Shown here: positions 1-64,000 of the stretch, in pieces
Layout: every line of letters starts with the position of its first letter
Numbering within the stretch: the first letter of the stretch is position 1
Origin: Verrucomicrobiia bacterium
Lineage (GTDB): Bacteria > Zixibacteria > MSB-5A5 > DSPP01
DNA: 64,000 nucleotides
Assembly (NCBI GenBank): GCA_035574275.1
Contig: DATLYY010000007.1
Location: forward strand, 4,928 to 68,927
Direction: 5' to 3'
The notes under the pieces: model-generated
What the model was told of the DNA's origin: nothing
The model's database searches: none
Seen by the model: only the letters and a program-made list of their open reading frames with translations
Program-made: the position numbers and the translations under genes

Positions 1-998
1 CGAGGGGCGTTTTGGTCAAAAATCTGGCTTCCGCGCTTGCGGAAAATGCGGAGTTGGTGGAGGCGCACCTCGGGAAATACGCCTCGCCGGATGCCAACAT
101 TTTCACGGCGCTCGGAACGGCGTTTCTGGAAGAAGGGGCGTTCGTTTATCTCCCTGCCGGCACAGTTCTGGAGAGACCCATTCACCTTCTTTTCATATCC
201 ACGGCAGAAAAAGAGGTCACCGTGGCGCACCCGCGCATCCTCATCGTCGCCGAAACGGGGAGTCGCGGCGCAATAATCGAAAATTATCTTGGCAAATCGA
301 ACCAGCCGTATTTCACGAACGTGGTCACGGAAATCGTAGTCGGGGAGAATGCTTCTCTCGAGCATTACAAACTGCAGCGGGAGGATGGGCACGGGTTTCA
401 CATCGCGGCCACGGAGGTTTATCAAAAGCGGGCCAGCCATTATTCCGGATTCACGCTGGATGCCGGGGCGCAACTGGGGCGGAACACCCATCGCGTAGTT
501 TTGGATGGAGAAGAAGTGGAGTGCCATTTGAACGGGCTTTACATCGCCGGCGGCAAACAGCATATCGACAACCATACCGCCATCGACCACCGGCGGCCGA
601 ACGGCAAAAGCTTTGAAGTTTACAAGGGGATTGTGGACGGGCGGGCGCGGGCCGTTTACAACGGCAAAGTATTCGTCCGGCAACCGGCGCAGAAGACCGA
701 TTCCAAACAGACCAACCGGAATCTTTTGCTCTCCGATTTGGCGCGAGTGGATACCAAGCCGCAGCTGGAAATTTTTGCCGACGACGTCAAGTGCACGCAC
801 GGGGCGACGGTGGGGCAATTGGACGAAACGGCAATTTTCTATCTGACTGCGCGGGGGATCAGCCGGGCCAATGCCCAAAGGCTTTTGACCTTCGGGTTCG
901 CCAACGACGTCATCAACCGCATAAAACTGGAACCGATGCGCGCCGAGCTGGAAGCGGAACTTTTGGCCCGGATAGAAAGCGGCTCCAACACAATATAG
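1..998 (+). CDS. sufD: Fe-S cluster assembly protein SufD (5'-partial; gene runs off the left edge)
   Basis: 328-aa C-terminal portion with SufD/SufB-family beta-helix sequence features. No in-frame stop back to position 3. Followed directly by sufS, sufU and sufA. Confidence 0.85.
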   Translation, partial: RGVLVKNLASALAENAELVEAHLGKYASPDANIFTALGTAFLEEGAFVYLPAGTVLERPIHLLFISTAEKEVTVAHPRILIVAETGSRGAIIENYLGKSNQPYFTNVVTEIVVGENASLEHYKLQREDGHGFHIAATEVYQKRASHYSGFTLDAGAQLGRNTHRVVLDGEEVECHLNGLYIAGGKQHIDNHTAIDHRRPNGKSFEVYKGIVDGRARAVYNGKVFVRQPAQKTDSKQTNRNLLLSDLARVDTKPQLEIFADDVKCTHGATVGQLDETAIFYLTARGISRANAQRLLTFGFANDVINRIKLEPMRAELEAELLARIESGSNTI

Positions 999-1004
999 GT
1001 TTTT

Positions 1005-2267
1005 ATGGCGACAACAATGACCCCCGAAGTAAAAGCCGGGAAGCGATTTCATCTTGATGTAGAGAAAATCCGCAAGGATTTTCCGGCTTTGCACCAAAAG
1101 GTGTACGGCAAGCCGCTGGTCTATTTGGACAACGCCGCCACCAGCCAGAAGCCGCAGACGGTCATCGACACAGTTTCCCGCTACTACACCATCGAGAATT
1201 CCAACATCCATCGCGGGGTGCATTATTTAAGCGAACGGGCGACCAAGGCGTACGAAGATGCACGTACAAAAGTAAAGGAATTCATCAACGCCCGCGAAGT
1301 GCGGGAAATCGTTTTCTGCCGCAGCACCACGGAGGGAGTCAATCTGGTGGCGCAGAGCTTTGCGCGGGGCCTTCTAAAGCCCGGCGATGAGATACTCATC
1401 ACGGCAATGGAACACCATTCCAACATCGTGCCGTGGCAGATTTTATGCGAGCAAACCGGCGCCGTTTTGCGGGTGGCGCCCATCAACGATGCGGGGGAAC
1501 TTGTGCTTCCAGAATTCGAGAAGCTTTTGACCTCGAAAACCAAGCTGGTTTCAGTCGCCCATATTTCCAATGCGCTGGGAACCATCAACCCGGTCGAGCA
1601 GATTATCGAGACAGCCCACCGGCGCAGCGTTCCGGTCGTCCTCGACGGCGCGCAGGCGGTGCCGCATCTCAAGGTGGACGTGCAGAATTTGGACTGCGAT
1701 TTTTATCTTTTCTCCGGGCACAAGATGTTCGGGCCCACCGGCATCGGCGTGGTGTACGGCAAGGCGCATTTGCTTGAAGCCATGCCGCCGTATCAAGGGG
1801 GCGGGGATATGATTCTCTCGGTCACATTTGAAAAAACAACCTACAACGTGATTCCGCACAAGTTCGAAGCCGGGACGCCGAACATCGCCGGGGCCATCGG
1901 GCTGGGGGCGACTGTCGAATATCTGGCCGGCATCGGGATGGAGAACATCGCCGGATACGAACAGGAGCTTTTGGAATACGGGACGGAGAAACTTTCGGCC
2001 GTTCCGGGGTTGCGGCTGGTCGGCACGGCAAAGAAGAAAGCCAGCATTCTTTCGTTTGTGATGGGCGGAATTCACCCGCACGACATCGGCACGATTTTGG
2101 ACCGCGAGGGGATCGCCGTGCGCACCGGGCACCACTGCGCCCAGCCGGTGATGCAGCGCTTCGGCGTGCCGGCCACGGTGCGGGCCTCGCTGGCTTTTTA
2201 CAACACCAAAGAGGAAATCGACGCTTTGGTTGCCGGGCTTTTGGAAGTGCGAAAGGTTTTTGGATGA
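1005..2267 (+). CDS. sufS: cysteine desulfurase SufS (class V aminotransferase)
   Basis: 420 aa. Conserved PLP-fold motifs ([34 protein letters not shown]). Lies immediately after sufD. Confidence 0.92.
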
Positions 2268-2716
2268 TTTCGGAAATCGGCGAACTGTATCAGGAGGTCA
2301 TCATCGACCACAGCAAACGTCCGCGCAACTTCCGGGTTTTGGAAAAAGCGGACCGGCAAGCGGAGGGATACAACCCGCTCTGCGGCGACCGGCTCGTGCT
2401 TTATTTGAAGATGAATGGCGACACGATTGCCGACGTCAGCTTTCAGGGCTCCGGCTGCGCCATTTCGACCGCCTCGGCCTCGATTATGACCTCCGAACTC
2501 AAAGGGAAAACGGTGGAGGAAGCGGAGGAGATTTTTGAAAAGTTTCACCAGATGGTTACCGGGACGCCAAACGAGAATTGGGAAGAACAACTGGGAAAGC
2601 TGGCCGCTTTTTCGGGCGTGTCGCAGTTTCCGGTGCGGGTCAAGTGCGCCAGCTTGTGCTGGCATACTTTGAAAGCCGCTTTGGAAGAGAAGAAGGAAAC
2701 TGTTTCTACTGAATAG
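2264..2716 (+). CDS. sufU: SUF system Fe-S scaffold / sulfur acceptor SufU (NifU/IscU-like)
   Basis: 150 aa with the three conserved Cys (CGD..., GSGCAIS, KCASLC). ATGA overlap with the sufS stop. Confidence 0.88.
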
Positions 2717-2749
2717 CTGTTTAAATAAACAATGGAAGGAGAACAATAA

Positions 2750-3109
2750 ATGGTAACGTTAACGCCAACGGCCGGCGAGGCCGTGCGGGGAATAATCGAG
2801 CAGGAAAAACTGCCCCAGACGACCGCTTTGCGGCTGGGGGTTACCACGGAAGGGTGCGAAGGGAGCGGGACGAAGTTCCGCTACGTTCTGGATTTCGACG
2901 CAACGCCCGCCAAGGAAAACGACTCGGTTTTCGAATCCGAGGGGATGAAAATTTTGGTGGACAACGACAGCTTGCCTCATCTTTCCGGGTTGCAGCTCGA
3001 TGCGCGGAAGCAGATGGGCGGGGTGCAGTTCGTTTTCCGCAACCCGCAGGCGAAGCACAGCTGCGGCTGCGGGCACTCCTTTTCCGAGGAAGCGCCGGAG
3101 TCGCATTAA
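2750..3109 (+). CDS. Fe-S cluster insertion protein, HesB/IscA/SufA A-type carrier
   Basis: 119 aa. C-terminal CGCGHSF motif typical of A-type carriers. Good RBS (GGAAGGAG) upstream. Confidence 0.85.
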   Translation: MVTLTPTAGEAVRGIIEQEKLPQTTALRLGVTTEGCEGSGTKFRYVLDFDATPAKENDSVFESEGMKILVDNDSLPHLSGLQLDARKQMGGVQFVFRNPQAKHSCGCGHSFSEEAPESH

Positions 3110-3112
3110 ACC

Positions 3113-3451
3113 GTGCTGGAGACGATGGAAAAGACCCCCCTTACCGCGTTGCCGCTCGAAGCGCAGGTCATTGAGGCGATCCAGAGCTGTTACGACCCGG
3201 AAATTCCGGTCAATATCTACGAGCTGGGGCTGATTTACGATTTGAAAGTCAGCGCGGAAGGGGAAGTGGAAATAAAAATGACTTTGACCACACCGCACTG
3301 CCCGGTGGCGGGCTCGCTTCCCGGCGAAGTGGAGGAGCGGGTGCGCGCCGTGCCGGGGGTCAAGGAGGTCAAACTCGAACTCGTCTGGGAGCCGCCTTGG
3401 GATATGAGCAAAATGTCGGAGGCGGCCAAGCTGGCGTTGGGGCTTTTGTAA
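3113..3451 (+). CDS. DUF59/MIP18-family Fe-S assembly protein (SufT-like)
   Basis: 112 aa. Sequence 'PVNIYELGLIYDLKV...TLTTPHCPVAG' matches the DUF59/PaaD-like fold. Last gene of the suf cluster. Confidence 0.75.
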   Translation: MLETMEKTPLTALPLEAQVIEAIQSCYDPEIPVNIYELGLIYDLKVSAEGEVEIKMTLTTPHCPVAGSLPGEVEERVRAVPGVKEVKLELVWEPPWDMSKMSEAAKLALGLL

Positions 3452-3472
3452 CTTTTCGGATGCAAAACAAAA

Positions 3473-3497
3473 GGGCGCCCATAGGGCGCCATTTTTA
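3473..3497. terminator. bidirectional rho-independent terminator between sufT (+) and the LacD-like gene (-)
   Basis: GGGCGCCC-ATA-GGGCGCC perfect hairpin followed by ATTTTTAT. Lies between convergent genes. Confidence 0.6.
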
Positions 3498-3514
3498 TCT
3501 GTATTGTAAGATTA

Positions 3515-4597
3515 TCAGCCGATGATGGCCGGCTCGGCGTGCTTTTCCAATTCGTCAATCGAGGAGGCGCCGAATTTTTTGAACCAGGGGGCGGCGGCTT
3601 TAAGCCGCTCGTTCAGGGCCCGGATGTTTTTGACGCCGACGTCCGCCAGCCAATCCTCGAGCGCCTTCAGCCCCTGCTTGGCGTAAACCGGAATTCCTTC
3701 CTTCCAGGTGGCGCGGCCGCACAAAACGCCGTTGAAGTCGATTTGTGCCTCGGCGGCCAGTTCCAAGCTTTCGAGAAATTGGGCGTTGGAAACACCGGCG
3801 CTCAAGTAGATGAACGGTTTTTTGGCGGCTTTGGCGGCCTTTTTGTAATGCTCCATCGCCTCTGATTTTGAATACGCCTTGGTTCCCTTGAAAGCCCTGG
3901 TTCCCTCGACAAATTCCAAGGCGACGGGGATTTCGACTTTCAGAACGTCCACTTTGTACTCCGGCTTGGAAAACTCGGCGATGCTCTCGGTCACGATTTC
4001 CGGTTTTTGCCTGGCATATTCGACCGATTTTTCATCCCCACCCTTGGGGTCGTAGCCCACAAACTCGAGGAAATAGGGGATGTCATAAAGCGCGCACTCG
4101 GCGCCGATGCGCTCAACAAAGGAATGCTTTTCGGCGTTCACCTTGGCATCGTCAAAAGGGGTGTAATAAATCAGGAGCTTCACGGCGTCGGCACCGGCTT
4201 CCTTCAGCTTCCGCACGGTCCAGTCAATCAGCAAATCGGGGATTCTTCCCGGGCGGGTATTGTCGTAGCCGGATTGTTCGTAAGCAAGAAGCACACCTTT
4301 GCCTTGGGCCCTTTGTTTCATCGCCGGCAGGCCGTATTCGGGGTCGAGCAGGATGGCGGAGGCGTAAGGGGTCAGAATCCGGGTAACCGCCGATTTGAAC
4401 TCGGCCATCATTTCATTTGTAATCCGGTCGGCCGAAACTCCTTTTTCCTTGGCAATCGCTTTCTTTAACGAGCCGCGCTGATCCATCGCCGCGGCGGCAA
4501 TCACCCCGCGGGAATCGGCCAGTGCTTTCATACCGTTCAGTTTTCCCGGCGTCCAGTTCATTTCCCGCAAGGTAATTTCTTGAGACGGAAAATTCAA
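3515..4597 (-). CDS. class I aldolase, tagatose-1,6-bisphosphate aldolase (LacD) family
   Basis: 360 aa. N-terminal 'GKLNGMKALADSRGVIAAAAMDQRGSL' resembles the LacD family N-terminus. TIM-barrel-like periodicity. Confidence 0.55.
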   Translation of the reverse strand: MNFPSQEITLREMNWTPGKLNGMKALADSRGVIAAAAMDQRGSLKKAIAKEKGVSADRITNEMMAEFKSAVTRILTPYASAILLDPEYGLPAMKQRAQGKGVLLAYEQSGYDNTRPGRIPDLLIDWTVRKLKEAGADAVKLLIYYTPFDDAKVNAEKHSFVERIGAECALYDIPYFLEFVGYDPKGGDEKSVEYARQKPEIVTESIAEFSKPEYKVDVLKVEIPVALEFVEGTRAFKGTKAYSKSEAMEHYKKAAKAAKKPFIYLSAGVSNAQFLESLELAAEAQIDFNGVLCGRATWKEGIPVYAKQGLKALEDWLADVGVKNIRALNERLKAAAPWFKKFGASSIDELEKHAEPAIIG

Positions 4598-4722
4598 CCG
4601 GTTCTGGAAAAAAATGCGGGATTCTTCGCTGCGCTCAGAATGACAAAAATTGGGGACAGTTGACGTTCCGGCGTCGATTCTGTCCCGCGACGGAAGTCGA
4701 GGCTCCGGAGCAATGGATAGAT

Positions 4723-5967
4723 TCAGTATTCGTACCGGCGACGGCCGATGCCGGCCAATACCCCGAGCATAATCCAGGAGGTTATCATCGAGGTGCCGCC
4801 GTAGGAAACGAGGGGAAGGGGGAGGCCCGTGACGGGCATCAAACCGATGGTCATCCCGATATTCACCAGAACCTGAAAAACCAAAACGGCGGTGATGCCC
4901 AAGGCGGTGAAGCTGGCGAAGCTGTTGCGGGCTTTCTGGGCGTAGTCAATCCCGCGGTGAATCAGGTAGCCGAAAAGGGCGATCAGCACCAAAACCCCCA
5001 GAAAGCCGAACTCCTCCCCCACTACGGAGAAAATGAAATCGGTATGCTGTTCGGGCAGAAAGGCAAGCTTGGTCTGCGTCCCCCCCATGTACCCCTTCCC
5101 CAAAAGTCCGCCGGAGCCGACGGCAATTTTGGACTGGATGATTTGATACCCGGCGCCGCGGGGATCCCGGTTGGGGTCCAAAAAAATCAGGATGCGCAGC
5201 TTTTGATAATCGTGCAGCCGGTTCCAGACCAAAGGCATAATCATGCCGGCCAAAAGATTCACGGTCACCGTGGCGGTGGAGAAAAAGCCGCCGGGGCGGA
5301 CGAGATACAGGACGGCCAAAAGCAAAAGGAAAAAAAGCCCCCAGGAAATCCAGTGCAGGGCGGCCAAAAGACTCAAAGCGGGGGAGATGATGAAAAACAG
5401 GTAGATTGCCGGGATGGAGGACCAAAAAAGCATGGCCAGAAAAATGGCGAAAAAGACAAGCGAGGTGCCCAAATCAGGCTGGCGCAGAATCAAAAGCATC
5501 GGCAACAGGGCCAGAAAAAGGGCCGGCAGGAGCCGCTTGGGGATGTTCGTTTCGTACTTGGAGGAATAGGCCAGAAAGCGGGCCAAAGCGAATACGGTGG
5601 CAATTTTGGCCAGTTCCGAGGGCTGCAGGTTCAAAAATCCCAGATCGTACCAACGGGTGGCTCCCAAGCGGGTGGAGCCGAGAAAGAAAACGCCGATGAG
5701 GGCGAGGATGGCGACGATGTAAAAAAGGTAGGCGAAAGCCTCAAAAAATCGGAAGGGCAGGGCGTACACAACCCAGAAAGCGACCAGCCCCAAGGCGATC
5801 CAGAACAACTGTTTCAAATAGAGATCCTGCTCCAGCGGGTTGGGGGACATGTGGGTGGAACTGTAAATCAAGGCGACGCCGGAGAGGGAAAGGAGAAGCC
5901 CGATGGCCCAGAGCCGGCGGTCCACTTCGTTCCAGAACTCAAGGATTACGGTTTTTACGGCGCGCAT
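4723..5967 (-). CDS. rodA: rod shape-determining protein RodA (SEDS-family peptidoglycan glycosyltransferase)
   Basis: 414-aa polytopic membrane protein with FtsW/RodA motifs. Directly downstream of mrdA in a mreCD-mrdA-rodA operon. Confidence 0.88.
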   Translation of the reverse strand: MRAVKTVILEFWNEVDRRLWAIGLLLSLSGVALIYSSTHMSPNPLEQDLYLKQLFWIALGLVAFWVVYALPFRFFEAFAYLFYIVAILALIGVFFLGSTRLGATRWYDLGFLNLQPSELAKIATVFALARFLAYSSKYETNIPKRLLPALFLALLPMLLILRQPDLGTSLVFFAIFLAMLFWSSIPAIYLFFIISPALSLLAALHWISWGLFFLLLLAVLYLVRPGGFFSTATVTVNLLAGMIMPLVWNRLHDYQKLRILIFLDPNRDPRGAGYQIIQSKIAVGSGGLLGKGYMGGTQTKLAFLPEQHTDFIFSVVGEEFGFLGVLVLIALFGYLIHRGIDYAQKARNSFASFTALGITAVLVFQVLVNIGMTIGLMPVTGLPLPLVSYGGTSMITSWIMLGVLAGIGRRRYEY

Positions 5968-5968
5968 A

Positions 5969-7792
5969 TCAGTCGGAATACTCGAAGGTGGCGGAATCGG
6001 CCGGGCTGACCAGCGGGCCGGTCGGCTTTCTTTTCAACAGGTAGGCCTGCAGCATCTGCTGGGCCACCGGCGCCGCAATATCGCTACCATGGCCCGCATT
6101 CTCGACCAAGACGGCAATGGCGATGACTGGATTTTCCGCCGGGGCGAAGCAGGCAAACCAGGCGTGGGGCTCGCCGTGGGGGTTTTCCGCCGTGCCGGTT
6201 TTGCCGGCGACTTTGATCCCCTCCACCTGCGAGCGGTGGGCCGTGCCCCGCTGGCCGTGGACCACCTCGACCATCGACTTTCTTAGAATTTCAAGCGTTT
6301 CCTGCGAAAAAGGAAGCCGCTCGACGATTTCCGGCCGGTATTCCTGCACGCCGGTTTGATCCTGCACTTTCTTCAACAGATGGGGTTTCCACAAAACGCC
6401 GCCGTTTCCCAAAGCGGCGTAGAAATTCGCCAGTTGGAGCGGGGTGGTCAGATACTCCCCCTGCCCGATGGACAAATTAAGCATGACCCCCTGCGACCAT
6501 TTCCCCTTTCCCAGCCGGCGGTCATACCAGTCGGTGTTCGGCACCAGCCCGCGCGCCTCGTCGGGCAGATCGATTCCGGTGCGTTTGCCGAAGCCGCATT
6601 TTTTGCCGTACTCCGCCCATTTGTTGATACCGAGTTTCTGGCCGAGTTGGTAGAAGTAAACATCGCAGGATTGCTCGATGGCGCCGATAAGGTTCAAGCT
6701 GCCGTGCCCCTCCGGCTTCCAGCAGCGGAAAAAACGGGTGCCGAATTGATAGCCGCCGCGACAGGGAGTCGGCATATGGGTTTGAGGTTTCACCAAGCCA
6801 TCCTCCAAGGCCGCGCCGGCGGTCAACAGCTTGGCCGTGGAGCCGGGAGGGTATTGCGATTGAATCACCCGGTTAAGAAGGGGGTGATTGGGATCCTCCA
6901 CAATCCGGTTCCACTCCTCGTAGGTAATCCCGACGGAAAGCCCGGCCGTGTTGTAGACCGGTTTTGAAACGAAAGCCAGAATTTCCCCGTTGGCCGGATC
7001 CAGCGCCACGGCGCCGGCACAGCAAAAGTTAGCCAGCGCGGATTCGGCGGCCGCCTGCACATCCATATCGATGGCGATGACCATGTCGCTGCCGGAGATG
7101 GGGTGGAGCGGGGGCTTGTCCGGCACTTCCCCCAAAACCTTTCCCTGGGCGGTGACTTCGAGGTACAAGACGCCGTCCGAGCCGCGCAAAAGCTGATCGT
7201 ACTGTTTTTCAATCCCCCGCTTGCCGATGTAGCCCCCCTGCCGGTATCCCTTGGAGGCAAGCTGCAAAAGCTCCTGTTCCGAGATTTCGGAAATGTAGCC
7301 GACCAGATGGCTGCCCCAGTTGTTGGGGGGGTAGTCGCGGGCCTGCTCCGCTTGATAAATGACCCCCGGAAGGTCCTCGTTCAGTTCCTCCAGTTGCGCA
7401 ACGGTGGCGAAATCGACATCTTTTTTCACCTTGATCGGCTCGTAGCGGCTGGTGCGCTCCCGCTTTATCGCCGCATCCAGTTCCGCTTCGGTGAGGCCGA
7501 TCAAAGGGGCCAGTTTTTGGATGGTCAGTTCCAGGTCGCGCACCTCGTACGGCAGGATCGACACGGAATAGGCGGGGCGGTTGGCCACGATTTTTCGCCC
7601 GTGCCGGTCGTAGATCGCGCCGCGGGGGGCGGGAATGGGGATCAGGCGCAGCCGGTTGACGTCCGCCATCCGCCGGTAGTAGGGGTGAAAGACAATTTGC
7701 AGAAAGAAAAGCCGGATCACCAGGGCGCCGGCCAGAAGGGCCAAAACGGCCAAAAGGATTGCATTTTTGTTCCTCCGGGAAAATTCGTTCAA
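5969..7792 (-). CDS. mrdA: penicillin-binding protein 2 (peptidoglycan D,D-transpeptidase MrdA)
   Basis: 607 aa. N-terminal TM segment, PBP dimerisation domain and transpeptidase domain (STAKLLTAGAALEDG; SxN and KTG motifs present). Confidence 0.9.
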   Translation of the reverse strand: MNEFSRRNKNAILLAVLALLAGALVIRLFFLQIVFHPYYRRMADVNRLRLIPIPAPRGAIYDRHGRKIVANRPAYSVSILPYEVRDLELTIQKLAPLIGLTEAELDAAIKRERTSRYEPIKVKKDVDFATVAQLEELNEDLPGVIYQAEQARDYPPNNWGSHLVGYISEISEQELLQLASKGYRQGGYIGKRGIEKQYDQLLRGSDGVLYLEVTAQGKVLGEVPDKPPLHPISGSDMVIAIDMDVQAAAESALANFCCAGAVALDPANGEILAFVSKPVYNTAGLSVGITYEEWNRIVEDPNHPLLNRVIQSQYPPGSTAKLLTAGAALEDGLVKPQTHMPTPCRGGYQFGTRFFRCWKPEGHGSLNLIGAIEQSCDVYFYQLGQKLGINKWAEYGKKCGFGKRTGIDLPDEARGLVPNTDWYDRRLGKGKWSQGVMLNLSIGQGEYLTTPLQLANFYAALGNGGVLWKPHLLKKVQDQTGVQEYRPEIVERLPFSQETLEILRKSMVEVVHGQRGTAHRSQVEGIKVAGKTGTAENPHGEPHAWFACFAPAENPVIAIAVLVENAGHGSDIAAPVAQQMLQAYLLKRKPTGPLVSPADSATFEYSD

Positions 7793-8274
7793 AGGGTAAA
7801 CTCCGGCTCTTTTTTCCTTGTACGCCCGGCCAGGTAGAAAAGAACAAAAGCCAAAAGCATGGAATAAACGGCGCCCAAAAGGGAGTAGCGCCCCAGGATA
7901 TACAGCGTCGCGGTGGGGGAAAAACCGGTATCCGCGAGGTGGTACCCCAGTTCGTAAATCACCACGGAGAGGCCGGCGATGATCCCCTTGGAGTAGAAGT
8001 TTTCCAAGAAAAGATTATCCTTGAATCCCCCCAGCCAGTAACCCAGCGTCAGCCGCAAAAGGGTTCCCCATCCCAAAAGTGAGGGATGGAGCACGTCGGT
8101 CAGAAGCCCGGAGACGAAACCGAAGAAAAGCCCCTCCACGGAACCCCGCGTCAAGGCGAAGTAGGCGGTCAAAACAAGGCCGATATCCGGGTGGGCGCCC
8201 CCCACCGCGAGCCAGGACCGGAGGAGGGATTCGTACAAAACCACGGCCAAGAGGCCGGAAATGAAGGCCTTCAC
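7789..8274 (-). CDS. mreD: rod shape-determining protein MreD
   Basis: 161-aa hydrophobic protein between mreC and mrdA. Overlapping start/stop codons. Confidence 0.75.
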   Translation of the reverse strand: MKAFISGLLAVVLYESLLRSWLAVGGAHPDIGLVLTAYFALTRGSVEGLFFGFVSGLLTDVLHPSLLGWGTLLRLTLGYWLGGFKDNLFLENFYSKGIIAGLSVVIYELGYHLADTGFSPTATLYILGRYSLLGAVYSMLLAFVLFYLAGRTRKKEPEFTL

Positions 8275-9077
8275 CGGTTTTCCCGTTCCGGAGAATTTTT
8301 GGGAACCAGGATGAACAGCTCGTCCAACGCAGAGAAGCCGACGGCGGGCAGGAGGTCGATGCTGCGGAAAAAGGAGAGCGTGTCGGCAGTCACGGTTTTC
8401 ACCGTCCCGACCACCAGCCCCTCTGGAAATATCCCCCCCAGCCCGGAAGAGACGATGGTGTCGCCGACGGCCACGTCGTCGGCGGGGGAAATGTTTTCAA
8501 AAGAGAGGCAGGGGCCGGATTTCCATTTGACAATACCCAAGACCCGGCTCCTTTGGTCGCGGGCCGCAACCCGGCAGCCCGGATCAAAGAGGAGTTGAAT
8601 CACGGCGGCGTCCGGCGTGGCGTCCAGAACCTTGCCCACCAGCCCGTTCAAGTGCACGACCGGCAGATTTCGGCGTATTCCATCCCGGGTGCCGCGGTTG
8701 ACCGTGATTTCGGTCGGCCTCGGGGTGGCCTCGGCCCCCACCAGTTCGGCGGCAACCGGGCGGAAATCGGGCGGGGCGGAGAGGCCCAATAGTTTGCGCA
8801 GCCGCTCGTTTTCGAGCGAGCTTTCCTTTAAGGCCCGGTTTTCCATCTTCAGGCCCAAAAGCTCGTTTTTGAGGAGCCGGTTCGTCTCCCGTACGGCCAA
8901 AAGTTCGGAAAACGCTTTGCCGAGGGAGAAAAACGGAGCGTAGAGGGTGCTGGAGATGGCGGTCGCGAAGGTGTACTTAACCGGTTTGGGTAAAATTAAA
9001 AGCAGAAGGGAAAAGCCGGCCGTCAAGGCAATGGCGGCTTTCGGCTTTGTTTTAAACGGTACGGACAGTTCGCTCAA
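8271..9077 (-). CDS. mreC: rod shape-determining protein MreC
   Basis: 268 aa. N-terminal TM segment, coiled-coil region (LLKNELLGLKMENRALKE) and C-terminal beta domain. No mreB is adjacent. Confidence 0.85.
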   Translation of the reverse strand: MSELSVPFKTKPKAAIALTAGFSLLLLILPKPVKYTFATAISSTLYAPFFSLGKAFSELLAVRETNRLLKNELLGLKMENRALKESSLENERLRKLLGLSAPPDFRPVAAELVGAEATPRPTEITVNRGTRDGIRRNLPVVHLNGLVGKVLDATPDAAVIQLLFDPGCRVAARDQRSRVLGIVKWKSGPCLSFENISPADDVAVGDTIVSSGLGGIFPEGLVVGTVKTVTADTLSFFRSIDLLPAVGFSALDELFILVPKNSPERENR

Positions 9078-9123
9078 CGGTTTCGCCCCCTCCTATGTTA
9101 ATTCGGCAAAACCCGGATTTTAT

Positions 9124-9585
9124 CTATCCGTTGTCGGAGGCCTTATCCAAGGCCTCCAGCAGTTCCCCCGGGCTTTTGACGTCCATGAAACGCCGCCGGT
9201 TTTTTTCGTCCTTCATGATGAAGGAGAGCTGGGCCATCACGTTCAAGTGCGCCCCGATCGCATCCTCCGGAGCGGCGATCAGGAATAAGAGATAGACCGG
9301 CTTTTTATCCATCGCCTCGAAATCCAGGCCGCTTTTGGAACGGCCGAAGGCGATCACCACGCCGCGGGTGGCCGTGGTTTTGGCGTGGGGAAAGGCGACC
9401 CCGTATCCCACCCCCGTGGTCACCAGCTTTTCCCGCTCCAGAACGGCGGAAAGCAGCTCCTTTTCATCCTTGACCAGCTTGGAGCGGGCCGCCAACGCGA
9501 CCAGCTCGCGAATCGCCTCCTCCTTGGATTTGGCTTTCAGGTCCAGTGAAATCAGTTCCTCGCCGCAAAATTTTGACAATTTCAT
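9124..9585 (-). CDS. ptsN: PTS EIIA-Ntr-type regulatory protein (PtsN-like)
   Basis: 153 aa. EIIA(Fru/Ntr) fold signature with active-site His in 'GVGYGVAFPHAK'. Confidence 0.8.
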   Translation of the reverse strand: MKLSKFCGEELISLDLKAKSKEEAIRELVALAARSKLVKDEKELLSAVLEREKLVTTGVGYGVAFPHAKTTATRGVVIAFGRSKSGLDFEAMDKKPVYLLFLIAAPEDAIGAHLNVMAQLSFIMKDEKNRRRFMDVKSPGELLEALDKASDNG

Positions 9586-9593
9586 CTGCGCTC

Positions 9594-9759
9594 CTAAAAT
9601 TTTTCCGCCTCTTCCACCAGCATGATCGGGATCCCCTCCTCGATTTTGTATTTCAGCCGGCAGGCAAAGCAGGTCAGCCGTTCATTTTCTTCATCGTATT
9701 CGAGATTCCCCTTGCAGGCCGGGCAGGCCAGAATTTCCAGAAGCTTTTTGTCCAGCACC
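9594..9759 (-). CDS. Trm112/UPF0434-family small zinc-ribbon protein (not in the ORF track, <60 aa)
   Basis: Reverse-strand translation V-LDKKLLEILACPACKGNLEYDEENERLTCFACRLKYKIEEGIPIMLVEEAEKF* has CPxCK...C..C spacing diagnostic of Trm112/YcaR. GTG start. Lies between accA and ptsN. Confidence 0.7.
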
Positions 9760-9766
9760 AGTCCTC

Positions 9767-10774
9767 CTATTGTTTTTCTTCCGGTTCCGCGACCGGTTTG
9801 GCCAGCGATTCCGGTTCCGGCTCAATCGTATAGCGGCCCATCGAGCGGTATTTTTCTATGCGGTGCATAATCAACTCATCGGGCGGGAAGACGACCAGCT
9901 CGCCCAGGGCGGCCAGCACCTCTTTTTTCACGGCTTCAAAGGTTGTTTTGGGATCCCGGTGGGCGCCGCCCAACGGTTCCGGCACGATTTTATCGATAAT
10001 TCCCAGCTCGAGCAAATCAAACGAGGCGACTTTCAAGGCCTCGGCGGCCTCCTCTTTTTTTTCGCTGTCCCGCCAGAGAATGGCGGCGCAACCTTCCGGC
10101 GAGATGACCGAATACCAGGCGTTTTCCAGCATCAAAATCCGGTCGCCGATGCCGACCCCCAGGGCGCCGCCGGAGGCCCCCTCGCCGATGATCACCACCA
10201 CGATGGGGACCGGCAGGTTGGTCATTTCCCGCAAATTGCGGGCAATCGCCTCCGCCTGGCCGCGCTCCTCGGCGCCGATTCCGGGATAGGCGCCGGGGGT
10301 GTCTATAAGCACCAGAATCGGCAGCCCAAAACGGGCCGCCAGCTGCATGGCGCGCAGGGCCTTGCGATATCCTTCCGGATTGGCCATTCCGAAATTGTGA
10401 AACAGCTTTTCCTTGGTGTCCTTCCCTTTCTGCTGGGCGACCACCAAAAGCTTTTGATGGTCCAGCTTTCCGAACCCGGTAATTACGGCATGGTCGTCGG
10501 CAAACCCCCGGTCGCCGTGCAACTCGATAAAGTCGGTGATTAAGGCCTTGATGTAGTCGGAAGCGATGGGGCGTTTGGGATGGCGGGCGAGCTGGACGCG
10601 CTGCCAGCGGGTGAGCTTGGAGTAAATCTCCTTCTGCAGCCGCTCCAGCTTTTTTTCCAGCGCCGCGATTTCGCGGGAGAGTTCCACCGACTCGCCGGTG
10701 GCGAAATCCCGGATGTCGGCGATTTTTTTCTCCAGCTCGACGATCGGCTTTTCAAAGTCCAGGTAGCCGTTCAT
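9767..10774 (-). CDS. accA: acetyl-CoA carboxylase carboxyltransferase subunit alpha
   Basis: Strong AccA similarity from MNGYLDFEKPIVELE. Start chosen at the internal ATG (10774), preceded by GGAG. The longer ORF-track start would overlap the upstream gene. Confidence 0.9.
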   Translation of the reverse strand: MNGYLDFEKPIVELEKKIADIRDFATGESVELSREIAALEKKLERLQKEIYSKLTRWQRVQLARHPKRPIASDYIKALITDFIELHGDRGFADDHAVITGFGKLDHQKLLVVAQQKGKDTKEKLFHNFGMANPEGYRKALRAMQLAARFGLPILVLIDTPGAYPGIGAEERGQAEAIARNLREMTNLPVPIVVVIIGEGASGGALGVGIGDRILMLENAWYSVISPEGCAAILWRDSEKKEEAAEALKVASFDLLELGIIDKIVPEPLGGAHRDPKTTFEAVKKEVLAALGELVVFPPDELIMHRIEKYRSMGRYTIEPEPESLAKPVAEPEEKQ

Positions 10775-11799
10775 TTTTTCCTCTCCGCCACGTGCCGTAC
10801 CAAGATAATAAATGCGACCGACAAAAACAGGTACAAAAGCACAAGCCCGGATAAAATAAAACGCCGGTCCAACGTCACCAAGCACAAAACGAGAAAGGAA
10901 AAAGCAACCGACGAGGAGTAAAAGAGCCAGACCGTCACCTTGTGGGAAAGCCCCAGTTCCAACAGCCGGTGAAAGAGATGCTCCCGGTCGGCGGCATGCC
11001 AGGGCCGGCCGCCTTTCAACCGGCGGAAAAGGGTGGTGGCGGCTTCCGCCAGAGGGACTCCGAGGGTCAACAGCGGAATGAAAAGCGCCGTGGCGGCAAA
11101 CCCTTTGATGGGAAACAGGAGCCCGAGCGAAGCGAACAAAAACCCGACGGTAAGCGAGCCGGAATCCCCCATAAAAATTCGGGCGGGAAAATAATTAAAG
11201 GGGAGAAAGCCGGCGAGCGCACCGGCCATACACAAGGCAAAAACGGCCAAGAGCGGGATTTGCAGAAAATGGCCGGACAAAAACAAAGTCACAGCCACAA
11301 TCAACGAGACGCCGGCGGCCAGCCCATCCAGCCCGTCAATCAAGTTGATGCTGTTGGTCAGCACCACAACCCATAAAAAAGTGACGGGGAGGGACCAAAA
11401 ACCAAGATTCCAGGCGCCGAAAAACGGGATGTAAAGCACCCTGATGGCCAGACCTCCCGCCACCAGAATGGCACCGCCCAGTATTTGCACGAGCAGCTTA
11501 AGCCGCCAGTCGGAGGTATGCAGATCGTCGAACAATCCAACGGCAAAAACGACCGATGAACCGAAAAACACGAAATAGAGCTCCGAGGGAATGGGGCCGT
11601 TTAAGAAAAAAACGGCGAAAAGTCCGGCCCAAAAGGCGGCAAAAATGGAAATGCCGCCCAAACGGGGAGTCGGCTCGACGTGAATTTTACGAGGGCCGGG
11701 CTGGTCGAAAAGCCCTTTTTTTCGACAAAGGTACGTAACCAGCGGCGTCAAGGCCAGACCGATTCCAAAAGAGAGCAAAAACGCAATCCAGCGGCTCAT
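10771..11799 (-). CDS. polyprenyl-phosphate N-acetylhexosamine-1-phosphate transferase (WecA/WbpL/MraY family, PNPT)
   Basis: About 342-aa polytopic membrane protein with MraY/WecA family motifs (DDxxD-like 'LFDDLH', 'NSINLIDGLDGLAAG'). ATGA overlap with the upstream GT2. Confidence 0.82.
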   Translation of the reverse strand: MSRWIAFLLSFGIGLALTPLVTYLCRKKGLFDQPGPRKIHVEPTPRLGGISIFAAFWAGLFAVFFLNGPIPSELYFVFFGSSVVFAVGLFDDLHTSDWRLKLLVQILGGAILVAGGLAIRVLYIPFFGAWNLGFWSLPVTFLWVVVLTNSINLIDGLDGLAAGVSLIVAVTLFLSGHFLQIPLLAVFALCMAGALAGFLPFNYFPARIFMGDSGSLTVGFLFASLGLLFPIKGFAATALFIPLLTLGVPLAEAATTLFRRLKGGRPWHAADREHLFHRLLELGLSHKVTVWLFYSSSVAFSFLVLCLVTLDRRFILSGLVLLYLFLSVAFIILVRHVAERKK

Positions 11800-12632
11800 C
11801 GATGCATCCCAAGGAGGCGGAAAAGGGCGCGCTGAATCCAAAAAAGGCAAGCCAGCCACACGCGGAAGAGTCGGTGGGTAGGAAAATGTTTTTTAAAGTA
11901 GTAAAGGAGGGAGGCGTGCTGCTGCCCGAGTTTTTGCAAAGAATTTTGACCGGTGGAGAAACTCCAGTAATGCCGGACCCTTACTTCCGGCGTAAAGAAG
12001 ATTTTGGCGCCGGCTTCGGACAGCCGCCTGCAGAGGTCGGTGTCCTCCACAAAAAGGAAAAAATTGGGGTCAAAGCCGCCGACTTCGAGAAACTTTTTCT
12101 TTCGCACCAAAAAGCAGGCGCCGCCGACAAACCCCGTTACCGGTTCGGTTTTTTCGGGCAACGGGCGCAAATAACCGCCCCTAGGGCCAAGCAGCCATCC
12201 CAACGGAGAGCGGCGGGCAAAAAGGATGGTCGACGGCGTGGGAAAATTGCGCACCGTCGGGATCGGTATTCCTTCGGGCGTTTCCTGCAGGGGGGCCATC
12301 AAATCCGCCTCGTCCGCTTCCGCCAATTCCCGCAATCGGCTAATTTGCGCGGGATTGATTTCCAAATCGCCGTTCATAATCAAAAGCCAGTCGCCTTTGG
12401 CTTGGTTCGCACCGCGGTTGACCGCCGCGCCGTACCCCCGGTTCTTTGGCATCGGCAGATAATTTAACGCAAGAAAATCGGTTTTCAGCTTTTCACCGGT
12501 CTGGTCCGGAGAGGCGCTGTCCACCAGGATGATTTCATCCAACTCCTTGCCTATCCCTGCAATCAGCGGCTCCAGGAGCCGCCGGGTCAAAGGGTAGCTC
12601 GCATAGGTAACCATCACCACCGAGACGCCCAC
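11796..12632 (-). CDS. glycosyltransferase family 2
   Basis: 278 aa. N-terminal GT-A fold (VVMVTY..., 'VDSASPD', DxD 'NGDLE'). Confidence 0.8.
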   Translation of the reverse strand: MGVSVVMVTYASYPLTRRLLEPLIAGIGKELDEIILVDSASPDQTGEKLKTDFLALNYLPMPKNRGYGAAVNRGANQAKGDWLLIMNGDLEINPAQISRLRELAEADEADLMAPLQETPEGIPIPTVRNFPTPSTILFARRSPLGWLLGPRGGYLRPLPEKTEPVTGFVGGACFLVRKKKFLEVGGFDPNFFLFVEDTDLCRRLSEAGAKIFFTPEVRVRHYWSFSTGQNSLQKLGQQHASLLYYFKKHFPTHRLFRVWLACLFWIQRALFRLLGMHR

Positions 12633-12635
12633 TTT

Positions 12636-13349
12636 TCACAGTTTCCCTAAAATGGACATAAGCCGCAGCCGCCAGACCATCCAAACAGCCTCGCGCACGA
12701 TTTTTTTAGACATTTTGCTCGTGCCTTCCCGCCGGTCGATGAAGATGATGGGGATTTCCTTCAACCGGAACCCCTTTTTCCAGGCGCGAAAGCTCATTTC
12801 GATTTGGAAGGAGTAGCCGTTGGAGCGGACCTTGGACAAATCAATCGCTTCCAGCACCTGCCGGCGGTAACACTTGAACCCGCCGGTGGCGTCCCGCAGG
12901 GGCAAACCGGTCACGATTCGGGAATAGGTGTTGGCGTAGTAGGAGAGCAAAAGCCGCCCCATCGGCCAGTTCACCACGTTGACGCCGGAGATGTAGCGGC
13001 TGCCGATGACCAGGTCGGCCTCCTTGACGGCCTGCAAAAAGTCGGGGAGGTATTTGGGGTCGTGGGAAAAATCGGCATCCATTTCAAAAAGGTAATCGAA
13101 ATCTCGTTCCAGCCCCCAGCGGAAACCGGCCAGATAGGCCTGCCCCAGTCCGTTTTTCTTTTCCCGGTGCAAGACAAAAATCCGGTTGTTTTGGGCGGCC
13201 ATCCGGTCGGCGATTTGCCCGGTTCCATCCGGGGAGTTGTCGTCCACTATCAAGACGAAAAGGGAGGGATCGACCGCCAAAACCGCCGGGACGATTTTTT
13301 CGATGTTTTCCTTTTCGTTGTAGGTTGGGATGATGACTAAGGCCTTCAT
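12636..13349 (-). CDS. polyprenol-phosphate mannose/hexose synthase (DPM1/Ppm1-like GT2, soluble catalytic domain)
   Basis: 237 aa. 'IIPTYNEKENI...VDDNSPDGT...FEMDADFSHDP' is typical of the dolichyl-phosphate mannosyltransferase family. Confidence 0.82.
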   Translation of the reverse strand: MKALVIIPTYNEKENIEKIVPAVLAVDPSLFVLIVDDNSPDGTGQIADRMAAQNNRIFVLHREKKNGLGQAYLAGFRWGLERDFDYLFEMDADFSHDPKYLPDFLQAVKEADLVIGSRYISGVNVVNWPMGRLLLSYYANTYSRIVTGLPLRDATGGFKCYRRQVLEAIDLSKVRSNGYSFQIEMSFRAWKKGFRLKEIPIIFIDRREGTSKMSKKIVREAVWMVWRLRLMSILGKL

Positions 13350-15788
13350 TTATGCGGGAGCGGGAGTTTCGGTTTGGGTGAAGCCTTTTTGCCGTGAAAG
13401 AAAAAGGAAAAATCCGACGGCCAGAAGCACGAGGAGCGAAAAAGCCCAAGTGATGGCGCGGGCTTTGCTATAAAGTGTAGGGATGTAGCGCCACTCAACG
13501 GTATGACTGCCCGCCGGGAGATAGACGGCTCGGAAGGTGATGTTGGCCTGGTACACTTTCAACTCTTTTCCATTCTCAAAGGCGCGCCAGTTGGGATAAA
13601 AATTTTCGCTCAAAAACAGAAAGCCGGGGCGGGGGAGATTCACGCTCGTTTTGTACGATTCAATTTGACGGTCGGTAATTTCGGCCACCACCGGAGATGC
13701 CAGCGTATCCGGCTGCCAGCCGGGAGGAGCGGGGTCTTCAGTGAAGAATATTGTTTTTGCTGGGTTGAAAGTTTGCGGGCGGATTCGCTCGACTATCTCG
13801 GCGGTGCTTTTGACGGTCCTGTAATCGAACACGGCAAAGGCACGCGGGAGAGCGGAGAGGTTTCGGTAGAGATAGATGCCGCCATAGCTGCCGGCCATTT
13901 CCAGAACGCCGGGCATTACAAATGAATCACGACTGACAATGTAGCGGGTGTTGAGCAGGTTCAGAAAATTCAAGTTCCCCAGATTGGCGAAGGGTTTGCC
14001 GCCGATGAAGTCCTCGTACCACCGGAGCTGGTTGCCGTGGTAGCCGGTGATGCTTTCAATGTCAAAATAAGGAAGATAGTCCTCCGTGCCGAAGATGGAA
14101 GCGCCGGTCATGCTTTGCGGGGGAACAAAAATGCGGCCCGGTGCGGGGTCGGATTTGACCGCATTCACCAGCGGGTGGGGGCTGAAATGCGCCGCCAAGT
14201 CGGTTGTTTCGATGAAGTTCTTGTCCAGCCGGAACAAATCGAACGCGCCGATCAAGAGCAGGGCGGCCACCAGAACAGAGGCCGTCACGCTTCTTTTAAA
14301 ATAGAGCCAAATCAAACCGAAGGAGAGACCGCCGATGAAGAGGGAAAGCCAGGCCCGGCCCGCGATTTTGGAGTAATTGGCCTGAAAGATCGATTCTTTG
14401 AAGGGGGGCATATCGGAATAGAAAAATCCCTTCCAGAAACCGGCAAAGCCCTTGCCCGTGAAAGTGATTAAAAGCGTTAAAAGCAGAATCAAACCCACGA
14501 TGGAACCGAGGGTTACAAAAAGGCGTTTTTTTAACTTCTGGTTCAATTCGTTCAGGCGCGCCAGCAGTTGTTCGAGGCCGATACCGGCCAGAAGCGCTCC
14601 GGAAAAGGCAAACAGAAACATTATCATACTGGGAGCGCGCATCTTTTTTACTTGGGGAATCAAATAATAAAAAAGCTTAAAGAGAGGGGTGGTCGCACCG
14701 AGAGCGTAAATTAAGGCGAAGAGCGCCAGAGCAACAAAAAACCACTTTTTGCGTTCTTTCCACAAGACCACACCGGTCAAAGCAAGAAGCAGGCAAACCA
14801 GGCCTGTGTATTCGGAATTGTCCTTGAAGGGATTTTTTCCCCAATAGCTTTGTTCGGCCTGCGTCATCATTCCCGAAAAGCCGCCGATGAGCTGTCCCAC
14901 CAACTCCTCCGTGTGCATCGACCAGGAGGCGGCCCATTCGTAGCCCCGCTCTTCGGCGCGAGGGGAGTAGTTGTTCACGTAGTGAATGCCGGGCCACATC
15001 TGGATGGCGGAAACGCCCAGGCCGACAACCACTCCAAGCGCAATGGCGGCCGAGCGAATGACCGCCCAACTCCAGGCCTTTTCTATCCAGATTTTCTCGA
15101 TAATCCGATAACCGGCGTAGAAGGCCAGCGCAAGATGGGTGAAATAGGCCATCTGGGGATGGGGAGTGAGCCAGATTAAACCTAAGACACCGCCCATTAA
15201 AACGGAATTTAGGAACGGTTTTTCCTGCAGGGCGACTTCCATGAAAAGCAGAGCCAGCGGAAAGAGAGCGGTGACGAAAATCTTTCCGTCATGCCCTGGG
15301 CTGACCAGGGAAACGAGATAGGTGGAGAGCATATAGAAAAGGCCAGAGGTGAAGGCGCCGAGATAACTTGCTCCGAAGCGGCGGGCGCAGGCGTACATAA
15401 AACAGCCGGCCAGAAAGATGTGCAAAACTTGAATCCAGCCCAAAGCCCGGTCGAGCGGCATCAAAAATTTAAGAAAGCTTAACGGGTAAAAAATGTCGCC
15501 GTGGAAGGCATCCACAAACGGCATCCCGCCGAAGATGTAAGGGTTCCACTGGGGAATGTGGCCGTAGTTTTTAAAAAACTCCACCAGATAGGAACGGAAA
15601 AAAATGCCGGCTTGCAGCGTGTCGGAACCGGCCAGCATCTGGTTGGAAAAGACAAACTTGGCGAAGAGAATTATCACCAGCACAAGGTAAACGCCCACCG
15701 GCAGATAGGGAAAAAGGCGCTCGTTTTCCCACCAGAGGACGGCTTGCATCGCTTTTTTGGGTGTGGGTTTATTCTTTTTGTCAGTCAT
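13350..15788 (-). CDS. YfhO-family large integral membrane protein (putative GT-C-fold glycosyltransferase)
   Basis: 812 aa. More than 10 predicted TM segments in the N-terminal 500 aa and a C-terminal soluble region. Architecture typical of YfhO. Contiguous with the GT2 and flippase-like genes. Confidence 0.65.
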   Translation of the reverse strand: MTDKKNKPTPKKAMQAVLWWENERLFPYLPVGVYLVLVIILFAKFVFSNQMLAGSDTLQAGIFFRSYLVEFFKNYGHIPQWNPYIFGGMPFVDAFHGDIFYPLSFLKFLMPLDRALGWIQVLHIFLAGCFMYACARRFGASYLGAFTSGLFYMLSTYLVSLVSPGHDGKIFVTALFPLALLFMEVALQEKPFLNSVLMGGVLGLIWLTPHPQMAYFTHLALAFYAGYRIIEKIWIEKAWSWAVIRSAAIALGVVVGLGVSAIQMWPGIHYVNNYSPRAEERGYEWAASWSMHTEELVGQLIGGFSGMMTQAEQSYWGKNPFKDNSEYTGLVCLLLALTGVVLWKERKKWFFVALALFALIYALGATTPLFKLFYYLIPQVKKMRAPSMIMFLFAFSGALLAGIGLEQLLARLNELNQKLKKRLFVTLGSIVGLILLLTLLITFTGKGFAGFWKGFFYSDMPPFKESIFQANYSKIAGRAWLSLFIGGLSFGLIWLYFKRSVTASVLVAALLLIGAFDLFRLDKNFIETTDLAAHFSPHPLVNAVKSDPAPGRIFVPPQSMTGASIFGTEDYLPYFDIESITGYHGNQLRWYEDFIGGKPFANLGNLNFLNLLNTRYIVSRDSFVMPGVLEMAGSYGGIYLYRNLSALPRAFAVFDYRTVKSTAEIVERIRPQTFNPAKTIFFTEDPAPPGWQPDTLASPVVAEITDRQIESYKTSVNLPRPGFLFLSENFYPNWRAFENGKELKVYQANITFRAVYLPAGSHTVEWRYIPTLYSKARAITWAFSLLVLLAVGFFLFLSRQKGFTQTETPAPA

Positions 15789-16691
15789 TTACAATTTCCA
15801 GGCCACCAAAGCCCCTGCGGTTTCCCCCAAGACGACCCAGAGGCGGGAAAGGGTGGAAATCAAAATCGCCACGGGGTCGGGAAAGTAGATGCTCAAAATC
15901 AAGGCCAGAACCGCCTCGCGCACTCCCAGCCCGCCCGGGGTGAAAAAGCTCAAGTAACCAATCAAGTAGGCGGCCACGTAGGCGCCAACGACCGGAAAGA
16001 AGTTGCCGACCTCCCCGGTCACCGCCACCGTAAAGAAAAAAAAGGCCGTACCGTGCAGAAACCATCCGAAAACATAGGAGGCGAATATACCGGCGAGAGA
16101 AGTTTTCTTCAAGGCCAGAGCGGGCTCGGTTTTCTCGAGCCTGCGCAAAAGCCAGCGGAGCGTTTTTTCGGTCAAATTGGGCCGGGTGATAACAACCAGC
16201 GCCCCCAGCGTCACGGCGCCCCCCAAAATCCAGATGGTATCCTTAATCCACCCCTGCCGGGTTACAGCCGGGAGGACTCCGGTGGCTAAAATCAAAAGCA
16301 ATGCGGCGGGGATGTTTATCAACTGGCTCAAAACAAAGGAGGCCGTCGAGGTGCTTTTGGAAATTCCCTCCCGCTCGCACATCGCCACCAAGCTGACGTA
16401 CTGCCAGATGCGGCCGGGTAGGTAGCGGGCCAGGTTGGAAAGATAGGAGATTTTAAAGGCCTTTTTGAGCTTCAAGGATTTGCCGAAAATTTTCAAAATC
16501 TCGCTCCAGACCCAAGAGAGATAGACAAAATTCCCCAGCAGAATGAGCAGAGAAAAGCCGAGCCAGAAGTAATTTATTTTCCACTCATACTGCCGTACCT
16601 GCTGCCAGTCGGCAACGACTTTTTTCCCCAAAAAAATGAAAATCAGAAGGACGGCCGCCCAGCGCAGAAAGATGAACAGCTTTTGTTTCAA
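15789..16691 (-). CDS. flippase-like domain protein (UPF0104 / LPG-synthase TM-domain family)
   Basis: 300-aa polytopic membrane protein. Sequence resembles the MprF-type flippase domain family (conserved Arg/Lys after TM1, 'NLARYLPGRIWQY'). Confidence 0.6.
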   Translation of the reverse strand: MKQKLFIFLRWAAVLLIFIFLGKKVVADWQQVRQYEWKINYFWLGFSLLILLGNFVYLSWVWSEILKIFGKSLKLKKAFKISYLSNLARYLPGRIWQYVSLVAMCEREGISKSTSTASFVLSQLINIPAALLLILATGVLPAVTRQGWIKDTIWILGGAVTLGALVVITRPNLTEKTLRWLLRRLEKTEPALALKKTSLAGIFASYVFGWFLHGTAFFFFTVAVTGEVGNFFPVVGAYVAAYLIGYLSFFTPGGLGVREAVLALILSIYFPDPVAILISTLSRLWVVLGETAGALVAWKL

Positions 16692-17803
16692 CGGTCGAAG
16701 GGGAACTTCGGTTCGGATTCTTCCGGCAGCGGGGTTTCGGGAACCCCGGCGTCCCGCGATTGTCCCGAAACGGGAGCGGGGCGGCCCTGCGGCGGCCGAT
16801 TCTGGTGACGGGGGCGCAGAGGGCCGTGCGCCGGGCGGTTTTTCAGTTCCCCCACCTCGCGCGCCAAATTGTCCATCCGGATCTGCAACTCAACCAATGT
16901 TTCCCCCAAAAATCCCAAGGCGAAAAAGGAGATGCCCAGAAGCTCCAGAAGCATCACCAGGTACAAAATCGGCCGGTATCCCTCGTGGGCGAAGACCCGG
17001 AAACCGATGGCAACCAGTCCGATTATGATTCCGAGGGCGATTAAAACCAAACCCCAAGAGCCGAAGAAAAGAAGCGGTTTTTTGGAAAAGGAAAGCTGGA
17101 ATTTGACCGCCAGCAAATCCAAAAAGCCGATAGGGATGCGCCAGAAGCCAAACTTTGATTTGCCGAACTTGCGGGGATAGAGGCGGACCTTTACCTCGGT
17201 CACCTTGAACCCCTGCTCGTGGGCCATCACCACCAGATAGCGGTGCCAGTCCTTGCGGAAGGAGAGGGCGTTCAGCACCTCCCGCTTGAACCCCTTGATG
17301 GAATTCAAATCGTGCACCGGGACTTTAAACAACACCCGCGAAAGCGAATTGTAGATGAAAGAGACGAAGCGCTTGGGGCCGTAACGCCCCTGTTTCCAAC
17401 CGGTCACCACGTCGAATCCGGAGGTGAGCCGGTCCACCATCTGGGGCAAATCGTTGGGGTGATACTGCAAATCGGCGGGGAAAAAGAAAAGGAAGCGCCC
17501 TCGGGCCAGGCCAAAACCGGTGTTCAGGGCCGCCGTCACCCCCTGGCGTCTTTTGTGGTAATACACCCGCAGAAAACGGTAGCGGTTGGCCAAGTCGCGC
17601 GCTTTGGCATAGGTTTTGTCGGTTGAACCGTCATCAATCAGAATCAATTCGCCAGAAATCCGTTCGCGGCGGAAGACCTCGTCAAACGTCTCCAGAAGCG
17701 CCGGCAGGTTCTCCTCTTCGTTGTGGGCCGGGACGACTACGGAGACCAAAAGCCCGCGGGGACGGTCGGGACGCCGGCGGACGGGAGGACGGGTCTCCGG
17801 CAT
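16688..17803 (-). CDS. GtrB/ArnC-like GT2 polyprenyl-phosphate sugar synthase with C-terminal TM anchor
   Basis: 371 aa. N-terminal GT-A ('VVVPAHNEEENL', 'IDDGSTDKT', 'PADLQYHP'), then two TM helices (LLFFGSWGLVLIALGIIIGL..., ILYLVMLLELLGISFFALGFLG) and a Pro/Arg-rich tail. Confidence 0.8.
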   Translation of the reverse strand: MPETRPPVRRRPDRPRGLLVSVVVPAHNEEENLPALLETFDEVFRRERISGELILIDDGSTDKTYAKARDLANRYRFLRVYYHKRRQGVTAALNTGFGLARGRFLFFFPADLQYHPNDLPQMVDRLTSGFDVVTGWKQGRYGPKRFVSFIYNSLSRVLFKVPVHDLNSIKGFKREVLNALSFRKDWHRYLVVMAHEQGFKVTEVKVRLYPRKFGKSKFGFWRIPIGFLDLLAVKFQLSFSKKPLLFFGSWGLVLIALGIIIGLVAIGFRVFAHEGYRPILYLVMLLELLGISFFALGFLGETLVELQIRMDNLAREVGELKNRPAHGPLRPRHQNRPPQGRPAPVSGQSRDAGVPETPLPEESEPKFPFDR

Positions 17804-17804
17804 T

Positions 17805-19076
17805 TCAACTCACCGTCTCCAACTGCGGGACCTTGCTTTCGTTGATGTGGGAGATGATGCGGTCGGCAAAGCCGGAGGTGGATACCAGCTGTGCACCGGA
17901 CATCTGCCGCTCCAGATCGTAGGTTACGGTTTTATGTTTCAGCGCCCTTTCCAGCCCGGCGTAAATCAGGGCCGCCGCTTCTTTCCAGCCCAGATACTCC
18001 AGCATCATCGCCCCGGAAAGAATCAAGCTGCCCGGGTTGACCTTGTTCTGCCCGGCGTACTTGGGGGCGGTGCCGTGGGTGGCCTCGAACACCGCCGTGC
18101 CTTCCCCCACGTTGCCGCCCGGCGCCATTCCCAATCCCCCCACTTGGGCGGCGGCGGCATCCGAAAGAAAATCCCCTTCAAGATTTGGGCAGGCCAGAAT
18201 ATCGTATTCCTTGGGGCGGGTCAGAATCTGCTGGAAAATGGAGTCGGCAATCCGGTCGTTGACCAGAATCTTTCCCGGCGGCACTTCGGCGCCGCGCAGT
18301 TCCTCTTCCGTAACGGTCACTTTGCCGAATTCCTTTTTGGCCACTTCGTAGCCCCAGTCCCGGAAGGCGCCCTCGGTGAACTTCATAATGTTTCCCTTGT
18401 GAATCAAGGTCACCACCCGGCGGTTGTTGTCGAGTGCATACTGAAGGGCCTTGCGGACGAGCCGCTTGGTGGCGAAGGCGGAGATCGGCTTGATTCCCAC
18501 GCCGGAATCGGGACGGACTTTGGCCTTCAAGGTTTTCCCCAAAAAGGAAATCAGCTTTTTGGCCTCGGGCGTCCCTTTTTTCCATTCCAGCCCGGCGTAG
18601 ACATCCTCCGTGTTTTCCCGGAAAATGATCAGGTTCACATCTTCCGGGGTTTTCACCGGAGCCGGAACCCCCTCGAAGTAGCGCACGGGCCGGATGCAGG
18701 CGTAGAGGTCCAAAACCTGGCGCAGGGTGACGTTCAAACTGCGGTGGCCGCCGCCGATGGGGGTGGTCAAAGGCCCCTTTAAAGCGACGACGAAGAATTT
18801 GATGGCATCGTAGGTTTCCCTCGGAATCCATTCGCTAAAGCGTTTTTGGGCTTTCTCTCCGGCGAAGATTTCCACCCAGACCAGCTTGCGGCCCGGGCCG
18901 TAGGCCCGCTCGACGGCGGCGTTCAACACCTTCTGCGCCGCCGGGGTTATGTCGACGCCGATGCCGTCCCCTTCAATAAAGGGAATCACCGGATAATCCG
19001 GCACGAGCAGCTTCTTGTTTTTGAAACTGATTTTCTCCCCTTCGCGGGGGACGGTGAAGGTTTTGAATTTGCGCAT
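17805..19076 (-). CDS. icd: NADP-dependent isocitrate dehydrogenase
   Basis: 423 aa. High similarity to prokaryotic homodimeric IDH ('[19 protein letters not shown]', '[12 protein letters not shown]'). Confidence 0.92.
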
Positions 19077-20002
19077 CAGTAGCCCAGGAATTTGAGCATG
19101 TCTTTGTAGGTGGCGGCGGAGCGCGCGAGCGCCTCCTTCTCCTCTTTTTCCAGTTTCAACTCGATTACTTTTTCCACGCCGCCGGCACCCAAAATCACCG
19201 GCACCCCAATATACAACCCGGAGAGGCCGTAGGGACCGTCCACATAGGCCGAGGCGGGCAGAAGCTTCTTTTCGTCCAGAAAGACCGCCTTGGCCATTTC
19301 GGCCGAGGCAGCCGCCGGGGCATAGTAGGCCGAACCGGATTTCAAGAGCTTCACAATTTCGGCCCCCCCATCGCGGGTGCGGGCGGAGATGGCGTCAATC
19401 CGCTCCTTGGAAATCAACTCGGTAATCGGCACGCCGGAGACCGTGGAGTAGCGCGGCAGGGGGACCATCGTATCCCCGTGTCCGCCCAAAACCATGGCTT
19501 GCGTATCACTGAAGGCCACGCCCAGCTCCATCGCCACGAAAGTACGGAAGCGGACGGAGTCCAAGACGCCAGCCTGGCCGAAAACCCGGTTGGCTGGAAA
19601 ACCGGTTTTGCGGAACATATGGTAGGTCATTATGTCGAGCGGGTTGGAAACCACCAGCACAAAAGCGTTGGGGGCTTTGGCTTTTATTTCGTCCGCCACT
19701 TTGCCGACGATATCGGCGTTGGCGGAAAGCAAATCCTCCCGACTCATCCCCGGTTTTCTCGCCAATCCAGCCGTTACAATCACCATGTCGCTGCCGGAAA
19801 TTTCCTTGTAGTCGTTCGTTCCGGTTATTTTGGCATTGTAGCCGCGCACCGGCCCGGCCTGGGACAAGTCCAGGGCTTTCCCCTGCGGGATACCCTCCAG
19901 AATATCGACCAGAACGATGTCGGCCAGGTTTTCTTCCGCCAGATAGAGCGCGAGGCTGGCCCCGACGTTGCCGGCCCCGATGACGGATATTTTCCTTTTC
20001 AT
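19076..20002 (-). CDS. mdh: malate dehydrogenase (LDH-like MDH)
   Basis: 308 aa. N-terminal '[15 protein letters not shown]' Rossmann motif and LDH/MDH catalytic region. Confidence 0.9.
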
Positions 20003-20412
20003 TTCCCCTCCGAGTTTGGAAAGAAGAACTCGATTTCAATTTTGGCATTCTCCGGTGAATCGGAGCCATGCACGGAATTTTTTCCCATATCGATCGCCAG
20101 ATCGTGGCGCACGGTGCCGGGATCGGCCTTGGCCGGGTTGGTCGCGCCGATCAGCTTGCGCAGATCGGCCACGGCGTTCTCCTTTTCCAAAACCATCGGC
20201 ACCACCGGGCCGGAGGACATGAAGGCGACCAACTCGTCCAGGAACGGTTTGCCTTCGTGCACCGCGTAAAAGCGGCGGGCCTCGGCCGGTTTCAACTGCA
20301 CCATTTTCATGGCCTTGATTTTAAAACGGGCTTTTTCCACCCGGGAGACGATTTCCCCAATCAGGTTGCGGGAAACGGCATCCGGCTTGATAATCAAAAG
20401 CGTTTTTTCCAT
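19999..20412 (-). CDS. ndk: nucleoside-diphosphate kinase
   Basis: 137 aa with '[12 protein letters not shown]...NxxHGSD' signature (NSVHGSD present). Confidence 0.92.
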
Positions 20413-20415
20413 TCC

Positions 20416-21420
20416 TTATCGTTTCCTTCTTCCTTTGGCCGCCCAAGCGGGAGTTTTTTTGAACGACCTCCCTTTTGCGGCGCGTGTTTTCATTGCGGGA
20501 AGTCGTTTCTTTGGTTTGGCTGCAACGACGGAAATTTTTACTTTCTTGGATTTTCCCAAGGCCCGCTCCACCAAAGCCGGGATTTCGGCCGGAGTGGAGG
20601 CGACCGGAACGCCGACCTTCCTGAATGTTTCGATTTTTTCTGCGGCGGTGCCGGAGCCACCGGAGATGATGGCACCGGCATGCCCCATCCGCTTGCCCGG
20701 CGGGGCGGTCTGGCCGGCGATGAAGGCGACTACCGGCTTGGACACTTCGGCTTTGATGAAAGCCGCCGCGCGTTCTTCATCCGTGCCGCCGATTTCTCCA
20801 ATCAGAACAATAGCCTTGGTCTGTTTGTCTTTCTCAAAGAGGGCCAAAACGTCCACGAAGTCAGTGCCGATGACCGGATCGCCGCCGATACCGATGGCGG
20901 TGGACTGGCCGATGCCGGATTGCGTCAGGTTGTAAACCACCTCATAGGTCAGAGTGCCGGAGCGGGATACGACGCCGACCGGGCCCTCAGTGTGAATCTG
21001 GGCCGGCATAATGCCCACTTTACATTTGCCTGGAGTTATCAAACCGGGGCAATTGGGGCCGACCAGACGGGTTTTTGTGGTTTTCAAATAATGATAAACT
21101 TTCAGCATATCAAAGGCGGGAATGCCTTCCGTGATGCAGACGACAAGCGGCAGGCCGGAATCAGCCGCTTCGTAGATGGCGTCCGCAGCAAATGCCGGAG
21201 GGACGTAGATAACGCTGCAATTTGCGCCGGTGGCCTCTTTGGCCTCTTTCACCGAATCGAAGACCAAAACGCCATCCTCTTTTTCGCCACCCCGCCCCGG
21301 TGTCACGCCAGCGACAATCTTGGTGCCGTATTCCTTCATCTGTCGGGCGTGGAAGGAGCCGTCCCGGCCGGTGATCCCCTGAACGATTACTTTGGTTTTT
21401 TCGTCGATTAAAATTCCCAT
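20416..21420 (-). CDS. sucD: succinyl-CoA synthetase subunit alpha, with an about 45-aa Lys/Arg-rich C-terminal extension
   Basis: Canonical SucD core (CoA-binding and phospho-His loop '[10 protein letters not shown]'), followed by [45 protein letters not shown]. About 290 aa is the usual length. Confidence 0.88.
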
Positions 21421-21421
21421 T

Positions 21422-22558
21422 TTACGCCGCCTTGGACAGTTCGATGGCCTTTTTGACTACTTCGGTCATCGAGGAATAGACGTTGAGGTTGACTTTTCGC
21501 AAAATTTCCTTGGCCAGTTCTTCGTTGGTGCCAACCAGCCGGATGGCAATCGGCACCTTCGGCTTCAAGGTATTCACCGCCTTTACGATGCCATTGGCGA
21601 CGTCGTCGCCGCGGGTTATGCCGCCGAAGATGTTGAAGCAGATGGCTTTCACGTTGGGGTCGGCCAGGATGATTTTCATGGCGGCAATAACTTTTTCCGG
21701 ATTGGAACTGCCGCCGATATCCAGAAAATTGGCGGGATTTCCGCCGTAGAACTTGACCAAGTCCATAGTGGCCATTGCCAGGCCGGCGCCGTTGACGATG
21801 CAGCCGATGCTGCCGTCCAGCTTGACGAAGGAAAGCCCGGCTTTTTTGGCTTCTTCCTCGATTTTTTCCGCGCCGGAGAACTCCTTGTACTTCTCAAACT
21901 CCGGGTGGCGGTCCAAGGCATTGTCGTCGATGCTCACTTTGGCGTCGAGGGCTACCAGTTCGTTTTTTTTTGTAACAACGAGCGGGTTGATTTCAGCCAG
22001 CGTCAAGTCGGCCAGAAAGTAGAGCGAATAGAGCTTCTTCAAAATTTCCTCCGCCTGTTTGCGGATGTTTTTATCGGCATACAGAAAGCCGGAGACCTGC
22101 CGGGCGTGGTAGGGGAGCAGGCCGGTCAAGGGGTTGACGCGCAGTTTTAAAACCTTTTCCGGAGTTTGTTTGGCCACTTCCTCGATTTCGATGCCGCCGG
22201 CGGGAGAGGCAATGATTACCGGCATCTTGAATTCGCGGTCGAGCGTGACGCTCAAGTAAGCCTCCGAAGCGATGTCGGCGGCTTCGGTGATCAGGACCTT
22301 TTCAACCGTGTAGTTTTTGATGTCCATTCCCAAAATGGCAGTCGCCTTTTCTTTCGCCTCCTCCGGCGTTTGGGCAAGTTTTACGCCGCCGGCCTTGCCC
22401 CGGCCGCCGGTGTGCACTTGGGCCTTGACCACCACGGTTTGGCCGAACTCGGAAGCGATTTGAAACGCTTCTTCGGGCGTTTGGGCGACTTTCCCTTTGG
22501 GAATGGGAATCCCGGCTTGGGCGAAGAGTTCTTTGGCTTGGTATTCGTGCAGGTTCAC
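21422..22558 (-). CDS. sucC: succinyl-CoA synthetase subunit beta (ADP-forming)
   Basis: 378 aa. ATP-grasp N-terminus '[12 protein letters not shown]' and sucC-sucD adjacency. Confidence 0.92.
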
Positions 22559-23940
22559 TTGGCCTCCAGCCCGGTATAATAATCTTTTGCGAGCTTTAAC
22601 AAAGCACTTTTTTCGTTTAAAGTTGGATCGTCCAAGACCTGTTCCAAAAGGTGGTTCAGCACTTTGCCGACGGCCGGTCCGGCCGGAACCTGGAGATGCT
22701 CCATCACATCATGGCCGCTGACAGCCAAATCGCGCACGCTGAAGGGGGGCCTTTTTTCCAGTTCGGCTTTGATGCGGGCCTCCAGCTCGTCCACATCGTC
22801 CGTTTTCCCTCCCATTCCCTGGCCTGCCACATCCGCGCGGCGCAAATCGAGCAAATCAAAGACCAGTTCCGGCCCGACCTTGCGAATCAGGCGGCGCACC
22901 CCCTTGTCGGTAACCTGGGTGGTGAACATATGCTTGTCTACCAAAAGAAAAACCTGGTCGATGAAGTCGTTGGAATATTTCAGCCGGCGCAATATCTGTT
23001 TGGTCATTTTGGAGCCGAGCTTTTCGTGGCCGTAGAAAGTGGCGCCTTCTCCCGTTTCCACCTTGGTGCGGGGTTTGGCGACGTCGTGGAGCAAACAGGC
23101 CCAACGCAAGTGTAGTTTAGGCGGGGCGGCATCCACCACGTACAACGTGTGCTCAAAGACCTCCCAGCGGTGGTAGCCGCCCGGCTGGGAAACGCCCACT
23201 CCTTCGGCCAGCTCCGGCAGCAAAATTTTCAAAAGTCCCGACTTTTCCATCAGTTTGAAGCCGACCGAGGGTTTGGAAGAGAGGAGAATCAGTTTGTTCA
23301 ACTCCTCGGCAATCCGCTCGGCGGAGACGGTTTCAATCAGTCGCACCGAGGCGACCAGATGCTCCCAGGTTTTCGGCTCGATTTCAAAGTTGAAGCGGGA
23401 GGCGAACTGGATGGCGCGCAGCATCCGCAAAGGGTCTTCTTCAAACGCCTGTTCAAACACCTGACGCACCAGTTTGGCTTTAATGTCGTTCCGGCCGCCG
23501 AAGGGGTCGATTAGTTTCTGCGCGGCAACGTCGAAGGCCATGGCGTTGATGGTGAAATCACGCCGGCCCAAGTCGGTCTCAACCGGCAGGGCCGGGTCAA
23601 AATCCACTTCAAAATCCTTGTGCCCCGTGCCGGTGCTTTTTTCCTTGCGGGGGAGAGAAATGTCGAAGGTGGTGCCGGATTCCCGGTCCGTGAATTTGAT
23701 AACGCCGAAAAAACGGCCGACCAAATCGACGTAGCCGAATTTTTTTAACAGCGCCACGAGCTCGGCCAACGGGATGCCGGTGACCAAGTAGTCCGTGTCC
23801 TTTTGGGTGCGGGGGATGCCCAACAGCCGGTCGCGGACGGCCCCGCCGACCTCATACAATTTCCCTTTTTTTAGAATGGCTTCCGCAACTTTGACGCCAA
23901 TGGCGGTATTCAAATCAACTCTTTCTTCAAAAAGAATCAT
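22555..23940 (-). CDS. cca: CCA tRNA nucleotidyltransferase with C-terminal HD domain
   Basis: Pol-beta nucleotidyltransferase motif ('GGAVRDRLLG...DTDYLV') and HD-domain motifs ('HD..K'). Start placed at the ATG that overlaps the arcC stop (ATGA) rather than 60 nt inside arcC. Confidence 0.82.
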   Translation of the reverse strand: MILFEERVDLNTAIGVKVAEAILKKGKLYEVGGAVRDRLLGIPRTQKDTDYLVTGIPLAELVALLKKFGYVDLVGRFFGVIKFTDRESGTTFDISLPRKEKSTGTGHKDFEVDFDPALPVETDLGRRDFTINAMAFDVAAQKLIDPFGGRNDIKAKLVRQVFEQAFEEDPLRMLRAIQFASRFNFEIEPKTWEHLVASVRLIETVSAERIAEELNKLILLSSKPSVGFKLMEKSGLLKILLPELAEGVGVSQPGGYHRWEVFEHTLYVVDAAPPKLHLRWACLLHDVAKPRTKVETGEGATFYGHEKLGSKMTKQILRRLKYSNDFIDQVFLLVDKHMFTTQVTDKGVRRLIRKVGPELVFDLLDLRRADVAGQGMGGKTDDVDELEARIKAELEKRPPFSVRDLAVSGHDVMEHLQVPAGPAVGKVLNHLLEQVLDDPTLNEKSALLKLAKDYYTGLEAK

Positions 23941-23941
23941 T

Positions 23942-24883
23942 TCAGCCCGGCAGGATGTGCGTGCCGGCTTTTCCCAAAACGGCCGGATAAGCCCGGTCAA
24001 TCGAGGTGATTATAACCTCTTTGCCGCCGGACTCAAGGAAATTTATGGCCGCCTTAATCTTCGGCCCCATGCTGCCGGGGGGAAATTCTCCGGCCTCGAG
24101 ATATTTTTGCGCTTCCTTCAAGGTGATTTTGTCCAAAAATTGCTGATCCAGACGACCAAAATTTATTGCGACCTTGTCCACGCCGGTTAAAATCAGGAGC
24201 AGCTCGGCCCCAACTTCGCGGGCCAAGACGGCGGAAGCCAAATCTTTGTCAATTACCGCATCCACCCCTTCCAAGGAGCCGTCCGGCATCCGGCACACCG
24301 GTATCCCCCCGCCGCCGGCGGCGATGACCACCACTTTCTGATCGAGTAGTTTCTTGATGGACTCCTTTTCAATAATATCGAGCGGTATAGGGGAGGGCAC
24401 GACCCGGCGCCAGCCGCGGTTGGCATCTTTCTTCATCTTCCAGCCCCTTTTTTTCATCAGCTCTTCGGCTTCCTCCTTGGAATAGAACTGGCCGATGAAT
24501 TTGGTCGGGTCGGAGATGGAGGGATCATCCTTGTCCACCAGGACTTGGGTCACCACGGTTACCACCGGACGGTCGATTTTTTCTTTTAGCAGCCGGTTTT
24601 TGAGGGACTGGGCAATCATATACCCCATTCCGCCTTCCGTGTCGGCTACGCAGATTCCGAGCGGGAGAATAGGGGCCTTGTCGGCCGCCAGCTCCACCCG
24701 CAAGATGGCGTTGCCGACCTGCGGACCGTTGCCGTGGGTCAAGGCGATGTCGTACCCTTCGCGCAAAAGCTCCACCAGCCCGCCCAGGGAGGCGCGGGTG
24801 TTGGCAAACTGGTTGGCAATCGTATCCGGCTCGCCCGCTTTGGAGATGGCGTTGCCCCCGAGGGCAACCACGGCCCGCTTCAT
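23942..24883 (-). CDS. arcC: carbamate kinase
   Basis: 313 aa. 'VVALGGNAI...THGNGPQVG' and C-terminal amino-acid-kinase family motifs. Confidence 0.88.
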   Translation of the reverse strand: MKRAVVALGGNAISKAGEPDTIANQFANTRASLGGLVELLREGYDIALTHGNGPQVGNAILRVELAADKAPILPLGICVADTEGGMGYMIAQSLKNRLLKEKIDRPVVTVVTQVLVDKDDPSISDPTKFIGQFYSKEEAEELMKKRGWKMKKDANRGWRRVVPSPIPLDIIEKESIKKLLDQKVVVIAAGGGGIPVCRMPDGSLEGVDAVIDKDLASAVLAREVGAELLLILTGVDKVAINFGRLDQQFLDKITLKEAQKYLEAGEFPPGSMGPKIKAAINFLESGGKEVIITSIDRAYPAVLGKAGTHILPG

Positions 24884-24889
24884 TTCGGC

Positions 24890-26203
24890 CTACTTCAAGA
24901 AGGGAGAAAGCACCGCCTTCAAATCCGGCTTCCCCAACTCTTCCAGTTCGTAGCGGACGCGCAGCATCGGTTTTTTCACCTTCAGAAGCCGACCCAAATC
25001 AATCGGCGTGGCGACGATGACCAAATCGGCTGGAACGCGGTTGATGGTGTTCTGCATATCCTTGATTTGCGCCTCGCCATATCCCATCGCCGGCAGGAGT
25101 TTGCCGATGTGGGGATATTTTTTGTACACCCCCACCAGGCTTCCCTTGATGTAGGAGCGGGGGTCAAGTAACTCGGCGGCGCCGAATTTGCGGGCGGCCA
25201 CCACCCCGGCGCCGTATTCCATTTCCCCATGGGTCAAAGTGGGCCCATCCTCGATAACCAGCACTTTCTTGCCGCGGATGCCGTTCCCTCCTTCGACGAA
25301 AATAGGCGAGGCCGCTTCGATGACCACAGCGTCCGGATTCGTGCGTTCAACGTTTTTCTTCACGGTCTGGATGTTTTCAAACGCCGCCGTGTCCACTTTG
25401 TTAATCACCACCACGTCGGCCGACCAGAGATTCTGCTCCCCAGGGAAATAAGCCAGCTCGTGCCCGGGGCGGTGGGGATCCACCACGGTTATCAATAAAT
25501 CCGGCTTAAAGAAAGGATAATCATTATTGCCGCCGTCCCACAGAATGACGTCCGCCTCTTTTTCGGCCTGCCGCAGAATTTTTTCGTAATCAACCCCGGC
25601 ATAGACCACCGTTTTGCGCTCCAAATGCGGCTCGTATTCCTCCCGCTCCTCAATCGTGCAGTCGTAGCGGTCCAAATCCTTGAAATCGGCGAAGCGCTGG
25701 CAGGTCTGCTTGACCAGATTGCCATAGGGCATCGGGTGGCGCACCACCACCAGCTTTTTGCCTGCTTTCTTCAAAATGTCGGCCACCTTGCGGGTGGTCT
25801 GGCTTTTGCCGGATCCCGTGCGCACGGCGCAGACCGCCACGACGGGGACTTTGGATTTTAGCTGCGTTTCTTTCGGCCCCAGCAGCATAAAACTGGCCCC
25901 CTCGGCCATCACCTGCGAGGCTTTATGCATCACGTAGGTATGGGGCACATCCGAGTACGAAAAGACGACCGTGTCGATTTTTTTCTTTTGGATGATTTCG
26001 GTCAACTCCTCTTCTGCGTAGATCGGAATACCCTTGGGGTAGCCCCGTCCGGCCAATTTTGCCGGATATTTGCGATCCTCGATATTCGGTATCTGGGTGG
26101 CGGTGAAGCAGACCACTTCGTAATTCTTGTTGCCGCGGAAGGCGGTGTTGAAATTATGAAAATCCCGCCCGGCGGCGCCCATTATCAAAACCTTCCTTTT
26201 CAT
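24890..26203 (-). CDS. P-loop protein of the cyclic 2,3-diphosphoglycerate synthetase-like family (assignment tentative)
   Basis: 437 aa. N-terminal 'MGAAGRDFHNFN' and Walker-A 'TGSGKSQTTRKV' recall proteins annotated as CPGS-like. Function not verifiable from sequence alone. Confidence 0.45.
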   Translation of the reverse strand: MKRKVLIMGAAGRDFHNFNTAFRGNKNYEVVCFTATQIPNIEDRKYPAKLAGRGYPKGIPIYAEEELTEIIQKKKIDTVVFSYSDVPHTYVMHKASQVMAEGASFMLLGPKETQLKSKVPVVAVCAVRTGSGKSQTTRKVADILKKAGKKLVVVRHPMPYGNLVKQTCQRFADFKDLDRYDCTIEEREEYEPHLERKTVVYAGVDYEKILRQAEKEADVILWDGGNNDYPFFKPDLLITVVDPHRPGHELAYFPGEQNLWSADVVVINKVDTAAFENIQTVKKNVERTNPDAVVIEAASPIFVEGGNGIRGKKVLVIEDGPTLTHGEMEYGAGVVAARKFGAAELLDPRSYIKGSLVGVYKKYPHIGKLLPAMGYGEAQIKDMQNTINRVPADLVIVATPIDLGRLLKVKKPMLRVRYELEELGKPDLKAVLSPFLK

Positions 26204-26400
26204 TTTGTTTCTCTCCTTTCTTTTCTCAAAAATCCGGAAAGGGCGAGCATTCGCCCTGCCTCAGCGTTCCGTTAAATTGTATGAGAAAAGAAAAGTCAGA
26301 TGGAAGACGAGAGCCAGAGCTGGGAAACGAGGTAATGCTCCGGTTGATTTTCAGCAAAGCAAACAAACTTATTCGGCTTCATATATCGAACTTCAGGCGC

Positions 26401-27897
26401 TCATTCCACGTCGATTTGGGCCTTTTGCAATTTACCGGAATAGTCGATGTAGAGAACCTTCCACTCGGAGAAAACGTCCAAGGCGGCCTGCCCCGCTTCG
26501 CGATGGCCGTTGCCGGTCTGCTTGGTGCCGCCGAAGGGGAGATGCACTTCCGCTCCAATAGTGGAGGCGTTGACGTAGAAAATGCCGGTGTAGACATCCC
26601 GCATCGCCACGAAGGCCCGGTTGACATCCTGTGTGTAAATGGAGGCGGAGAGGCCGTAGGCCGTATCGTTGACAATTTTGATACCTTCTTCGAGTGAATT
26701 TGTCGGGATTACTGCGACGACCGGACCGAAGATTTCTTCCTGAGCGATGCGCATATCGGGATCGACGTCCCCAAAGATAGTCGGTTCGTGGAAATTTCCG
26801 TGGGCATACTCCCCCTTGGTCAAGCGGTGTCCGCCGGTCAAAAGGGTAGCGCCGTCCTCTTTTTTGCCGACCTCCACATATTTCATCACCGTTTCCAACT
26901 GGCTTTCGTTGACGGAGGGGCCCATTTCGGTTTTGGCATCCAGCCCGTTGCCGACTTTCAAAGCCCGGGCGCGGGCCACGAATTTCTGGGTGAATTCCTT
27001 CAGCACTTTTTTATGCACAATCACCCGACTGGCGGCCGTGCAACGCTGGCCGGTGGTGCCGAACCCGCCCCAGACGGCCCCTTCCACGGCCAAATCGACT
27101 TTGGCGTCGTCCATCACCAAAATGGCGTTTTTCCCCCCCATTTCCAAATTGGTGTGCTTGAAGGTGGAGGCGGTCGCCTCCGCCACCGATTTGCCAACGG
27201 CCGTGGAACCGGTGAAGCTGACCAGCTTTACGTCCGGATGGGTCATCAACGGCGTGCCTACTTCGGAACCGGTGCCGGTCACAAAGTTCAAAACCCCTTT
27301 TGGCAACCCGGCATCCTCACAGGCCTTCACCAGATTATAGGCGGAAAGGGGGGTATCGGTAGCTGGTTTGAAGACCACTGTATTGCCCAAGATGAGAGCA
27401 GGCATCAGCTTCCAAGAGGGGATGGCCATCGGGAAATTCCAGGGAGTAATCAGAGCGCAGACGCCCAAGGGCATCCGCACGGACATCATAAACTTGTTGG
27501 GGAGCTCGGACGGCGTGGTCTGGCCGAACTGGCGGCGCCCCTCGCCGGCCATATAGTAGGTCATGTCAATCGCTTCCTGCACGTCGCCGCGGGTCTCCTT
27601 CAAGACCTTTCCCATCTCGCGGGTCATATCCCGGGCAAACTCCTCTTTTTTCTGTACCAGAATTTCCGCCACCCGGAACAAAATTTCCGCCCGTCTCGGC
27701 GCTGGGTAAAGCCGCCAGCTTTCGAAGGCCTTTTTGGCCGCTTCCACGGCGGCGTTCACATCATCCTGATTGGAACGCTGAAAAAGCCCGATTAAATCCC
27801 GTTTGTCGGCCGGGTTTCTGTTTTCAAACGTTTCCCCCGAGCCGGACTCCACCCATTCGCCGTTTATATAGTTTTTGTAAACTTTGGTCTTCGGCAT
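26401..27897 (-). CDS. NAD(P)+-dependent aldehyde dehydrogenase family protein
   Basis: ALDH superfamily motifs (ELGGKN-like 'LEMGGKNA', catalytic Cys 'GQRCTA'). Start placed at MPKTKVY (27897), preceded by GGAGGA. The ORF-track start is 72 nt upstream without an RBS. Confidence 0.85.
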
Positions 27898-28211
27898 TTT
27901 TCCTCCTGAAAGTAAGTTGCAAGGGCGGTTGCAAACGCCCTCAATTTTTCTATTTACAGTTGCTTGCAAACCATTTTTGAAACCTCAAAAGCCAGAAAGT
28001 TCCCCTCTTACAAAGGGGGCTCTGGACGGGTAAAGTTACATTTTAAATGCGGTTTGGCAAGGGCGGTTTTTGACAACACCCTTTGAGCCGTCTCCGGCGG
28101 GCTTTAAACTCTCCCCACAAGGTGAGGTGAATGCTCGATTAATGGACTAAATAAAGAGACAAGAATTGATCTAAGCGCTTGATTACTAAATTGTTAGGTC
28201 GGTGGAAATCC

Positions 28212-29192
28212 CTACCGGGTTACGGGGACGGCGCGGAACTGGGCTTTGTACTGGCCGACCCCTTCCAAGTGGCAACTGATTTCAAAAAGCGCGATTGTGC
28301 GTACACTTGGTGAAACGCCGGTAAAGCTGGCGGCGGCCTTTGTGGCAATTCCGTTTACCAACGGTCGTTGAACGGAATCCCATCCCTCGGCCGTGCCAAG
28401 CTGGAGTTTTTGAGCACGGTATTCGTTGCCGGCAGGGTCGATGATACGGGTATCGGCTGTGGTCAGTTTGTAGCTTTTGTCTTCCTTTACGTTGGTCAGA
28501 AGCATGGAGCAGGTCAGATTCGGGCCGGAGGCCCAGCACTCTTGAAGCTCCAAGACAAACTCCGGCGTTTCCACCTTCTGCCGAATTTCGACCGGCGGCG
28601 GGGCCGGTGCCGGTTTAGATGGAGCAACCGGAGTTACGGAGGCGCTCGGCGGCGGGTTTTGGGCCGGGGGATTCCTTTTTTCCGGTGTATTGTCTCCCAT
28701 GATGATTTTCGATTTCGGAAAATCGGTGCTGGTGGCAAATAGAATTTTTGCGTTCCCGGCATCCAGAATTTTTACCGAAAGGTGCAGACTGTCGCCGAAC
28801 GGGGTCAAATTCCCGGCAATGATGGCGTTAATCCCAGCGGCCTTTTTGAGTTTTTTCCCCATTTCCGGGTCAACCCAGCCGGTGGCTTCCAGTCCCTGCT
28901 CCTTCAGCAAACTTTTCAAACGCATCCTGTCGACGACCTCAAACTCCGTGCGGCTGCCCAAACTGGAAAGTTGAACGGAAAGCTCTTCGGCCAAAAACCG
29001 CCCGGCATAGATGGTGTGCCCCTCCATATCGGTGAAATCGACTATGGCCACCTTCTTTTTTCTTCCTTCAAGCAGCTTTTGGGTCAAGGACCCGGCCAAG
29101 GCGTTCAATTCTTTTTCATAACAGAATGAAAGCGTCGGATAAATCAAAAGGAGAACCGCCAAGCCAACCGTCCATTGAGCCAATTTGCGCAT
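28212..29192 (-). CDS. secreted/periplasmic hypothetical protein with a Pro-rich linker
   Basis: 326 aa. N-terminal signal peptide (MRKLAQWTVGLAVLLLIYPTLSFC), an N-domain reminiscent of CsgG/LpoB-type periplasmic folds, a PPAQNPPPSASVTPVAPSKPAPAPPP linker and a C-terminal beta domain. Confidence 0.55.
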   Translation of the reverse strand: MRKLAQWTVGLAVLLLIYPTLSFCYEKELNALAGSLTQKLLEGRKKKVAIVDFTDMEGHTIYAGRFLAEELSVQLSSLGSRTEFEVVDRMRLKSLLKEQGLEATGWVDPEMGKKLKKAAGINAIIAGNLTPFGDSLHLSVKILDAGNAKILFATSTDFPKSKIIMGDNTPEKRNPPAQNPPPSASVTPVAPSKPAPAPPPVEIRQKVETPEFVLELQECWASGPNLTCSMLLTNVKEDKSYKLTTADTRIIDPAGNEYRAQKLQLGTAEGWDSVQRPLVNGIATKAAASFTGVSPSVRTIALFEISCHLEGVGQYKAQFRAVPVTR

Positions 29193-29254
29193 GTATCCCT
29201 TCCCCTTAATATCTTATCGGATGTAACGGCTTTGGCTTTAGGGGGTGTTTTTCC

Positions 29255-29518
29255 TTGCCTTATTGGCTTGCCGGTTTAAATTTACGGCCTACTATGCCGG
29301 TGGAGGAGGCCAAGGCCCAAGTTGTAAGGAACCGCAAAGCGGTCGGGAAGCGGCTTTTGTTCAACGTGGCGCTCTGCTTTGAATGCGGGGCCTGCGTGGG
29401 GGTTTGTCCCCACGATTCACTGGCTTTAACTCCGCGCGGCATCGAAATCGACCACCACACCTGCACGCTTTGCAACGCCTGCGTGCGCACCTGCCCTACG
29501 GGAGCGTTTACTTTATGA
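29255..29518 (+). CDS. 2x[4Fe-4S] ferredoxin (start uncertain; ATG at 29294 also possible)
   Basis: Two CxxCxxCxxxCP motifs (CFECGACVGVCP; CTLCNACVRTCP). Stop overlaps the start of the downstream oxidoreductase (ATGA). Confidence 0.65.
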   Translation: MPYWLAGLNLRPTMPVEEAKAQVVRNRKAVGKRLLFNVALCFECGACVGVCPHDSLALTPRGIEIDHHTCTLCNACVRTCPTGAFTL

Positions 29519-30702
29519 ATTCCGAGAATCGGTATGATGTAATCGTGGTCGGAGCAGGGCCGGGGGGCTCTTCGGCAGCAATGGCGGCGGCTAAGAAAGG
29601 GAAAAAGGTTCTTCTCTTAGAGAAACATCCCGTCGTCGGCTATCCCCTCTGCTGCGCGGAGGGAATTTCCAAGTCTGGCTTGGAAGATATCGTTCCTTTG
29701 AATCCGCGTTGGGTGGCTTCGCGCGTGGAGCGGGTTTTACTCGTCGGCCCGGGTGGCGCGAAAGCGAAAATCGTGCATCCGGAAGCGGGGTATGTGCTGG
29801 ACCGGAAAATTTTTGACCGGGATTTGGCCGGGCTGGCAGCCAAAGAAGGAGCTACGGTGAAAGCCGGAACGCCGGTCGTGGGGTTGCTAAACGGTGACGG
29901 CGGGCTGATTCGGGGGGTCAAGGTTTTAGAGGAAGGGAAGCCCAACGAATACTTTGCGCCGGTCATCATCGCTTCCGACGGCATCGAATCCCGCATCGGC
30001 TATTGGGCCGGGTTGAACACGACTTTATATCTTTCCGGTTTTGATTCCGCCGCGCAGTATCTTTTGGGAGGGTTGGATGTCGATGAAGAATGTTTGCAGT
30101 TCTACTTCGGCCGGGACTTGTGCCCCGGCGGCTACGGCTGGGTTTTTCCCAAAGGGAACGGCACGGCCAACGTGGGGCTGGCATTCACGCCGGCTTTGAA
30201 CGCCAAAGTAAAGGCGGTTGAACTTTTGAACAAGTTTGTGGCGGAGCGCTTTCCGCGCGCCTCGATAGTCGAAACCATCGTCGGCGGAGTACCCGCCTAT
30301 GTCGGCAAGAAATTGATGCGGGTCAAGAACGTGCTTTTGGCCGGGGATGCCGCCCGGCTGGTGGATTCCATTTCAGGAGCCGGGATTGCCAATGCTCTTT
30401 TATCCGGCAAAATCGCGGGGGGAACGGCGGCGGAATATCTGCCGTCCAAGCATTCGCCCGATTTTCTGGAGCGGTATCAACGTGAATGGGATAAAGTCAA
30501 AGGGCGGGAGATGCGCTTCTATCTTTATGCCCGGCAAATTTACATACGGATGAGCGATTCTGAATTTGATAACGTGATTAACTTCGTCCGGCCGCTTTTT
30601 GAAAACAATCCCGTACGGGGTATCGAGCCTATTGGGCTTTTGAAGCGGGTATTAAAAGAAAACCCCAAGCTCCTGCTTTTGGCCCGCCATATACGATGGT
30701 GA
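29515..30702 (+). CDS. geranylgeranyl reductase-family FAD-dependent oxidoreductase
   Basis: N-terminal 'YDVIVVGAGPGGSSAA' FAD fold and 'GDAARLVDSISGAGI' motif typical of the GGR family. Start at MNSENRY (29515), translationally coupled to the ferredoxin. Confidence 0.8.
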   Translation: MNSENRYDVIVVGAGPGGSSAAMAAAKKGKKVLLLEKHPVVGYPLCCAEGISKSGLEDIVPLNPRWVASRVERVLLVGPGGAKAKIVHPEAGYVLDRKIFDRDLAGLAAKEGATVKAGTPVVGLLNGDGGLIRGVKVLEEGKPNEYFAPVIIASDGIESRIGYWAGLNTTLYLSGFDSAAQYLLGGLDVDEECLQFYFGRDLCPGGYGWVFPKGNGTANVGLAFTPALNAKVKAVELLNKFVAERFPRASIVETIVGGVPAYVGKKLMRVKNVLLAGDAARLVDSISGAGIANALLSGKIAGGTAAEYLPSKHSPDFLERYQREWDKVKGREMRFYLYARQIYIRMSDSEFDNVINFVRPLFENNPVRGIEPIGLLKRVLKENPKLLLLARHIRW

Positions 30703-30718
30703 AAAAACCAGAGAAAAA

Positions 30719-30967
30719 TTACGCGGCCTTGGAACGGGACAGGCGGGATTTGAGCCGGGCGGCGCGGTTTTTGGGAATCAGCTTCCGCTTGGCGGCTTTG
30801 TCGATGAGCGAAAAGGCCTTGCGAATCTCCTCCGATTTCTTGGAGGCGTCGCTTTCGGTCAGGGCGGTTTTGAAAACCGTTTTCAACCGGGTCTTCAGCG
30901 CCTTGTTATGCTCGCGCAGTTTTTCCGACTTCCTAAGCGCCTTTTTGGCTGATTTATGTCTTGGCAT
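30719..30967 (-). CDS. rpsT: 30S ribosomal protein S20
   Basis: 82 aa, 'MPRHKSAKKALRKSEKLREHNKALKTRLKT...', highly basic. Classic S20. Confidence 0.92.
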   Translation of the reverse strand: MPRHKSAKKALRKSEKLREHNKALKTRLKTVFKTALTESDASKKSEEIRKAFSLIDKAAKRKLIPKNRAARLKSRLSRSKAA

Positions 30968-31009
30968 TCATTCTCCTTTGGCCCTCCAAAGTAATTTTTT
31001 GGTCCCCAT

Positions 31010-32596
31010 TTGTCAACCGAAAACCAACAGTTAGCCCGGCGGGCCGGGGGCGTTTCGGCCGCCACCACCGGCTCGCGCATTTTGGGGTTGGTGCGGGAGC
31101 AGGTTTTCGCCTATCTCTTCGGCGCCGGGCTGGCCACGGATGCCTTCATCGCCGCTTTTCGCATTCCAAATTTGTTGCGCGACCTCTTTGCGGAGGGGGC
31201 GATGTCGGCGGCCTTTGTGCCGGCTTTCAGCAAAAAACTTTCGCGGGAAGGAAAACAGAACGCATTCTTTCTTTTCAATTTAGTGGGGAACGCGCTCGTT
31301 GTGGTCTTGGCCGTCGTCGTCTTGCTCGGGATTTATTTCACGCCGGCCATCGTTTCGGCCATCGCGCCGGGGTTTGAGAAAATCGCCGGCAAGGCGGAGC
31401 TGACCGCCTTTATGGCCCGGATAATGTTTCCCTATCTCGTCTTGGTCGCCCTGGCGGCTTTGACGATGGGGGTTTTAAATTCGCTCGGGCACTTTACCTG
31501 GCCGGCGTTTTCCTCCGCCTTCCTTAATATAGGGATGATTGGCGCGGGCTTTCTTTTATGTCCGTTTTTTGACCCGCCGATTGTCGGGATGGCGTACGGC
31601 GTTTTGTTGGGTGGATTTTTACAGTGGAGCGTGCAGATGCCTTCCTTGCGAAAGGAGGGGTACCGCTACCGGCCGATTTTTTCCTTCCGCCATCCGGAGC
31701 TTTTGGCCGTCGTAGGGCTTATCCTTCCCGCCTTGGCCGGGATTGCCTCCACCGAAATAAACATTTTCGTCAATACGCAAATCGCCTCCTTGATGCCGGA
31801 GGGGGCGGTGTCATACCTCAATTACGCCTTTCGTTTGATGCACTTTCCGCTCGGGGTCTTCGGGGTGGCTTTGGCTACCGTTTCCCTGCCCACTCTTTCC
31901 CAAAAGGTGGCCGCCAACGATTTGAAAGGGGTGGGGGATACGGCGGCCTCCGCCTTGGGGCTGGTTTTCTTTCTCAACGTGCCGGCTTCGCTGTTTCTAA
32001 TCGTCGCCGCCGTTCCGGTCGTTTCGGTCTTGTTTCAGCACGGGCAATTCGGCCCGAATGATACGCTTATGACCGCCTCGGCTTTGCAATTGTACGGTCT
32101 TGGGCTTCTCGGCTATTCCGGTGTCCGTGTACTCGCGCCGGTCTTTTACGCCTTTGCCGACACCAAAACGCCGGTCCAGGTGGGAATCCTGGCCGTTTTT
32201 TCCAACATCATCTTGAACGTTTCTTTTTACAAACTCGGCTTTGGCTTCCGCTGGCTGGCGTTTTCCGCTTCCGTCTCGGCTTTTGTGAATTTCTTCGTGC
32301 TCCTCCATTTGTTCAGAAAAAAACTACCGGAATGGGATGGGGGCGCGGTCTGGTCGAAATTCTGGCGGATTTTGCTGGCCGCCCTTGTTCCGGCGCTGGT
32401 TTGTTGGGGGGGGCTTGCGTTTTTCTACGAGCACCACACAGCGACACTTTTGCGGCAGCGGGTTTTGGTGCTGTTTGTTTTGTTCCTGGTTTTTAGCGGT
32501 TTGTATCTTGTGGCAGCCAAGCTTTTCAAAGTTGAAGAAACAAAGTTGTTCGCGAACGTTCTACAGCGGATGTTTGCGCGGTTTAAGTCAACGTGA
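31010..32596 (+). CDS. murJ: lipid II flippase MurJ
   Basis: 528 aa, 14 predicted TM segments. N-terminal 'GLVREQVFAYLFGAG...DAFIAAFRIPNLLRDLFAEGAMSAAFVP' is the MurJ signature. Confidence 0.9.
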   Translation: MSTENQQLARRAGGVSAATTGSRILGLVREQVFAYLFGAGLATDAFIAAFRIPNLLRDLFAEGAMSAAFVPAFSKKLSREGKQNAFFLFNLVGNALVVVLAVVVLLGIYFTPAIVSAIAPGFEKIAGKAELTAFMARIMFPYLVLVALAALTMGVLNSLGHFTWPAFSSAFLNIGMIGAGFLLCPFFDPPIVGMAYGVLLGGFLQWSVQMPSLRKEGYRYRPIFSFRHPELLAVVGLILPALAGIASTEINIFVNTQIASLMPEGAVSYLNYAFRLMHFPLGVFGVALATVSLPTLSQKVAANDLKGVGDTAASALGLVFFLNVPASLFLIVAAVPVVSVLFQHGQFGPNDTLMTASALQLYGLGLLGYSGVRVLAPVFYAFADTKTPVQVGILAVFSNIILNVSFYKLGFGFRWLAFSASVSAFVNFFVLLHLFRKKLPEWDGGAVWSKFWRILLAALVPALVCWGGLAFFYEHHTATLLRQRVLVLFVLFLVFSGLYLVAAKLFKVEETKLFANVLQRMFARFKST

Positions 32597-32602
32597 CGGC
32601 GT

Positions 32603-34861
32603 ATGGGGGTCGAAAAAATCGTCAAGTATTCCCTGCCGGCCCCGGCCTTCTGGGCGGCGGTGGCCTTTGCCGCCGGAATCTTCATCTCCGCACTTACCAC
32701 CAATCACCTTTTATTCTGGTTTATTTTCTCCGCCCTGGTCGGGATTGGCGCCTCATTTTTTCATTTTCGCTCCAATAATGCGGCCGCCAATTTAGGCGTT
32801 CTTCTCCTTCTTGTCGGTCTGGGAGCCGTGCGGTATTCGGCGGCCACGGATGTTGCCGAAGAGCGCTCGGTGGCCCATTTTGCCGGCCTCGACAAACGGT
32901 TGTTGATCACCGGCCGGGTTTGCGATCTGCCGGATGTCAAGCCGGAGCGTACCCGGATTTATCTGGATGAAATTACAATCGGCTGGACAAGCAAGCTCCA
33001 CTTGGATGGGAAAGTCCGGCTTACCATCGGCCGGGCGGTCACTTCCTACGTGGTGGGAGACCGGATTGGGTTCGTGGGTCGTCTTGATTCCCTTTGGCAG
33101 CCGGCCAACCCGGGAGCTTTGGATTTTGCCCGGTTGATGCGCATTCGCGGCGTGCAAGCGTCTGTTTATTTGAAAGATGATGAAGCAATCTCCGTTGTTG
33201 CTCAAAATTTGGGGAGCTGGCGTGCGCGTCTATCCAAAATTCGGGACGGCGTCGAACGAAAACTGACGACAGGATTGCCGCGCAAAGCATCCGGAGTCAT
33301 CAAAGGGTTCGTGCTCGGAGATACCAGGGACATCGAGCCCTCCACCTACGATTTGTTCCGGAAAACCGGCACGCTGCATCTTTTGGCCGTTTCCGGCGCC
33401 AACGTGGCCTGGGTGGCCATGTTGCCAATTTTTCTTTTGAAACTGTTTTTCCTTCCCCTGCGTACCCGTTACCTCGTTGCCCTGTTTGTCGTCTGGGTCT
33501 TCGTTTTGCTTACCGACTTGCAGGCCTCCGTTTTGCGGGCGGCCATTATGTTTACGGTGTGGACTACTTCACGAGTTGTTTATCGTGAAATATCCGGTTT
33601 GCAAAGCTTGGGGCTTTGCGCCCTCGTTCTGCTTGTCTTAAACCCGCTCTGGTTTTTCGACATCGGTTTTGAATTGTCCTTTCTGGCAGTTTTTGCTTTG
33701 ATCTTTTCCTTTGAAGAGAAAGATGAGCATCAGAAAAACTGGGCCAAACGATGGCTCATCCAGCCGTTTCACACTAATCTGGGCAGCTCGGTAGCGGTTT
33801 TTTTATTGATAACACCCCTTTTGGCTTACTATTTCAATCAGGTGGCTTGGACTTCGCTTTTGGTGAACGTCATGGCTATGCCACTGGCCGCCTTGATTTC
33901 CTGGTGTGCGCTCGTACGACTCGGTATTGGCTTTACGGAATTTTCGAGCCCTTTGGCATTCGTTCAGGAAAAACTGTTTGAATGGTTATTCGCCATACAG
34001 AATCTGTTTGTCAATCTGCCACACACACTTGTGCGGGTTCCCCATCCAAACGGTGTAGAGACCTTTTTGTTGACGATCGCCGGGTTTGGACTCTTTTTGA
34101 TTTTCTTCAAATCACAATATAAAAAGGTTGGTGTCTATCTTTTTTTGCTCGGTCTTGCGCCGGTTTTGTGGGGTTGGGGTTTCAAACGTTCATCGGGCTT
34201 TTCCCTTTCAGTTTTGGAGGCCAAGGGAGAGATGGTATCCGTTTTATCTCTTTTGGACCAGATAATCGTTATCGGGGGAGGCGAGGTACGCGATGCCCAG
34301 CATACGCCCCGGCAGGTTGTGGAACCGGTCTTGGCTTACTTGGGAAGGGACAAAATCGAGGGCTATTTGCCTTTGCGATTCGATTCTTTCGGGCAGGCCG
34401 CTTCGGCGGAAATCGTCACAAGGTTCCGGCCCGGCTTTGTCGGCTGGCCTGTGGCCCGTCAGCCGAAGGAGGAAACGGCTGATTCAATGACGTTGAAGTT
34501 TGAATACCTTCTGACAAGCGGGGATTCCGTCCCCTTCGCCCTCCGGGTAATAAAAGAGGACTACACCTTTCTGTTTGTTCCTCAGTTCAAGCGGTTTAGG
34601 CCGCCCCGATGGGATTCCCTTTTTGACGGCCCGACCGTCCTTATTGCCCCTTTGGAGTTTCCCCGGGCCGAGAGTTTGGCCCGGTTTTCCAACGTGAAAG
34701 TGGTGGTCTCTACCCGGCGGGATTACCGGCTTTTCCAAACCGGTCCGGATAGAGTTTTCTTCACTTTTCGGGACGGAGCAGTCAACTTCCGGGTCAAAAA
34801 AGAAGAATGGGAGGTTCGAACCCACTTTTCCAAGCGGAAGTTGGCCTTCGGCAACCGGTAG
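32603..34861 (+). CDS. comEC: ComEC/Rec2-family DNA internalisation channel protein
   Basis: 752 aa. N-terminal DUF4131-like TM/OB region, central competence domain ('LHLLAVSGANVAWVA'), and a C-terminal region that may be a degenerate metallo-beta-lactamase domain. Confidence 0.8.
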   Translation: MGVEKIVKYSLPAPAFWAAVAFAAGIFISALTTNHLLFWFIFSALVGIGASFFHFRSNNAAANLGVLLLLVGLGAVRYSAATDVAEERSVAHFAGLDKRLLITGRVCDLPDVKPERTRIYLDEITIGWTSKLHLDGKVRLTIGRAVTSYVVGDRIGFVGRLDSLWQPANPGALDFARLMRIRGVQASVYLKDDEAISVVAQNLGSWRARLSKIRDGVERKLTTGLPRKASGVIKGFVLGDTRDIEPSTYDLFRKTGTLHLLAVSGANVAWVAMLPIFLLKLFFLPLRTRYLVALFVVWVFVLLTDLQASVLRAAIMFTVWTTSRVVYREISGLQSLGLCALVLLVLNPLWFFDIGFELSFLAVFALIFSFEEKDEHQKNWAKRWLIQPFHTNLGSSVAVFLLITPLLAYYFNQVAWTSLLVNVMAMPLAALISWCALVRLGIGFTEFSSPLAFVQEKLFEWLFAIQNLFVNLPHTLVRVPHPNGVETFLLTIAGFGLFLIFFKSQYKKVGVYLFLLGLAPVLWGWGFKRSSGFSLSVLEAKGEMVSVLSLLDQIIVIGGGEVRDAQHTPRQVVEPVLAYLGRDKIEGYLPLRFDSFGQAASAEIVTRFRPGFVGWPVARQPKEETADSMTLKFEYLLTSGDSVPFALRVIKEDYTFLFVPQFKRFRPPRWDSLFDGPTVLIAPLEFPRAESLARFSNVKVVVSTRRDYRLFQTGPDRVFFTFRDGAVNFRVKKEEWEVRTHFSKRKLAFGNR

Positions 34862-35014
34862 GAGCGCTCTTTTTTCCGGTTGTCCGTCGGGTGCTGAAGT
34901 TGGGCTTTCCTGCCCGAAAGAGGCGGCCAAGCCGAGCCCGTTGAGGCTTTTTAACTTGTAAAGAAAAATCCGGCTTTACCCGATACTAATAAAGACAAGG
35001 GGGTATTTGAGAAG

Positions 35015-36184
35015 ATGGCGTTTACCGGCAACCTGAATACCGTCGCTTTTTCGGACATTCTGCAGCTGCTTTCCCAAGGGAAGAAGACGGGGGCCTTGGC
35101 GGTCAGCAAGGGGCCTTTGAAAAAAGAGGTCTATTTCCGGAACGGCAACATTGTCTATGCTCTTTCCGCCAATGCCGAGGAGGATTTGCTGGGGAATCTG
35201 CTCCTGAAGCGGGGAAAAATCTCCAAGCCGGATCTGGAGCGGGCCATCTCCCTGCACAAGTCCACCGGCAAAAAGCTGGGGGTCACCTTAATCGAGCTCA
35301 ACTTGTTTTCGCGGGAAGAGATCGTGGCGGCCTTGAAGCTGCAAATCGAGGAGATCGTATACAACCTGTTCGGCTGGAATGAAGGGGAATTCATGTTCTA
35401 TGAAGGGAAAGCCCCGGCGGCCAGCCAGATTTTAACCGAACTGCCCACTTCCTCGGTCATGCTGGAGGGGGCGCGGCGAATCGACGAATGGGTGGAGATT
35501 CAAAAAGCCCTGCCGGCCGCCCATCTGCCCTTAAAGCTTTCCTCCAACCCAAAAGTCCGCGGGGAAGAAGTGACCTTGAGCGTGGACCAACTGGTCGTGA
35601 TGTCCCTGATTGACGGCAGCCGTACCTATCCGGAGGTTCTGCGGGCCTCGCCGATGGGGGAATTTGTAACCTCCAAGGCGTTGCACCAGCTCGTGCAGAG
35701 CGGGCTGGTGGAGGCGCTGCCCAAAAGCCGCTCCCGGCTTTCCTCACGGGAGGAGGAGGAATTGGTGTTTTCGGTCTCCCTGCGGGTTTTTTCCGCCTGC
35801 TTTGCCGTCTTGGTCCGTTTATTCGACAAAAAGGTGGGAAAGAGCTTTTTCCGCCGCCGGCTGCCGACCCCGCAGGAGAAAAAGGGAATCGACTTTTATC
35901 TGGCCTCTTTTTTATACGGGGAGGAGCATTTCAACCAGAACGATTTTTTGAGCCGGCTCTCGGAGCTGCCCAAGGAAATCCGGCTGCACAAGCTTCTGGC
36001 CGGGTTGGGGGCCATTCTGGAGGAAGGACTGGAGGTGGTGCGGCTGGTTTTGGGGGGGGCGGTTTACAAACGGGCCTGCAGCGACATGCGCAAGGAGGCT
36101 GCCGCCATCTTCGCCGAGGAACGGGAACTGGTGGGGAAATACGACCTGGAAACCGAAGTGTACCGGCAGATAAGGAAGGAGTGA
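35015..36184 (+). CDS. DUF4388-like domain protein (first gene of the polarity/T4P locus)
   Basis: 389 aa. N-terminal 'GNLNTVAFSDILQLLSQGKKTGALAV...VYFRNGNIVYA' matches the DUF4388-type domain. Remainder alpha-helical with no recognisable domain. Confidence 0.55.
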   Translation: MAFTGNLNTVAFSDILQLLSQGKKTGALAVSKGPLKKEVYFRNGNIVYALSANAEEDLLGNLLLKRGKISKPDLERAISLHKSTGKKLGVTLIELNLFSREEIVAALKLQIEEIVYNLFGWNEGEFMFYEGKAPAASQILTELPTSSVMLEGARRIDEWVEIQKALPAAHLPLKLSSNPKVRGEEVTLSVDQLVVMSLIDGSRTYPEVLRASPMGEFVTSKALHQLVQSGLVEALPKSRSRLSSREEEELVFSVSLRVFSACFAVLVRLFDKKVGKSFFRRRLPTPQEKKGIDFYLASFLYGEEHFNQNDFLSRLSELPKEIRLHKLLAGLGAILEEGLEVVRLVLGGAVYKRACSDMRKEAAAIFAEERELVGKYDLETEVYRQIRKE

Positions 36185-36188
36185 CCCC

Positions 36189-36554
36189 ATGAAAACGGCC
36201 GTTTTCACTTTTGCTTTACTTTTGTTTGCCCTTGGCAGCGCCCGGGCCGATGATTTGGCCAACCCGGCGGCCCCTTTTTGGGGAATCATTCTTTCCCTCG
36301 TTGCCGGGGTCTTCGGCGCGGCGGGATTGGCCTTTGCCTTTCGGGTGTACCGGCTTACCAGGGGAGGGGAACTGGCGGCGGGCTGGCAGTGGCTGGTGGC
36401 GGCCCTGTTTCTTTTCGCCGCTTCCCAAATTTTAAGTTTTCTCTCCTCCGCCGGCTGGGCCGAGGTTTCCCCCACCACCCTTTCGCTTTTGCAGTTCGGC
36501 GCAGGACTGGGGATTGCCTTCGGTGTGGCGCGCATAAAAAAAGTGATGAGTTGA
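36189..36554 (+). CDS. small integral membrane protein (signal peptide + 3 TM)
   Basis: 121 aa, MKTAVFTFALLLFALGSARA signal then hydrophobic segments. 4-nt gap to the upstream gene. Confidence 0.5.
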   Translation: MKTAVFTFALLLFALGSARADDLANPAAPFWGIILSLVAGVFGAAGLAFAFRVYRLTRGGELAAGWQWLVAALFLFAASQILSFLSSAGWAEVSPTTLSLLQFGAGLGIAFGVARIKKVMS

Positions 36555-36596
36555 CCTTGCCGAAAACCACCGACCCGCATAATTTGAAGGCGCCGA

Positions 36597-37484
36597 ATGC
36601 TTAATATAGCCGAACTGGACGACCGCATCGCCAAGTGCGAAAAAATTCTGGCGGAAAATCCGAATTCCCAAATTTTTGCCGCCCTGGCGGACGCCCACCG
36701 GCGCAAGGGGCAGTTGGACAAGGCCCTCGAGGTTTGCCGCAACGGACTGAAGCTGCATCCCAACTACGGCTCGGCTCATCTGGTTTTAGCCAAGGTGCAT
36801 ATGGACCGGCAAATGTACGAGTTGGCTGAAAAGGCGCTCGAAGAAGCAATCCGGCTGGACGGTCGCACCCGCGCCACCGAACTCTTGCTTTGCGAGATAT
36901 TCATTCACAAAAAGAAGCTGCCCGAAGCGCTTTCCATTTTGGAGAAGCTGCACATCACCGATCCGGAAAACCAGGAGGTTAAGTATCTGTTGGAGCTCTG
37001 TCGCAAGGAAACGGGAAAAACCCGCCCGACGGCGGAGATCACCCGCCCCAGTTTTTCCGCGCCCGCCCGGCCCGGGTCGAAGCGGGGGGATTCCGACATT
37101 TTTACGCTCGACACCGAGCGGGCGCAGGACTCCGTCATCGGTCCGGAGGAGGCGTTGGACGAGCTTTTTGCCATTCCGGAGGTGGACGCCCTGATGGTGG
37201 TAAACCGGGAGGGGCTCATCATCGACAAGCGTTTCCGCGGTAGCTGGGAGGCCGACAGCCTGGCGGCGGTCTCCGCATCCATTTTCACTGTGGCGGAAGA
37301 CAATCTGGAAAAAGTGGATTTGGGGCAGCTGGAAAAAGTCTGGATTGATGCGGACGGCGTCAGTTTCCTGGCCGTGCGCATGGAAGAAAAGGTCTTGATG
37401 GTGGTGTATCGTCCGGACATCAATTTGGGGGCTTTCAAGATGAAGGTCGGGGCGTTTTTGGATTACGCCCTTTTGGCCGGATAA
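36597..37484 (+). CDS. TPR-repeat / roadblock(LC7)-domain fusion protein
   Basis: 295 aa. The N-terminal about 140 aa are TPR-like helices. The C-terminal about 110 aa ('VDALMVVNREGLIIDKRF...VSFLAVRMEEKVLMVVY') have roadblock/LC7 (MglB-like) topology. Confidence 0.7.
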   Translation: MLNIAELDDRIAKCEKILAENPNSQIFAALADAHRRKGQLDKALEVCRNGLKLHPNYGSAHLVLAKVHMDRQMYELAEKALEEAIRLDGRTRATELLLCEIFIHKKKLPEALSILEKLHITDPENQEVKYLLELCRKETGKTRPTAEITRPSFSAPARPGSKRGDSDIFTLDTERAQDSVIGPEEALDELFAIPEVDALMVVNREGLIIDKRFRGSWEADSLAAVSASIFTVAEDNLEKVDLGQLEKVWIDADGVSFLAVRMEEKVLMVVYRPDINLGAFKMKVGAFLDYALLAG

Positions 37485-37493
37485 GGAGCGACG

Positions 37494-38426
37494 ATGTCAA
37501 AAGAACTTTCCAAAGCGTTGATTCTGGTTTTTTTGTTGGCCGCCGTTCCGATGATCTTCCATCCGGCCGACTTCGGCCTGGAATACGCCGGGTGGGCCGG
37601 CCCCCGGCTTCTGATCGCCGAGGCAATTTTCTACTTTTTGGTTTTCTTCTGGGTCTTTCCGGAAGCCGGAATGGGAAAAAAATTCGGCTTTGCCCTCGGC
37701 ACGCTCGCGTACCGCCTTTTTGCCGGGACGGTTTTGGGCATTTTTTTGGCCATCACCCGCTCGATCCCGCTGGGTGCCGCCCTGCAGCAGGGATGGTACG
37801 GCTATTTCCCCGGTTTTCTTTTGATGAGCATCATTACCCCGTTTTTGCTGAAGGGCATGTGGGCCGCTTCGCTTAAAAAGCCTCGCGCCGCCCGGCCCCA
37901 TGAGCCGGCCGCCCGTCCGGAACCCTCGGCTTCTTCCGTGATTCCGGTCCGCTCCGAAACGGGCCGGCCCCGCCACGAACCGGCGCCGGCGCGCCACGAT
38001 TTGCGGGAAATCAACTTTGACGACGCGTTGGCCTACATCGGGGAGCAGAAAGGGGTTTCGAAGGCCTATTTGGTTGACGAGGAGGGGCTGGTTTTGGCCC
38101 GCTTTGAGGCCGGCGGCACCTGGGAAGATGAGCTCTGGGCGGCTTGGGGGCTGGTTTTGGTTGAAAGAAACAAAGAGCTTGCCGCCCGGGTGGACCAGTC
38201 AAATTTTTCGGCCCTCGAGCTTTCCACCTCCGCCGGCAAGGTGTACGTGCAAAAGGTCTTGGATTTCTATTTGGTGGCCGTGGTCGAGCCCCATGCCGAC
38301 GAGCTGTTGAACGTCCGGCTGGTGCGGGCCTCCGAAATGATCAAACGCCACTGGCAGGAGAAATATGAACCGGTTTTGAAAACCAATCGGGAGGGACACC
38401 ATGTACCAGATCTTAGAGGAGCTTAA
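37494..38426 (+). CDS. membrane-anchored roadblock(LC7)-domain protein
   Basis: 310 aa. N-terminal 4-TM domain, Pro/Arg-rich linker, then a C-terminal roadblock-like domain ('VSKAYLVDEEGLVLARFEAGG...GKVYVQKVLDFYLVAVVEP'). Confidence 0.65.
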   Translation: MSKELSKALILVFLLAAVPMIFHPADFGLEYAGWAGPRLLIAEAIFYFLVFFWVFPEAGMGKKFGFALGTLAYRLFAGTVLGIFLAITRSIPLGAALQQGWYGYFPGFLLMSIITPFLLKGMWAASLKKPRAARPHEPAARPEPSASSVIPVRSETGRPRHEPAPARHDLREINFDDALAYIGEQKGVSKAYLVDEEGLVLARFEAGGTWEDELWAAWGLVLVERNKELAARVDQSNFSALELSTSAGKVYVQKVLDFYLVAVVEPHADELLNVRLVRASEMIKRHWQEKYEPVLKTNREGHHVPDLRGA

Positions 38427-38739
38427 CCGCACCTCCGGCGTCACCGGCAGCATGCTGGTGGGGCAGGACGGCATCGTCATCGCCGCCGATTTGAACACCG
38501 GCGTGGAGGATGACACGGTGGGGGCCTTGGCCGCCGCCATCACGACCAATGTGCAGAAGTCGCTGGAGCGCTTGCGCCAGACGCCGATGAAGCAGGTAAC
38601 CATCGAGGCGGAGCGGGGAAAAATCTTTCTGGCCGACGTGGGAAAGGGGATTTTGGTGGTGACCACCGATCCCCGGGTGAACATCGGGCTGGTGCGGCTG
38701 GAGATTAAAAACGCGGCCTCGCGCCTGGCACTGATGTAA
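38401..38739 (+). CDS. stand-alone roadblock/LC7-domain protein (MglC/MglB-paralogue-like)
   Basis: 112 aa. 'GVTGSMLVGQDGIVIAADL...GKIFLADVGKGILVVTTD' is a canonical roadblock fold. Directly upstream of mglA. Confidence 0.75.
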   Translation: MYQILEELNRTSGVTGSMLVGQDGIVIAADLNTGVEDDTVGALAAAITTNVQKSLERLRQTPMKQVTIEAERGKIFLADVGKGILVVTTDPRVNIGLVRLEIKNAASRLALM

Positions 38740-38747
38740 GGCAGACG

Positions 38748-39818
38748 ATGGTTTCCATCAATTACGCGTTCAAGGAAATCTCCTGCAAGATCGTCTATTA
38801 CGGTCCCGGGCTTTCCGGCAAGACCACGAACTTGCAGTACGTTCATAAAAAGGTGCCCCAGCCGACCAAGGGGGAGCTGATTTCGTTGGCGACGGACGCC
38901 GACCGGACCCTTTATTTTGACTTCCTCCCGATCAATATCGGGTCCGTGGCCGGTTTCACGACCAAGTTTCAGCTCTACACGGTACCCGGACAGGTGTACT
39001 ACAACGCCACCCGCAAACTCGTTTTGCGGGGGGTGGACGGGCTGGTTTTCGTGGCCGACTCCCAGGAATCGAAGATGGAGGAGAACGTCGAGAGTTTGAA
39101 AAATTTGTTGGACAACCTCCAGGAGTATGGCTACAGCTTGAACGAAGTGCCGATGGTCATCCAGTACAACAAACGGGATTTGCCCGGGGCTTTGCCCCTG
39201 GATGTTCTGGAGAAAGCGTTGAACCCGAACGGACTCCCCTCTTTTGAAGCGGTCGCGGTGAAAGGGGACGGGGTTTTCGACACGCTCAAGTGCATCATCA
39301 AAATCGTATTGGAAAAAGCCCGGGCGAAGTCGGAGACGGGGTCCAAAGCCTCCGAAACTGCACCCGCTCCGATGTCGGAGCCGGCTTCGCCGCCGGCGAG
39401 GCAGTCGATACCGGAACCGTTGGAAAGTGGTAGCGAGGAACGGCCCGCACCCCCGCCGCGGCCCAAAATGGAACCGGTCGGCGTCCAGTCGGACTGGTCG
39501 GTCCCCACGGCTTCGGAGCAGTTTCGCCCCGTGCCGGGGCTGTCCAAACCGGCCTCCGCTCCGGCGCCCCTGGAAGGACACCGCCCTGTGGTCGTGCCGG
39601 GTGTGCGTCAGACCTCGGGTTCGGAAGTGGAGCAACGGGCTCGCCAATCGGTCGAACGCCCCAAGCCTTTGGCCGCAGCCGAGCGGCCTTCCCCCGCCCG
39701 GCCGGAATTGAATTTGAAAAACCGCCCCGTTCTGCGCCCCAGCGAGCTGGCGCGCAGCCGGAAGGAAGAAAAGAAAAAAGGTTTTTTTTCGCGTCTGTTC
39801 GGGCTCTTTAAAAAGTAG
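38748..39818 (+). CDS. mglA: Ras-like small GTPase MglA with a long disordered C-terminal tail ending in an amphipathic helix
   Basis: The first about 195 aa align closely to Myxococcus MglA (P-loop 'YYGPGLSGKTTNL', 'DRTLYFDFLP', 'YTVPGQVYY', 'IQYNKRDL'). About 160 extra residues are Pro/Ser/Ala-rich and end in ...RKEEKKKGFFSRLFGLFKK. Confidence 0.88.
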   Translation: MVSINYAFKEISCKIVYYGPGLSGKTTNLQYVHKKVPQPTKGELISLATDADRTLYFDFLPINIGSVAGFTTKFQLYTVPGQVYYNATRKLVLRGVDGLVFVADSQESKMEENVESLKNLLDNLQEYGYSLNEVPMVIQYNKRDLPGALPLDVLEKALNPNGLPSFEAVAVKGDGVFDTLKCIIKIVLEKARAKSETGSKASETAPAPMSEPASPPARQSIPEPLESGSEERPAPPPRPKMEPVGVQSDWSVPTASEQFRPVPGLSKPASAPAPLEGHRPVVVPGVRQTSGSEVEQRARQSVERPKPLAAAERPSPARPELNLKNRPVLRPSELARSRKEEKKKGFFSRLFGLFKK

Positions 39819-39827
39819 GAGGGAATC

Positions 39828-40313
39828 GTGGACGAAAATCTGATCCTCTACGAAGAGGAAATAAGCCGCATCGACAAGGTGCTCTCGCGGCTGATCAAGG
39901 GGGCGGAGGCCAAGTGCGCCCTCCTGGTGGACAAAGACGGGCATTTGATCACCCGCCAGGGGTTCACCCATTCGCTGGACACCACCGCCTTGGCGGCGCT
40001 TCTGGCCGGCAGCTTTGCCTCCACCCGGGAGATCGCCCGGCTGGTGGGGGAACCGGAGTTCTCCGTGCTCTTTCATCAGGGGAAGCGGGACCATATCCAC
40101 ATTTCACTGGTCGGCGAGCGAACCATTCTGGTGGTCATTTTCGACGACCGCACCACCATCGGCATGGTCCGGCTTTACGCCAAGGAGGTGGGGGATGAAC
40201 TCGCCTTGATTTTCCGCGAGGCGAAGGAGAAGGCCAAAAAATCGGTCAAGCCGATTTCCAGCGAATTCTCCAATCAGGCGGAAAGCCGCCTGGACGACAT
40301 TTTCAAGGATTAG
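39828..40313 (+). CDS. mglB: MglB (roadblock/LC7-domain GAP of MglA)
   Basis: 161 aa. Collinear similarity to M. xanthus MglB ('LILYEEE...VDKDGHLITRQG...DTTALAALLAG...ILVVIFDDRTTIGMVRLYAK'). Confidence 0.85.
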   Translation: MDENLILYEEEISRIDKVLSRLIKGAEAKCALLVDKDGHLITRQGFTHSLDTTALAALLAGSFASTREIARLVGEPEFSVLFHQGKRDHIHISLVGERTILVVIFDDRTTIGMVRLYAKEVGDELALIFREAKEKAKKSVKPISSEFSNQAESRLDDIFKD

Positions 40314-40357
40314 CACCGTTTTCCCCTTAAAGGGGCAGGGCGCAAAAGGAGGGTTTT

Positions 40358-42052
40358 TTGACGGCCGAATTGGGGGCCTTACTGGTCAAAGCGGGCAAAA
40401 TCACGCAGCAGCAGCTCGCCAAGGCCTTGGAAATCCAGAAACAGACGAACGGCAAGCTGGGCCAGATTCTGGTCCAGATGGGGGCGGTTCCGGACGAAAA
40501 CGAAATTTCCGAATTCGTCGGGCGCCAGCTCAACATCGGGGCTTTGCGTTTGTCGGATTTGGAGCTGAACCCGGAGGTGGTCAAGCTCATCCCGCTGGAT
40601 ATCGCCCGCAAGTTCAACGTTATCGCCATCTCGAAATTGGGCAAAACGCTGGTCGTTGCGATTTCCGACCCGAACAACATCTACGTTTTGGACGCCATCA
40701 AGTTCATCACCGGCTGCACGGTACAGCCGGTCATCTCCCCCGAAAAGGCGATTCAGAAAGCGATCGAGACCCAGTACCAGGACTCCGGCGGGTTGAAGGA
40801 AATTCTGGACAAAATCGAGGGGGACAGCCTCGAAGTTATCGACAGCGGCGAGGAGACGATCACCGAGCAGGACCTGCAAAGCCAGGTGCAGGACAAACCG
40901 TTGGTCAAACTGGTGGACCATCTCATCGCCGATGCCATCCGCAAGGGGGCTTCCGACATTCATATCGAATCGTACGAAAAACGAATCCGGGTGCGCTACC
41001 GCATTGACGGCGCCCTGCAGGAGATGGCTCCCCTGCCTTTTCGTTACCGGGCGGCCATTGTCTCCCGCGTCAAAATCATGGCGGACCTGGACATCTCCGA
41101 GCGGCGGCTGCCGCAGGACGGACGCATCAAGGTGAAAATCGGCGACCGGACGGTCGATCTGCGCGTCTCCGTTCTGCCCACCATTTTTGGCGAAAAAGTG
41201 GTCATGCGTATTTTGGATTCCAAAAGCTTGATGGTCGATCTGACCCGGCTGGGGTTCGAGGAGCAGGCCTTAAAGCAGTTCGAAGCGGCCATCAATCAGC
41301 CCTACGGCATCATTCTGGTCACCGGGCCGACCGGCTCCGGTAAAACCACATCGCTTTACTCGGCCTTGAAAACCATCAACACCACGGACATCAACATTAT
41401 GACCGCCGAGGATCCGGTGGAGTTCAACTTCGACGGCATCAACCAGGTTTTGGTCAAGCCGGACATCGGGCTCACCTTTGCCGCCGCGCTACGCTCCTTT
41501 TTGCGCCAGGACCCGGACGTCATACTGGTTGGTGAGATTCGCGACGGCGAGACGGCGGAAATCGCCATCCGCGCGGCCTTGACGGGGCATTTGGTTTTCT
41601 CCACCCTGCATACCAACGACGCTCCTTCTTCCATAAGTCGACTTATCGATATGGGGATTCCGAACTATCTGGTGGCATCGGCCACCAAGATGATCGTCGC
41701 CCAGCGGATGGTGCGCAAAATCTGCCAGTTCTGCAAGGTAGAGGTGCCGGTCACCAAAGAGGTGCTGTTGAAACTGGGGGTAACGGAAAAAGAGGTGGGA
41801 TCGTTCAAGGTTTTTGAAGGGAAGGGCTGTCAGGAGTGCGGGCAGACCGGTTATTCCGGCCGAAGCGGCATTTTTGAGGCGATGCCGATCACTCCGGCCA
41901 TTGAAGAGATGATCTTAAAACAGGCCTCCACGGCGGCATTGCGCGAGCAGGCGATAAAAGAGGGGATGCTGACTTTGCGGATGGCCGGTCTGATGAAAAT
42001 CAAGCAGGGGCTCACTTCCGTGGAAGAGGTTTTGGCGGAAAGCTCGGTCTAA
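40358..42052 (+). CDS. pilB: type IV pilus assembly ATPase PilB (GspE family)
   Basis: 564 aa. N-terminal T2SSE_N domains, Walker A 'GPTGSGKTTSLY', Asp/His boxes and a tetracysteine motif (CQFC...CQEC). TTG start after AAAGGAGGG. Confidence 0.88.
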   Translation: MTAELGALLVKAGKITQQQLAKALEIQKQTNGKLGQILVQMGAVPDENEISEFVGRQLNIGALRLSDLELNPEVVKLIPLDIARKFNVIAISKLGKTLVVAISDPNNIYVLDAIKFITGCTVQPVISPEKAIQKAIETQYQDSGGLKEILDKIEGDSLEVIDSGEETITEQDLQSQVQDKPLVKLVDHLIADAIRKGASDIHIESYEKRIRVRYRIDGALQEMAPLPFRYRAAIVSRVKIMADLDISERRLPQDGRIKVKIGDRTVDLRVSVLPTIFGEKVVMRILDSKSLMVDLTRLGFEEQALKQFEAAINQPYGIILVTGPTGSGKTTSLYSALKTINTTDINIMTAEDPVEFNFDGINQVLVKPDIGLTFAAALRSFLRQDPDVILVGEIRDGETAEIAIRAALTGHLVFSTLHTNDAPSSISRLIDMGIPNYLVASATKMIVAQRMVRKICQFCKVEVPVTKEVLLKLGVTEKEVGSFKVFEGKGCQECGQTGYSGRSGIFEAMPITPAIEEMILKQASTAALREQAIKEGMLTLRMAGLMKIKQGLTSVEEVLAESSV

Positions 42053-42102
42053 GCGCTTCAGAAGCAACGCATTTTGCCGATACTCTTTAAGGAGGGAAAA
42101 TC

Positions 42103-43182
42103 GTGGTCACGTTAAAGGATTTACTGGATTTGATGGTAAAAAGAGGGGCCTCCGATCTGCATTTGACCGTCGGCACGCCGCCCCAGATACGGGTGGACGG
42201 CAAGCTCACCAAGTTGGAAGGATACGACATCCTCACACCCGAGGAGACCAAAAAGCTGGCCTACAGCATTATGAACGAAAAGCAGCGCCAGCGCTTCGAG
42301 GAAAAATCGGAACTGGATTTGTCGTTCGGCATCGAGCAACTTTCCCGCTTTCGGGCCAACGTCTTTGTGCAGCGGGGGAATGTGGCGATGGCTTTGCGCC
42401 AGATCCCGTTCAAAATCCGCAGCTTTGAGGAGTTGGGCGTCCCCAAGGTGGTATCGGAATTGGCCAATTTACCGCGCGGGCTGGTTTTGGTCTGCGGCCC
42501 GACCGGCAGCGGCAAATCCACCACGCTGGCGGCTTTAATCGATAAAATCAACCGGGAGCGGCGCGATCACATCATCACGGTGGAAGACCCGATCGAATAT
42601 TTGCACCGCCACCAGTCCTGCCTGGTCAACCAGCGGGAGGTCGGGGCGGATACCCAGACCTTTGCCTCTGCGTTGAAATACGCCCTGCGGGAGGATCCGG
42701 ATGTGGTGTTGATCGGCGAGATGCGGGATTTGGAAACCATCGAGGCGGCCTTGACCATTTCCGAGACCGGACATTTGGCTTTCGCTACCCTGCACACCAA
42801 TTCCTGTGCAGAAGCGATCACCCGTATCGTGGACGTTTTTCCGACCAATCAGCAGGAACAGGTGAGGGTGACTCTTTCCTTTGTTCTGCAGGCTGTGGTC
42901 TGCCAGCAGCTTTTGCCCAAAATCGGCGGCGGCCGGGTGATGTGCATGGAAATCATGGTTTGCACGCCGGCCATTCGGGCGCTCGTCCGGGACGATAAAA
43001 TTCATCAAATTTACAGCCTGCTTCAAGCCGGGCAGAAGTACGGGATGAAAACGATGAACCAGTCCCTGGCGGAGCTCTATCTGGCCCGCAAAATCACCCA
43101 AGGGGACGCTTTGGCCCGCTGCTCCAACCAGCAGGAGTTCGCCGATCTGGTCGGGCGTAAAATGGAACTGGCGGCGGTCTAA
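42103..43182 (+). CDS. pilT: twitching-motility retraction ATPase PilT
   Basis: 359 aa. 'GPTGSGKSTTLAA' Walker A and PilT family features. GTG start after GGAGGG. Confidence 0.88.
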   Translation: MVTLKDLLDLMVKRGASDLHLTVGTPPQIRVDGKLTKLEGYDILTPEETKKLAYSIMNEKQRQRFEEKSELDLSFGIEQLSRFRANVFVQRGNVAMALRQIPFKIRSFEELGVPKVVSELANLPRGLVLVCGPTGSGKSTTLAALIDKINRERRDHIITVEDPIEYLHRHQSCLVNQREVGADTQTFASALKYALREDPDVVLIGEMRDLETIEAALTISETGHLAFATLHTNSCAEAITRIVDVFPTNQQEQVRVTLSFVLQAVVCQQLLPKIGGGRVMCMEIMVCTPAIRALVRDDKIHQIYSLLQAGQKYGMKTMNQSLAELYLARKITQGDALARCSNQQEFADLVGRKMELAAV

Positions 43183-43197
43183 CACAGGGGAGAAGCG

Positions 43198-44397
43198 ATG
43201 CCGGTATTTGAGTACAAGGGAAAATCGATGGGGGGCGCCGCGGTAGCCGGCGAGTTGAAGGCCAAAAACCGCGCCGAACTGGAACGGATTCTCCGCTCCA
43301 ACCGGATTCTGGTCACTTCCGTGACCAAAAAAGCGTCTGAAATCAAGCTTCCCACGTCCAACCGTATCCGGAAAATCGACATTTCCCGTTTCACCCGGCA
43401 GTTCGCCACGATGATCGGGGCCGGGCTGCCGATGGTGCAGTGCTTGGATATCTTGGCCCAGCAGATGGAATCTCTGGCTTTTCGCAAAATTATCGCGGAA
43501 GTGCGGGATTCGGTCTCTTCCGGTTCCACCCTGGCGGAGGCCTTGGGAAAGCACAAAAAAGTTTTTGATGAACTGTACTGCAACATGGTTGAAGCGGGAG
43601 AGGTCGGTGGCGCATTGGATACCATTCTGGTCCGGTTGGCTACTTACCGGGAGAAAGCGGACGCTTTGAACCGCAAGGTAAAAGGGGCGATGGTCTATCC
43701 GGCGGTCATTATGATCGTGGCCGCGGGCGTTACCTTTGCCATGCTTACCTACATCGTGCCGATTTTTGCAAAGATGTTCGCCAATTTGGGGACGGAACTG
43801 CCGGCCCCCACGCGGATGGTTTTGAAAATCAGCAACTTTATCCGGGATTTTTTCTGGTACGGCGTGACCTTGCTCGTGGTCGGTGCCTTCGTCTTCAGCC
43901 GCTGGATCAAGACGGACAAGGGGCGGCTGGCTTTCGACAAGTTTAAACTGAAGATACCCTTGATCGGGTCCTTGATCCGCCGCACGGCCGTAGCCCGGTT
44001 CACCCGGACGCTGGGCACTTTGATCTCCTCCGGTGTTTCCATTCTGGACGCGTTGGATACGACCGCAAAGACGGCTGGCAACCGGGTCGTGCATGACGCC
44101 ATCAAAAAATCGGTTTTGTCGATTGCCGAAGGGGAAACCATCACGCAGCCCCTAAAGGAGTCGGGCGTTTTCCCGCCGATGGTAATCCAGATGATTTCCG
44201 TGGGGGAAAAAACCGGCGGATTGGATGAGATGCTGCAAAAAATTGCCGATTTCTATGACGAAGAGGTGGATGCCGCCGTTTCGGCCTTGACCTCCATCAT
44301 CGAGCCGGTCATCATCCTTTTTATGGGTGTGGTTATCGGCGGCATTCTGATTGCCATGTATCTGCCGATGTTCGACATCGTGGGCGCCATCAAGTAG
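43198..44397 (+). CDS. pilC: type IV pilus platform protein PilC (GspF family)
   Basis: 399 aa. Two T2SSF repeats and three TM segments. Confidence 0.85.
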   Translation: MPVFEYKGKSMGGAAVAGELKAKNRAELERILRSNRILVTSVTKKASEIKLPTSNRIRKIDISRFTRQFATMIGAGLPMVQCLDILAQQMESLAFRKIIAEVRDSVSSGSTLAEALGKHKKVFDELYCNMVEAGEVGGALDTILVRLATYREKADALNRKVKGAMVYPAVIMIVAAGVTFAMLTYIVPIFAKMFANLGTELPAPTRMVLKISNFIRDFFWYGVTLLVVGAFVFSRWIKTDKGRLAFDKFKLKIPLIGSLIRRTAVARFTRTLGTLISSGVSILDALDTTAKTAGNRVVHDAIKKSVLSIAEGETITQPLKESGVFPPMVIQMISVGEKTGGLDEMLQKIADFYDEEVDAAVSALTSIIEPVIILFMGVVIGGILIAMYLPMFDIVGAIK

Positions 44398-44511
44398 CGT
44401 TTGGCAACCCGAAAGCCCTTCTCCCGTTTGGCAACAACAGACCGGATAAGGGCTTTTTTGTTGGGTTTGCTTTGTCGGGCCGGGCGGAGCTCGGCCGGAG
44501 CGTGAAAGCAA

Positions 44512-46275
44512 GTGAGTTTCCTTAAATTCAAACTGGAAAAGATTGAAAAGGGTGACGAGGCCCGCCAGAGGCTGTTCTTCGTTCTCGGATTGCGCCTTTT
44601 GGTTTTTCTGGCGCTTCTGGCGGGATTGGTCGCCGGCACGCGCGTACCTCCGGAGCTTTTTTGGCCCCTCGTGGCGTACGGCGTTTTTTCGCTGGGCTTT
44701 CTTTTTCCGCTCGGCTGGAAGACGCCCTTGGCACTTTCGCGCAGCTGGATGTATTTCTACACCGCCCAGCTCATTCTCGAAGTGTGCTTGGAAGGGGCTG
44801 TTTTGCGCTACACGGGGGATTTTTCCAGCCCCTTTTCGGCTCTGTTTGTTCTTTCCATCATTTCCGCCGCGCTCATTTTCCGCTTTGCGGGAACCCTGCT
44901 TTTCTCCACGCTTTCGGCGTTGGTCTATACGATTGCGCTGGCGGTGTCGGTCGCCGGAGATTTCCACGGGCCGGAGGTCCTCCTTAATTTCTGGGTGGCG
45001 CTGTTTGCGTCCCGGAGTTTTTTCGCAACTTATGTTTTAAACCTTTCCGTTTTCTATCTAACCGCCCTGACCGCCGGGTTCATAGCCCGACGGCTTACCC
45101 AAAAAACAGAGGAACTGGCCCGCGCGGCCCGGGAACTCCGCCAGGCGCGGCTCGATTCCGAAGAGGTTTTGCAGACCATGAACTCCGGCGTTCTGTCCGT
45201 GGACCGGCTGGGAAAAATTCTTTTTGTCAACCGCACGGCGGAGGAGATTCTGGGACTTTCGGCCAAGGAACTGCTCGGCCGGGACAGCCGGGAGGCGTTG
45301 AAGGCGCCGGAGCTGGTGGAGCGGCTCTTTTCCGCCCTCTATTTTTTGAAGCCGGAGAACCGCTCCGAAATCAGCATCGTATCCAGCAAGGGGCGGTTGA
45401 TTCCCTTGGGAATCTCCACCGCTTTATTGGGGGAAAAAGAGACCGGCGTCCGCGGGGTGGTGGCGGTTTTTCAGGATTTGACCCAGGCCAAATTGATGGA
45501 GGAAAAAATAAAGGAGCAGGAGCGGTTGGCGGCCATCGGGGAGCTTTCCGCCGGCATTGCCCACGAAATCCGGAATCCTTTGGCCTCTCTTTCCGGATCG
45601 GTGGAGGTTTTGAAAAACGAACTGGTTTTAAGTGCCGAACAAAGGACTTTGTTCGAGTTGATACAAAAGGAGGCCACCCGGCTCAACTCCATCATCACCG
45701 ACTTTTTGTTTTTCGCCCGCACCTCGCCCCCCCGACTGGAACGGTTAGACGCGGCCAAGGTAGTCCGGGAAACCGTCGAGCTTTTGAAATCGAATCCGGC
45801 GTATCGTTTTTTTGACATTGAGTTGAAACTTTTGGCTCCCAACGTTTGGGTGCAGGGGGACGAGGGGCAGTTGAAGCAGATTCTCTTGAATCTGGCGGTC
45901 AACGGGTTGGAGGCGATGGAAAAAAATCTTTCCGAATCCCCTACCGGTATTTCCCGCGGCCGGAAGCTTTTGATCGCCTGCGGCTACAAGGCCCGCCGGC
46001 CGGAAAGCGATCCTTCCCCGTTTGTTTCCGTTGCCGACGAGGGGAGGGGAATGTCTCCCAATTTGCATGCCAAAATATTCCAGCCCTTTTTCTCCACCAA
46101 AAAAAGCGGCACCGGGCTTGGGCTGCCCATCGTCCAGCGGCTGGTTGCCAACCTTGGCGGTGCGCTCGATTTTACCTCCGAGCCGGGCAAGGGCACGACT
46201 TTTCTCCTTTTTCTGCAACGGCCTGAAGTCAAGAAAGAGCTGCCCTTGCCGCAATTGGTAAAGTCGTTCCAATAA
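44512..46275 (+). CDS. sensor histidine kinase, PilS-like (polytopic membrane domain + PAS + HisKA + HATPase_c)
   Basis: 587 aa. About 6 N-terminal TM helices, PAS-like region, H-box 'ELSAGIAHEIRNPL', and N/G1/G2 boxes. No response regulator gene is adjacent. Confidence 0.8.
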   Translation: MSFLKFKLEKIEKGDEARQRLFFVLGLRLLVFLALLAGLVAGTRVPPELFWPLVAYGVFSLGFLFPLGWKTPLALSRSWMYFYTAQLILEVCLEGAVLRYTGDFSSPFSALFVLSIISAALIFRFAGTLLFSTLSALVYTIALAVSVAGDFHGPEVLLNFWVALFASRSFFATYVLNLSVFYLTALTAGFIARRLTQKTEELARAARELRQARLDSEEVLQTMNSGVLSVDRLGKILFVNRTAEEILGLSAKELLGRDSREALKAPELVERLFSALYFLKPENRSEISIVSSKGRLIPLGISTALLGEKETGVRGVVAVFQDLTQAKLMEEKIKEQERLAAIGELSAGIAHEIRNPLASLSGSVEVLKNELVLSAEQRTLFELIQKEATRLNSIITDFLFFARTSPPRLERLDAAKVVRETVELLKSNPAYRFFDIELKLLAPNVWVQGDEGQLKQILLNLAVNGLEAMEKNLSESPTGISRGRKLLIACGYKARRPESDPSPFVSVADEGRGMSPNLHAKIFQPFFSTKKSGTGLGLPIVQRLVANLGGALDFTSEPGKGTTFLLFLQRPEVKKELPLPQLVKSFQ

Positions 46276-46327
46276 ATGGTGACATGGGGATAGGGATTCT
46301 CGAAAGAAGTTTAGAGATGACAAAAAA

Positions 46328-46358
46328 GCCCCCGACGTACGTCGGGGGCTTTTTCTTT
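46328..46358. terminator. bidirectional rho-independent terminator between the PilS-like gene (+) and the PilX-like gene (-)
   Basis: GCCCCCGACG-TA-CGTCGGGGGC perfect 10-bp stem, flanked by A-run (5') and T-run (3'). Confidence 0.7.
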
Positions 46359-46365
46359 GTGGACG

Positions 46366-48048
46366 TTATTCCGCGGCCCAGCGGGAAACGTTGAACGAGG
46401 CCAAGTCGGACAGATAGGAGGGCCGGGTTGGGAAGAACGGCGGGGCGAAGCCGGTGGCATAGCGGTTGTCGTACCAGTAACGGCGGGAATAGCCACCGGA
46501 AAGTGCGCCGCTGCCGTTCAAGGTGCCGACCGTCTGTGATTGGTACTCGATAATCCCGCCCAAAAGTTTCACCGTGCCGTGCGGGTTGGACAAATCCTGC
46601 GAACCGAACCCGCGGTTAGTACCGCTGGCCATGATAGTGGCATGGACGTTGATGTTGTCCGGCGCGCCGGTACCGAGCTTGACGTCGCCGCCGGAGGAGA
46701 ATAGCCCCAGGGTGACCGTGGCGTTCGGGTCGATGTCCGGAATCGCCTCGGCCAAAGTCGGGTCGGACAGAATGGCGCCTCCCGAGTCCTTGAAAATGGC
46801 CCCTTCGTAAATCAGGTCGTTTTTAATCAAGATGTCCCCGGTGGTGGCGAGAGTCAGTTGTGTTTGAGCCGCCACGGTGGCCGTAGTGCGGGAAGTACCT
46901 CCCAGCCAGTTGACCGCACCGGCCACAAACAAGGCGCCGTTCGGCACGCCGCTGTAGGTGGTGCCGTTCAAAATTGTCTGGCGGTTGGCGTAGTCCACCG
47001 TCAGGGTATAACTGCTTCCGCCTTGCGCAAAGCGATAAATCTGTTCCCCGTTGGAGCCCCGCGTCAATTTGAGCGAATCCAAAGTTCCCTGCACGTAAAT
47101 GCCGCCCGTGACGTTGGTGGTGCCGTTGTTGGCCACATATACCCCGGTAGGCACCGCGCCGCCCCCTCCGAGACCTAATCCAGACCGTATTTCGTTGTTG
47201 TTGGGAGCCGTGGTATTATTAAAATCACCGCCAAAGGCCGCCCGCTGCTGGCTGTAGTTGTTGGTCGGCAGGGCCACCGTGGGGACGCCCCACTGGCTGC
47301 CGCCGTTGAAAACCGGGTTGGCGTTGTTGATGCGGGAACTGGTGGCATAGGAGCCCCAGGAGGAAGTGAACGGCCCGTTGAAAATCGGCGAACCGGAAAA
47401 GCCGGGTTTGCCGTTGGTATGCACCGGCCCGTTGAACTTCTCCCCGCCGGCAAAGTAAAGCTGACTGCCGGAGGTTGAAGTGGTCAGGTTACGGAAAAGG
47501 GCATATTGGGCAAATGACGGCCGGTCCAGATTGATGGAAAACGAGCCGGCGATGGTGTTGTTTTTCTGGTTGAAGCCGAGCGCCGGGTCGGCGTATTTCC
47601 CCTGCGAGGTTATCGTGTACTTGTAGGTAAACGTATACCCCCGCGAGGTGACTGCCGTGTCAAACGGCACGATGGAATATTTCAACCGGTAGGATTCCCG
47701 CCCCCCCATATAGGCGGCGGCCTTGAAGGAGTCCTGCGGGAAGCGATTGTTAAAGTTGGTGATGTATTTGGTCAACAGCCGCATAGGGTCGTCCAGAAAG
47801 GCAATCGCCGTATCCCGGTCGATGACGTAGCCCCCGATGCCGTTTATGGCGGTTCTCAAGTCCCCCTGGGCCGCCGCCAGCCCGCCTTCTGCGGTGTAAA
47901 ATGCCTTGGCGTCGTTTTTCTGGTTGACCGCGATATTGGTCTCCGTGTCGGACGTCAAAACGGCCGCCAGCCCGATTAAGCTGACCATCAGGAGCAACCC
48001 GACGGCCACAATCAGGGCGATGCCTTTTTGGTTTTTAAGCGTTTTCAT
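46366..48048 (-). CDS. PilX-like minor pilin / pilus-tip-associated protein with a large Gly/Asn/Thr-rich domain
   Basis: N-terminus 'MKTLKNQKGIALIVAVGLLLMVSLIGLAAV' matches the PilX_N-type hydrophobic segment. About 560 aa. Start at 48048 preceded by GGAGG. Confidence 0.6.
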   Translation of the reverse strand: MKTLKNQKGIALIVAVGLLLMVSLIGLAAVLTSDTETNIAVNQKNDAKAFYTAEGGLAAAQGDLRTAINGIGGYVIDRDTAIAFLDDPMRLLTKYITNFNNRFPQDSFKAAAYMGGRESYRLKYSIVPFDTAVTSRGYTFTYKYTITSQGKYADPALGFNQKNNTIAGSFSINLDRPSFAQYALFRNLTTSTSGSQLYFAGGEKFNGPVHTNGKPGFSGSPIFNGPFTSSWGSYATSSRINNANPVFNGGSQWGVPTVALPTNNYSQQRAAFGGDFNNTTAPNNNEIRSGLGLGGGGAVPTGVYVANNGTTNVTGGIYVQGTLDSLKLTRGSNGEQIYRFAQGGSSYTLTVDYANRQTILNGTTYSGVPNGALFVAGAVNWLGGTSRTTATVAAQTQLTLATTGDILIKNDLIYEGAIFKDSGGAILSDPTLAEAIPDIDPNATVTLGLFSSGGDVKLGTGAPDNINVHATIMASGTNRGFGSQDLSNPHGTVKLLGGIIEYQSQTVGTLNGSGALSGGYSRRYWYDNRYATGFAPPFFPTRPSYLSDLASFNVSRWAAE

Positions 48049-48073
48049 TGTGATTGCCTCCATTCCTTTTCAA

Positions 48074-48958
48074 TTAGAGAAGGTTCAAATTGCGCAAATG
48101 TACTTCGGAAGTCAGCGTCCGCAGGCGGAAACCGCCGTCGGACGGCCAGTTTGGATCCCGTTTTTGGGTGCGGCTCTGCACCAGAATCTGCACATTCTGG
48201 ATATCGCGGGCGTCCCGGCCGGCGGCCACAAAATCGGTCACCGTGTCAGGTGTTGCGCCACCCAGGATGTAGACGAACTGCAAATCGACGATGTCTTCGG
48301 CATAGATCTGGGGGGCCTGGCCGTTACGCACCTTCATCAGTTTGGGATGGGCGGGGTCGGTGGTGTTATCGATGTAGTATTTGGCTTCTTCCATCACCAG
48401 AACAAAGTCTCCCGGTTTCGGTTCCCCCTGCAAAACTTCGGCATGGTGGATTTCCTGCCAGCCGTTGCCGGGATTGTAGGAAGTGTTGGTCAAGGTAAAC
48501 CATTCCCCGGAAGGTTCGCCGGGTGAAGGGTTGAGGTGGACCAGGTAAACCTGCTGCCCGATGAAGGGGGTAAAACAGTTCACCGTGTCCCGCGTGTGGA
48601 TGGGGCGGGACTGTTGAATTTGAGTATGGTCGCCGACCGTGATGATGCAGCCGGTTTTGTTGTACCGGACGAGAATGGTATCCGGGTTGGCATCCACCGC
48701 GACCACCGGAGCAAAACCGGCGGGGATTTCCGCCCCGGCCGCCATGATGTTCGTGGTTAGCTCATCCAGCGCAATGCGGCTATTTTGCTGGGCGTTGGCG
48801 ATTTCTTCCTGCACGGAATAAACCTGATGCTCCCGGCCGTAGAATTGAAAGGCGGCCAGGCTTATGATGGACAGCAAGATGGCGGAGACTAAAAGTTCCA
48901 CCAGGGTGAAACCGCATGATTTTCGGATTCTTGCGAGCACTTGAATTCTCTTTTTCAT
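48074..48958 (-). CDS. type IV pilin-like protein (PilW-like minor pilin)
   Basis: Class III signal peptide 'KSCGFTLVELLVSAILLSIISLAAF' (G/FTLxE prepilin peptidase motif). About 295 aa, typical PilW size. Start at 48958 preceded by AAGGAG. Confidence 0.7.
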   Translation of the reverse strand: MKKRIQVLARIRKSCGFTLVELLVSAILLSIISLAAFQFYGREHQVYSVQEEIANAQQNSRIALDELTTNIMAAGAEIPAGFAPVVAVDANPDTILVRYNKTGCIITVGDHTQIQQSRPIHTRDTVNCFTPFIGQQVYLVHLNPSPGEPSGEWFTLTNTSYNPGNGWQEIHHAEVLQGEPKPGDFVLVMEEAKYYIDNTTDPAHPKLMKVRNGQAPQIYAEDIVDLQFVYILGGATPDTVTDFVAAGRDARDIQNVQILVQSRTQKRDPNWPSDGGFRLRTLTSEVHLRNLNLL

Positions 48959-49155
48959 ATTCGCTCCTTCGTCTTTCACGGTTTCGCAAGGGGTGTGCCC
49001 GTTATTTTGGTAAAATTCCCCAAGGGGGACAAGGACTTACCTGGGCGCAAGTTTGGGGGGGTGTTTTTTAATATGGGAACTTTCCCATAGCCTTCCCGTT
49101 GTAGGCGCGCAAGTCAGCTCCAATCATAAATGCGGGGGAAGGGCAGCAGTCGCTG

Positions 49156-49171
49156 TTGTGAAAATCTTCAC
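49156..49171. promoter_or_regulatory. CRP/FNR-family consensus palindrome TGTGA-N6-TCACA upstream of hppA
   Basis: Perfect TGTGAaaatctTCACA about 87 nt upstream of the hppA start. A second palindrome TTGGCTTGCCAA lies at 49175-49186 and a TATATT -10-like hexamer at about 49204. Confidence 0.45.
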
Positions 49172-49257
49172 AATTTTGGCTTGCCAAAAGTTTTTGGGCG
49201 CATATATTGGACGGCCTTTGAAAATCGGAAACAAACGCTCGAAAAGGAGAGAGAGGA

Positions 49258-51597
49258 ATGTCGAACTTGTTTAGAAAACTGGCCGGCTGCACCCTTTTGG
49301 CCGTTTTTGTGCTGGCCCCGGCCGTCGTTTTCGCCGGTGAAGGGAATGTGGTTTTGCCGCCGTTTGACCGCTCGGTGAATATCGCTTTGTATCTGGTCTT
49401 GTTTTCGGCCGTGGTGGCGCTGGCCTACGGTGCCTACCTCATCCGCAAGGTTATGGCGCAGGAGGAAGGTACGGCCAAAATGATAGAGGTCGCCCGGGCC
49501 GTGCAGGAAGGGGCCAAGGCGTATTTGACCCAGCAGATGAGGGTACTGGCGGGCTTCATCGTTCTTCTATCCATCATCATTTTCCTGGTCTATTCCAACG
49601 TTTATAAAATGGAGGATGGTGCCACCAATTGGAAGTTGGTTTGGGGCATTGCCGTCGCCTTCTTTCTCGGTTCCTGTCTTTCGGCGGCCACCGGCATCAT
49701 CGGAATGTCGGTTGCCGTGCGCGGGAACGTCCGCACGGCCAACGCCGCCCGCACCTCTTTCAAAAAGGCCTTGGAAGTGGCCTTCGAAGCCGGCACGGTG
49801 ACCGGAATGTTCACGGTCGGAATGGGGCTTTTGGGAGCCACCATCATCTTTATGATTTTCAAAGAGCATGCCATGCAGGTTTTAATCGGCTTCGGCTTCG
49901 GCGGCTCCTTGGTCGCTTTGTTCATGCGTGTCGGCGGTGGGATTTACACCAAGGCCGCGGATGTGGGCGCTGACCTCGTAGGCAAAGTGGAAGCCGGCAT
50001 TCCAGAAGATGACCCGCGCAACGCTGCCACCATCGCCGACAACGTGGGGGACAACGTGGGGGACTGCGCCGGGATGGCTGCCGATTTGTTCGAGTCATAC
50101 GAAGTGACACTTGTCGCCGCCATGATTTTAGGGGCCGCATTTGTTCAGTACGACCCGGATTTGGCTTTGAAAATGATTCTTTTCCCGCTTTTGGTGCGTG
50201 CTGTTGGCGTTTTCGCCTCCATTTTTGGCGCAATGTCGGTACGCGGGCAGGATCGGGATGATTTCAACCCGATGCGCCCGATTCAAAATGGTTTTGTGGT
50301 CGCCGCCATCATTTCCACCATCGGCTTCGGATTGGTGAATTACTTTTACATCCAGGGCCCGCCGGGATTTTTCTGGGCCACCTTCTCCGGAATTTTGCTG
50401 GCCGTGATAATCAGTTACCTGACCGAATACTATACCGCTTTGGAATACTCCCCGGTCAAAGAGACCGCCAAGGCGACCCGCACCGGGCCCGCCACCACCA
50501 TCCTTTCCGGCTTTGCGGAGGGGCTGGAATCCACTTCCGTGGCGGTTTTGGTCATCGCCGTCACCGTGGTCACATCATTTTTGATATTTCGGAATTTCTC
50601 CGCCGATGCGGGGGCCAATCTGGCGATGGCCGCCTACGGCATCGCCTTGGCAGGGATGGGGATGCTGACCACCACCGGTATCATCGTCTCGATGGATACC
50701 TACGGGCCGATTTCGGACAACGCCAACGGTATTTTTGAAATGTCCAAGGTTCTGGAGGAGGACAAAAACCCAAAGGCGCACGCCATCGTTCACAAACTGG
50801 ATGCCGTCGGCAACACCACCAAGGCAGTGACCAAGGGATTCGCCATCGCTTCGGCCGTCGTGGCCGCCGTGGCCCTTTTCCGCTCCTTCACCTCCGACGT
50901 GGATTTGCTGGACCCGGCCTTGAATTTCCCGGCGCTTGGCATTCAGGTGAATCTGCCCTTCGTTTTTGTCGGTCTTTTGATCGGCGGGGCGATGCCATTT
51001 CTTTTCTCCTCGATTGCCATCCGCGCCGTCGGCCGGGCCGCTTTCCTGGTGGTGGAAGAAGTGCGCCGCCAGTTCCGCGAGATACCGGGTATTATGAAAG
51101 GGACGGCAAAGCCGGAATACGGCAAGGTGGTCGCCATCACCACCGCCGCCGCCCAAAAAGAGCTTTTGGGGCCGGGGCTTTTGGCAATTTTGTCCCCCAT
51201 CATCGTCGGTTTCTATCTCGGCGTGGAAGGCCTGGGCGGCTTTCTGGCCGGCATCATTTTGACCGGTCAGCTCTTGGCCGTTCTTCTGTCCAACGCCGGC
51301 GGAACCTGGGACAACGCCAAAAAACTGGTGGAACAGGGGATGTACGGCGGCAAGGGTTCGGAAGCGCACAAAGCCGGCATCATTGGCGACACGGTGGGGG
51401 ATCCGTTCAAGGACACCGCCGGGCCTTCGCTCAACCCGCTCATCAAGGTGATGAACTTAGTGGCGCTTTTGATTCTGCCCTTAATCGTCGGCCCAAGCAA
51501 ACTTTCCAACGCGCTCGCCGTCGGCTCCGCCTCGGTGGCCTTGGTCGTTCTGATTATTTTCCTTATCCGCTCCAAGCGGGCCGCGCAGACGGATTGA
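49258..51597 (+). CDS. hppA: membrane-bound proton- or sodium-translocating pyrophosphatase
   Basis: 779 aa, 15-16 TM segments. Hallmark 'GGIYTKAADVGADLVGKVE' and 'DNVGDNVGDCAGM' motifs. Confidence 0.92.
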   Translation: MSNLFRKLAGCTLLAVFVLAPAVVFAGEGNVVLPPFDRSVNIALYLVLFSAVVALAYGAYLIRKVMAQEEGTAKMIEVARAVQEGAKAYLTQQMRVLAGFIVLLSIIIFLVYSNVYKMEDGATNWKLVWGIAVAFFLGSCLSAATGIIGMSVAVRGNVRTANAARTSFKKALEVAFEAGTVTGMFTVGMGLLGATIIFMIFKEHAMQVLIGFGFGGSLVALFMRVGGGIYTKAADVGADLVGKVEAGIPEDDPRNAATIADNVGDNVGDCAGMAADLFESYEVTLVAAMILGAAFVQYDPDLALKMILFPLLVRAVGVFASIFGAMSVRGQDRDDFNPMRPIQNGFVVAAIISTIGFGLVNYFYIQGPPGFFWATFSGILLAVIISYLTEYYTALEYSPVKETAKATRTGPATTILSGFAEGLESTSVAVLVIAVTVVTSFLIFRNFSADAGANLAMAAYGIALAGMGMLTTTGIIVSMDTYGPISDNANGIFEMSKVLEEDKNPKAHAIVHKLDAVGNTTKAVTKGFAIASAVVAAVALFRSFTSDVDLLDPALNFPALGIQVNLPFVFVGLLIGGAMPFLFSSIAIRAVGRAAFLVVEEVRRQFREIPGIMKGTAKPEYGKVVAITTAAAQKELLGPGLLAILSPIIVGFYLGVEGLGGFLAGIILTGQLLAVLLSNAGGTWDNAKKLVEQGMYGGKGSEAHKAGIIGDTVGDPFKDTAGPSLNPLIKVMNLVALLILPLIVGPSKLSNALAVGSASVALVVLIIFLIRSKRAAQTD

Positions 51598-51616
51598 AAC
51601 TCTTTTGCCTTACTTG

Positions 51617-51648
51617 AGGGGCGCGGCTCTCCGCGCCCCTTGTTTTTT
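51617..51648 (+). terminator. rho-independent terminator of hppA
   Basis: AGGGGCGCGG-CTCT-CCGCGCCCCT 10-bp stem followed by TGTTTTTTG. Confidence 0.75.
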
Positions 51649-51652
51649 GCCT

Positions 51653-51698
51653 CAACTGTCAACTTTTGGACACCAAGTGTCAACTTTTTTGCATTGAC
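51653..51698. repeat. 46-nt direct repeat, copy 1 (contains TGTCAA-N4-TGGACA and TGTCAA-N10-TTGAC)
   Basis: 43/46 identical to 54930-54975. Sits immediately after the hppA terminator and about 250 nt upstream of the Cys-rich lipoprotein gene. Confidence 0.8.
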
Positions 51699-51948
51699 GG
51701 GCGTTTGGTTTTCCTCTCATTTTATTCCCGTATGCTATGGCAGGAGCGTAACTGGGGTAGAGATTTTTGGGGAAATAGCCGCATCATAAACCGCAACCTC
51801 ACCCGGCTTGGCAACCGGGGGAGATCTCTTCCAGCCTCCGTTCGTGTGAAAGGAGGTAGTTTATAACCTAAAACAATCCATTTTGAGTGTAAGTGAACAG
51901 CATTTTGTTGGACCGAACTTGACCCGTTTCTTGGAAAGGAGCAGGTTT

Positions 51949-52806
51949 ATGCTATCCAGATTCCGCTTGACACAAACTTTCAAAGGGCTTACTCTTTTTG
52001 TGCTTATGTCCTTTATTTTATCCGTTTGGGCAGGATGTTCGGATACTAAAATCACGGGTACAGATGTGCCGTTAGTCAGCTCAGCACCGGAATTTTTAGG
52101 GAAAGTTGATACGGCCGGGTGCGAACAATGTTCCGCCAAAAAAGAAGTGGATAGTGGTACACCAAACAAGATCGGATTGTTTCTTGCAACCGATCGTGGC
52201 GACGATGGAACAGAGTCGGAGCCCGCGCCGCCATATTTGGTGACCGATGGACCGGAGCTCCAACTTTTGGTGGGGATGGCCAATGGCAACCCCACGGTAG
52301 CCGCCGCAAAGGCATATTTGATTGCCGGCGGGTTCTATTATGCTCCTTCAGTCGCAATAGGGGTAAGAGATCATTACGGTGGAAATGAAATCGTCTATCT
52401 GCCATTTGGTGTGTTTTCCGACCCCAATACAGCTGCTTATCTCATTTATGCCAATTCACAAGGCCAAAGCGCTTCCGCCGTTGGTTATGTAAAAGCCACC
52501 AATACTTATCCAGGAAATGGGTACGAATACTGGACCACCTTCCAGACGGATGATGGTTCGTATAAACAAGTATGGGTTAAGACAGTAAGCCTGACTCCCA
52601 TTGGAGGTAACACAGTTGTAACCGATTGCAACGCTCGATACTGGAAGTGTTTTTTGGGTGGAGCGCTGTTAGGTTGCCGCGGAGCTACGCTTCGGTGTCT
52701 GATAATGGGGCCGGCTACGCTGGTTTGTGCTGCCACAGGTTGCGCATTCGCTATGATTCCCGCTGCGTTGGGTTGCGGTGTTCGTACCGCTCAAGGATGC
52801 CAATAA
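51949..52806 (+). CDS. secreted (lipo)protein with a Cys/Gly-rich hydrophobic C-terminal region; no recognisable family
   Basis: Start at MLSRFRLTQ... preceded by AAGGAG. Signal peptide ending VWAGC. Last about 60 aa contain 10 Cys within hydrophobic/Gly context (CNARYWKCFLGGALLGCRGATLRCLIMGPATLVCAATGCAFAMIPAALGCGVRTAQGCQ). Local GC is lower than the rest of the window. Confidence 0.6.
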   Translation: MLSRFRLTQTFKGLTLFVLMSFILSVWAGCSDTKITGTDVPLVSSAPEFLGKVDTAGCEQCSAKKEVDSGTPNKIGLFLATDRGDDGTESEPAPPYLVTDGPELQLLVGMANGNPTVAAAKAYLIAGGFYYAPSVAIGVRDHYGGNEIVYLPFGVFSDPNTAAYLIYANSQGQSASAVGYVKATNTYPGNGYEYWTTFQTDDGSYKQVWVKTVSLTPIGGNTVVTDCNARYWKCFLGGALLGCRGATLRCLIMGPATLVCAATGCAFAMIPAALGCGVRTAQGCQ

Positions 52807-52845
52807 TAAACGGAATGGTGTAACTTCGGAAAAAGGAGGAAAAAG

Positions 52846-53067
52846 GTGAGCAATTCTAATTCCAATTTCAGAAATGGAAGGCAACTGCTTATTTCGCTCA
52901 TTGTGGCTATTATTGTGGGTGTTCTCTGGGGTTGGTTAACCACGATTAAGGCACTCGACGAGTGGTGGCGGTACTTCACGTTTGGCCTCCTTATTTCCGA
53001 GATTTATCATTACGGCTACTGGATTCCCAAACTCAAAGCCGAAGGGAAGCTTATCATTAAGAAATAA
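52846..53067 (+). CDS. small two-TM membrane protein (73 aa)
   Basis: GTG start after AAAGGAGG. Two hydrophobic helices (LLISLIVAIIVGVLWGWL; YFTFGLLISEIYHYGYWI). Followed by a terminator. Confidence 0.5.
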   Translation: MSNSNSNFRNGRQLLISLIVAIIVGVLWGWLTTIKALDEWWRYFTFGLLISEIYHYGYWIPKLKAEGKLIIKK

Positions 53068-53083
53068 ATTTTCGTTCCGTTGC

Positions 53084-53115
53084 AAGGCCGCTTCATTGAA
53101 GCGGCCTTTTTATTT
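53084..53115 (+). terminator. rho-independent terminator after the small membrane protein gene
   Basis: AAGGCCGCTTC-ATT-GAAGCGGCCTT stem followed by TTTTATTT. Confidence 0.7.
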
Positions 53116-53148
53116 CCTAAACTCACAATCGCCTTCCTAAAAAAGCAC

Positions 53149-53176
53149 TTGACAAGCTCCTAAAGCACCTTATATA
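53149..53176 (+). promoter_or_regulatory. near-consensus sigma70-type promoter (TTGACA-16 nt-TATATA)
   Basis: TTGACA at 53149-53154 and TATATA at 53171-53176. Upstream of the small secreted ORF and the TPR-HTH regulator. Confidence 0.5.
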
Positions 53177-53225
53177 TTTTTTCCGATATTAAAAGTAGAG
53201 CCATAGACCGAAAGGAGTGGTGATT

Positions 53226-53513
53226 GTGCGTCCGCTGGCCTTTAAATTTTTAACCCTTGCGTTAACCATGTTCCTGCTCCTTTCGTTTTCCCTTTCCGCT
53301 TTCGCCTTGCCCCTCCGCTATTGGCTGGCCACTCGGGATGTGGATGAACAACCGTACCCGGCGGCTTCCCGCAATGCGACCTATTTTGTGGTTCTGAAGA
53401 CGACGTACGGAATTGTGTTAATACCGGTTTTTGTAAAATCGGGCAAAATCTCAAACGCCATTACCCCGGAAAAGTCGGGTTTTTCATCAGGGAAAAATGA
53501 AATCCTCGACTAA
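53226..53513 (+). CDS. small secreted protein (about 95 aa), hypothetical
   Basis: GTG start 8 nt after AAAGGAG. N-terminal signal peptide (FKFLTLALTMFLLLSFSLSAFA). Overlaps the start of the downstream regulator by 17 nt. Confidence 0.4.
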   Translation: MRPLAFKFLTLALTMFLLLSFSLSAFALPLRYWLATRDVDEQPYPAASRNATYFVVLKTTYGIVLIPVFVKSGKISNAITPEKSGFSSGKNEILD

Positions 53514-54927
53514 ACGGCTCTCCGTACTGTCCGAAAAGCTTAGAAAGACCAATTCCCTGGTCAAAACGAACAAGTTTCAGGAAGCGCTTGCGGAATTAAA
53601 TTCCTTGTCGGATGCTTTTGACGCAACGGATTTCTCCGAAGAGCGGGCCCAATTTAATTATTTGCGCGGACTTGTCCTCTGGCGGTTGGGAGAAAAAAAG
53701 CAGGCCTTGGAGCCAGCTCGAAACGCTTTGAAGTCCTATTTATTTCTGAAGAGTTTCGTGGGAGTAGCCAAATCGCAAAGTTTGCTTGGGTATGTTCTTA
53801 TCGATTTAGGCAATTTAGAGGATGCGGAAGAGCATTTGCAATTGGCGGTTTCCAGTTTTAAGCTGGCGAACGATTGGTCGCAGGCCGCCAGGGCTTTGAA
53901 CCGCATCGCTTACCTGTACAGCATTCGTGGAAAGCTGGACTTTGCAAACTATTTCAATGACCAAGCCCGAACCTGCGCCGTTAGGGCCAACGACCGGTAC
54001 TATGAGCAGTTGTTAGGGTGCAGTCGCGCCGTTCATTGCCGGTTGGCCGGGGATTGGAAATCCGCCCTTGAAAAGTTGGATGATTTTTTGAATCAAAGCA
54101 AAAAGGCCGCGGACTACTTCAGCCATGTTTTCGGATTGATTAACGCGGGTCATGCCAAATTTCTTGGCAATCTTTTGAAACAAGCGCGGGATCATTATTT
54201 GGAAGCCATCCGGGTCGCAAGCCGAGAGAATTTGATAGGCAGTTTGAAAGTCGCCTACGAATTTTTAGCCGAGCTGGATATTGCCGAAGGGCGGTATGCC
54301 GAGGCGGAGGAGAACCTCAAAAAGGCGCTGGAAATCGGCGAGCGAGTCTCCCCGTACGGCACCATTATGACCCAGTGCTGGCGCTTGATGGGGGATTTGC
54401 GGCTGGCCCAAAAAGAATACGATCGGGCCATGGAGGCCTACGCCACTTGCCGGAGCTACTTGATTAAACTGCCCGAGAAACTCGAAGAAGGTGCGATGTA
54501 TCGCGGGATGGGTATCTGCCACATCCGCAAAGACCAGTTCTCGCTGGCGCAGGCGGCATTCAAAAAAGCGATTGAAATTTTCGAGGCGTGCGAAAACGAT
54601 TGGGAGCTGGCAAAAACCTACGTGGAAGCGGCCGAGTGCGGGGCATTTGCTCTGGCCGAACTCCGCTCCAAGCTCGCCTGGGCCAAGGGGATTTTCCATG
54701 AACTGGAACACCCTTCTTGGGAGAAAAGAGTGGAGGTGCTTTTGGGGCATTCTGAACCCTCCTCGAACGGAATCCCGTTACGCTTGGCCCACGAAATGGC
54801 CGACCGCCAAAGAGTCACCCAGGCCCTTTTCGAAACCGGAGGAAACATCTCCCACGCGGCCGAAAAGCTGGGGATTTCCCGCCCGGCCCTGCACTACAAA
54901 ATCAAACGCTACAAATTGGCGGTATAG
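53497..54927 (+). CDS. TPR-repeat transcriptional regulator with C-terminal Fis-type HTH (HTH_8)
   Basis: 476 aa. Multiple TPR-like helical repeats. C-terminal 'RQRVTQALFETGGNISHAAEKLGISRPALHYKIKRYKL' is a canonical Fis/NtrC-type HTH. No AAA+ domain. Confidence 0.75.
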   Translation: MKSSTKRLSVLSEKLRKTNSLVKTNKFQEALAELNSLSDAFDATDFSEERAQFNYLRGLVLWRLGEKKQALEPARNALKSYLFLKSFVGVAKSQSLLGYVLIDLGNLEDAEEHLQLAVSSFKLANDWSQAARALNRIAYLYSIRGKLDFANYFNDQARTCAVRANDRYYEQLLGCSRAVHCRLAGDWKSALEKLDDFLNQSKKAADYFSHVFGLINAGHAKFLGNLLKQARDHYLEAIRVASRENLIGSLKVAYEFLAELDIAEGRYAEAEENLKKALEIGERVSPYGTIMTQCWRLMGDLRLAQKEYDRAMEAYATCRSYLIKLPEKLEEGAMYRGMGICHIRKDQFSLAQAAFKKAIEIFEACENDWELAKTYVEAAECGAFALAELRSKLAWAKGIFHELEHPSWEKRVEVLLGHSEPSSNGIPLRLAHEMADRQRVTQALFETGGNISHAAEKLGISRPALHYKIKRYKLAV

Positions 54928-54929
54928 CC

Positions 54930-54975
54930 CAACTGTCAACTTTTTGACACCAAGTGTCAACTTTTTTACGTTGAC
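54930..54975. repeat. 46-nt direct repeat, copy 2 (contains palindrome TGTCAA-N4-TTGACA and TGTCAA-N10-TTGAC)
   Basis: 43/46 identical to 51653-51698. Begins 3 nt after the regulator stop codon, about 310 nt upstream of the Yip1 gene. Confidence 0.8.
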
Positions 54976-55287
54976 CCCCTTTTATATTCCCTTTCATATT
55001 ACCACCGGTTTTGGAAGCGCGTCCCTGAAATGGGACTTCGGGGGAATGCCCATTTGCCCCACGCCTCCTCCGGCAGAGCCGCTCCACCCTTTTTCGGGGA
55101 GATTGCCGGGGGAGGCATTTTTTAGTTCCCATCAAAACGATGCCCGGCGGGTAAGCGGCCTTGCCGTTGTCTGTTTGCCCTCCAACCCCTATTCCAAGAC
55201 CCCCTCTCAATCGTTATATTAAAATTTGTGACGGTAGTCAGTTTTTGCAACCTCACGGAAAAAACGGCGTATGAGAAAATGACGTAG

Positions 55288-56034
55288 ATGGGAGGAACGA
55301 TGGAACAAGCGATGGCGGCCCCGGCGGCCATGCAGCCGGGCGGCGATTTGGGTTTTTTGGCCCGCTGGGCCAATATCTATTTTTCGCCCAAGAAGGTCTT
55401 TGAGGCGGTGAAAGCCCGCCCTTATTGGGTGGTACCGATGGTTCTTCTCGTGCTTCTGGGAACCGGATTCTATTTCTGGACCTCCGGGGCGCGGATGAAC
55501 GACACGTTAGAGAAGATGCGCAAAAACGAAAATATCATGGCGATGCCGGCCGAACAGCGCCAGGAAATTTTCGACCGGGTGGAAAGCCAGTTCAAAAGCC
55601 CGCTGTGGGGTTCCGTGGGGGTTCTTTTCGGAATCGCCTACTTTTTCATCGCTGCCGGAATTTTGTTTTTCGTCGGCAACATTATAATGGGAGGGGAAGC
55701 CCGCTTCGCCCAGGTTTTGGGGGCCTTCGTGTACACCGGGTTTATCGGCGTCCCGGAAATGCTGGTGCAGGGGCTTTTGGCCGCAGCCAAGGGAAGTTTG
55801 AACACGGCTTTGTCGTTGGCTGCCTTTTTCCCGCCCGACCAATCGGAAACTTTCGTCTATCGGTTGATCAACGGCTTCGACATTTTTTCCATCTGGTTCA
55901 TCTCGGTTTTGATTATCGGCCTGGCCACGGTTTACAATTTCAAAGCCGGCAAGGTGGCGGCTTGGATTCTGCCGCTCTGGGTTCTTTGGAAGGTGATTGC
56001 CGCGGCCTTGGCCGGTCTGGGCATGGGTTTTTAA
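55288..56034 (+). CDS. Yip1-domain integral membrane protein
   Basis: 248 aa. Soluble N-terminus then 5 TM segments with Yip1-family spacing. Alternative start at MEQAMAAP (55300). Confidence 0.65.
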   Translation: MGGTMEQAMAAPAAMQPGGDLGFLARWANIYFSPKKVFEAVKARPYWVVPMVLLVLLGTGFYFWTSGARMNDTLEKMRKNENIMAMPAEQRQEIFDRVESQFKSPLWGSVGVLFGIAYFFIAAGILFFVGNIIMGGEARFAQVLGAFVYTGFIGVPEMLVQGLLAAAKGSLNTALSLAAFFPPDQSETFVYRLINGFDIFSIWFISVLIIGLATVYNFKAGKVAAWILPLWVLWKVIAAALAGLGMGF

Positions 56035-56047
56035 ATTTGGAGGAAGG

Positions 56048-57364
56048 ATGAAGAGAATAGTACTCATTAGTTTTTGTCTTGTCTTTGGGGCGGTCGCCGC
56101 TTGGGCGCAGGTCAAGCCGCTGACCTTGAACGACGCCCTTTCGACCGCTTTGGAGAAAAACTTCGGCTACCGCATTGCCGAGGGAAACTGGGAAGTGGCG
56201 AAAGCGGAAAAAACGGGTGCCGCGGGAGGGCTTTTGCCCTTTGTCTCCGTCGGTTTGTCCTACGGCTGGACCAAGCGGGGCCCTTCCTCCTCCTTTACGC
56301 AGGGTCTCATAGTCGTTCCCGGTTCGAATCAGACCACCACCACGGCCAACTACAGTTTGGGGCTGGAGATCCGCCAGGATTTGTTCGACGGAGGGGCTTC
56401 CTTCTCCGGTTACAAAGCCGCTTCGGCTTCGGAAGCCGCCGCGCGCGAGGGTTTTCGCGGCGCCCGGCAGCAGCTTGTTTTCGACGTCCGGAATTCCTAC
56501 TATTCGGCTCTCAAAGCCAAATTGCTTTTGGAAGTCCAAAAAGACGTAGTAAAAAGGGGGGAGGAGCAGTTGAAAATCGCCCAGGCCCGCTACGATTTGG
56601 GCTCGGCCTCCCTATCCGACGTTTTGAAAGCGAGGGTTTCCTACGCCAACGACCAGCTGGCCTTGATTTCGGCCGAGAACAGCTATCAGGTTTCGCTGGC
56701 CAATCTGAACTCCATCATCGGCGAAAACGTCAATGATTCCATTGAACTGGCCGATACATTGGTGCCTCCGTCCGAGTTGAATTTGGGTTTTGAAGAGGCC
56801 CTGCTAAAGGCCGAAAAAAATCATCCCGACTTATTGGCTGCCCAGGAAAATATGAAGGCGGCCGACTGGGGAGTGCAGGCCGGGCGGGCAGGGCTCTATC
56901 CATCCTTATCCTTGAACGCCGGCTACGGCTGGAACAACCGGGATTTTTCCCGTGTCACCTCCCTTTTTGACCGGGATTACCAGTGGCGGTTTGGGTTTTC
57001 CATCGGCTACAACATTTTTGACCGGTTTTCCACCTACCAGTCGATAAAATCCTCCCAGGCCCGGCATTCCAACGCGCGGGAAACGTACCTGCAGACCAAA
57101 AGCCGGGTGGCGCTCGAAGTCAAGCAAGCGTTTCTGGATATGGCTCAGGCCAAACAGAAGCTGGAGGTGACCAACCAGCAATCGGAATCGGCGGAGGAGG
57201 ATTTGAACATCGTGCAGGAAAAATACAATCTTGGAGCGGCCACCATTCTGGAACTCTTGGATGCCCAGGTGAGCTACAAGCAGGCCAAGTCGGACCAGGT
57301 GCAGGCGCTCTTCGACTACAACCTGGCGGCGGCGCGGCTTAAAAAATCAATCGGCGAGGAGTGA
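56048..57364 (+). CDS. tolC: TolC-family outer-membrane efflux channel
   Basis: Start at MKRIVLISF (signal peptide) preceded by GGAGGAAGG. Two OEP repeats, 'LTLNDALSTALEKN' N-terminus, coiled-coil periodicity. Confidence 0.85.
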   Translation: MKRIVLISFCLVFGAVAAWAQVKPLTLNDALSTALEKNFGYRIAEGNWEVAKAEKTGAAGGLLPFVSVGLSYGWTKRGPSSSFTQGLIVVPGSNQTTTTANYSLGLEIRQDLFDGGASFSGYKAASASEAAAREGFRGARQQLVFDVRNSYYSALKAKLLLEVQKDVVKRGEEQLKIAQARYDLGSASLSDVLKARVSYANDQLALISAENSYQVSLANLNSIIGENVNDSIELADTLVPPSELNLGFEEALLKAEKNHPDLLAAQENMKAADWGVQAGRAGLYPSLSLNAGYGWNNRDFSRVTSLFDRDYQWRFGFSIGYNIFDRFSTYQSIKSSQARHSNARETYLQTKSRVALEVKQAFLDMAQAKQKLEVTNQQSESAEEDLNIVQEKYNLGAATILELLDAQVSYKQAKSDQVQALFDYNLAAARLKKSIGEE

Positions 57365-58614
57365 AAATGAAAACCAAGACAAAAATCTTCATCGGCATAG
57401 GCGCGGGGCTTGTCATTCTGGCCTTGGTGCTGGTCAACCTCAAGCGCTCCTCCTCTTCGGAGATAAAAGTGGAGGCGGAAAAACTGAAGCGGACCGACAT
57501 CGTCTCCATCGTTACCGCCAACGGCAAAATCAAGCCGCGAACCGACGTCAAAATTTCGGCCAACATTTCGGCCCAGATTATTGAACTTCCGGTGGAGGAG
57601 GGGGATCGGATCCATCGCGGCCAGCTTTTGGTCCGGCTGGACCCCGGCCGCTATCGGGCCGCCGTGGACCAGGCCAAGGCCCAGTTAAAGCTGGAAAAGG
57701 CGAATCTGGATCAAGCCGAGCAGAATTTTAACCGGATCAAACCGCTCTTTGAAAAAAACCTGGCTTCCCAGGAGCAGTACGACCAATCCGCCACCCAGCT
57801 TTCAGTAGTCCGGGCCCGCCACGAGGCGGCCCAGCACAACTTGGAGCAGGCGGAGGATGATTTGTCCAAGACCATAATCAATTCCCCCATCGACGGCATC
57901 GTCTCCGAGCTTAGGGCCGAAAAAGGAGAAACGGTGATTCCAGGCACGATGAACAATCCCGGCACGGTGATCATGACCGTGTCCGATTTGTCGGCCATTG
58001 AGGTGGAGGTGGATGTGGATGAAACCGACATCGCATTGGTGAAAGTGGACCAGACCGCGGAAGTTTCCGTGGACGCCTTCCGGGACACCACCTTCAGGGG
58101 CCGGGTCATAGAAGTGGGAAGCGCCGCCTTGGCTCCCGGCGCCGGTTTGGGACAGGAACAGGTGACCAACTTCCGGGTCAAAATCCTGCTTTTGGACAAA
58201 GTCGCCGGCATCAAGCCGGGAATGACCGCCACCGCCGATATCGTCACCGCCGAAAGGAAAAACGTCCTTGCTGTTCCCATTCAGGCCGTGGTGCTGCGGG
58301 ATTCGTCCGCTTTGGTAAAAGCCAAGGAGAAAGACAAAAAAGACAGCGGGGCATTCGCCTCCACACCGGCTTCCGCCCCGGCTTCAACCGCGGCTCCAAA
58401 AAAGAAAAAAGAGCTGGAAGGGGTATTCGTTATCCGGGACGGCAAGGCGGTTTTCGTCCCGGTCGTCGTGGGAATCGCCGACCAGACCAACATCGAAGTG
58501 CTATCCGGCTTGCAGGAGGGGGATATGATTATCACCGGCAGCTACAAAACCCTCCGGACGCTGGAGAACGAAGCGAAAGTAAAGACGGAGGAGAAGGGAA
58601 AGAAGGCCTCCTGA
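57361..58614 (+). CDS. macA: efflux adaptor (HlyD/MacA-family periplasmic membrane-fusion protein)
   Basis: 417 aa. N-terminal TM anchor, biotinyl-lipoyl-like and coiled-coil hairpin, beta-barrel and MP domains. Confidence 0.85.
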
Positions 58615-59300
58615 TGTTAATCCATATTCGCAATCTCTGGAAAACGTACGATATGGGGCAGGCCGTTCAGGTGCAGGCCCTGCGGGGGGTGGACTTGGAC
58701 ATCGAACGGGGGGAATACATCGCCATTATGGGCCCTTCCGGTTCGGGAAAGTCGACACTGATGAATCTAATCGGCTGTCTGGACACTCCCTCGGAAGGAA
58801 CCTACGAGCTGAACGGCCGGATGGTCTCCCAGCTTTCGGATGACGAGCTGGCCTTCATCCGGAACAAGGAGATCGGCTTCGTCTTTCAGACCTTCAACTT
58901 GCTGGCCCGGGCGACGGCCTTGCACAACGTCGAACTTCCCCTGATTTACAACGGCACTCCGGCCGGGGAGCGGAAGAAAAAAGCGCAGCAGGCCCTGGCG
59001 GCGGTCGATTTAACCGACCGGGCGCATCACAAGCCGAACGAACTCTCCGGCGGGCAGCGGCAAAGAGTAGCCATCGCCCGCGCGCTGGTGAACAGCCCTT
59101 CGATTATCCTGGCAGACGAGCCGACCGGGAATTTGGACTCCGCCACCGGGGCAGAGATTATGCAGCTTTTCGACCGGCTTCACAAACAAGGGAACACCAT
59201 CATTTTGGTCACCCACGAGCACGACATCGCCGCCTATGCCGAGCGGAGCGTGCATCTGCGGGACGGCAAAATTGAAAAGGACGAACGCCGGGCGGCGTAA
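58614..59300 (+). CDS. ABC transporter ATP-binding protein (MacB/LolD-type)
   Basis: 228 aa. Walker A 'GPSGSGKST', signature '[15 protein letters not shown]', Walker B '[11 protein letters not shown]'. Confidence 0.9.
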
Positions 59301-59312
59301 GGGTATTGCGAC

Positions 59313-60569
59313 ATGGGAAAACTGAAAACGCCGATTTGGGAAAGCGTTAAAATCTCGCTTACCTCCCTGCGGGCGAATAAGCTCCGCTCTATTTTGACCT
59401 TAGTCGGTGTCATCATCGGCGTCACCTCGATTATAACCATGGTCTCTTTGATTTCCGGTTTCAACAAGCTGGTGGCCGACCAGTTGGCGACTTTGGGCTC
59501 CACGACCTTTATCGTAGAAAAATTCGGCATCATTTTGTCCGACGACGACTGGTTCGACGCCATGAAACGCAAGGATTTGACCTTGGCTGACTACCAGGCG
59601 GTGGTAGCCGGCTGCACGGAATGCGAGGAGGTTGCGCTGCAAAAAGTTTCCAACCGCAAGGTCAAATACGGGCGGGAGCATTTTTCCCGTGTCCCGATTG
59701 TCGGCATCACCCCAAATTACATGAAAGTGGTGGCGCTGGACGACATCGTGGACAAGGGGCAGGGGCGGGTGATCACCGAGTTCGAAAACGACCACCGCCG
59801 GCAGGTGGTGATTTTGGGGCCGGAGCTGACCGACAAATTTTTCCCGATGCTCGACCCGATCGGCAAAAAAGTCAGAATCGGCGACGCCGACTTCACCGTG
59901 GTGGGAGTGCCCAAAAAGCGGGGTTCTTTTCTGGGAGACAACCAGGACCGTTTCGCCGCCATCCCCTTCAGCGTTTATCAAAAATATTTTTCCAACAAGC
60001 TGGAACCCTGGGAAGGGCTTCAGTTTTACATCAAGGCCAGGGATTATCCTTCGATGGAAAAAGCCCAGGATCAGGTGCGGGCCATTCTGCGCGCCCGCCG
60101 TCACGTTCCCTACCACGCCAAGGATGATTTCGGCATGTACACGGCGGAAACCTTGATGGATCTGTTCAAACAGGTGACCACCGGGATTTCCTTCACGCTG
60201 GTAGGCATCGTTTCCATTTCCCTTCTGGTCGGCGGCATCGTGATTATGAACATCATGCTGGTTTCCGTCACCGAGCGGACCCGCGAAGTCGGCGTCCGCA
60301 AGGCCCTCGGCGCCCGCCGCCGCTCGATTTTGTTGCAATTTTTGATTGAATCGGTCACCCTCGCGGTGGTGGGCGGCACAATTGGGATTTTTCTGGGGGT
60401 TTTATTGGCCAAAGTGATTTCCTGGACCACCCCGATACCGGCCGCCATCGAGCCCTGGTCGATAATCGCCGGGCTTTTGGTTTCCACCGGCGTGGGGGTT
60501 TTCTTTGGCGTTTTCCCGGCCGCCAAGGCGGCCCGGCTGGATCCCATCGAGGCGTTGCGTTATGAATAA
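59313..60569 (+). CDS. ABC transporter permease, FtsX/MacB-type (periplasmic domain + 4 TM)
   Basis: 418 aa. MacB_PCD-like periplasmic region between TM1 and TM2. C-terminal FtsX domain. Confidence 0.85.
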   Translation: MGKLKTPIWESVKISLTSLRANKLRSILTLVGVIIGVTSIITMVSLISGFNKLVADQLATLGSTTFIVEKFGIILSDDDWFDAMKRKDLTLADYQAVVAGCTECEEVALQKVSNRKVKYGREHFSRVPIVGITPNYMKVVALDDIVDKGQGRVITEFENDHRRQVVILGPELTDKFFPMLDPIGKKVRIGDADFTVVGVPKKRGSFLGDNQDRFAAIPFSVYQKYFSNKLEPWEGLQFYIKARDYPSMEKAQDQVRAILRARRHVPYHAKDDFGMYTAETLMDLFKQVTTGISFTLVGIVSISLLVGGIVIMNIMLVSVTERTREVGVRKALGARRRSILLQFLIESVTLAVVGGTIGIFLGVLLAKVISWTTPIPAAIEPWSIIAGLLVSTGVGVFFGVFPAAKAARLDPIEALRYE

Positions 60570-61812
60570 ATTCCGCTGGGCGGAGATGCGGGAGGGGATG
60601 GCTCTGGCCTTCGACAGTTTGCGCGCCCACAAAATGCGCTCCTTTTTAACCATGCTCGGAGTTTTCATCGGCGTACTTTCGGTCATCGCCATGGCTTCCA
60701 TCATCGAGGGGCTGAACCGTTCGGTCTCCGACCAGATTCAAAACCTTGGCTCCAATGTTATCTTCGTCACCCGGTTCAAAATTGGTTTTCAATTCGGCGA
60801 CCGTTCGGAAGAGGAGCGGCTGCGCAAGCCGATCACCTTCGAAACCGGCGAGGCAATCAAGGAGTTCTGCCCGGCCGTGGACGCCGTTTCCCCGCAAAAC
60901 TACGTTTTCGTGGACGGCGGCAACGTCGCCAAATACAAGGGAAACACCTTCAAGCGTCCCTCCCTTTTCGGCACCCTGCCGGACTACGAGCGTGTGAACA
61001 ATCACTATGTGGAGCAGGGGCGTTTCATCACCGATATCGACCACCATTTCAAGGCGATGGTCTGCGTCATCGGCGCCGACGTAGCCGAAGCGCTTTTTCC
61101 CAAAATCGAGCCGATCGGCAAGGAGATTTTGGTGAACAACCACAAGTACCGGGTGGTGGGGGTGATGGAGCACCGCAAATCCAATCTGGGGCGAAACTCC
61201 AACAACATCATCGTGCTTCCTTACGGCACCTTCGCCCGGCTGCATCCCTGGGAAAAGGAGCTTCTACTTGTAGTGCGCAGCCGCTCGCTGGAAGAACAGC
61301 AGTTGGCGATGGATCAAATTGAATCCGCCCTGCGCCGCCAGCGGGGGGTTCCCTACAACAAGCCGAACGATTTCGAGCTGGCCACCCAGGAGCAGTTGTT
61401 GGAATCCTTCCGCTCCGTCACGATGGGAATTTTCTTTTTGATGATAGGCATTTCCGGCATTGGGCTTTTGGTCGGCGGCGTCGGCGTGATGAACATCATG
61501 CTCGTTTCGGTCAAGGAGCGCACGCGGGAAATCGGCATCCGCAAGGCGATCGGCGCCAAGCGCAGAAACATCCTCTGGCAGTTTTTGATTGAGGCCGTCA
61601 CCCTTTCCTGCTCCGGCGGCATAGCCGGAATCCTCATCGGCACGGGCATCGCCCTTTTAATCGGTGCCACCACGCCCTTGCCGGCGGCCGTCTCGCCGGT
61701 CTGGGTTTTCATCGGCTTCACCGTATCCGTTTCGGTTGGGCTGGTCTTCGGCATCTACCCCGCCTATCAGGCCGCCAAACTGGACCCAATAGTTGCCTTG
61801 CGGTACGAATAG
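60562..61812 (+). CDS. second ABC transporter permease, FtsX/MacB-type (LolC/LolE-like pair with the upstream gene)
   Basis: Start at MNKFRW (60562) overlaps the upstream stop. Same architecture as the preceding gene, about 35% identical by eye. Confidence 0.85.
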   Translation: MNKFRWAEMREGMALAFDSLRAHKMRSFLTMLGVFIGVLSVIAMASIIEGLNRSVSDQIQNLGSNVIFVTRFKIGFQFGDRSEEERLRKPITFETGEAIKEFCPAVDAVSPQNYVFVDGGNVAKYKGNTFKRPSLFGTLPDYERVNNHYVEQGRFITDIDHHFKAMVCVIGADVAEALFPKIEPIGKEILVNNHKYRVVGVMEHRKSNLGRNSNNIIVLPYGTFARLHPWEKELLLVVRSRSLEEQQLAMDQIESALRRQRGVPYNKPNDFELATQEQLLESFRSVTMGIFFLMIGISGIGLLVGGVGVMNIMLVSVKERTREIGIRKAIGAKRRNILWQFLIEAVTLSCSGGIAGILIGTGIALLIGATTPLPAAVSPVWVFIGFTVSVSVGLVFGIYPAYQAAKLDPIVALRYE

Positions 61813-62577
61813 CTACCGCTTCTTCGCCTTATTCCACAACCTGTCCAATTCCTCCAACTCCATTTCCCCCAAATTCTTCTTTTGCTTTTTTAAACTTGCT
61901 TCGATAAAGGCAAACCGCTTCTCAAATTTCTCCACCGAGATCTTCAACGCCTTTTCGGGGTTAACTTTTAAATGCCGTGAGAGATTTATTGCTGTGAAAA
62001 ACAAATCCCCGATTTCCTCCTCCAATTTTCCCGACTTTTTCTTCAAATCCTTTTCAATTTCCTTTATTTCCTCTTTCAACTTCGGAACCACTTGATTCGC
62101 TTTTTTCCAGTCGAAACCAAACTGCGCCGCTTTTTCCTGTACCCTTTGCGCGCGGAATAAAATCGGCAGGGTTTTTGGTATCGATTCAAGAACGCCCGTT
62201 TCCTTCTCCTTTAACTTTCTTTTTTCCCAGTTTTCCAGCACCTGTGCCGGGGTCAGTTTTTCCTTTTTCCCGAAAACATGCGGATGGCGGCGTATCAGCT
62301 TGTCGGAGATTCCTTTGGCCACCTTCTCAATGTCAAAACGCTTTTTTTCTTTGGCCAACTGGGCGTGGAAAACCACCTGTAAAAGCAAATCTCCCAATTC
62401 CTCTTCCAGTTTCTTGTAATCCTTTTCATAAATCGCCTCAATCGCCTCGTGCGCCTCCTCCACCAAATAGGGGACGAGCGTCTCATGGTTCTGTTTCTTG
62501 TCCCAAGGACATCCCTTCGGCCCCCTTAGCGTGGCCATAATCTGTATCAGCCGCTCCATTTCCGACTTTTTCTTCAT
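61813..62577 (-). CDS. mazG: nucleoside triphosphate pyrophosphohydrolase MazG
   Basis: 254 aa. Tandem MazG domains ('EEAHEAIEAIYE...ELGDLLLQVVFHAQLA' and 'EEIGDLFFTAINLSRHLK'). Confidence 0.88.
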   Translation of the reverse strand: MKKKSEMERLIQIMATLRGPKGCPWDKKQNHETLVPYLVEEAHEAIEAIYEKDYKKLEEELGDLLLQVVFHAQLAKEKKRFDIEKVAKGISDKLIRRHPHVFGKKEKLTPAQVLENWEKRKLKEKETGVLESIPKTLPILFRAQRVQEKAAQFGFDWKKANQVVPKLKEEIKEIEKDLKKKSGKLEEEIGDLFFTAINLSRHLKVNPEKALKISVEKFEKRFAFIEASLKKQKKNLGEMELEELDRLWNKAKKR

Positions 62578-62655
62578 AGGGAACGGAAGTTAGGTTTTTA
62601 AAAGCAAAACCGCCACTTCCTTGACATTCCCGCCATAAAAACTATCCTTTGCAAA

Positions 62656-64000
62656 ATGGAGATTTTGCCCAAACAATACGATTTCGCCGCCGCCCGGCAG
62701 CGCTGGAATCTCTTTTGGAGAGAGGCGAAAATCTTTGAGCCGGACTTGAACACCAAAAAGCCGGTCTATTCCATCGTCGTGCCGCCCCCCAACGTCACCT
62801 CCATTCTGCACATCGGCCATGCCTTAAACGCCACCCTGCAGGATATCCTCATCCGCTGGAAAAAACTTTCCGGTTTCGAGGTCGAATGGCTTCCCGGGGT
62901 GGACCACGCCAGTATCGCCACCGAGGTGATGGTGGGGAAGGAGCTGCGCAAGCAGGGAATAAACAAGCAGGATTTGGGACGGGAGAAATTCCTGGAGCAC
63001 GCCTGGGCCTGGAAAAACAAATACGGAGATGCCATCGTCAACCAGTTCAAGGAAATGGGCTGCGGCTTGGACTGGAGCCGGCTGCGCTTTACGATGGACC
63101 CCGGCGCCTCCCGCGCCGTGATGGAGGTTTTCGTCCGGCTTTTCAACAAGGGGTTGATTTACCGCGGCAACTACATCATCAACTGGTGCCCGACGGACAA
63201 AACCTCCCTTTCCGACGATGAGGTCGAAACCAAAGAAGAGGATTCCTCCCTCTGGTACGTCCGCTATCCGGTGGAGGGTAGCAAGGAGTTTATCGTTGTC
63301 GCCACCGCCCGGCCGGAAACGATAATGGGGGATACTGCCATCGCCGTCCATCCGGAAAATCCGCGCTTCAAACATTTGATTGGCAAGAAAGCCATCGTTC
63401 CCTTCGTCAACCGAACCGTCCCGATTCTGGCGGAAACCTACGTCGATTTGGAATTCGGCACGGGGGCCTTGAAAATCACGCCGGCCCATGATCCTAACGA
63501 TTTTCAGCTCGGTCAGAAACACAAACTGCCGACGGTCAACATTTTGAATCCGGATGGAACCTTGAACGCCGAGGCCGGGCCGTTTGCCGGGCAGGAACGA
63601 TTCGAGGCCCGCAGGCAAGTAGTGAAGGCACTCGAAGAAAAAGGGCTTTTGGAAAAAATCGAGCCGTATCACCATTCGGTCGGCATCTGTTATCGCTGCA
63701 ACACGGTGGTCGAGCCGTATCTATCCGAGCAGTGGTTCGTAAAAATGCAGCCCTTGGCCCTTCCGGCTCTGAAAGTTTACGAGGAAGGAAAACTCCGCTT
63801 TCATCCGCCCCATTGGGGCTCGGTCTATTCCCATTGGTTGAATAACATCCGCGACTGGTGCATTTCCCGCCAGCTCTGGTGGGGGCATCGCATTCCAGTT
63901 TACTACTGCGACTGCGGCGAAACGTTTGTCTCGGTCGAGACACCTAAAAATTGTCCTAAGTGTAAATCGACCCGATTCCGGCAGGATGAAGACGTTCTGG
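62656..64000 (+). CDS. valS: valyl-tRNA synthetase (3'-partial; continues beyond the window end; not in the ORF track because no stop is reached)
   Basis: N-terminal 'PPPNVTSILHIGHALNATLQD' HIGH motif, 'WCPTDKTSLSDDEV', CP1 editing-domain start. Class I aaRS with clear ValS similarity. Confidence 0.88.
   Translation, partial: MEILPKQYDFAAARQRWNLFWREAKIFEPDLNTKKPVYSIVVPPPNVTSILHIGHALNATLQDILIRWKKLSGFEVEWLPGVDHASIATEVMVGKELRKQGINKQDLGREKFLEHAWAWKNKYGDAIVNQFKEMGCGLDWSRLRFTMDPGASRAVMEVFVRLFNKGLIYRGNYIINWCPTDKTSLSDDEVETKEEDSSLWYVRYPVEGSKEFIVVATARPETIMGDTAIAVHPENPRFKHLIGKKAIVPFVNRTVPILAETYVDLEFGTGALKITPAHDPNDFQLGQKHKLPTVNILNPDGTLNAEAGPFAGQERFEARRQVVKALEEKGLLEKIEPYHHSVGICYRCNTVVEPYLSEQWFVKMQPLALPALKVYEEGKLRFHPPHWGSVYSHWLNNIRDWCISRQLWWGHRIPVYYCDCGETFVSVETPKNCPKCKSTRFRQDEDVL

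Follow-up and report, generated by a model that had tools for sequence, protein, structure and literature searches.

A repeated, putative operator-promoter element beside a TPR-HTH_8 regulator gene in an uncultured Verrucomicrobia lineage

Described systems related to the locus

Enhancer-binding proteins of the NifA/NtrC family carry a C-terminal Fis-type HTH_8 domain, and NifA binds UAS of the form TGT-N10-ACA, dyads that are often paired (PMC2820453) and are located 100 bp or more ahead of a −24/−12 promoter. Other HTH_8-family proteins, such as VpsR, are able to work with sigma-70 RNA polymerase (PMC6158489). The RRNPP(A) pairs of Firmicutes (Rap-Phr, NprR-NprX, PlcR-PapR, Rgg-SHP and AimR-AimP) have an N-terminal XRE-type HTH and can be recognized by a five-point computational signature (PMC10075063). 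The SDP cannibalism toxin system comprises sdpABC, sdpRI and yknWXYZ; in B. subtilis, the toxin is a hydrophobic, disulfide-containing peptide released from a secreted precursor, and YknWXYZ gives protection from it (PMC4887032). α-Hairpinins and twin-CX3C helix-loop-helix proteins, which are free plant or mitochondrial peptides, form a hairpin of two antiparallel helices whose opposing cysteines make up two rungs (PMC11591084). Finally, REP/BIME repeats are short, intergenic and partly palindromic.

Features of each of these systems recur in a 64-kb stretch of DNA (the window), which we compared with related loci, all sequences compared being metagenome assemblies. All features given below lie on the plus strand. 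The window holds two direct 46-nt copies of an element, E, at 51653-51698 (E1) and 54930-54975 (E2), with 43 of 46 positions identical; in this the preliminary description of the repeat was borne out. The pair is unique in the window; 100 dinucleotide-preserving shuffles gave zero matches, and a PWM from 10 copies found no third copy in the 64 kb, even a weak one. Both copies are delineated by the repeat, the PWM and orthologous copies in relatives. We consider it likely, from sequence comparison, that E is a composite operator-promoter of a TPR-HTH_8 regulator and drives two transcription units; it would be present twice because these units share one transcription factor, encoded between them.

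Architecture of E and its pairing with the regulator

Each copy consists of two 16-bp palindrome-like sites, TGTCAA-N4-TTGACA (TGT-N10-ACA form), spaced 21 bp, or two helical turns, from centre to centre. A TTGAC −35 directly adjoins the promoter-proximal site; after an 18-nt spacer comes a CAT(A/T)TT −10, which is weak. The likeness between E1 and E2 extends to 72 nt (82%), across the promoter-like TTGAC-N18-CAT(T/A)TT. In E1, site 1 (TGTCAACTTTTGGACA, 51657-51672) and site 2 (51678-51693) precede the TTGAC at 51694-51698, the start of a putative sigma-70-type promoter, P_E1 (51694-51723; TTGACG, 18-nt spacer, CATTTT), in the arrangement common to all copies. In E2, site 1 (TGTCAACTTTTTGACA, 54934-54949) has perfect half-sites, and site 2 (54955-54970) is followed by TTGAC at 54971-54975 and the promoter-like P_E2 (TTGACC-18-CATATT, 54971-55000). 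Since P_E1, with its weak −10, falls under the threshold of the consensus promoter scan, it is assigned by homology to P_E2. The TTGACA-like half-sites look like −35 hexamers, and in their T-richness the spacers recall UP elements.

We found 13 copies of E in 9 loci, all on the coding strand and each preceding the leading gene of a unit by 66–417 nt; the units are the Yip1 operon, a lipoprotein gene or a DUF2784 operon. In eight related metagenomic loci, E without exception heads a transcription unit in this orientation. The TTGAC-N18-CAtaTT register is fixed in all 13. Site 1 has the TGT-N10-ACA form in 12 of them, whereas site 2 is degenerate in most (TGT-N10-ACA in 4/13). E1 and E2 agree at 43/46 positions in the core, at only 18/60 downstream and 6/30 upstream; by contrast, E1 plus its leader matches the copy L004b at 51/60 nt, and E2 plus its leader matches the Yip1-proximal copies at 47–51/60. 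E1 is orthologous to the lipoprotein-heading copies at L004:11434 and L006:10959. The better-kept core, together with separate orthologs for the leaders, therefore points to old paralogous sites kept alike by selection.

E is intergenic, bears palindromes and is present more than once, as would be expected of a generic REP/MITE-like repeat of the genome. However, the 64 kb yield just two copies even when low PWM scores are admitted. A 171.8-kb contig from a close relative has one pattern match, and 241 million metagenome records gave two true ones. A representative collection of 185,579 species genomes, which lacks this lineage, gave no Verrucomicrobia match and only 17 chance singletons, and viral contigs gave no match. 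Further, E differs from REP/BIME repeats in being locus-restricted, in one orientation, always promoter-positioned and covarying with a regulator, and the truly dispersed REP-like hairpin repeat of this lineage, seen in relatives, is another repeat that is absent from the window. E is thus locus-specific, and a generic repeat is exceedingly improbable.

The regulator (476 aa, 53497-54927) has about 10 TPR-like repeats (residues 4–417), a linker and a Fis-type HTH (428–472), the domain that it has in common with NifA/NtrC-family proteins. Unlike them, it lacks an AAA+/sigma-54 interaction domain according to a domain search, although its nearest multi-domain homologs, which are distant, are TPR-AAA+-HTH_8 enhancer-binding proteins (P0030–P0032 and the 941-aa gene of L026). 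The paired TGT-N10-ACA sites likewise recall NifA/NtrC UAS, but they abut a sigma-70-like −35, and inspection of the aligned copies and leaders revealed no conserved GG-N10-GC promoter downstream of E. In function, the regulator would stand closer to relatives that act with sigma-70, VpsR among them (PMC6158489). Among most E-associated orthologs, identity is 85–95% in the HTH (75% in P0006), compared with 65–80% in the TPR part.

E2 begins 3 nt past the regulator stop codon, and the start of E lies at exactly this distance in six orthologous loci. This position is not universal, because L030 has no operator within 91 nt after its regulator gene; L029 has none in the 3.5 kb of available sequence.

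The pairing of E with this regulator is supported by covariation. The half-sites TGTCAA..TTGACA go with the recognition helix SRPALHYKIKRY. Beginning 8 nt past the stop codon of the L026 paralog P0028 are TGCAAAAAATTTTGCA, 21 bp on TGCAAGTTTTTTTGCG, and then TTGCC, with the recognition helix LRQTLQYKIKHY. Near P0024 of L030 (47% identity), TGACGAAAAGTCGTCA, 21 bp on TGACGAAATTTCGTCA, and then TTGCTT lie upstream of a homologous lipoprotein gene and leader, with the recognition helix PRTTLCSILKRI. Two divergent regulator clades therefore have an identical element design with other half-sites (TGCAA..TTGCA; TGACGA..TCGTCA) and other recognition helices, and it is because both differ together, across the three clades covered, that we read E as the operator-promoter of the regulator. 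An unbiased scan for a 16-bp palindrome repeated 21 bp downstream recovered an E-type element in the window, L026, L030, L004 and L006, with one additional chance site in a coding region of L004; it returned nothing in L002, where site 1 is degenerate, and missed E1, where a half-site is weaker.

Alternatively, E might be a promoter duplicated with UP-like or −35-proximal sequence, or the target of another, possibly global, protein, with no binding by the regulator. The −35-like half-sites and T-rich spacers would fit this, as would L025, which carries E although no regulator gene adjoins, and the operator case rests on sequence comparison. However, half-sites that change in step with the regulator helix while the 16-bp/21-bp/−35 design is kept, the restriction of E to this locus and its place 3 nt past the regulator gene in six genomes make this alternative unlikely.

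Transcription units at the locus

All the gene products named in the preliminary description were found: a lipoprotein, a 73-aa hydrophobic protein, a small signal-like protein and a TPR + HTH_8 regulator. The first unit is parted from hppA by the intrinsic terminator of the latter (51615-51650; 12-bp GC-rich stem and T-run). Downstream of E1, a leader or 5′ UTR (51724-51948) is 86% identical to that of L004 over 133 nt and recognizable also in L006, L027 and L030, with no unusual folding stability (z +0.37). It precedes the gene of a 285-aa lipoprotein (51949-52806) with a signal peptide and lipobox (VWAG|C30), a disordered linker, an alpha/beta domain and a C-terminal helical hairpin. We counted 8 Cys in the last 59 residues and 11 in the whole precursor, correcting an earlier count of 10 in 60. 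The tail is predicted to form a helical hairpin with its 8 Cys mirror-symmetric about G254-P255 and, rather than being without precedent as first thought, is shared as a predicted hairpin with mirror-symmetric cysteines by a 7-member family.

Such hairpins recall α-hairpinins and twin-CX3C proteins (PMC11591084), and CX3C motifs occur in 4 of the 7 family members. However, three to four rungs are predicted for the family, the hairpin is the C-terminal module of a 210–290-aa bacterial lipoprotein, and the Cys spacings of the window lipoprotein (7/9/7 and 5/11/8) are unlike CX3C, its disulfides being putative.

The 73-aa small membrane protein (52846-53067), described earlier as two-TM, shows a single clear hydrophobic span and another that is weaker. 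It is a positional analogue of the 127–128-aa and 69-aa TM proteins encoded after the lipoprotein gene in L006, L027 and L030, without detectable homology to them. An intrinsic terminator (53084-53116; 11-bp stem and T-run) closes the cassette.

The partner-regulator operon has its own promoter without E (TTGACA-18-TATATT, 11/12 match, 53149-53178), and the same TTGACAAGC...TATATT promoter is present in L028, L029 and L030. The partner protein (95 aa from a GTG at 53226, 53226-53513; the ORF opens at 53217) has an N-terminal signal-like segment, a D-x-DE-x-P-x-P motif, a second hydrophobic segment and an acidic C-terminus. Its gene overlaps the regulator start by 17 nt and is conserved beside every orthologous regulator, down to 47–51% identity. 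The five-point RRNPP(A) signature (PMC10075063) is seen here, with a 95-aa secretion-like neighbour, a 476-aa receptor, TPRs and overlapping adjacent genes, and the putative targets are likewise adjacent secreted-protein and exporter genes. This likeness is one of gene layout, and there are differences: a Gram-negative-type Verrucomicrobia MAG is the host here, the HTH is a C-terminal HTH_8, and the partner, with its second hydrophobic segment, is possibly a membrane protein rather than a propeptide. MalT domain III, rather than an RRNPP receptor, gave the best structural match to the regulator, and no sequence match was significant (Rgg_C, E 0.011, below cut-off).

Downstream of E2, a leader RNA with three hairpins (55005-55124), delineated by likeness and folding, is 92–98% identical in 8 loci (MFE −54.2 kcal/mol, z −2.5; no Rfam match), and its last hairpin, at 55063-55116, forms a 14-bp terminator stem with a T-run after it. 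It is a candidate attenuator or small RNA. A second conserved non-coding block (55181-55287) is possibly a secondary promoter with 5′ UTR and RBS. The YknW(Yip1)-OEP-MFP-ABC-MacB-MacB operon follows (55288-61812; ORFs at 55288-56034, 55997-57364, 57361-58614, 58614-59300, 59313-60569 and 60505-61812) and is, by its sequence, YknWXYZ/MacAB-TolC-like, although the YknW match reaches 72.9 bits against an NCBIfam cut-off of 110.

As in the SDP system, a YknW-type Yip1, a YknX/MacA-type adaptor, an ABC ATPase and MacB/YknZ-type permeases are encoded, and the pump shares a putative operator with a secreted Cys-rich protein whose gene is followed by that of a small membrane protein; the resemblance is one of gene content. 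By contrast, the present operon also encodes an outer-membrane factor and a further permease, as in a Gram-negative design, and the lipoprotein, TM protein and regulator have no homology to SdpC, SdpI and SdpR, respectively. The earlier suggestion of a toxin/immunity-like unit under its own regulator is a reasonable functional guess.

Gene order in relatives and the origin of the repeat

The preliminary description likened the interval (51653-54975) to a horizontally acquired 3.3-kb islet in which the repeats could be recombination scars; such scars, whether from insertion or recombination, would be att-like sites or target duplications. The GC content of the interval, 0.492, is indeed the lowest among 607 sliding windows of equal length (64-kb mean 0.556), although the flanks are at about 0.55–0.58, not ~60%. 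The anomaly is located in the lipoprotein gene (GC3 0.444, z −3.3), the 73-aa gene and intergenic DNA (GC 0.470 at 51699-53216), whereas the regulator is ordinary (GC3 0.629, z −0.7). The exact flanking by direct repeats and L025, which has nothing but one repeat copy between hppA and Yip1, also fit an acquired islet. However, the low GC3 is common to homologs of these genes in the other genomes, and no integrase, transposase or recombinase is encoded nearby.

Nor is orthologous context lacking, as was first stated. Relatives keep the partner-regulator pair in synteny with the hppA and Yip1 operons that flank it, and remote homologs of the lipoprotein exist. L002, L003 and L028 share the order hppA-partner-regulator-E-Yip1 with a single E, and the pair also has an E downstream in L004; therefore E2 exists without E1. 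E2 is fixed 3 nt from the stop codon in six loci, the repeat similarity runs on into the promoter with a separate ortholog for the flank of each copy, and further copies head other operons of the same locus in L004 and L006. Taken together, acquisition of the islet is very unlikely. Of the two roles first offered for the repeats, operator sites are strongly supported by 13 promoter-phased copies and the half-site/helix covariation, and scars are not.

What varies between hppA and Yip1 is the lipoprotein/small-TM unit. Judged by these sequences, the partner and regulator are conserved core genes, and the lipoprotein/small-TM unit, at about 51.65–53.12 kb, is the sole movable cassette. It comprises E, leader, lipoprotein gene, TM gene and terminator, and takes different E-headed slots in different genomes.

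E might have a dual role, in which the operator-promoter also serves as a homology patch for deleting, duplicating or moving E-headed cassettes, an idea that is compatible with the operator reading and that we regard as possible but doubtful. There are five architectures between hppA and Yip1 (L025; L002/L003/L028; the window; L004; L006), each variable unit beginning with E, and, relative to the regulator pair, the cassette comes first in the window and L030 and second in L004 and L006. The hppA-E-Yip1 structure of L025 is the expected product of E × E recombination, with everything between the first and last copies gone. However, L025 is a 2.1-kb metagenome contig that could be an assembly collapse across repeats, and its hppA-E spacer is unlike that of the window. 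With perfect matches spanning only about 21 nt, the 43/46 repeat suits RecA-dependent recombination poorly, no recombinase is encoded nearby, and the cassette leaders are old orthologs rather than recent copies.

Returning to E as an operator-promoter, we propose that two regulator dimers, bound on the same DNA face near −44 and −65, would activate the suboptimal sigma-70-type promoters, repression being the less likely alternative. The TPR superhelix may be the signal-sensing part, and the translationally coupled, exported or membrane partner may act as signal source or membrane tether, with the pair transcribed from its own E-less promoter. E1 would drive the Cys-ladder lipoprotein and small membrane protein, and E2 the leader RNA with its terminator as well as, through transcripts that read past the latter, the YknW-OEP-MFP-ABC-MacB2 exporter. 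In this uncultured Verrucomicrobia lineage, the regulator thus probably controls two gene sets, an unusual Cys-laddered lipoprotein and an export pump.

Architecture and distribution of the repeat element

The direct repeat noted in the preliminary description (hereafter E) was recovered as described, as two 46-nt copies at 51653–51698 (E1) and 54930–54975 (E2) that agree at 43 of 46 positions. Each copy is composed of two 21-nt units (CAAsTGTCAACTTTTnnACA), and each unit holds a 16-bp palindrome-like site, TGTCAA-N4-TTGACA, whose half-sites are perfect in site 1 of E2 and carry one mismatch in site 1 of E1. The site centers are 21 bp apart in all 13 E copies compared, as well as in the counterparts E' and E'' of two related metagenomic loci (L026 and L030, respectively), and site 1 has the form TGT-N10-ACA in 12 of the 13. 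Site 2 abuts a TTGAC −35 hexamer, followed by an 18-nt spacer and CAtaTT, and the similarity between E1 and E2 runs 26 bases further (72 nt at 82%), through this promoter-like TTGAC-N18-CAT(T/A)TT. By their size, the dyad half-sites are predicted to fit an HTH dimer.

A degenerate 46-mer gave just two matches in the 64 kb, none of 100 dinucleotide-preserving shuffles contained a match, and a position weight matrix built from ten copies found no third copy in the 64 kb, even at low score. Among 185,579 species genomes, a collection without this lineage, there was no match in Verrucomicrobia and there were 17 chance singletons in unrelated taxa; the JGI metagenome collection yielded two true matches, and the viral contigs scanned yielded none. 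The preliminary description had named a generic, dispersed REP-like element as the case that would speak against its reading. This is contradicted by the restriction of E to one type of locus in all of these scans, including a related 171.8-kb contig (L024) with a single match to the E pattern. A dispersed REP-like hairpin (CCTCCCCTTCCCGTTTCGGGAAGGGGA..GGTTAGG) is scattered over several unrelated intergenic positions in relatives, among them the spacer of the Yip1 leader (L002 9484–9510, 11633–11668, and 18351–18394; L004 13141–13215; L025 681–722; L028 2652–2679 and 9371–9416), and is missing from the 64-kb window.

The window belongs to a Verrucomicrobiae metagenome-assembled genome (locus tag VNL73_01625), and its gene order was compared with those of related metagenomic contigs that could be retrieved. 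In the window, hppA and its terminator are followed by E1, a lipoprotein gene (51949–52806), a gene for a 73-aa protein (52846–53067), a small partner gene (53226–53513), a TPR-HTH_8 regulator gene (53497–54927), E2, a leader, and an exporter operon starting with the Yip1 gene (55288–61812). Three loci (L002, L003, and L028) have the order hppA, partner, regulator, E, leader, and Yip1 operon; the lipoprotein cassette alone is absent, and a single E accompanies the partner and regulator. In L004, hppA is followed by E, a DUF2784 operon, partner, regulator, E, lipoprotein, E, and the Yip1 operon, while L006 shows E, a (DUF2784) operon with a redoxin, partner, regulator, E, lipoprotein, a 127-aa protein, E, and the Yip1 operon; L024 has regulator, E, and leader. 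A possible empty site is found in the 2.1-kb JGI metagenome contig L025, where the hppA terminator, one E, a Yip1-class leader, and Yip1 follow each other (600–1140) and the partner and regulator genes between are missing; this arrangement reflects either a natural deletion or repeats that collapsed during assembly. PilX_N/DUF4900-type and pseudopilin-like genes upstream of hppA (46366–48979, reverse strand) are syntenic in L002, L003, and L004, which helps to anchor the orthology of the whole region.

Each of the 13 E copies heads a transcription unit, is oriented with the coding strand, and keeps one promoter register, and in six loci, the distance from the regulator stop codon to the start of E is exactly 3 nt, as it is for E2. 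The E core is identical at 36–46 of 46 positions across loci, with the flanks of non-orthologous copies at background. The 60 nt downstream of E1 match those of the lipoprotein-heading copy of L004 at 51 positions, and the 60 nt downstream of E2 match those of Yip1-heading copies at 47–51 positions, whereas E1 and E2, so similar in the core, agree at only 18 of 60 positions downstream and 6 of 30 upstream. Given leaders with separate orthologs and a similarity confined to the core, E1 and E2 are old paralogous sites with a constant core, not recent scars.

These old paralogous copies contradict the suggestion that the interval is a horizontally acquired islet bounded by scar repeats, as does L030, where the order of the four genes is that of the window; accordingly, the "islet" is an old module rather than a recent import. 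None of the four bounded genes has a Pfam or NCBIfam match to an integrase, transposase, or recombinase. The drop in GC content that had drawn attention to the interval is genuine (0.492, the lowest among 607 windows of equal length), although the window mean is 0.556 and not about 0.60. The lipoprotein gene (GC3 0.444, z −3.3), intergenic DNA, and the 73-aa gene account for the deficit, with the regulator gene being of ordinary composition (GC3 0.629, z −0.7), and low GC3 of the lipoprotein-cassette genes was found again in every genome compared.

The probable reader of E

The regulator has about 28 homologs (41–83% identity), all in Verrucomicrobiae/Limisphaerales bins or metagenomes. It matches TPR_12 (E 2.6e-24) and, at residues 433–472, HTH_8 (PF02954, E 1.4e-12), and its AF2 model (pLDDT 89) comprises about ten TPR-like repeats extending to residue 417, a flexible linker, and a three-helix HTH. 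A sequence search of the PDB gave no match. Its C-terminal HTH_8 is shared with enhancer-binding proteins of the NtrC/NifA family, but their central AAA+ domain is lacking, with no match to Sigma54_activat in the 476 residues; distant homologs are TPR-AAA+-HTH_8 enhancer-binding proteins. Further, the NtrC/NifA family works on −24/−12 promoters from distant upstream activating sequences (UAS), whereas no conserved −24/−12 element lies downstream of E. A sigma-54 promoter was rejected there, as GG-N10-GC occurs solely in the lipoprotein leader of L004; the window and L006 do not conserve it, and the Yip1-class leader lacks it. TGT-N10-ACA is the UAS form of NifA, which is also an HTH_8 protein (PMC2820453), and VpsR is an HTH_8 relative that works with sigma-70 polymerase (PMC6158489).

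Three types of half-site pair with three recognition helices (n = 3 clades). In the window clade, the TGTCAA-N4-TTGACA type of pair, 21 bp apart and followed by TTGAC, goes with the helix SRPALHYKIKRY. L026, whose regulator is a paralog (P0028, 41–44% identity), has E' 8 nt past the stop codon of that regulator, with TGCAAAAAATTTTGCA and TGCAAGTTTTTTTGCG 21 bp apart, then TTGCC, and the helix LRQTLQYKIKHY. In L030 (regulator P0024, 47% identity), E'' is upstream of the homologous lipoprotein gene and its leader, with TGACGAAAAGTCGTCA and TGACGAAATTTCGTCA 21 bp apart, then TTGCTT, and the helix PRTTLCSILKRI. A scan that used no motif but looked for any 16-bp palindrome recurring 21 bp downstream found E-type elements in the window, L026, L030, L004, and L006, plus one chance match in a coding region of L004, and returned nothing from L002. 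Most regulator orthologs associated with E are 85–95% identical in the HTH (75% in one) vs. 65–80% in the TPR part. Covariation within the clade was also considered and set aside, since the pairing of SRGALHYR regulators with TGTCCA..AAACA sites (L002 and L004) is only suggestive, and the same L004 regulator faces canonical sites too.

The TPR-HTH_8 protein is the probable reader of E, as judged from sequence covariation, and the part of the original interpretation that saw the repeats as operator sites is well supported by their fixed promoter register and by the covariation of half-sites with recognition helices. We propose that the promoters, weak and of the sigma-70 type (18-nt spacer, CATATT or CATTTT), would each be bound by two regulator dimers, at positions near −44 and −65; activation seems the likelier mode.

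In L026 (6538–9673, reverse strand), a 941-aa TPR, sigma-54 AAA+, and HTH_8 enhancer-binding protein adjoins the paralogous TPR-HTH_8 regulator, and its gene is preceded by one for a 97-aa protein that carries a DEYPW motif and is hydrophobic in an N-terminal segment. From this pair, it appears that the coupling of a small partner to a TPR regulator may predate the loss of the AAA+ domain.

The lipoprotein, the exporter operon, and their leaders

The product of the first gene downstream of E1 is a predicted bacterial lipoprotein, with a signal peptide and a Cys at C30 preceded by ...FILSVWAG, which we take to be a PROSITE-type lipobox pattern; its relatives have FPGC, WVGC, FSGC, and FVGC at this position. 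A word-indexed search returned the self match alone, while exhaustive HMMER found four remote relatives. With the two further members encoded by L004 and L006, the searches, which covered 1.8–5.8 billion sequence clusters representing about 15 billion proteins, gave a family of seven. A profile search with the family added nothing beyond P0039, a PDB sequence search gave no match, and Foldseek of the low-confidence model returned only noise (best E 0.1).

In all seven members, a signal peptide with Cys is followed by a linker, an alpha/beta domain, and finally a tail rich in Gly, Ala, and Cys; in the window protein this tail contains 8 Cys in 59 residues rather than the 10 in 60 first counted. 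The Cys distances from a G-P turn are mirror-symmetric in all seven members: 4.5/8.5/16.5/20.5 vs. 5.5/9.5/17.5/21.5 in P0036, P0038, and the L004 member, which have CX3C spacing, and 4.5/11.5/20.5(/27.5) vs. 5.5/10.5/21.5(/29.5) in the window protein, P0037, and P0039, the window protein using other spacings. The L006 member has CX3C on the C-terminal arm, with the N-terminal arm off by one residue. AF2 models the tail as antiparallel helices 220–253 and 257–284 (pLDDT 72–77; 55 for the whole model), from which we infer a hairpin that may be stapled by three or four disulfides, similar to the alpha-hairpinins (PMC11591084) but longer.

A small membrane protein follows the lipoprotein gene in four of five loci, with 73 aa in the window and 127–128 aa in L006, L027, and L030, and an additional one of 69 aa in L027. 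Homology between the 73-aa protein and the 127–128-aa transmembrane proteins was rejected (hhalign probability 0.2), and the match of the former to a holin was below threshold (E 0.038). The lipoprotein leader is conserved across clades (window 51724–51948, forward strand; L004 11480–11732; L027 1–193; L030 151–403), and in it a CCUCC...GGAGG hairpin sequesters the SD-like GAAAGGAGG, which in L004, L006, and L027 is followed by a 2-codon mini-ORF (ATG GGA TAA or ATG GAA TGA) that is lost in the window. The folding calculation did not support a structured lipoprotein leader (z +0.37).

E2 heads an operon for a YknW-like Yip1 protein (PF04893, 2.3e-16; YknW_fam, 2.4e-20, below cut-off), an outer-membrane factor (OEP, 2.6e-77), a YknX/MacA-like adaptor (RND_mfp, 7.5e-56, plus Beta-barrel_YknX and YknX_C), an ATPase (ABC_tran, 3.3e-35), and two MacB-like permeases (about 1e-60, below cut-off). 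The domain assignments place the operon with YknWXYZ/MacAB-TolC-type exporters, as a predicted Gram-negative equivalent of the B. subtilis YknWXYZ pump, which confers protection from SDP, a disulfide-containing toxin peptide (PMC4887032).

The stretch separating E2 from the Yip1 gene contains a leader of about 115 nt (55005–55124, forward strand). In eight loci, this leader is 92–98% identical, whereas the regulator proteins beside it are just 68–81% identical. It folds into three hairpins (MFE −54.2 kcal/mol, z −2.5), the last of which is a strong intrinsic terminator followed by a T-run. The leader is too invariant for a covariation test; one divergent inner stem, in L006, keeps its pairing. 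On inspection, UCGGGGGA, located upstream, might base-pair with the terminator's 5' arm, which would fit an attenuator; the candidate roles of the leader are those of attenuator, riboswitch-like leader, and small RNA. Rfam searches at E ≤ 1 over 51300–55500 gave only spurious sub-threshold matches, none of them on either leader, and a 31-codon ORF within the Yip1-class leader was dismissed because a 1-nt indel between orthologs breaks its frame. A second conserved non-coding block lies just 5' of the Yip1 start (55181–55287, forward strand) and contains TTCCAA-N17-TATATT and a GTGAC-N4-GTCAG dyad; the spacer between it and the leader terminator varies from 0 to 150 nt in relatives.

A further E-headed operon, found in L004 (6766–9598) and L006 (6184–9085) and not in the window, encodes a DUF2784 membrane protein, a small signal-anchored protein, a 384–412-aa protein without a Pfam match, and a thioredoxin-like Redoxin, which is truncated in L004 and fits a thiol/disulfide theme. 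Downstream of the exporter is a MazG-family gene (61813–62577, reverse strand) with the lowest GC content of the long ORFs in the window (0.454), and L004 has an IS200/IS605-like Y1_Tnp gene (faint match) between MacB2 and MazG.

The small partner and the meaning of the proposed circuit

A 95–97-aa partner is translationally coupled to every regulator ortholog, including those at 47–51% identity; in the window, the two genes overlap by 17 nt. The pair has its own strong promoter without E (53149–53178), which is conserved in L028, L029, and L030. The partner carries a signal-like segment at its N-terminus, contains a D-x-DE-x-P-x-P motif and a further hydrophobic stretch, and ends in an acidic C-terminus, whose conservation (..KNE[IV]x[DE]) is ambiguous because it overlaps the start region of the regulator. 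RRNPP(A) systems have a five-point signature of a propeptide of 10–100 aa, a secretion signal, a receptor of 250–500 aa, TPRs, and adjacent genes (PMC10075063). All five points are found here, with a 95-aa neighbor, a 476-aa receptor, TPRs, overlapping genes, and a secretion signal judged from the n-h-c pattern, an AFA motif, and hydropathy.

It is conceivable, though we consider it improbable, that the pair forms, outside the Firmicutes, an RRNPP-like circuit for peptide sensing that switches on a lipoprotein "weapon", a membrane immunity protein, and a YknWXYZ-like self-protection pump. The 95-aa protein would then be exported and processed, and the TPR superhelix would read its C-terminal peptide, or a membrane-held C-terminal tail; the reader, an AAA+-less descendant of enhancer-binding proteins, would then activate the E promoters. 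The outputs would be a disulfide-laddered membrane-active lipoprotein, a small membrane immunity protein, and the pump, with E-headed cassettes exchangeable between slots. The second hydrophobic segment would be equally compatible with a partner that spans the membrane twice and tethers the regulator by a cytoplasmic tail.

Taken together, we propose a regulatory circuit in which one sensor-regulator would co-induce a Cys-ladder protein that is secreted or anchored, together with a small membrane protein and a pump of the peptide export or protection type, and in some genomes also an operon for DUF2784, a beta-rich protein, and a redoxin. This arrangement recalls toxin, immunity, and self-protection circuits, of which SDP/SdpI/YknWXYZ is an example. 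The system is built from known kinds of parts, namely a transcription factor-operator regulon, a relative of bacterial enhancer-binding proteins without AAA+, an RRNPP-like gene pair, and a MacB-type pump.

The reading as a horizontally acquired islet gives way to a proposed regulatory circuit with a defined operator, a probable reader, and two or three operons as its targets, in a Limisphaerales-like lineage of uncultured Verrucomicrobia in which almost no regulation is known. It includes three unannotated components: a lipoprotein family whose cysteine ladder is mirror-symmetric, a small protein that always accompanies TPR-HTH_8 regulators as their coupled partner, and, preceding a YknWXYZ-like pump, a near-invariant leader RNA of 115 nt that bears a terminator. 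The three pairs of operator and recognition helix provide a natural set for swapping the specificity of HTH_8 domains, and the peptide-sensing reading, if true, would extend RRNPP-type signaling beyond Gram-positive bacteria.

What the first reader, a model, noticed from the sequence alone, without database searches (positions are those of the whole stretch)
51653..51698. Repeat contains palindromes TGTCAA-N4-TTGACA and TGTCAA-N10-TTGAC, candidate operator for the adjacent Fis-HTH regulator
Each copy carries two TGTCAA half-sites with inverted TTGACA/TTGAC partners. This is the organisation expected for a dimeric HTH protein binding site. One copy abuts the 3' end of the TPR-Fis-HTH regulator gene and both precede plus-strand transcription units. 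The TTGACA halves also double as potential -35 hexamers, so regulator occupancy could directly occlude or recruit RNAP.
Basis: seen in the sequence. Interest (0 to 1): 0.55.

Follow-up and report, generated by a model that had tools for sequence, protein, structure and literature searches.

The report
Tandem operator boxes at regulated promoters
The 46-base repeat is a conserved promoter module, two 16-bp palindromic boxes set two helical turns apart against a -35 element, and is very probably the binding site of the neighbouring TPR/Fis-type regulator; the site type is ordinary, but the regulator family is rare, unstudied and appears to be a sigma-54 activator that lost its ATPase.

Summary
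The repeat is real: two copies at 51653-51698 and 54930-54975, 43/46 identical. Each copy holds two 16-bp boxes of the form TGTCAA-N4-TTGACA (that is, TGT-N10-ACA), 21 bp centre to centre, directly followed by a -35 hexamer (TTGACN). A conserved -10 (CAnnTT) lies 18 nt further on.

Thirteen group-1 modules with exact 21-bp spacing (two in the window, eleven in six related metagenome genomes), plus two with a 1-nt longer box 1, keep this layout, usually starting 7 nt after the regulator's stop codon. In four regulator lineages the half-site changes together with the recognition helix: LHY with TGTCAA, LQY with TGCAAA (twice), LCS with TGACGA. The -35 stays TTGnnn. This supports the adjacent TPR-HTH_8 protein as the binder.

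That protein family is tiny. Its nearest relatives are TPR/sigma-54-AAA+/HTH_8 activators, so it looks like an enhancer-binding protein that lost its ATPase and now works at sigma-70-type promoters. I infer activation, not shown.

The promoters drive homologous structured leader RNAs absent from Rfam. One has a terminator/antiterminator and lies ahead of a YknWXYZ/TolC-like exporter; the other precedes a Cys-rich lipoprotein cassette. No binding or transcript data exist.

The parts
51653..51656 (+). Conserved CAAC flank 5' of box 1, copy 1. The same CAAS precedes box 2 inside the linker.
   Evidence: High information content in 12 aligned modules.
51657..51672 (+). Box 1 of copy 1: TGTCAACTTTTGGACA (TGT-N10-ACA; 5 of 6 arm pairs).
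51678..51693 (+). Box 2 of copy 1: TGTCAACTTTTTTGCA (degenerate right arm), 21 bp after box 1.
51694..51699 (+). Predicted -35 hexamer TTGACG of the copy 1 promoter.
   Evidence: Conserved TTGAC in 11 of 12 modules; independent of box sequence in paralogues.
51718..51723 (+). Predicted -10 hexamer CATTTT, 18-nt spacer.
   Evidence: A at position 2 in 12 of 12 modules and T at position 6 in 10 of 12.
51730..51948 (+). Type B leader RNA (5' UTR of the lipoprotein gene), homologous to the type A leader.
   Evidence: Alignment A2; orthologues in L002, L006, L013, L009 and L018; no Rfam match.
51949..52806 (+). 285-aa lipoprotein gene (lipobox ..WAGC) with a Cys/Gly-rich hydrophobic C-terminus; cargo of the copy 1 promoter.
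   Evidence: no Pfam or NCBIfam family.
52846..53067 (+). 73-aa predicted membrane protein gene, followed by a terminator-like hairpin at 53084-53108.
53149..53178 (+). Strong sigma-70-like promoter (TTGACA-18-TATATT) of the small-protein/regulator operon; it carries no boxes in this window.
53217..53513 (+). 98-aa protein gene with a signal peptide; overlaps the regulator start and is conserved as a partner of the regulator.
   Evidence: synteny.
53497..54927 (+). TPR + C-terminal Fis-type HTH_8 regulator (476 aa); no AAA+ domain.
   Evidence: Pfam; PDB profile match to NtrC-family DNA-binding domains; family size and nearest relatives.
54930..54933 (+). Conserved CAAC flank of copy 2, starting 3 nt after the regulator's stop codon.
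54934..54949 (+). Box 1 of copy 2: TGTCAACTTTTTGACA (perfect 6-N4-6).
54955..54970 (+). Box 2 of copy 2: TGTCAACTTTTTTACG (degenerate right arm).
54971..55000 (+). Predicted promoter: -35 TTGACC, 18-nt spacer, -10 CATATT.
   Evidence: Found by the promoter scan and conserved across orthologues.
55007..55124 (+). Type A leader RNA: hairpins P1 and P2, then a 14-bp terminator stem (55063-55116) and a U run. Its 5' end can instead pair with the terminator's 5' arm, forming an antiterminator.
   Evidence: Fold gives -53.5 kcal/mol, z -2.2; alternative fold in truncated sequences; 90% identity over 7 orthologues with a compensatory hairpin replacement in L006; no Rfam family.
55288..59300 (+). Downstream operon: Yip1/YknW-like membrane protein, TolC-like OEP, HlyD/YknX-like fusion protein and ABC ATPase. 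MacB-type permeases follow in the orthologues.

Best explanation
Each repeat copy is a regulated promoter module. Two 16-bp inverted-repeat boxes (consensus TGTCAA-N4-TTGACA, i.e. TGT-N10-ACA) lie 21 bp apart centre to centre, so they face the same side of the helix. Box 2 abuts a -35 hexamer (TTGACN), which is followed after 18 nt by a weak -10 (CAnnTT).

The boxes are the operators of the TPR/HTH_8 regulator encoded immediately upstream at 53497-54927. One dimer binds per box, probably cooperatively, with a good distal box and a weaker proximal one. If transcription starts about 7 nt after the -10, the box centres fall near -65.5 and -44.5, upstream of the core promoter and not overlapping it. 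The -10 systematically lacks the -12 T that the regulator's own promoter has. I therefore infer that the bound regulator recruits or stabilises sigma-70-type RNA polymerase, i.e. activates. Its TPR domain would receive the signal, possibly through the co-encoded 98-aa exported protein.

The two promoters in the window drive homologous structured leader RNAs.
- One carries a terminator/antiterminator switch and lies ahead of a YknWXYZ/TolC-like exporter operon.
- The other precedes a Cys-rich lipoprotein gene and a small membrane-protein gene.

What is shown: the sequence anatomy, its conservation, the co-variation with the regulator, the domain content and the family relationships. What is inferred: binding, stoichiometry, the sign of regulation, transcription start sites and the signal.
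For: 1. The repeat and the tandem boxes are far beyond chance.
2. Thirteen group-1 modules, two in the window and eleven in six related metagenome genomes, keep boxes, linker, -35 and -10 in register. Information content is 1.6-1.7 bits per position in the boxes and -35, against 0.87 in the spacer and 0.68 downstream.
3. In group 1 and in the paralogues L005, L016 and L018 a module starts 4-7 nt after the regulator's stop codon. In L009 the only module seen lies upstream of the cassette.
4. Specificity co-varies with the recognition helix. Helix ..ALHYKIKRY goes with TGTCAA/TTGACA. Helix ..LQY(K/R)IK.Y goes with TGCAAA/TTTGCA in two separate clades (P0015 in L018; P0025 and P0027 in L016 and L005). 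Helix ..TLCSILKRI goes with TGACGA/TCGTCA (L009). The architecture (two boxes, 21-22 bp period, then TTGnnn) is kept throughout.
5. The regulator carries a bona fide HTH_8 domain (47.5 bits, cutoff 22), and a family profile matches the NtrC4, NtrC, ZraR, FleQ and Fis DNA-binding domains. NifA, another HTH_8 protein, recognises TGT-N10-ACA (PMC4999443).
6. The module is not dispersed. There are two copies in the 64-kb window, both within 3.3 kb of the regulator. A scan of 185,579 species genomes found one true match, next to the orthologous regulator (L007, which is identical to L001).
7. The TyrR precedent shows an HTH_8 protein using adjacent strong and weak palindromic boxes at sigma-70 promoters, activating from upstream sites and repressing from overlapping ones (PMC4374768).
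Against: - There are no binding, expression or transcription-start data. All genomes are uncultured MAGs.
- The right arms of the boxes are loosely conserved (TAAGCA and TAAACA in L001 and L002), and an asymmetric CAAS flank precedes each box. Recognition may therefore not be purely symmetric.
- In L012 the same two boxes lie 17 bp, about 1.6 helical turns, further from a -35 than in the other modules. A single fixed activation geometry does not fit both arrangements.
- The -35 is near consensus, which is less typical of activator-dependent promoters.
- Only one species-representative genome could be scanned whole, so the true size of the regulon is unknown.
Confidence: 0.7

Rival explanations
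1. The same boxes are bound by the same regulator, but it acts as a repressor or anti-activator. Two cooperatively bound dimers abutting the -35 would block alpha-CTD or sigma region 4 contacts until the TPR domain receives a signal.
For: The -35 hexamer is near consensus (TTGACN), so basal activity could be substantial. Box 2 touches the -35. TyrR-type HTH_8 proteins do repress at some promoters.
Against: The boxes never overlap the -35, the spacer, the -10 or the start site in any of 13 modules. The -10 is systematically suboptimal (C at -12) and the spacer is 18 nt, which fits activator dependence. In L012 the boxes lie 17 nt upstream of a -35, with centres at -61.5 and -82.5, a position suited to activation and not to repression.
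Confidence: 0.2
2. The boxes are recognised by a different protein, for example a TPR/sigma-54 activator paralogue or an unrelated transcription factor, and the adjacency to this regulator gene is incidental.
For: TPR-AAA+-HTH_8 paralogues exist in the same genomes (L005). TGT-N10-ACA is a generic motif for HTH_8 activators.
Against: The box sequence changes in step with the adjacent regulator's recognition helix in four lineages, at the same position after its stop codon. No GG-N10-GC sigma-54 promoter is conserved downstream; I inspected the alignments.
Confidence: 0.06
3. The direct repeats are recombination or insertion scars (att-like or MITE-like) that flank a mobile 3.3-kb segment, and are not regulatory sites.
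For: The two copies are direct repeats bracketing 3277 bp of lower G+C. Cassette content next to the boxes varies between genomes, and window 51690-53138 is absent from L012, with the breakpoint at box 2.
Against: The regulator gene between the repeats is present in every orthologous locus, including those with a single module (L001, L004, L011). No integrase or transposase is nearby. All copies share one orientation with a conserved -35 and -10 and lie upstream of genes. The element is single-copy in the one whole genome scanned.
Confidence: 0.03
4. The repeat acts at the RNA level as the intrinsic terminator of the regulator gene (UUGACAC-CAA-GUGUCAA hairpin followed by a U run).
For: The terminator scan lists 54944-54960 as a weak hairpin with a T run, and no other terminator follows the regulator gene.
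Against: The hairpin is lost in L001 and L002 (AAGCAGCAACTGTCC), although the boxes are kept. Copy 1 sits just after a strong terminator of the H+-PPase gene and does not need one.
Confidence: 0.02

Closest known systems
NifA/NtrC-type upstream activator sequences (sites of HTH_8 enhancer-binding proteins; NifA UAS is TGT-N10-ACA)
   Same: The DNA-binding domain family is the same (PF02954; a family profile matches NtrC-family DNA-binding domains). The site is a 16-bp dyad with TGT and ACA 10 bp apart. Sites occur as tandem pairs on one helical face. The nearest protein relatives are TPR-AAA+-HTH_8 enhancer-binding proteins.
   Different: The regulator has no sigma-54 interaction (AAA+) domain. 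The sites abut a sigma-70-type -35 instead of lying about 100 bp upstream of a -24/-12 promoter. No GG-N10-GC element is conserved downstream.
TyrR boxes of Enterobacteria (TGTAAA-N6-TTTACA)
   Same: An HTH_8 protein acts at sigma-70 promoters through adjacent strong and weak palindromic boxes starting with TGT and ending with ACA. Dimers bind cooperatively, and the outcome depends on box position relative to the promoter.
   Different: The arm spacing is N4 (16 bp) rather than N6 (18 bp). TyrR has ACT-PAS-AAA+ domains and binds amino acids; this protein has a TPR array and no AAA+. There is no sequence orthology beyond the HTH.
RRNPP quorum-sensing regulators (Rap/Rgg/NprR/PlcR/PrgX) with their exported propeptides
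   Same: A TPR sensor is fused to an HTH in a cytoplasmic regulator. A small gene for a protein with a signal peptide is co-transcribed with it. The targets include exported or toxin-like proteins and an exporter.
   Different: The domain order is reversed (TPR N-terminal, HTH C-terminal). The HTH is Fis-type, not XRE-type. The partner is about 70 aa when mature, not a short peptide precursor. Similarity to Rap and Rgg TPRs is weak and below cutoffs. This resemblance is a lead only.
Bacillus subtilis YknWXYZ exporter (target side of the regulon)
   Same: The downstream operon encodes a Yip1/YknW-like membrane protein, a YknX-type fusion protein, an ABC ATPase and, in the orthologues, MacB/FtsX permeases.
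   Different: The YknW_fam hit is below its cutoff (72.9 against 110 bits). A TolC-like outer-membrane factor is added. Regulation by this module and by the leader RNA is not known for YknWXYZ.

Membership tests
Operator of a Fis-type (HTH_8) DNA-binding protein | The candidate binder carries an HTH_8 domain. | tested here: met
   PF02954 at residues 433-472, 47.5 bits against a cutoff of 22. A family profile matches the NtrC4 DNA-binding domain 2m8g at E 4.6e-8, and also NtrC, ZraR, FleQ and Fis.
Operator of a Fis-type (HTH_8) DNA-binding protein | The site is an inverted repeat sized for a dimer (about 16-18 bp dyad, TGT...ACA type). | tested here: met
   TGT-N10-ACA holds at box 1 in 10 of the 13 modules (GCA in L001, CCA in L012 4599, TGT-N11-ACA in L013 and L014) and at box 2 in 6 of 13 (ACG or GCA in the rest). 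Paralogue boxes are TGCAAA-N4/5-TTTGCA and TGACGA-N4-TCGTCA.
Operator of a Fis-type (HTH_8) DNA-binding protein | The protein physically and specifically binds the site. | not testable with these tools
   This needs EMSA, footprinting or DAP-seq. The only proxy is helix/half-site co-variation in four lineages.
Bacterial enhancer-binding protein (sigma-54 activator) with its UAS | A central AAA+ sigma-54 interaction domain (PF00158). | tested here: not met
   No PF00158 hit in the 476-aa protein. It is present in the nearest outgroup proteins P0039, P0041, P0044 and P0059.
Bacterial enhancer-binding protein (sigma-54 activator) with its UAS | A -24/-12 promoter (TGGCAC-N5-TTGC) downstream of the sites. 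| tested here: not met
   By inspection of the aligned downstream regions, a TGGCAG-N5-TAGC-like string occurs only in L002. The GC of the -12 element is not conserved in the window, L006 or L009, and the string is absent from type A.
TyrR box | TGTAAA-N6-TTTACA, with the essential G and C 14 bp apart. | tested here: not met
   The boxes here are 6-N4-6, two bp shorter than the 18-bp TyrR box, so the essential G and C are correspondingly closer than in TyrR boxes.
Sigma-70-type promoter | -35 and -10 hexamers with a 16-19 nt spacer, and a transcription start 5-9 nt downstream. | tested here: inconclusive
   The hexamers are present and conserved: TTGACN, 18 nt, CAnnTT, with A2 in 12 of 12 and T6 in 10 of 12. 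The start site cannot be mapped with these tools.
RRNPP-type peptide-sensing TPR-HTH regulator | N-terminal XRE-type HTH, C-terminal TPR, and a short exported signalling peptide. | tested here: not met
   The domain order is reversed and the HTH is Fis-type. The partner protein is 95-100 aa. TPR matches to Rap and Rgg are weak or below cutoff.
Dispersed mobile repeat (REP/MITE) | Many dispersed copies with terminal inverted repeats and target duplications, in either orientation. | tested here: not met
   There are 1-3 copies per locus, all near the regulator and all in one orientation. One copy was found in the whole species-representative genome.
Any Rfam family (for the leader RNAs driven by the module) | A match at or near the gathering score. 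| tested here: not met
   There were 0 hits at gathering thresholds on the whole window. Permissive scans gave only spurious matches driven by terminator hairpins.

The most novel reading that the evidence does not exclude
The locus could be a self-contained signalling circuit of a new type in an uncultured lineage. In this reading, an enhancer-binding protein lost its AAA+ motor and now activates sigma-70 promoters directly from TGT-N10-ACA boxes abutting the -35. It would sense, through its TPR array, the co-encoded exported 98-aa protein, giving an RRNPP-like quorum or self-sensing logic with reversed domain order. It would switch on a toxin-like Cys-rich lipoprotein with an immunity-like partner and a YknWXYZ/TolC exporter. 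Each target would additionally be gated by a shared, undescribed riboswitch-like leader RNA.
Probability: 0.12. Interest if true: 0.75.

Novelty: new variant of a known kind. Interest (0 to 1): 0.45.

Why it matters
The result gives a concrete, testable regulator-operator pair, with three natural specificity variants, for a protein family that has no characterised member. Only about half a dozen full-length cluster representatives exist among 1.84 billion.

If the inference holds, the family shows how a sigma-54 enhancer-binding protein can be rewired into a conventional sigma-70 promoter factor. The rewiring would involve losing the ATPase and moving its UAS-type sites to the -35.

The helix/half-site correlation (H with TGTCAA, Q with TGCAAA) is a small natural experiment on the recognition code of Fis-type HTH domains.

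The same work uncovered an undescribed, strongly conserved leader RNA with a terminator/antiterminator layout ahead of an exporter operon. That RNA is a candidate new cis-regulatory element.

In scope the finding remains a lineage-restricted, computationally inferred transcription-factor site.

Tried and rejected
- **Sigma-54 promoter downstream of the boxes.** A TGGCAG-N5-TAGC-like string occurs in one orthologue only, and the -12 GC is not conserved. Rejected.
- **ECF-sigma reading of GTCAACTTTT as a GGAACTT-type -35.** No conserved -10 (CGT or TCAAA type) lies at 16-17 nt. Rejected.
- **Box-internal TTGACA arms as -35 elements.** TTGACA-17-TACGTT exists in copy 2 only and is not conserved. 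Rejected.
- **Regulator-gene terminator.** The hairpin is not conserved. Rejected.
- **Mobile element or att site.** No integrase, single orientation, not dispersed. Rejected, although cassette gain and loss next to the boxes is real.
- **Genome-collection scan with the degenerate module pattern.** It returned only L007, which is the same MAG as L001, and a Clostridia hit inside an 813-aa ORF (a 7-aa coding repeat). There is therefore no wider regulon information.
- **Look-ups of P0017, P0018 and P0024.** These failed because the proteins are not on record. The boxes for the 'LHY/LQH' 50%-identity clade remain unseen.
- **L010 (P0021) and the 3' side of L009.** The contigs end, or no boxes are visible downstream.
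- **phmmer of the regulator against PDB.** No hit. The family profile was needed.
- **Rfam.** Nothing at gathering or permissive thresholds.
- **Covariation statistics on the type A leader.** Not attempted, because the 7 sequences are 90% identical.
- **Coding reading of the type A leader (a 31-codon ORF in the window).** Rejected: there is no SD, and the frame is broken by a 1-nt indel in the orthologues.
- **Extra leader copies in the window via GGGGRAATRSCC.** The count was at chance level.
- **Literature search for TPR + HTH_8 regulators.** Nothing relevant was found.

Full report
**1. What is in the sequence**

The 46-nt string occurs twice in the 64-kb window, at 51653-51698 and 54930-54975 on the + strand. 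The copies are 43/46 identical, and none appeared in 100 shuffles. Ungapped similarity runs on to 72 nt at 82%.

Read in register, each copy has this layout:
- CAAC
- box 1: TGTCAACTTTT(G/T)GACA, 16 bp
- linker: CCAAG, 5 bp
- box 2: TGTCAACTTTTTT(GCA/ACG), 16 bp
- TTGAC(G/C)

The second N4 box was not noticed.

The promoter scan reads that hexamer as a -35: TTGACC, 18 nt, CATATT at 54971-55000.

Single perfect 6-N4-6 palindromes are common, with 40 in the window. Two boxes sharing a left arm at 21-bp spacing occur only at these two places, against a mean of 0.19 in 100 Markov-1 simulations.

**2. Surroundings**

Copy 1 follows the strong terminator of an H+-pyrophosphatase gene. After it come:
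- a 250-nt non-coding stretch;
- a 285-aa lipoprotein gene with a Cys/Gly-rich hydrophobic C-terminus;
- a 73-aa membrane-protein gene;
- a terminator.

Next comes a near-consensus promoter (TTGACA-18-TATATT, 53149-53178). It drives a 98-aa signal-peptide protein gene that overlaps the start of the 476-aa regulator. The regulator consists of TPR repeats plus a C-terminal Fis-type HTH_8 domain, with no AAA+ domain.

Copy 2 begins 3 nt after the regulator's stop codon. It is followed by about 330 nt of non-coding DNA and an operon for a Yip1/YknW-like protein, a TolC-like factor, a YknX/HlyD-like fusion protein and an ABC ATPase. MacB-type permeases follow in the orthologues.

**3. Related loci**

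The regulator has only 32 detectable homologues, all from metagenome-assembled genomes. Submitters label these Verrucomicrobiae or Limisphaerales; one identical genome is labelled Zixiibacteriota.

I recovered the genomic context for orthologues of 46-81% identity and for paralogues. Synteny is conserved: H+-PPase, variable cassettes, the 95-100-aa gene, the regulator, the module, then the Yip1-TolC-MFP-ABC-MacB operon.

Eleven further group-1 modules were found in L001, L002 (three), L004, L006 (three), L011 and L012 (two). L013 and L014 add two more with a 1-nt longer box 1. All are on the coding strand of their neighbours, and all but one are followed by TTG(A/G)C, 18 nt and CAnnTT.

Column information is 1.72 bits in box 1, 1.69 in box 2 and 1.63 in the -35. 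It is 1.39 in the -10, but only 0.87 in the spacer and 0.68 downstream. This is a clear phylogenetic footprint.

The right arms vary (TTGACA, TAAACA, TAAGCA, TTTACG). What is kept is essentially TGTC...ACA, that is TGT-N10-ACA, plus an asymmetric CAAS flank before each box.

**4. Link to the adjacent regulator**

The strongest argument is co-variation between the recognition helix and the box half-site:

| Regulators | Locus | Recognition helix | Boxes | Next hexamer |
|---|---|---|---|---|
| Group 1 (P0001, 2, 4, 5, 7, 10, 11, 13, 14) | window and orthologues | R.ALHY(K/R)IKRY | TGTCAA/TTGACA | TTGACN |
| P0015 (53% identity) | L018, 7 nt after stop | RESLQYRIKKY | TGCAAAGGAATTTTGCA-CCAAG-TGCAAAATCTTTTTGCA | TTGACA, 18 nt, TTTTAT, then a type B leader |
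| P0027 (41-46% identity) | L005, after stop | RQTLQYKIKHY | TGCAAAAAATTTTGCA-CTTTC-TGCAAGTTTTTTTGCG | TTGCC |
| P0025 (41-46% identity) | L016, after stop | RQTLQYKIKHY | CGCCAAAAATTTTGCG-CGGGG-TGCAAAAATTTTTGCA | TTGCTC, 17 nt, TATAGT |
| P0023 | L009 | RTTLCSILKRI | TGACGAAAAGTCGTCA-CTTAC-TGACGAAATTTCGTCA | TTGCTT, then a type B-like leader |

The architecture is constant throughout: two dyads, a 21-22 bp period, then TTGnnn. Only the half-site tracks the helix.

This also shows that the terminal TTGAC is a -35 element and not a half-site. In group 1 the half-site simply happens to equal the -35 consensus.

The module is not dispersed. The pattern scan of 185,579 species-representative genomes returned one true hit, next to the orthologous regulator (L007, 100% identical to L001). 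The other hit is a coding 7-aa repeat in a Clostridia ORF.

**5. What the regulator is**

A family profile matches solved NtrC-family DNA-binding domains: NtrC4 2m8g at E 4.6e-8, plus NtrC, ZraR, FleQ and Fis.

An exhaustive HMM search of 1.84 billion cluster representatives found only about six full-length TPR-HTH_8 representatives. The next hits, at 720-980 aa, match in two stretches. The four I checked (777-962 aa) are TPR + Sigma54_activat + AAA_lid + HTH_8 proteins. One such paralogue, paired with a homologous small exported protein, lies next to P0027 in L005.

The family therefore looks like a TPR-type enhancer-binding protein that lost its ATPase.

NifA, another HTH_8 activator, recognises TGT-N10-ACA (PMC4999443). 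TyrR, an HTH_8 protein that works with sigma-70 polymerase, uses adjacent strong and weak TGTAAA-N6-TTTACA boxes. It activates from upstream positions and represses from overlapping ones (PMC4374768).

**6. Likely mechanism**

Assuming a start about 7 nt after the -10, box 2 spans about -52 to -37 (centre -44.5) and box 1 about -73 to -58 (centre -65.5). Both lie on one helical face and neither overlaps the core promoter.

The regulated -10s are CAnnTT, with C where the -12 T would be, and the spacer is 18 nt. The regulator operon's own promoters are TTGACA-17/18-TAT(A/C)(T/A)T.

On these grounds I infer activation by recruitment or stabilisation of RNA polymerase, with cooperative occupancy of a good distal box and a weaker proximal one. 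Repression by blocking upstream contacts is the main alternative. The TPR array is the presumed signal input, and the co-translated 98-aa exported protein is a candidate partner. All of this is inference.

In L012 the two boxes lie 17 nt upstream of the regulator-operon -35, with centres at -61.5 and -82.5. Window 51690-53138, which holds the promoter, leader, lipoprotein gene, 73-aa gene and terminator, is missing there. Cassettes are thus gained or lost immediately 3' of the boxes, and in that genome the boxes may autoregulate the regulator.

**7. What the promoters drive**

Downstream of the -10, the two window copies continue into homologous RNA-like elements (alignment A2). The conserved features are GGGGGAAUGCCC, CAUAA..CCAC, and a long stem CCUCCCCCGG/CCGGGGGAGG enclosing a variable hairpin.

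*Type A* (window about 55007-55124):
- It is 90% identical over seven genomes whose regulators are 68-81% identical.
- It folds into two hairpins and a 14-bp terminator stem with a U run (-53.5 kcal/mol, z -2.2).
- Its 5' end ((G)CCGG-A-UUU-GGA-A-GCG) can instead pair with the terminator's 5' arm. This fold appears when the 3' arm is left out.
- L006 replaces the inner hairpin with a different, self-complementary sequence.
- This is the layout of a transcription attenuator or riboswitch.

*Type B* (window about 51730-51948) lacks the U run. In the orthologues it carries an SD plus a two-codon mini-ORF ahead of the lipoprotein gene.

A third class, seen in L002 and L006, has a short leader before a DUF2784 gene.

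Rfam has no match for any of these.

**8. Verdict**

The interpretation as the operator of the adjacent regulator is supported by conservation and helix/half-site co-variation, with activation more likely than occlusion. No experiment exists.

In kind this is a conventional transcription-factor site. The variant aspects are:
- the AAA+-less TPR-HTH_8 regulator;
- UAS-type boxes fused to a sigma-70 -35;
- the fixed placement right after the regulator's stop codon;
- the shared, undescribed leader RNA.

Noticed in passing
window 55007-55124 (orthologues: L001 7451-7569, L002 8985-9103, L004, L006, L011, L012): A strongly conserved 118-nt leader RNA (90% identity across 7 genomes) with two hairpins, a strong terminator and a competing 5' antiterminator helix lies ahead of the YknW/TolC/YknXYZ-like exporter operon. 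It has no Rfam match and is a candidate new riboswitch or attenuator.
   Followed up: partly
window 51730-51948; L002 7511-7730; L006 7463-7690; L013 2482-2783; L009 171-403: A homologous 'type B' leader without a U run precedes the lipoprotein genes. In the orthologues, a strong SD followed by a two-codon mini-ORF (ATG GGA TAA, ATG GAA TGA or ATG AGC TAA) sits after the long stem. The window has ATA in place of ATG.
   Followed up: partly
window 53217-53513: A 98-aa signal-peptide protein gene (invariant D-E-x-P motif and a hydrophobic beta-like core) always overlaps the regulator's start. A homologue is paired with a TPR-sigma54-AAA+-HTH_8 activator in L005 (5380-5673, minus strand). It may be the signalling partner of these TPR regulators.
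   Followed up: partly
window 51690-53138 compared with L012 4632-4642: The promoter, leader, lipoprotein gene, 73-aa gene and terminator cassette is absent from the 87%-identical locus L012. The breakpoint lies at box 2, and L012 keeps the two boxes 17 nt upstream of the regulator-operon -35. L002 and L006 carry other cassettes (DUF2784, 384/412-aa protein, redoxin) behind extra modules.
   Followed up: partly
window 51949-52806 and 52846-53067: A lipoprotein with a Cys/Gly-rich hydrophobic C-terminus (shared with L002 237 aa and L006 244 aa) is followed by a small membrane protein and lies next to a YknWXYZ-like exporter. This resembles a toxin/immunity/export arrangement. No family assignment was found.
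   Followed up: partly
window 49157-49172: TGTGAAAATCTTCACA is a perfect CRP/FNR-type TGTGA-N6-TCACA dyad about 90 nt upstream of the H+-pyrophosphatase start codon.
   Followed up: no
window 55210-55300: About 90 nt immediately upstream of the Yip1/YknW start codon is highly conserved across orthologues and contains TGTGACGGTAGTCAGT (55227-55242, a CRP-like half-matched dyad). It is separated from the type A terminator by a spacer of variable length. It may be a second promoter or regulatory region for the exporter operon.
   Followed up: no
L007 (JAKEHY010000020.1) compared with L001 (GCA_973680415.1): The same genome sequence (100% identity over 7.6 kb) is held under two records. One is titled Candidatus Zixiibacteriota, while close relatives of the window are labelled Verrucomicrobiae or Limisphaerales. 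The taxonomic placement of this lineage is inconsistent in public records.
   Followed up: no
window 60174-60361 and 61417-61604: A 188-nt direct repeat at 72% identity, spaced 1243 nt apart. It most likely reflects two tandem paralogous MacB/FtsX permease genes, as seen in the orthologous loci.
   Followed up: no
L005 2300-2540 (minus strand): Downstream of the TPR-sigma54-HTH_8 paralogue there are TGTAAA-containing dyads (for example TGTAAAAATTCCTTGACA and TTTACGGAGTTAACTGTAAA) that may be its own sites.
   Followed up: no

Follow-up and report, generated by a model that had tools for sequence, protein, structure and literature searches.

The gene at 51949-52806 (+) of the 64-kb stretch of DNA that we analysed, hereafter called the window, encodes a 285-residue product (ATG 51949, TAA 52804-52806) in whose C-terminal part co-varying cysteines mirror each other; together with a helix-turn-helix predicted by AF2, this arrangement indicates a hairpin laddered by disulfides. 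Whether it is a toxin or not, the protein is, judging from the sequences compared here, a secreted module that is extremely rare, belongs to no classified family and bears a clear structural signature. Tentatively, we consider this gene and the small membrane-protein gene that follows it as a self-contained accessory cassette made of a bacteriocin-like toxin and its immunity protein, belonging to a new family, a reading that seems quite possible to us. In its favour we counted the paired-Cys hairpin, the secretion, the obligate membrane partner, the insertion and mosaic nature of the genes, their rarity and divergence and, by analogy, the 72-nt element shared with a peptide-handling pump, the precedents and the halocin-like hydrophobicity of the tail.

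Table 1. Features of the Cys-rich gene and its surroundings, in window positions
Feature	Positions	Strand	Basis
Upstream control region, copy 1 of a 72-nt direct repeat	51653-51724	+	82% identical over 72 nt to 54930-55001
Accessory cassette, 1449 bp: second palindrome, leader, Cys-rich gene, membrane-protein gene, terminator	51690-53138	+	blastn against L010
Conserved 5' leader	51724-51948	+	Aligns with leaders of L002, L003, L011, L015
Signal peptide and lipobox, aa 1-30 (VWAG-C30)	51949-52038	+	Read from sequence
Variable linker, aa 31-95, low predicted order	52039-52233	+	AF2 pLDDT ~30
Middle alpha/beta domain, aa 96-215	52234-52593	+	Conserved in 5/5 members
C-terminal Cys-ladder hairpin (predicted), aa 222-285	52612-52803	+	Mirror Cys in 5/5 tails and AF2 helices
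Small membrane protein, 73 aa, candidate immunity/partner	52846-53067	+	ORF with GGAGG Shine-Dalgarno
Intrinsic-terminator-like hairpin closing the two-gene unit	53084-53108	+	11-bp stem, 7 GC pairs, T-run
Secreted ORF, 98 aa	53217-53513	+	Overlaps regulator ORF
TPR + Fis-type HTH_8 regulator, 476 aa	53497-54927	+	Pfam TPR_12 2.6e-24, HTH_8 1.4e-12
Copy 2 of the 72-nt element: tandem palindromes and TTGACC-N18-CATATT, 5' of the pump operon	54930-55001	+	
Pump operon: YknW/Yip1 membrane protein, TolC-type outer-membrane factor, HlyD-type adaptor, ABC ATPase, two MacB-type permeases	55288-61812	+	

An AGGAG Shine-Dalgarno sequence lies 7-8 nt 5' of ATG 51949. The alternative start TTG 51883 is disfavoured, since the related protein P0002 opens with the same MLSRF... 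signal peptide, which supports ATG 51949, and opposite-strand ORFs such as 51861-52295 (-) are unsupported and overlap the conserved coding frame. The first 30 residues consist of a positively charged n-region, a hydrophobic core and VWAG-C30, which fits the PROSITE-type lipobox pattern (PS51257 rule). Four of the five family members have a signal peptide that closes with a lipobox and its invariant Cys (VWAG-C in the window protein, and LWVG-C, VFSG-C and MFVG-C), the lipobox Cys being kept in P0002, P0004 and P0005, while P0003 has a plain signal peptide with no lipobox. The window protein is probably lipidated at Cys30; its sequence contains neither a twin-arginine (Tat) motif nor a double-glycine leader. 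The linker that follows is conserved neither in length nor in sequence among the relatives. The middle domain carries the family motif G(Y/F)...G.R...(G/A).I..(L/I)PFG...D...AAFI.Y and was modelled by AF2, from an alignment of five sequences, with two helices and at least six strands (pLDDT 50-60); no sequence or fold match was found for it.

The first-pass annotation had described a secreted protein with an extremely Cys-rich end of about 60 residues, and the tail that it quoted is exact: eight Cys (227, 234, 243, 250, 260, 265, 276 and 284) are found in 59 residues, spaced C-x6-C-x8-C-x6-C-x9-C-x4-C-x10-C-x7-C, with a G+A+C+S+T content of 53% and a net charge of +4. No other plausible gene of the 64-kb window matches this Cys density, and the nested C...C-x9-C...C pattern is unique to this ORF in the window. 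The tail is laid out as a first arm, a GPA turn inside C250-x9-C260 and a second arm, and the central C-x9-C never varies among the five tails. When we compared the offsets of the Cys on the two arms, we found -5/-12/-21/-28 against +5/+10/+21/+29 in the window protein, -5/-9/-17/-21 against +5/+9/+17/+21 in P0002 and P0004, -5/-9/-12/-21 against +5/+9/+10/+21 in P0003, and -5/-12/-21 against +5/+10/+21 in P0005. Mirror rungs were matched in 14 of 14 cases across the five tails and in 0 of 20,000 random placements. At the variable rungs, Cys are gained or lost on both arms together, small residues (Gly, Ala or Ser) occupy both arms where a rung is absent, and the number of Cys is always even (8, 8, 8, 8 and 6). 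Since four independent relatives repeat its architecture and its Cys geometry, the tail is beyond chance.

From these offsets we infer the rungs C250-C260, C243-C265, C234-C276 and C227-C284. The mirror pattern establishes contact between the arms; alone, it does not establish disulfides. With the five-sequence alignment, AF2 predicted helices at 222-253 and 257-284 with a turn between them (pLDDT 71-77, in a model that is moderate overall), while the prediction from the single sequence, with a pLDDT of 38, was uninformative. The disulfide-stapled arrangement suggested earlier gains support from the combination of mirror Cys and predicted helix-turn-helix. With the spacings between rungs in the window protein (7, 9 and 7 on one arm against 5, 11 and 8 on the other), ideal helices would not carry all Cys on a single face.

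The hydrophobicity of the tail had been called membrane-like, which overstates it: with a simple Hessa-type sum, the arms give +1.4 to +5.2 kcal/mol, against -2.5 for the first transmembrane segment (TM1) of the partner, and the arms are too weakly hydrophobic to score as stop-transfer helices. These values, and the two Arg present in arm 1 of the window protein, speak against a somewhat unlikely explanation in which the protein would be a non-toxic envelope lipoprotein, its hairpin being an anchor embedded in or associated with the membrane and its Cys serving as small residues, in a "cysteine zipper" comparable to a glycine zipper. The hairpin would then pack on the small membrane protein, in a complex devoted to envelope stress or defence, which might, for example, sense antimicrobial peptides or resist them together with the co-regulated MacB-type pump. 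The P0002 and P0004 tails (C-x3-C-x7-C-x3-C-x9-C-x3-C-x7-C-x3-C) show period-4 stripes, C-x3-C-x3-(A/G)-x3-C-x3-C, that recall GxxxG-type zippers; the Gly, Ala or Ser found on both arms at missing rungs would fit as well, the partner is always a membrane protein, and a lipid anchor and a conserved middle domain suit a resident envelope protein. The control element common to the cassette and to a pump of the peptide-resistance class (PMC5985334) also agrees with it. On the other hand, independent packing of small residues would allow Cys to be exchanged on one arm, whereas the observed changes are two-armed and the counts even. None of the five members has a Pfam match at E up to 10, glycine-zipper models (Rick_17kDa_Anti, Gly-zipper families) included, and a housekeeping role fits poorly with presence and absence in close relatives, mosaicism and extreme rarity.

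We delimited the family with HMMER, by exhaustively scanning 1.84 billion cluster representatives; this gave four remote relatives only, for a total of five members; a word-index homology search with the window protein returned only itself and P0005, and no relatives on viral contigs were found. All five members share the signal peptide, the alpha/beta middle domain and a Cys/Gly/Ala-rich tail. P0002 is 68% identical to the window protein in the signal peptide, against 9-24% identity for the rest of the window protein. The tails fall into subtype A (window, P0003 and P0005) and subtype B (P0002 and P0004, 40% identical to each other). As proposed at first reading, the protein could not be placed in a known family: the Cys-rich protein, the 73-aa partner and the 98-aa ORF have no match in Pfam, NCBIfam, PADLOC or PHROGs, sequence and profile searches of the PDB gave no match, and Foldseek of the five-sequence model against the PDB returned only meaningless antibody matches (TM ~0.12). 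Homology to a family of established function was looked for by profile and Foldseek searches, and none was found. Fungal hydrophobins have eight Cys as well, with CC pairs and a different pattern. Such a hydrophobin and a sorting signal of the PEP-CTERM, MYXO-CTERM or GlyGly-CTERM type were both rejected, the tail being too long, devoid of a terminal basic cluster and without an NCBIfam match. The closest genomic relative of the window is a Candidatus Zixiibacteriota MAG.

The tail had also been considered as the precursor of a modified peptide. A Cys-rich C-terminus is indeed where the core peptide of a RiPP precursor stands, and the C-x6-C spacings of the window protein superficially resemble those of sublancin (the sublancin sequence used was validated against TIGR04196), so that Cys could be modification sites, as in sactipeptide-, glycocin- or lanthipeptide-like products, and not disulfide partners. 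We regard this as very improbable. Over ~15 kb to each side of the gene in the window, and on the short contigs of the relatives, we found no radical-SAM, glycosyltransferase, LanM/LanB-type, peptidase or other maturation gene, nor a radical-SAM maturase from ~35 kb to 64 kb of the window or on those contigs. A Sec/lipoprotein signal takes the exported protein beyond cytoplasmic modification enzymes, and the 1.45-kb cassette was inserted as a two-gene unit. The glycocin model TIGR04196 matched none of the five tails (sublancin control, 52 bits), and the only rSAM Cys-rich RiPP model among the matches listed, TIGR04118, was hit at noise level by one tail (E 7.3; 6.7 bits, where the cut-off is 35).

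For the metal-binding anchor that had been suggested, the gene context gave no support. In its wider form, a thiol module would use its facing Cys pairs to bind soft metal ions (Cu+, Hg2+, Cd2+), or to relay these or reducing equivalents along a membrane or through it, with an N-terminal CxxC as periplasmic acceptor and the small membrane protein as partner. Membrane Cys pairs are used by MerT, MerF and DsbD-type proteins, and the tail offers eight Cys in facing pairs, ~4-8 residues apart, on arms of ~24 residues; the linker holds a CEQC motif (C58, C61) in the window protein and CEEPC in P0003. An N-terminal CxxC is missing from P0002, P0004 and P0005, no His, Met or Asp ligand is present in the tail, and no mer, cop, czc, thioredoxin or cytochrome-biogenesis genes were found nearby. 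The number and positions of rungs vary among members, which is unusual for a defined metal site, and we consider this function improbable.

Halocin C8, which the window protein resembles in layout, is a Cys-rich peptide of 76 aa released from the C-terminal end of a secreted 283-aa precursor; genes for a regulator and for ABC transporters lie nearby (bioRxiv 10.64898/2026.07.27.741052). Its precursor ProC8 (TIGR04449 halocin_C8_dom, PF22862 Hac8_like_N) is an archaeocin also present in some bacteria. Like ProC8, the window protein is of similar length (285 aa), has an N-terminal secretion signal, ends in 60-76 residues that are Cys-rich (8 Cys here, 10 in ProC8), moderately hydrophobic and composed of ~53% G+A+C+S+T, and has genes for a transcription regulator and an ABC transporter in its vicinity. 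Halocin C8-like genes on plasmids of Halobacterium sp. GN101 and Haloferax larsenii are, moreover, followed by a 68-aa two-segment membrane ORF. Yet the signal is of the Sec/lipoprotein type here and Tat in halocin C8, the halocin Cys pattern (C-x2-C-x7-C-x3-C-x7-C-x13-C...) is not mirrored around one turn, and immunity resides in the N-terminal part of the halocin precursor, whereas here a separate gene is the candidate. TIGR04449 matched none of the five full-length proteins and none of the five isolated tails at E up to 10 (halocin control 59.1 bits, cut-off 24), PF22862, the N-terminal HalI immunity domain, had no hit in any member with the same limit on E, and hhalign of the tail profile against Natrinema P0006 and a four-sequence halocin alignment gave probabilities of 0.06-0.08% (0.24% for the full length). 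A word-index search with the halocin C8 sequence returned one Natrinema protein. On these comparisons the likeness appears to be one of layout only, with no detectable homology, which places our protein outside the halocin C8 family.

Two other systems resemble the predicted hairpin. Gallocin A (GllA1/GllA2, with the immunity protein GIP) is a class II bacteriocin built as a disulfide-stabilised alpha-helical hairpin and accompanied by a small immunity protein (PMC10100652). The likeness lies in the predicted antiparallel helical hairpin with Cys facing across the arms. Gallocin A permeabilises membranes, has its immunity gene directly downstream and is regulated; comparable roles are proposed here for the window hairpin and its partner. 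Gallocin peptides are ~50 aa long, have one disulfide and a double-glycine leader, and leave a Gram-positive bacterium by way of an ABC transporter with a peptidase domain; unlike them, the window hairpin ends a 285-aa lipoprotein of a diderm, would have 3-4 disulfides and comes with no double-glycine leader, and Pfam models of class IIb bacteriocins gave no match. Plant alpha-hairpinins are helix-loop-helix peptides of the form C1XXXC2-(X)n-C3XXXC4, cut from larger modular precursors (PMC4695807), and share with our model antiparallel helices tied by nested disulfides, putative in our case. The P0002 and P0004 tails amount to two nested alpha-hairpinin motifs, and the window protein lacks the CX3C spacing. 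Being eukaryotic, soluble peptides rich in Lys/Arg and tied by two disulfides, alpha-hairpinins differ from the window protein, to which homology was neither expected nor found.

The 73-aa ORF downstream, noted earlier as a two-TM protein fit for an immunity or partner role, looks real, with its Shine-Dalgarno sequence and terminator; of the two segments, TM1 is strong and the second, weaker in the window protein and clearly hydrophobic in relatives, makes a two-TM topology likely. Both its N- and C-termini are basic. The adjacent, co-inherited small membrane gene expected of a bacteriocin and immunity operon was found directly downstream of the Cys-rich gene in five of five loci, and the two genes are inserted as one unit; with five members, on mostly short contigs, this conserved context is drawn from few cases. 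The partners of the four relatives are either 65-69-aa ORFs with two segments or 128-aa ORFs with four, and their type tracks the tail subtype: A goes with partners of 65-73 aa and B with the 128-aa form, whose two representatives are homologous (31% identity, E 2e-11). Both kinds occur at locus L002, one of them possibly as an extra orphan partner gene. The idea of a partner or immunity protein, as first advanced for the 73-aa ORF, comes out strengthened.

An immunity-like gene downstream, the possible orphan in L002, the lipobox of four out of five members and a signal region and 5' UTR that are conserved ahead of a divergent body would all be compatible with a variant of the toxin reading, in which a lipoprotein polymorphic toxin would act through cell contact or outer-membrane exchange, its conserved N-terminal part serving for localisation and its variable C-terminal hairpin as cargo. 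The Myxococcus SitA/SitI lipoprotein toxins have such a layout. We give this variant a low probability, as no TraA/TraB-like or other delivery genes were found nearby, the cargo is a 60-residue hairpin and not an enzyme domain, and P0003 has no lipobox.

Syntenic relatives, gathered with the TPR-HTH_8 regulator as anchor, show the cassette to be a clean insertion of 1449 bp. By blastn, window positions 51400-51689 correspond to 5345-5631 of L010 and 53139-53441 to 5643-5945, so that the cassette stands in place of ~11 bp of L010; L005 and L013 show the same gap, and these three, all among the closest syntenic relatives, lack the cassette. Between the PPase gene and a 101-aa ORF, L010 has no Cys-rich or 2-TM ORF; nor was a Cys-rich tail ORF found on any regulator-anchored contig, among which the short L011 and L012 contigs constrain less. 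Low GC content is not specific to the cassette; we dropped it as a proof of transfer, the adjacent regulator region being equally low.

In copy 1 of the 72-nt repeat, two 16-bp palindrome-like units, TGTCAACTTTTGGACA at 51657 and TGTCAACTTTTTTGCATTGAC at 51678, lie 21 bp apart and are followed by TTGACG-N18-CATTTT. The window contains the 34-nt core of the repeat exactly two times, where 0 would be expected. The same element is found downstream of the regulator gene in L005, L010, L011, L012 and L015, the place of copy 2 being filled in L010 and L005, and L003 has the same palindrome layout with different half-sites, TGACGA-N4-TCGTCA in place of TGTCAA-N4-TTGACA. We rejected the repeats as attachment sites of an island, since the same palindromes flank the regulator in the cassette-free L010. 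The 98-aa ORF and the regulator have their own sigma-70-like promoter (53149-53178, 11 of 12 positions matched), and the pair is conserved in L003, L005, L010, L011, L012 and L013.

The proteins of the pump operon matched Yip1 (2.3e-16), NCBIfam YknW_fam (2.4e-20), OEP (2.6e-77), HlyD_D23, ABC_tran and, twice, MacB_PCD with FtsX. This neighbouring ABC system is of the MacB type and has no peptidase domain; neither a protease nor a dedicated bacteriocin exporter was identified, nor the PCAT/double-glycine combination. MacAB-TolC exports the Sec-delivered, DsbA-oxidised enterotoxin STII from the periplasm, and YknWXYZ, which acts against SDP, and AS-48EFGH shield producing cells against the peptide toxins that they make (PMC5985334). 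By analogy, with a MacB-type ABC pump, an adaptor, TolC and a YknW-type accessory protein, the operon could use the same route and is a candidate exporter or self-protection pump sharing its upstream element with the cassette; compared with MacAB-TolC and STII, it is linked to the cassette only by adjacency and the shared 72-nt element. The link of the pump and the regulator to the cassette may be coincidence or hitch-hiking, because both also exist in relatives without the cassette.

If the two genes form a toxin and immunity cassette, it would be transcribed from its own copy of the tandem-palindrome operator and leader, within the regulon of the adjacent TPR-HTH_8 regulator, through a presumed palindrome-binding protein; the same regulon would also control the neighbouring YknW-TolC-MacAB pump. 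The 285-aa product would be exported by Sec and probably lipidated, and in the oxidising periplasm its last ~60 residues would form an antiparallel, probably helical hairpin, locked by a ladder of up to four inter-arm disulfides at the rungs given above. The effector would be this small-residue-rich, hydrophobic hairpin, cationic in the window copy, as a very stable membrane-active module. It would target the membranes of competitors, either freed from its N-terminal carrier domain by a putative cleavage, for which no conserved motif was seen in the five-member comparison, or displayed on the lipoprotein, and the small inner-membrane protein encoded downstream would protect the producer. The oxidised peptide could leave the periplasm through the pump, in the way STII leaves through MacAB-TolC; alternatively, the pump could keep it off the producer's membrane, as YknWXYZ does with SDP. 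A lipid-anchored precursor with a conserved middle domain of 120 residues is unusual for a bacteriocin and counts against a toxin.

That this protein founds a new class of bacteriocins in diderms seems to us rather unlikely. Such a class would consist of Sec/lipoprotein-routed cysteine-ladder hairpins with up to four nested disulfides, a lipoprotein pro-domain and a cognate mini membrane protein, as swappable cargo behind the conserved operator and leader that belong to a peptide-sensing regulon of the TPR-HTH (RRNPP-like) type, exported or tolerated via the YknW-TolC-MacAB pump. If this were true, the few peptide toxins known so far in non-model diderm phyla would be joined by a structurally distinct scaffold, a hairpin of 55-60 residues cross-braced by three or four disulfides. 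The halocin C8 layout, with the toxin at the C-terminus of a secreted precursor of ~285 aa, would gain an independent example, and an endogenous peptide substrate could be tied, in a way open to testing, to a MacB-type tripartite pump that has a YknW accessory protein. The Cys rungs, which vary together, amount to a compact natural experiment on how hairpins are designed, and such ultra-stable mini-proteins would be of practical interest as antimicrobials or engineering scaffolds.

The 5' leader of the Cys-rich gene contains TTATTCCCGTATGC and a GC-rich stem-loop (51795-51826). An SD-like GGAGG (51852-51856) is followed by ATA-ACC-TAA (51863-51871), where the relatives have ATG-NNN-TAA. The leader has no match in Rfam, and that of the window folds no better than shuffled sequence (z = 0.22). 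All five sequences retain the 12-bp stem of the leader, in which one change is compensatory.

The Cys-rich gene begins and ends exactly where the first-pass annotation had drawn it, with an AGGAG ribosome-binding site ahead, and it encodes a protein of 285 residues. At the N-terminus (MLSRFRLTQTFKGLTLFVLMSFILSVWAG, then C30), a basic n-region leads into a hydrophobic core and a Cys of lipobox type. The final 59 residues contain 8 Cys (227, 234, 243, 250, 260, 265, 276, 284), consist to 53% of Gly, Ala, Cys, Ser and Thr and carry a net charge of +4; across the 64-kb window, a nested C...C-x9-C...C pattern is present in this ORF only. The protein had no match in Pfam, NCBIfam, PADLOC, PHROGs or PDB sequences, fold searches were uninformative, and among 5.8 billion proteins searched by word index only the protein itself came back ('hypothetical protein VNL73_01625 [Verrucomicrobiae bacterium]' at NCBI). 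By exhaustive phmmer against 1.84 billion 50%-identity representatives we obtained four remote relatives (P0002-P0005, E 9e-9 to 7e-4), from metagenome assemblies. All four are built alike: the signal peptide, which in three includes a lipobox, is followed by a variable linker, then by a middle domain bearing the conserved motif ...G(Y/F)...G.R...I..(L/I)PFG...D...AAFI.Y... and last by a Cys/Gly/Ala-rich tail of 50-60 residues with a GPGW-like centre. A profile of this five-member family, four members of which lie on contigs of 1.5-3.7 kb, again found nothing in Pfam, NCBIfam or PDB, which agrees with the earlier failure to place the Cys arrangement in a known family. We regard the family as new, with a way of working that is probably similar to that of known systems of peptide toxin and immunity. 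The linker after the signal peptide contains CEQC in the window protein (aa 58-61) and CEEPC in P0003; it is otherwise unconserved, and the other three members lack such a CxxC/Cx3C motif.

In every family member, two Cys stand exactly nine residues apart around a conserved turn. When Cys distances were counted from the turn centre, we observed that the two arms of the tail mirror each other (see table). Non-central Cys are matched within two positions in 14 of 14 pairs, which none of 20,000 random placements achieved; with one of the two close relatives dropped, 1 of 20,000 reached full pairing. Member-specific rungs, the facing Cys pairs, are gained or lost on both arms jointly, a missing rung is occupied by Gly, Ala or Ser on both arms, and the number of tail Cys is always even. 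We conclude that the arms touch in antiparallel register. AlphaFold2 was uninformative with the single sequence; with the five-sequence alignment it gave helices 222-253 and 257-284 separated by a GPA turn (pLDDT 71-77); confidence in this model is moderate within the tail and low in the rest of the protein. Given a periplasmic location, we infer three or four disulfides between facing Cys, arranged as a ladder; from the mirror pattern by itself, disulfides cannot be told from tight packing of small residues or metal ligation, and a metal or redox role of the protein is less likely. In the window subtype, the Cys do not all fall on one face of ideal helices, so that the helices are likely to be kinked at Gly and Pro positions or the fold to be less regular.

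The 73-aa ORF follows 39 nt downstream with a GGAGG Shine-Dalgarno sequence and precedes a good intrinsic terminator; the first segment of its product is strongly hydrophobic and the second weaker. The suggested co-occurrence of the two genes was borne out: the four relatives could all be placed on contigs, and each has a small membrane-protein gene directly 3'. These partners all lack a match among known families. Partner type goes with tail subtype. P0002 and P0004, 40% identical to each other, have the tail C-x3-C-x7-C-x3-C-x9-C-x3-C-x7-C-x3-C and homologous 128-aa partners (31% identity, E 2e-11), and partners of 65-73 aa with a common (P)D..W loop go with the other rung pattern, in the remaining three members. 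The P0002 locus possesses, besides the 128-aa partner usual for its subtype, a 69-aa gene like those that accompany the other subtype, which could be an orphan immunity gene.

By a simple translocon-scale sum, with scale values that reportedly come from Hessa et al. (2005), the tail arms score +1.4 to +5.2 kcal/mol, compared with -2.5 for the first segment of the partner and +2.1 for the most hydrophobic stretch of halocin C8. The tail therefore looks less like a constitutive membrane anchor than like a hydrophobic peptide that is secreted. The main rival explanation is an envelope lipoprotein without toxicity, its hairpin a 'cysteine zipper' packed with the membrane partner; to us it seems rather unlikely.

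With the neighbouring regulator as anchor, we retrieved syntenic loci. L010, a 171-kb metagenome contig (regulator 81% identical), and L005, from a Candidatus Zixiibacteriota MAG (77%), have the gene order of the window: pilus genes, H+-pyrophosphatase, a 99-101-aa secreted ORF, the TPR-HTH_8 regulator, YknW and TolC. At that site L010 has neither the Cys-rich gene nor the small membrane gene. By blastn, 1449 bp of the window stand in place of ~11 bp of L010, and an equal gap is found in L005 and L013; the short contigs L011 and L012 contain no Cys-rich tail ORF, and the more distant L003 (regulator 46% identical) has its own divergent gene pair at the equivalent site. The Cys-rich gene and the 73-aa ORF are thus an inserted, self-contained module. 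The signal peptide and 5' UTR of the window protein are near those of P0002 (68% amino-acid identity) and the remainder is 9-24% identical, which makes the protein a mosaic. We rejected low GC (49.5% vs 55.6%; GC3 44%) as a diagnostic sign, since the regulator region shares it. Directly upstream of the H+-pyrophosphatase gene, in an order kept in L010, lies a type IV pilus cluster with PilB-like and PilT-like ATPases, a PilC-like T2SSF protein, a PAS histidine kinase, a PilX_N/DUF4900 protein and an N-methyl pilin-like protein. The source contig is named 'Verrucomicrobiae bacterium' at NCBI; since the nearest syntenic genome locus is Candidatus Zixiibacteriota (JAKEHY010000020), this MAG label may be wrong.

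The cassette starts with two palindrome-like units, TGTCAA-N4-(T/G)GACA, 21 bp apart. The 72-nt element that contains them recurs, 82% identical, just 3' of the regulator gene and upstream of a pump operon encoding a YknW/Yip1 membrane protein, a TolC-type channel, an HlyD-type adaptor, an ABC ATPase and two MacB-type permeases; it occupies equivalent positions in L010 and lies 3' of the regulator in L005, L011, L012 and L015. We infer that the regulator (476 aa, TPR and C-terminal Fis-type HTH_8, without AAA+ domain) binds the palindromes, and different half-sites would therefore be expected beside the different HTH of L003. The recognition-helix region of that regulator indeed differs, and upstream of the L003 Cys-rich gene stand two units, again 21 bp apart, whose half-sites are TGACGA-N4-TCGTCA, an apparent covariation of operator and HTH. 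In L010 a single palindrome lies immediately ahead of the -35 box in the promoter of the 101-aa ORF and regulator; in the window (53100-53180) the cassette parts it from the promoter, so the regulator operon of this genome may have altered autoregulation.

After the palindromes comes a conserved leader of ~250 nt. It holds TTATTCCCGTATGC, a GC-rich stem-loop with a stem of 12 bp and, behind an SD, a mini-ORF of start, one codon and stop (ATG-NNN-TAA), which is degenerate in the window (ATA-ACC-TAA). The leader has no match in Rfam, and covariation is too thin for judgement. The leader is common to the Cys-rich genes of the window, L002 (the P0002 locus) and L003, and also precedes an unrelated 82-aa secreted ORF 3' of the regulator in L011 and L015; the cassette therefore looks like one of several swappable cargo modules behind one control region. 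The 82-aa product, from loci with the same operator and leader and without the Cys-rich cassette, carries a hydrophobic segment at its N-terminus, a run of GGGG and three Cys (MFLRKWKTGQVAVGLL...). A 98-123-aa ORF with a signal peptide and the conserved motifs DE.(P/G)YP and YFVVLKT..G..LIP.FVK overlaps the regulator start. By analogy, a TPR-HTH receptor adjoining a small secreted product in a Zixibacteria-like lineage recalls RRNPP-type peptide signalling.

Features of the cassette and related loci, with tail Cys distances from the turn centre
Feature	Position	Remark
Pilus cluster	window 40358-48979	
Tandem 16-bp palindromes	window 51657-51698, 54934-54975; L010 5620, 7441; L005 7434; L011 2410-2460; L012 3190-3240; L015 480-530; L003 103-145	21 bp apart, TGTCAA-N4-TTGACA type; half-sites TGACGA/TCGTCA in L003
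Insertion	window 51690-53138	
Leader	window 51724-51948; L002 1-193; L003 145-403; L011 2460-2830; L015 530-891	
Leader stem	window 51795-51826	
Cys-rich ORF	window 51949-52806 (+)	ATG to TAA
CEQC	window 52120-52131	
73-aa ORF	window 52846-53067	
Terminator	window 53084-53108	
ORF/regulator promoter	window 53149-53178	
98-123-aa ORF and regulator	window 53217-54927 (+); L003 1885-3595; L010 5712-7434; L005 5718-7431; L011, L012, L013	
82-aa ORF	L015 892-1140; L011 from ~2830	
Partner	L001	65 aa
Partner	L004	69 aa
Partner	L003	128 aa, four hydrophobic segments
Partners	L002 962-1348; 1410-1619	128 aa, four segments; 69 aa, two segments
68-aa ORF	L017 1813-2019; L018 1808-2014	
Window tail	arm 1: -5, -12, -21, -28; arm 2: +5, +10, +21, +29	
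P0002 and P0004 tails	arm 1: -5, -9, -17, -21; arm 2: +5, +9, +17, +21	
P0003 tail	arm 1: -5, -9, -12, -21; arm 2: +5, +9, +10, +21	
P0005 tail	arm 1: -5, -12, -21; arm 2: +5, +10, +21	

The signal, the paired-Cys hairpin, the obligatory partner, the accessory mosaic unit, the shared control element and precedents elsewhere lead us to propose, tentatively, that the cassette encodes a bacteriocin-like toxin and its immunity protein. The Cys-rich product would be exported by its Sec or lipoprotein signal, its hairpin with arm-to-arm paired Cys would act as the toxin, the small membrane protein downstream would confer cognate immunity, and the co-regulated MacB-type tripartite pump would possibly serve the pair; contact-dependent delivery is less likely. 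Disulfide-stabilised alpha-helical hairpin bacteriocins such as gallocin A act by permeabilising membranes, and a small protein from a downstream gene neutralises them (PMC10100652). MacAB-TolC exports the Sec-delivered, DsbA-oxidised peptide STII out of the periplasm, and YknWXYZ and AS-48EFGH guard producers from their own peptide toxins (PMC5985334). A RiPP is a less likely alternative. Glycocin, sactipeptide and glycine-zipper models did not match the family. The radical-SAM or peptidase neighbours envisaged at first are absent, as are glycosyltransferase genes, within ~15 kb either side of the cassette.

The layout is strikingly like that of halocin C8. There, a Cys-rich peptide of 76 aa is released from the C-terminal end of a secreted precursor of 283 aa, and a regulator and ABC transporters are encoded close by (bioRxiv 10.64898/2026.07.27.741052). 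However, none of the five members matched TIGR04449 or PF22862 (the halocin control scored 59 bits in the TIGR04449 run), the profile-profile probability was <1%, the family signal is not Tat and the Cys pattern is different, so we rejected membership in that family. Two nested motifs of the plant alpha-hairpinin type (PMC4695807) occur in the subtype B tails (P0002, P0004) and none in the window protein. Next to the halocin C8-like genes of Halobacterium and Haloferax plasmids (L017, Halobacterium sp. GN101 megaplasmid; L018, Haloferax larsenii plasmid), within ~20 nt after the annotated precursor gene, we observed a 68-aa two-segment membrane ORF; these loci could thus have a partner or immunity gene that has been overlooked.
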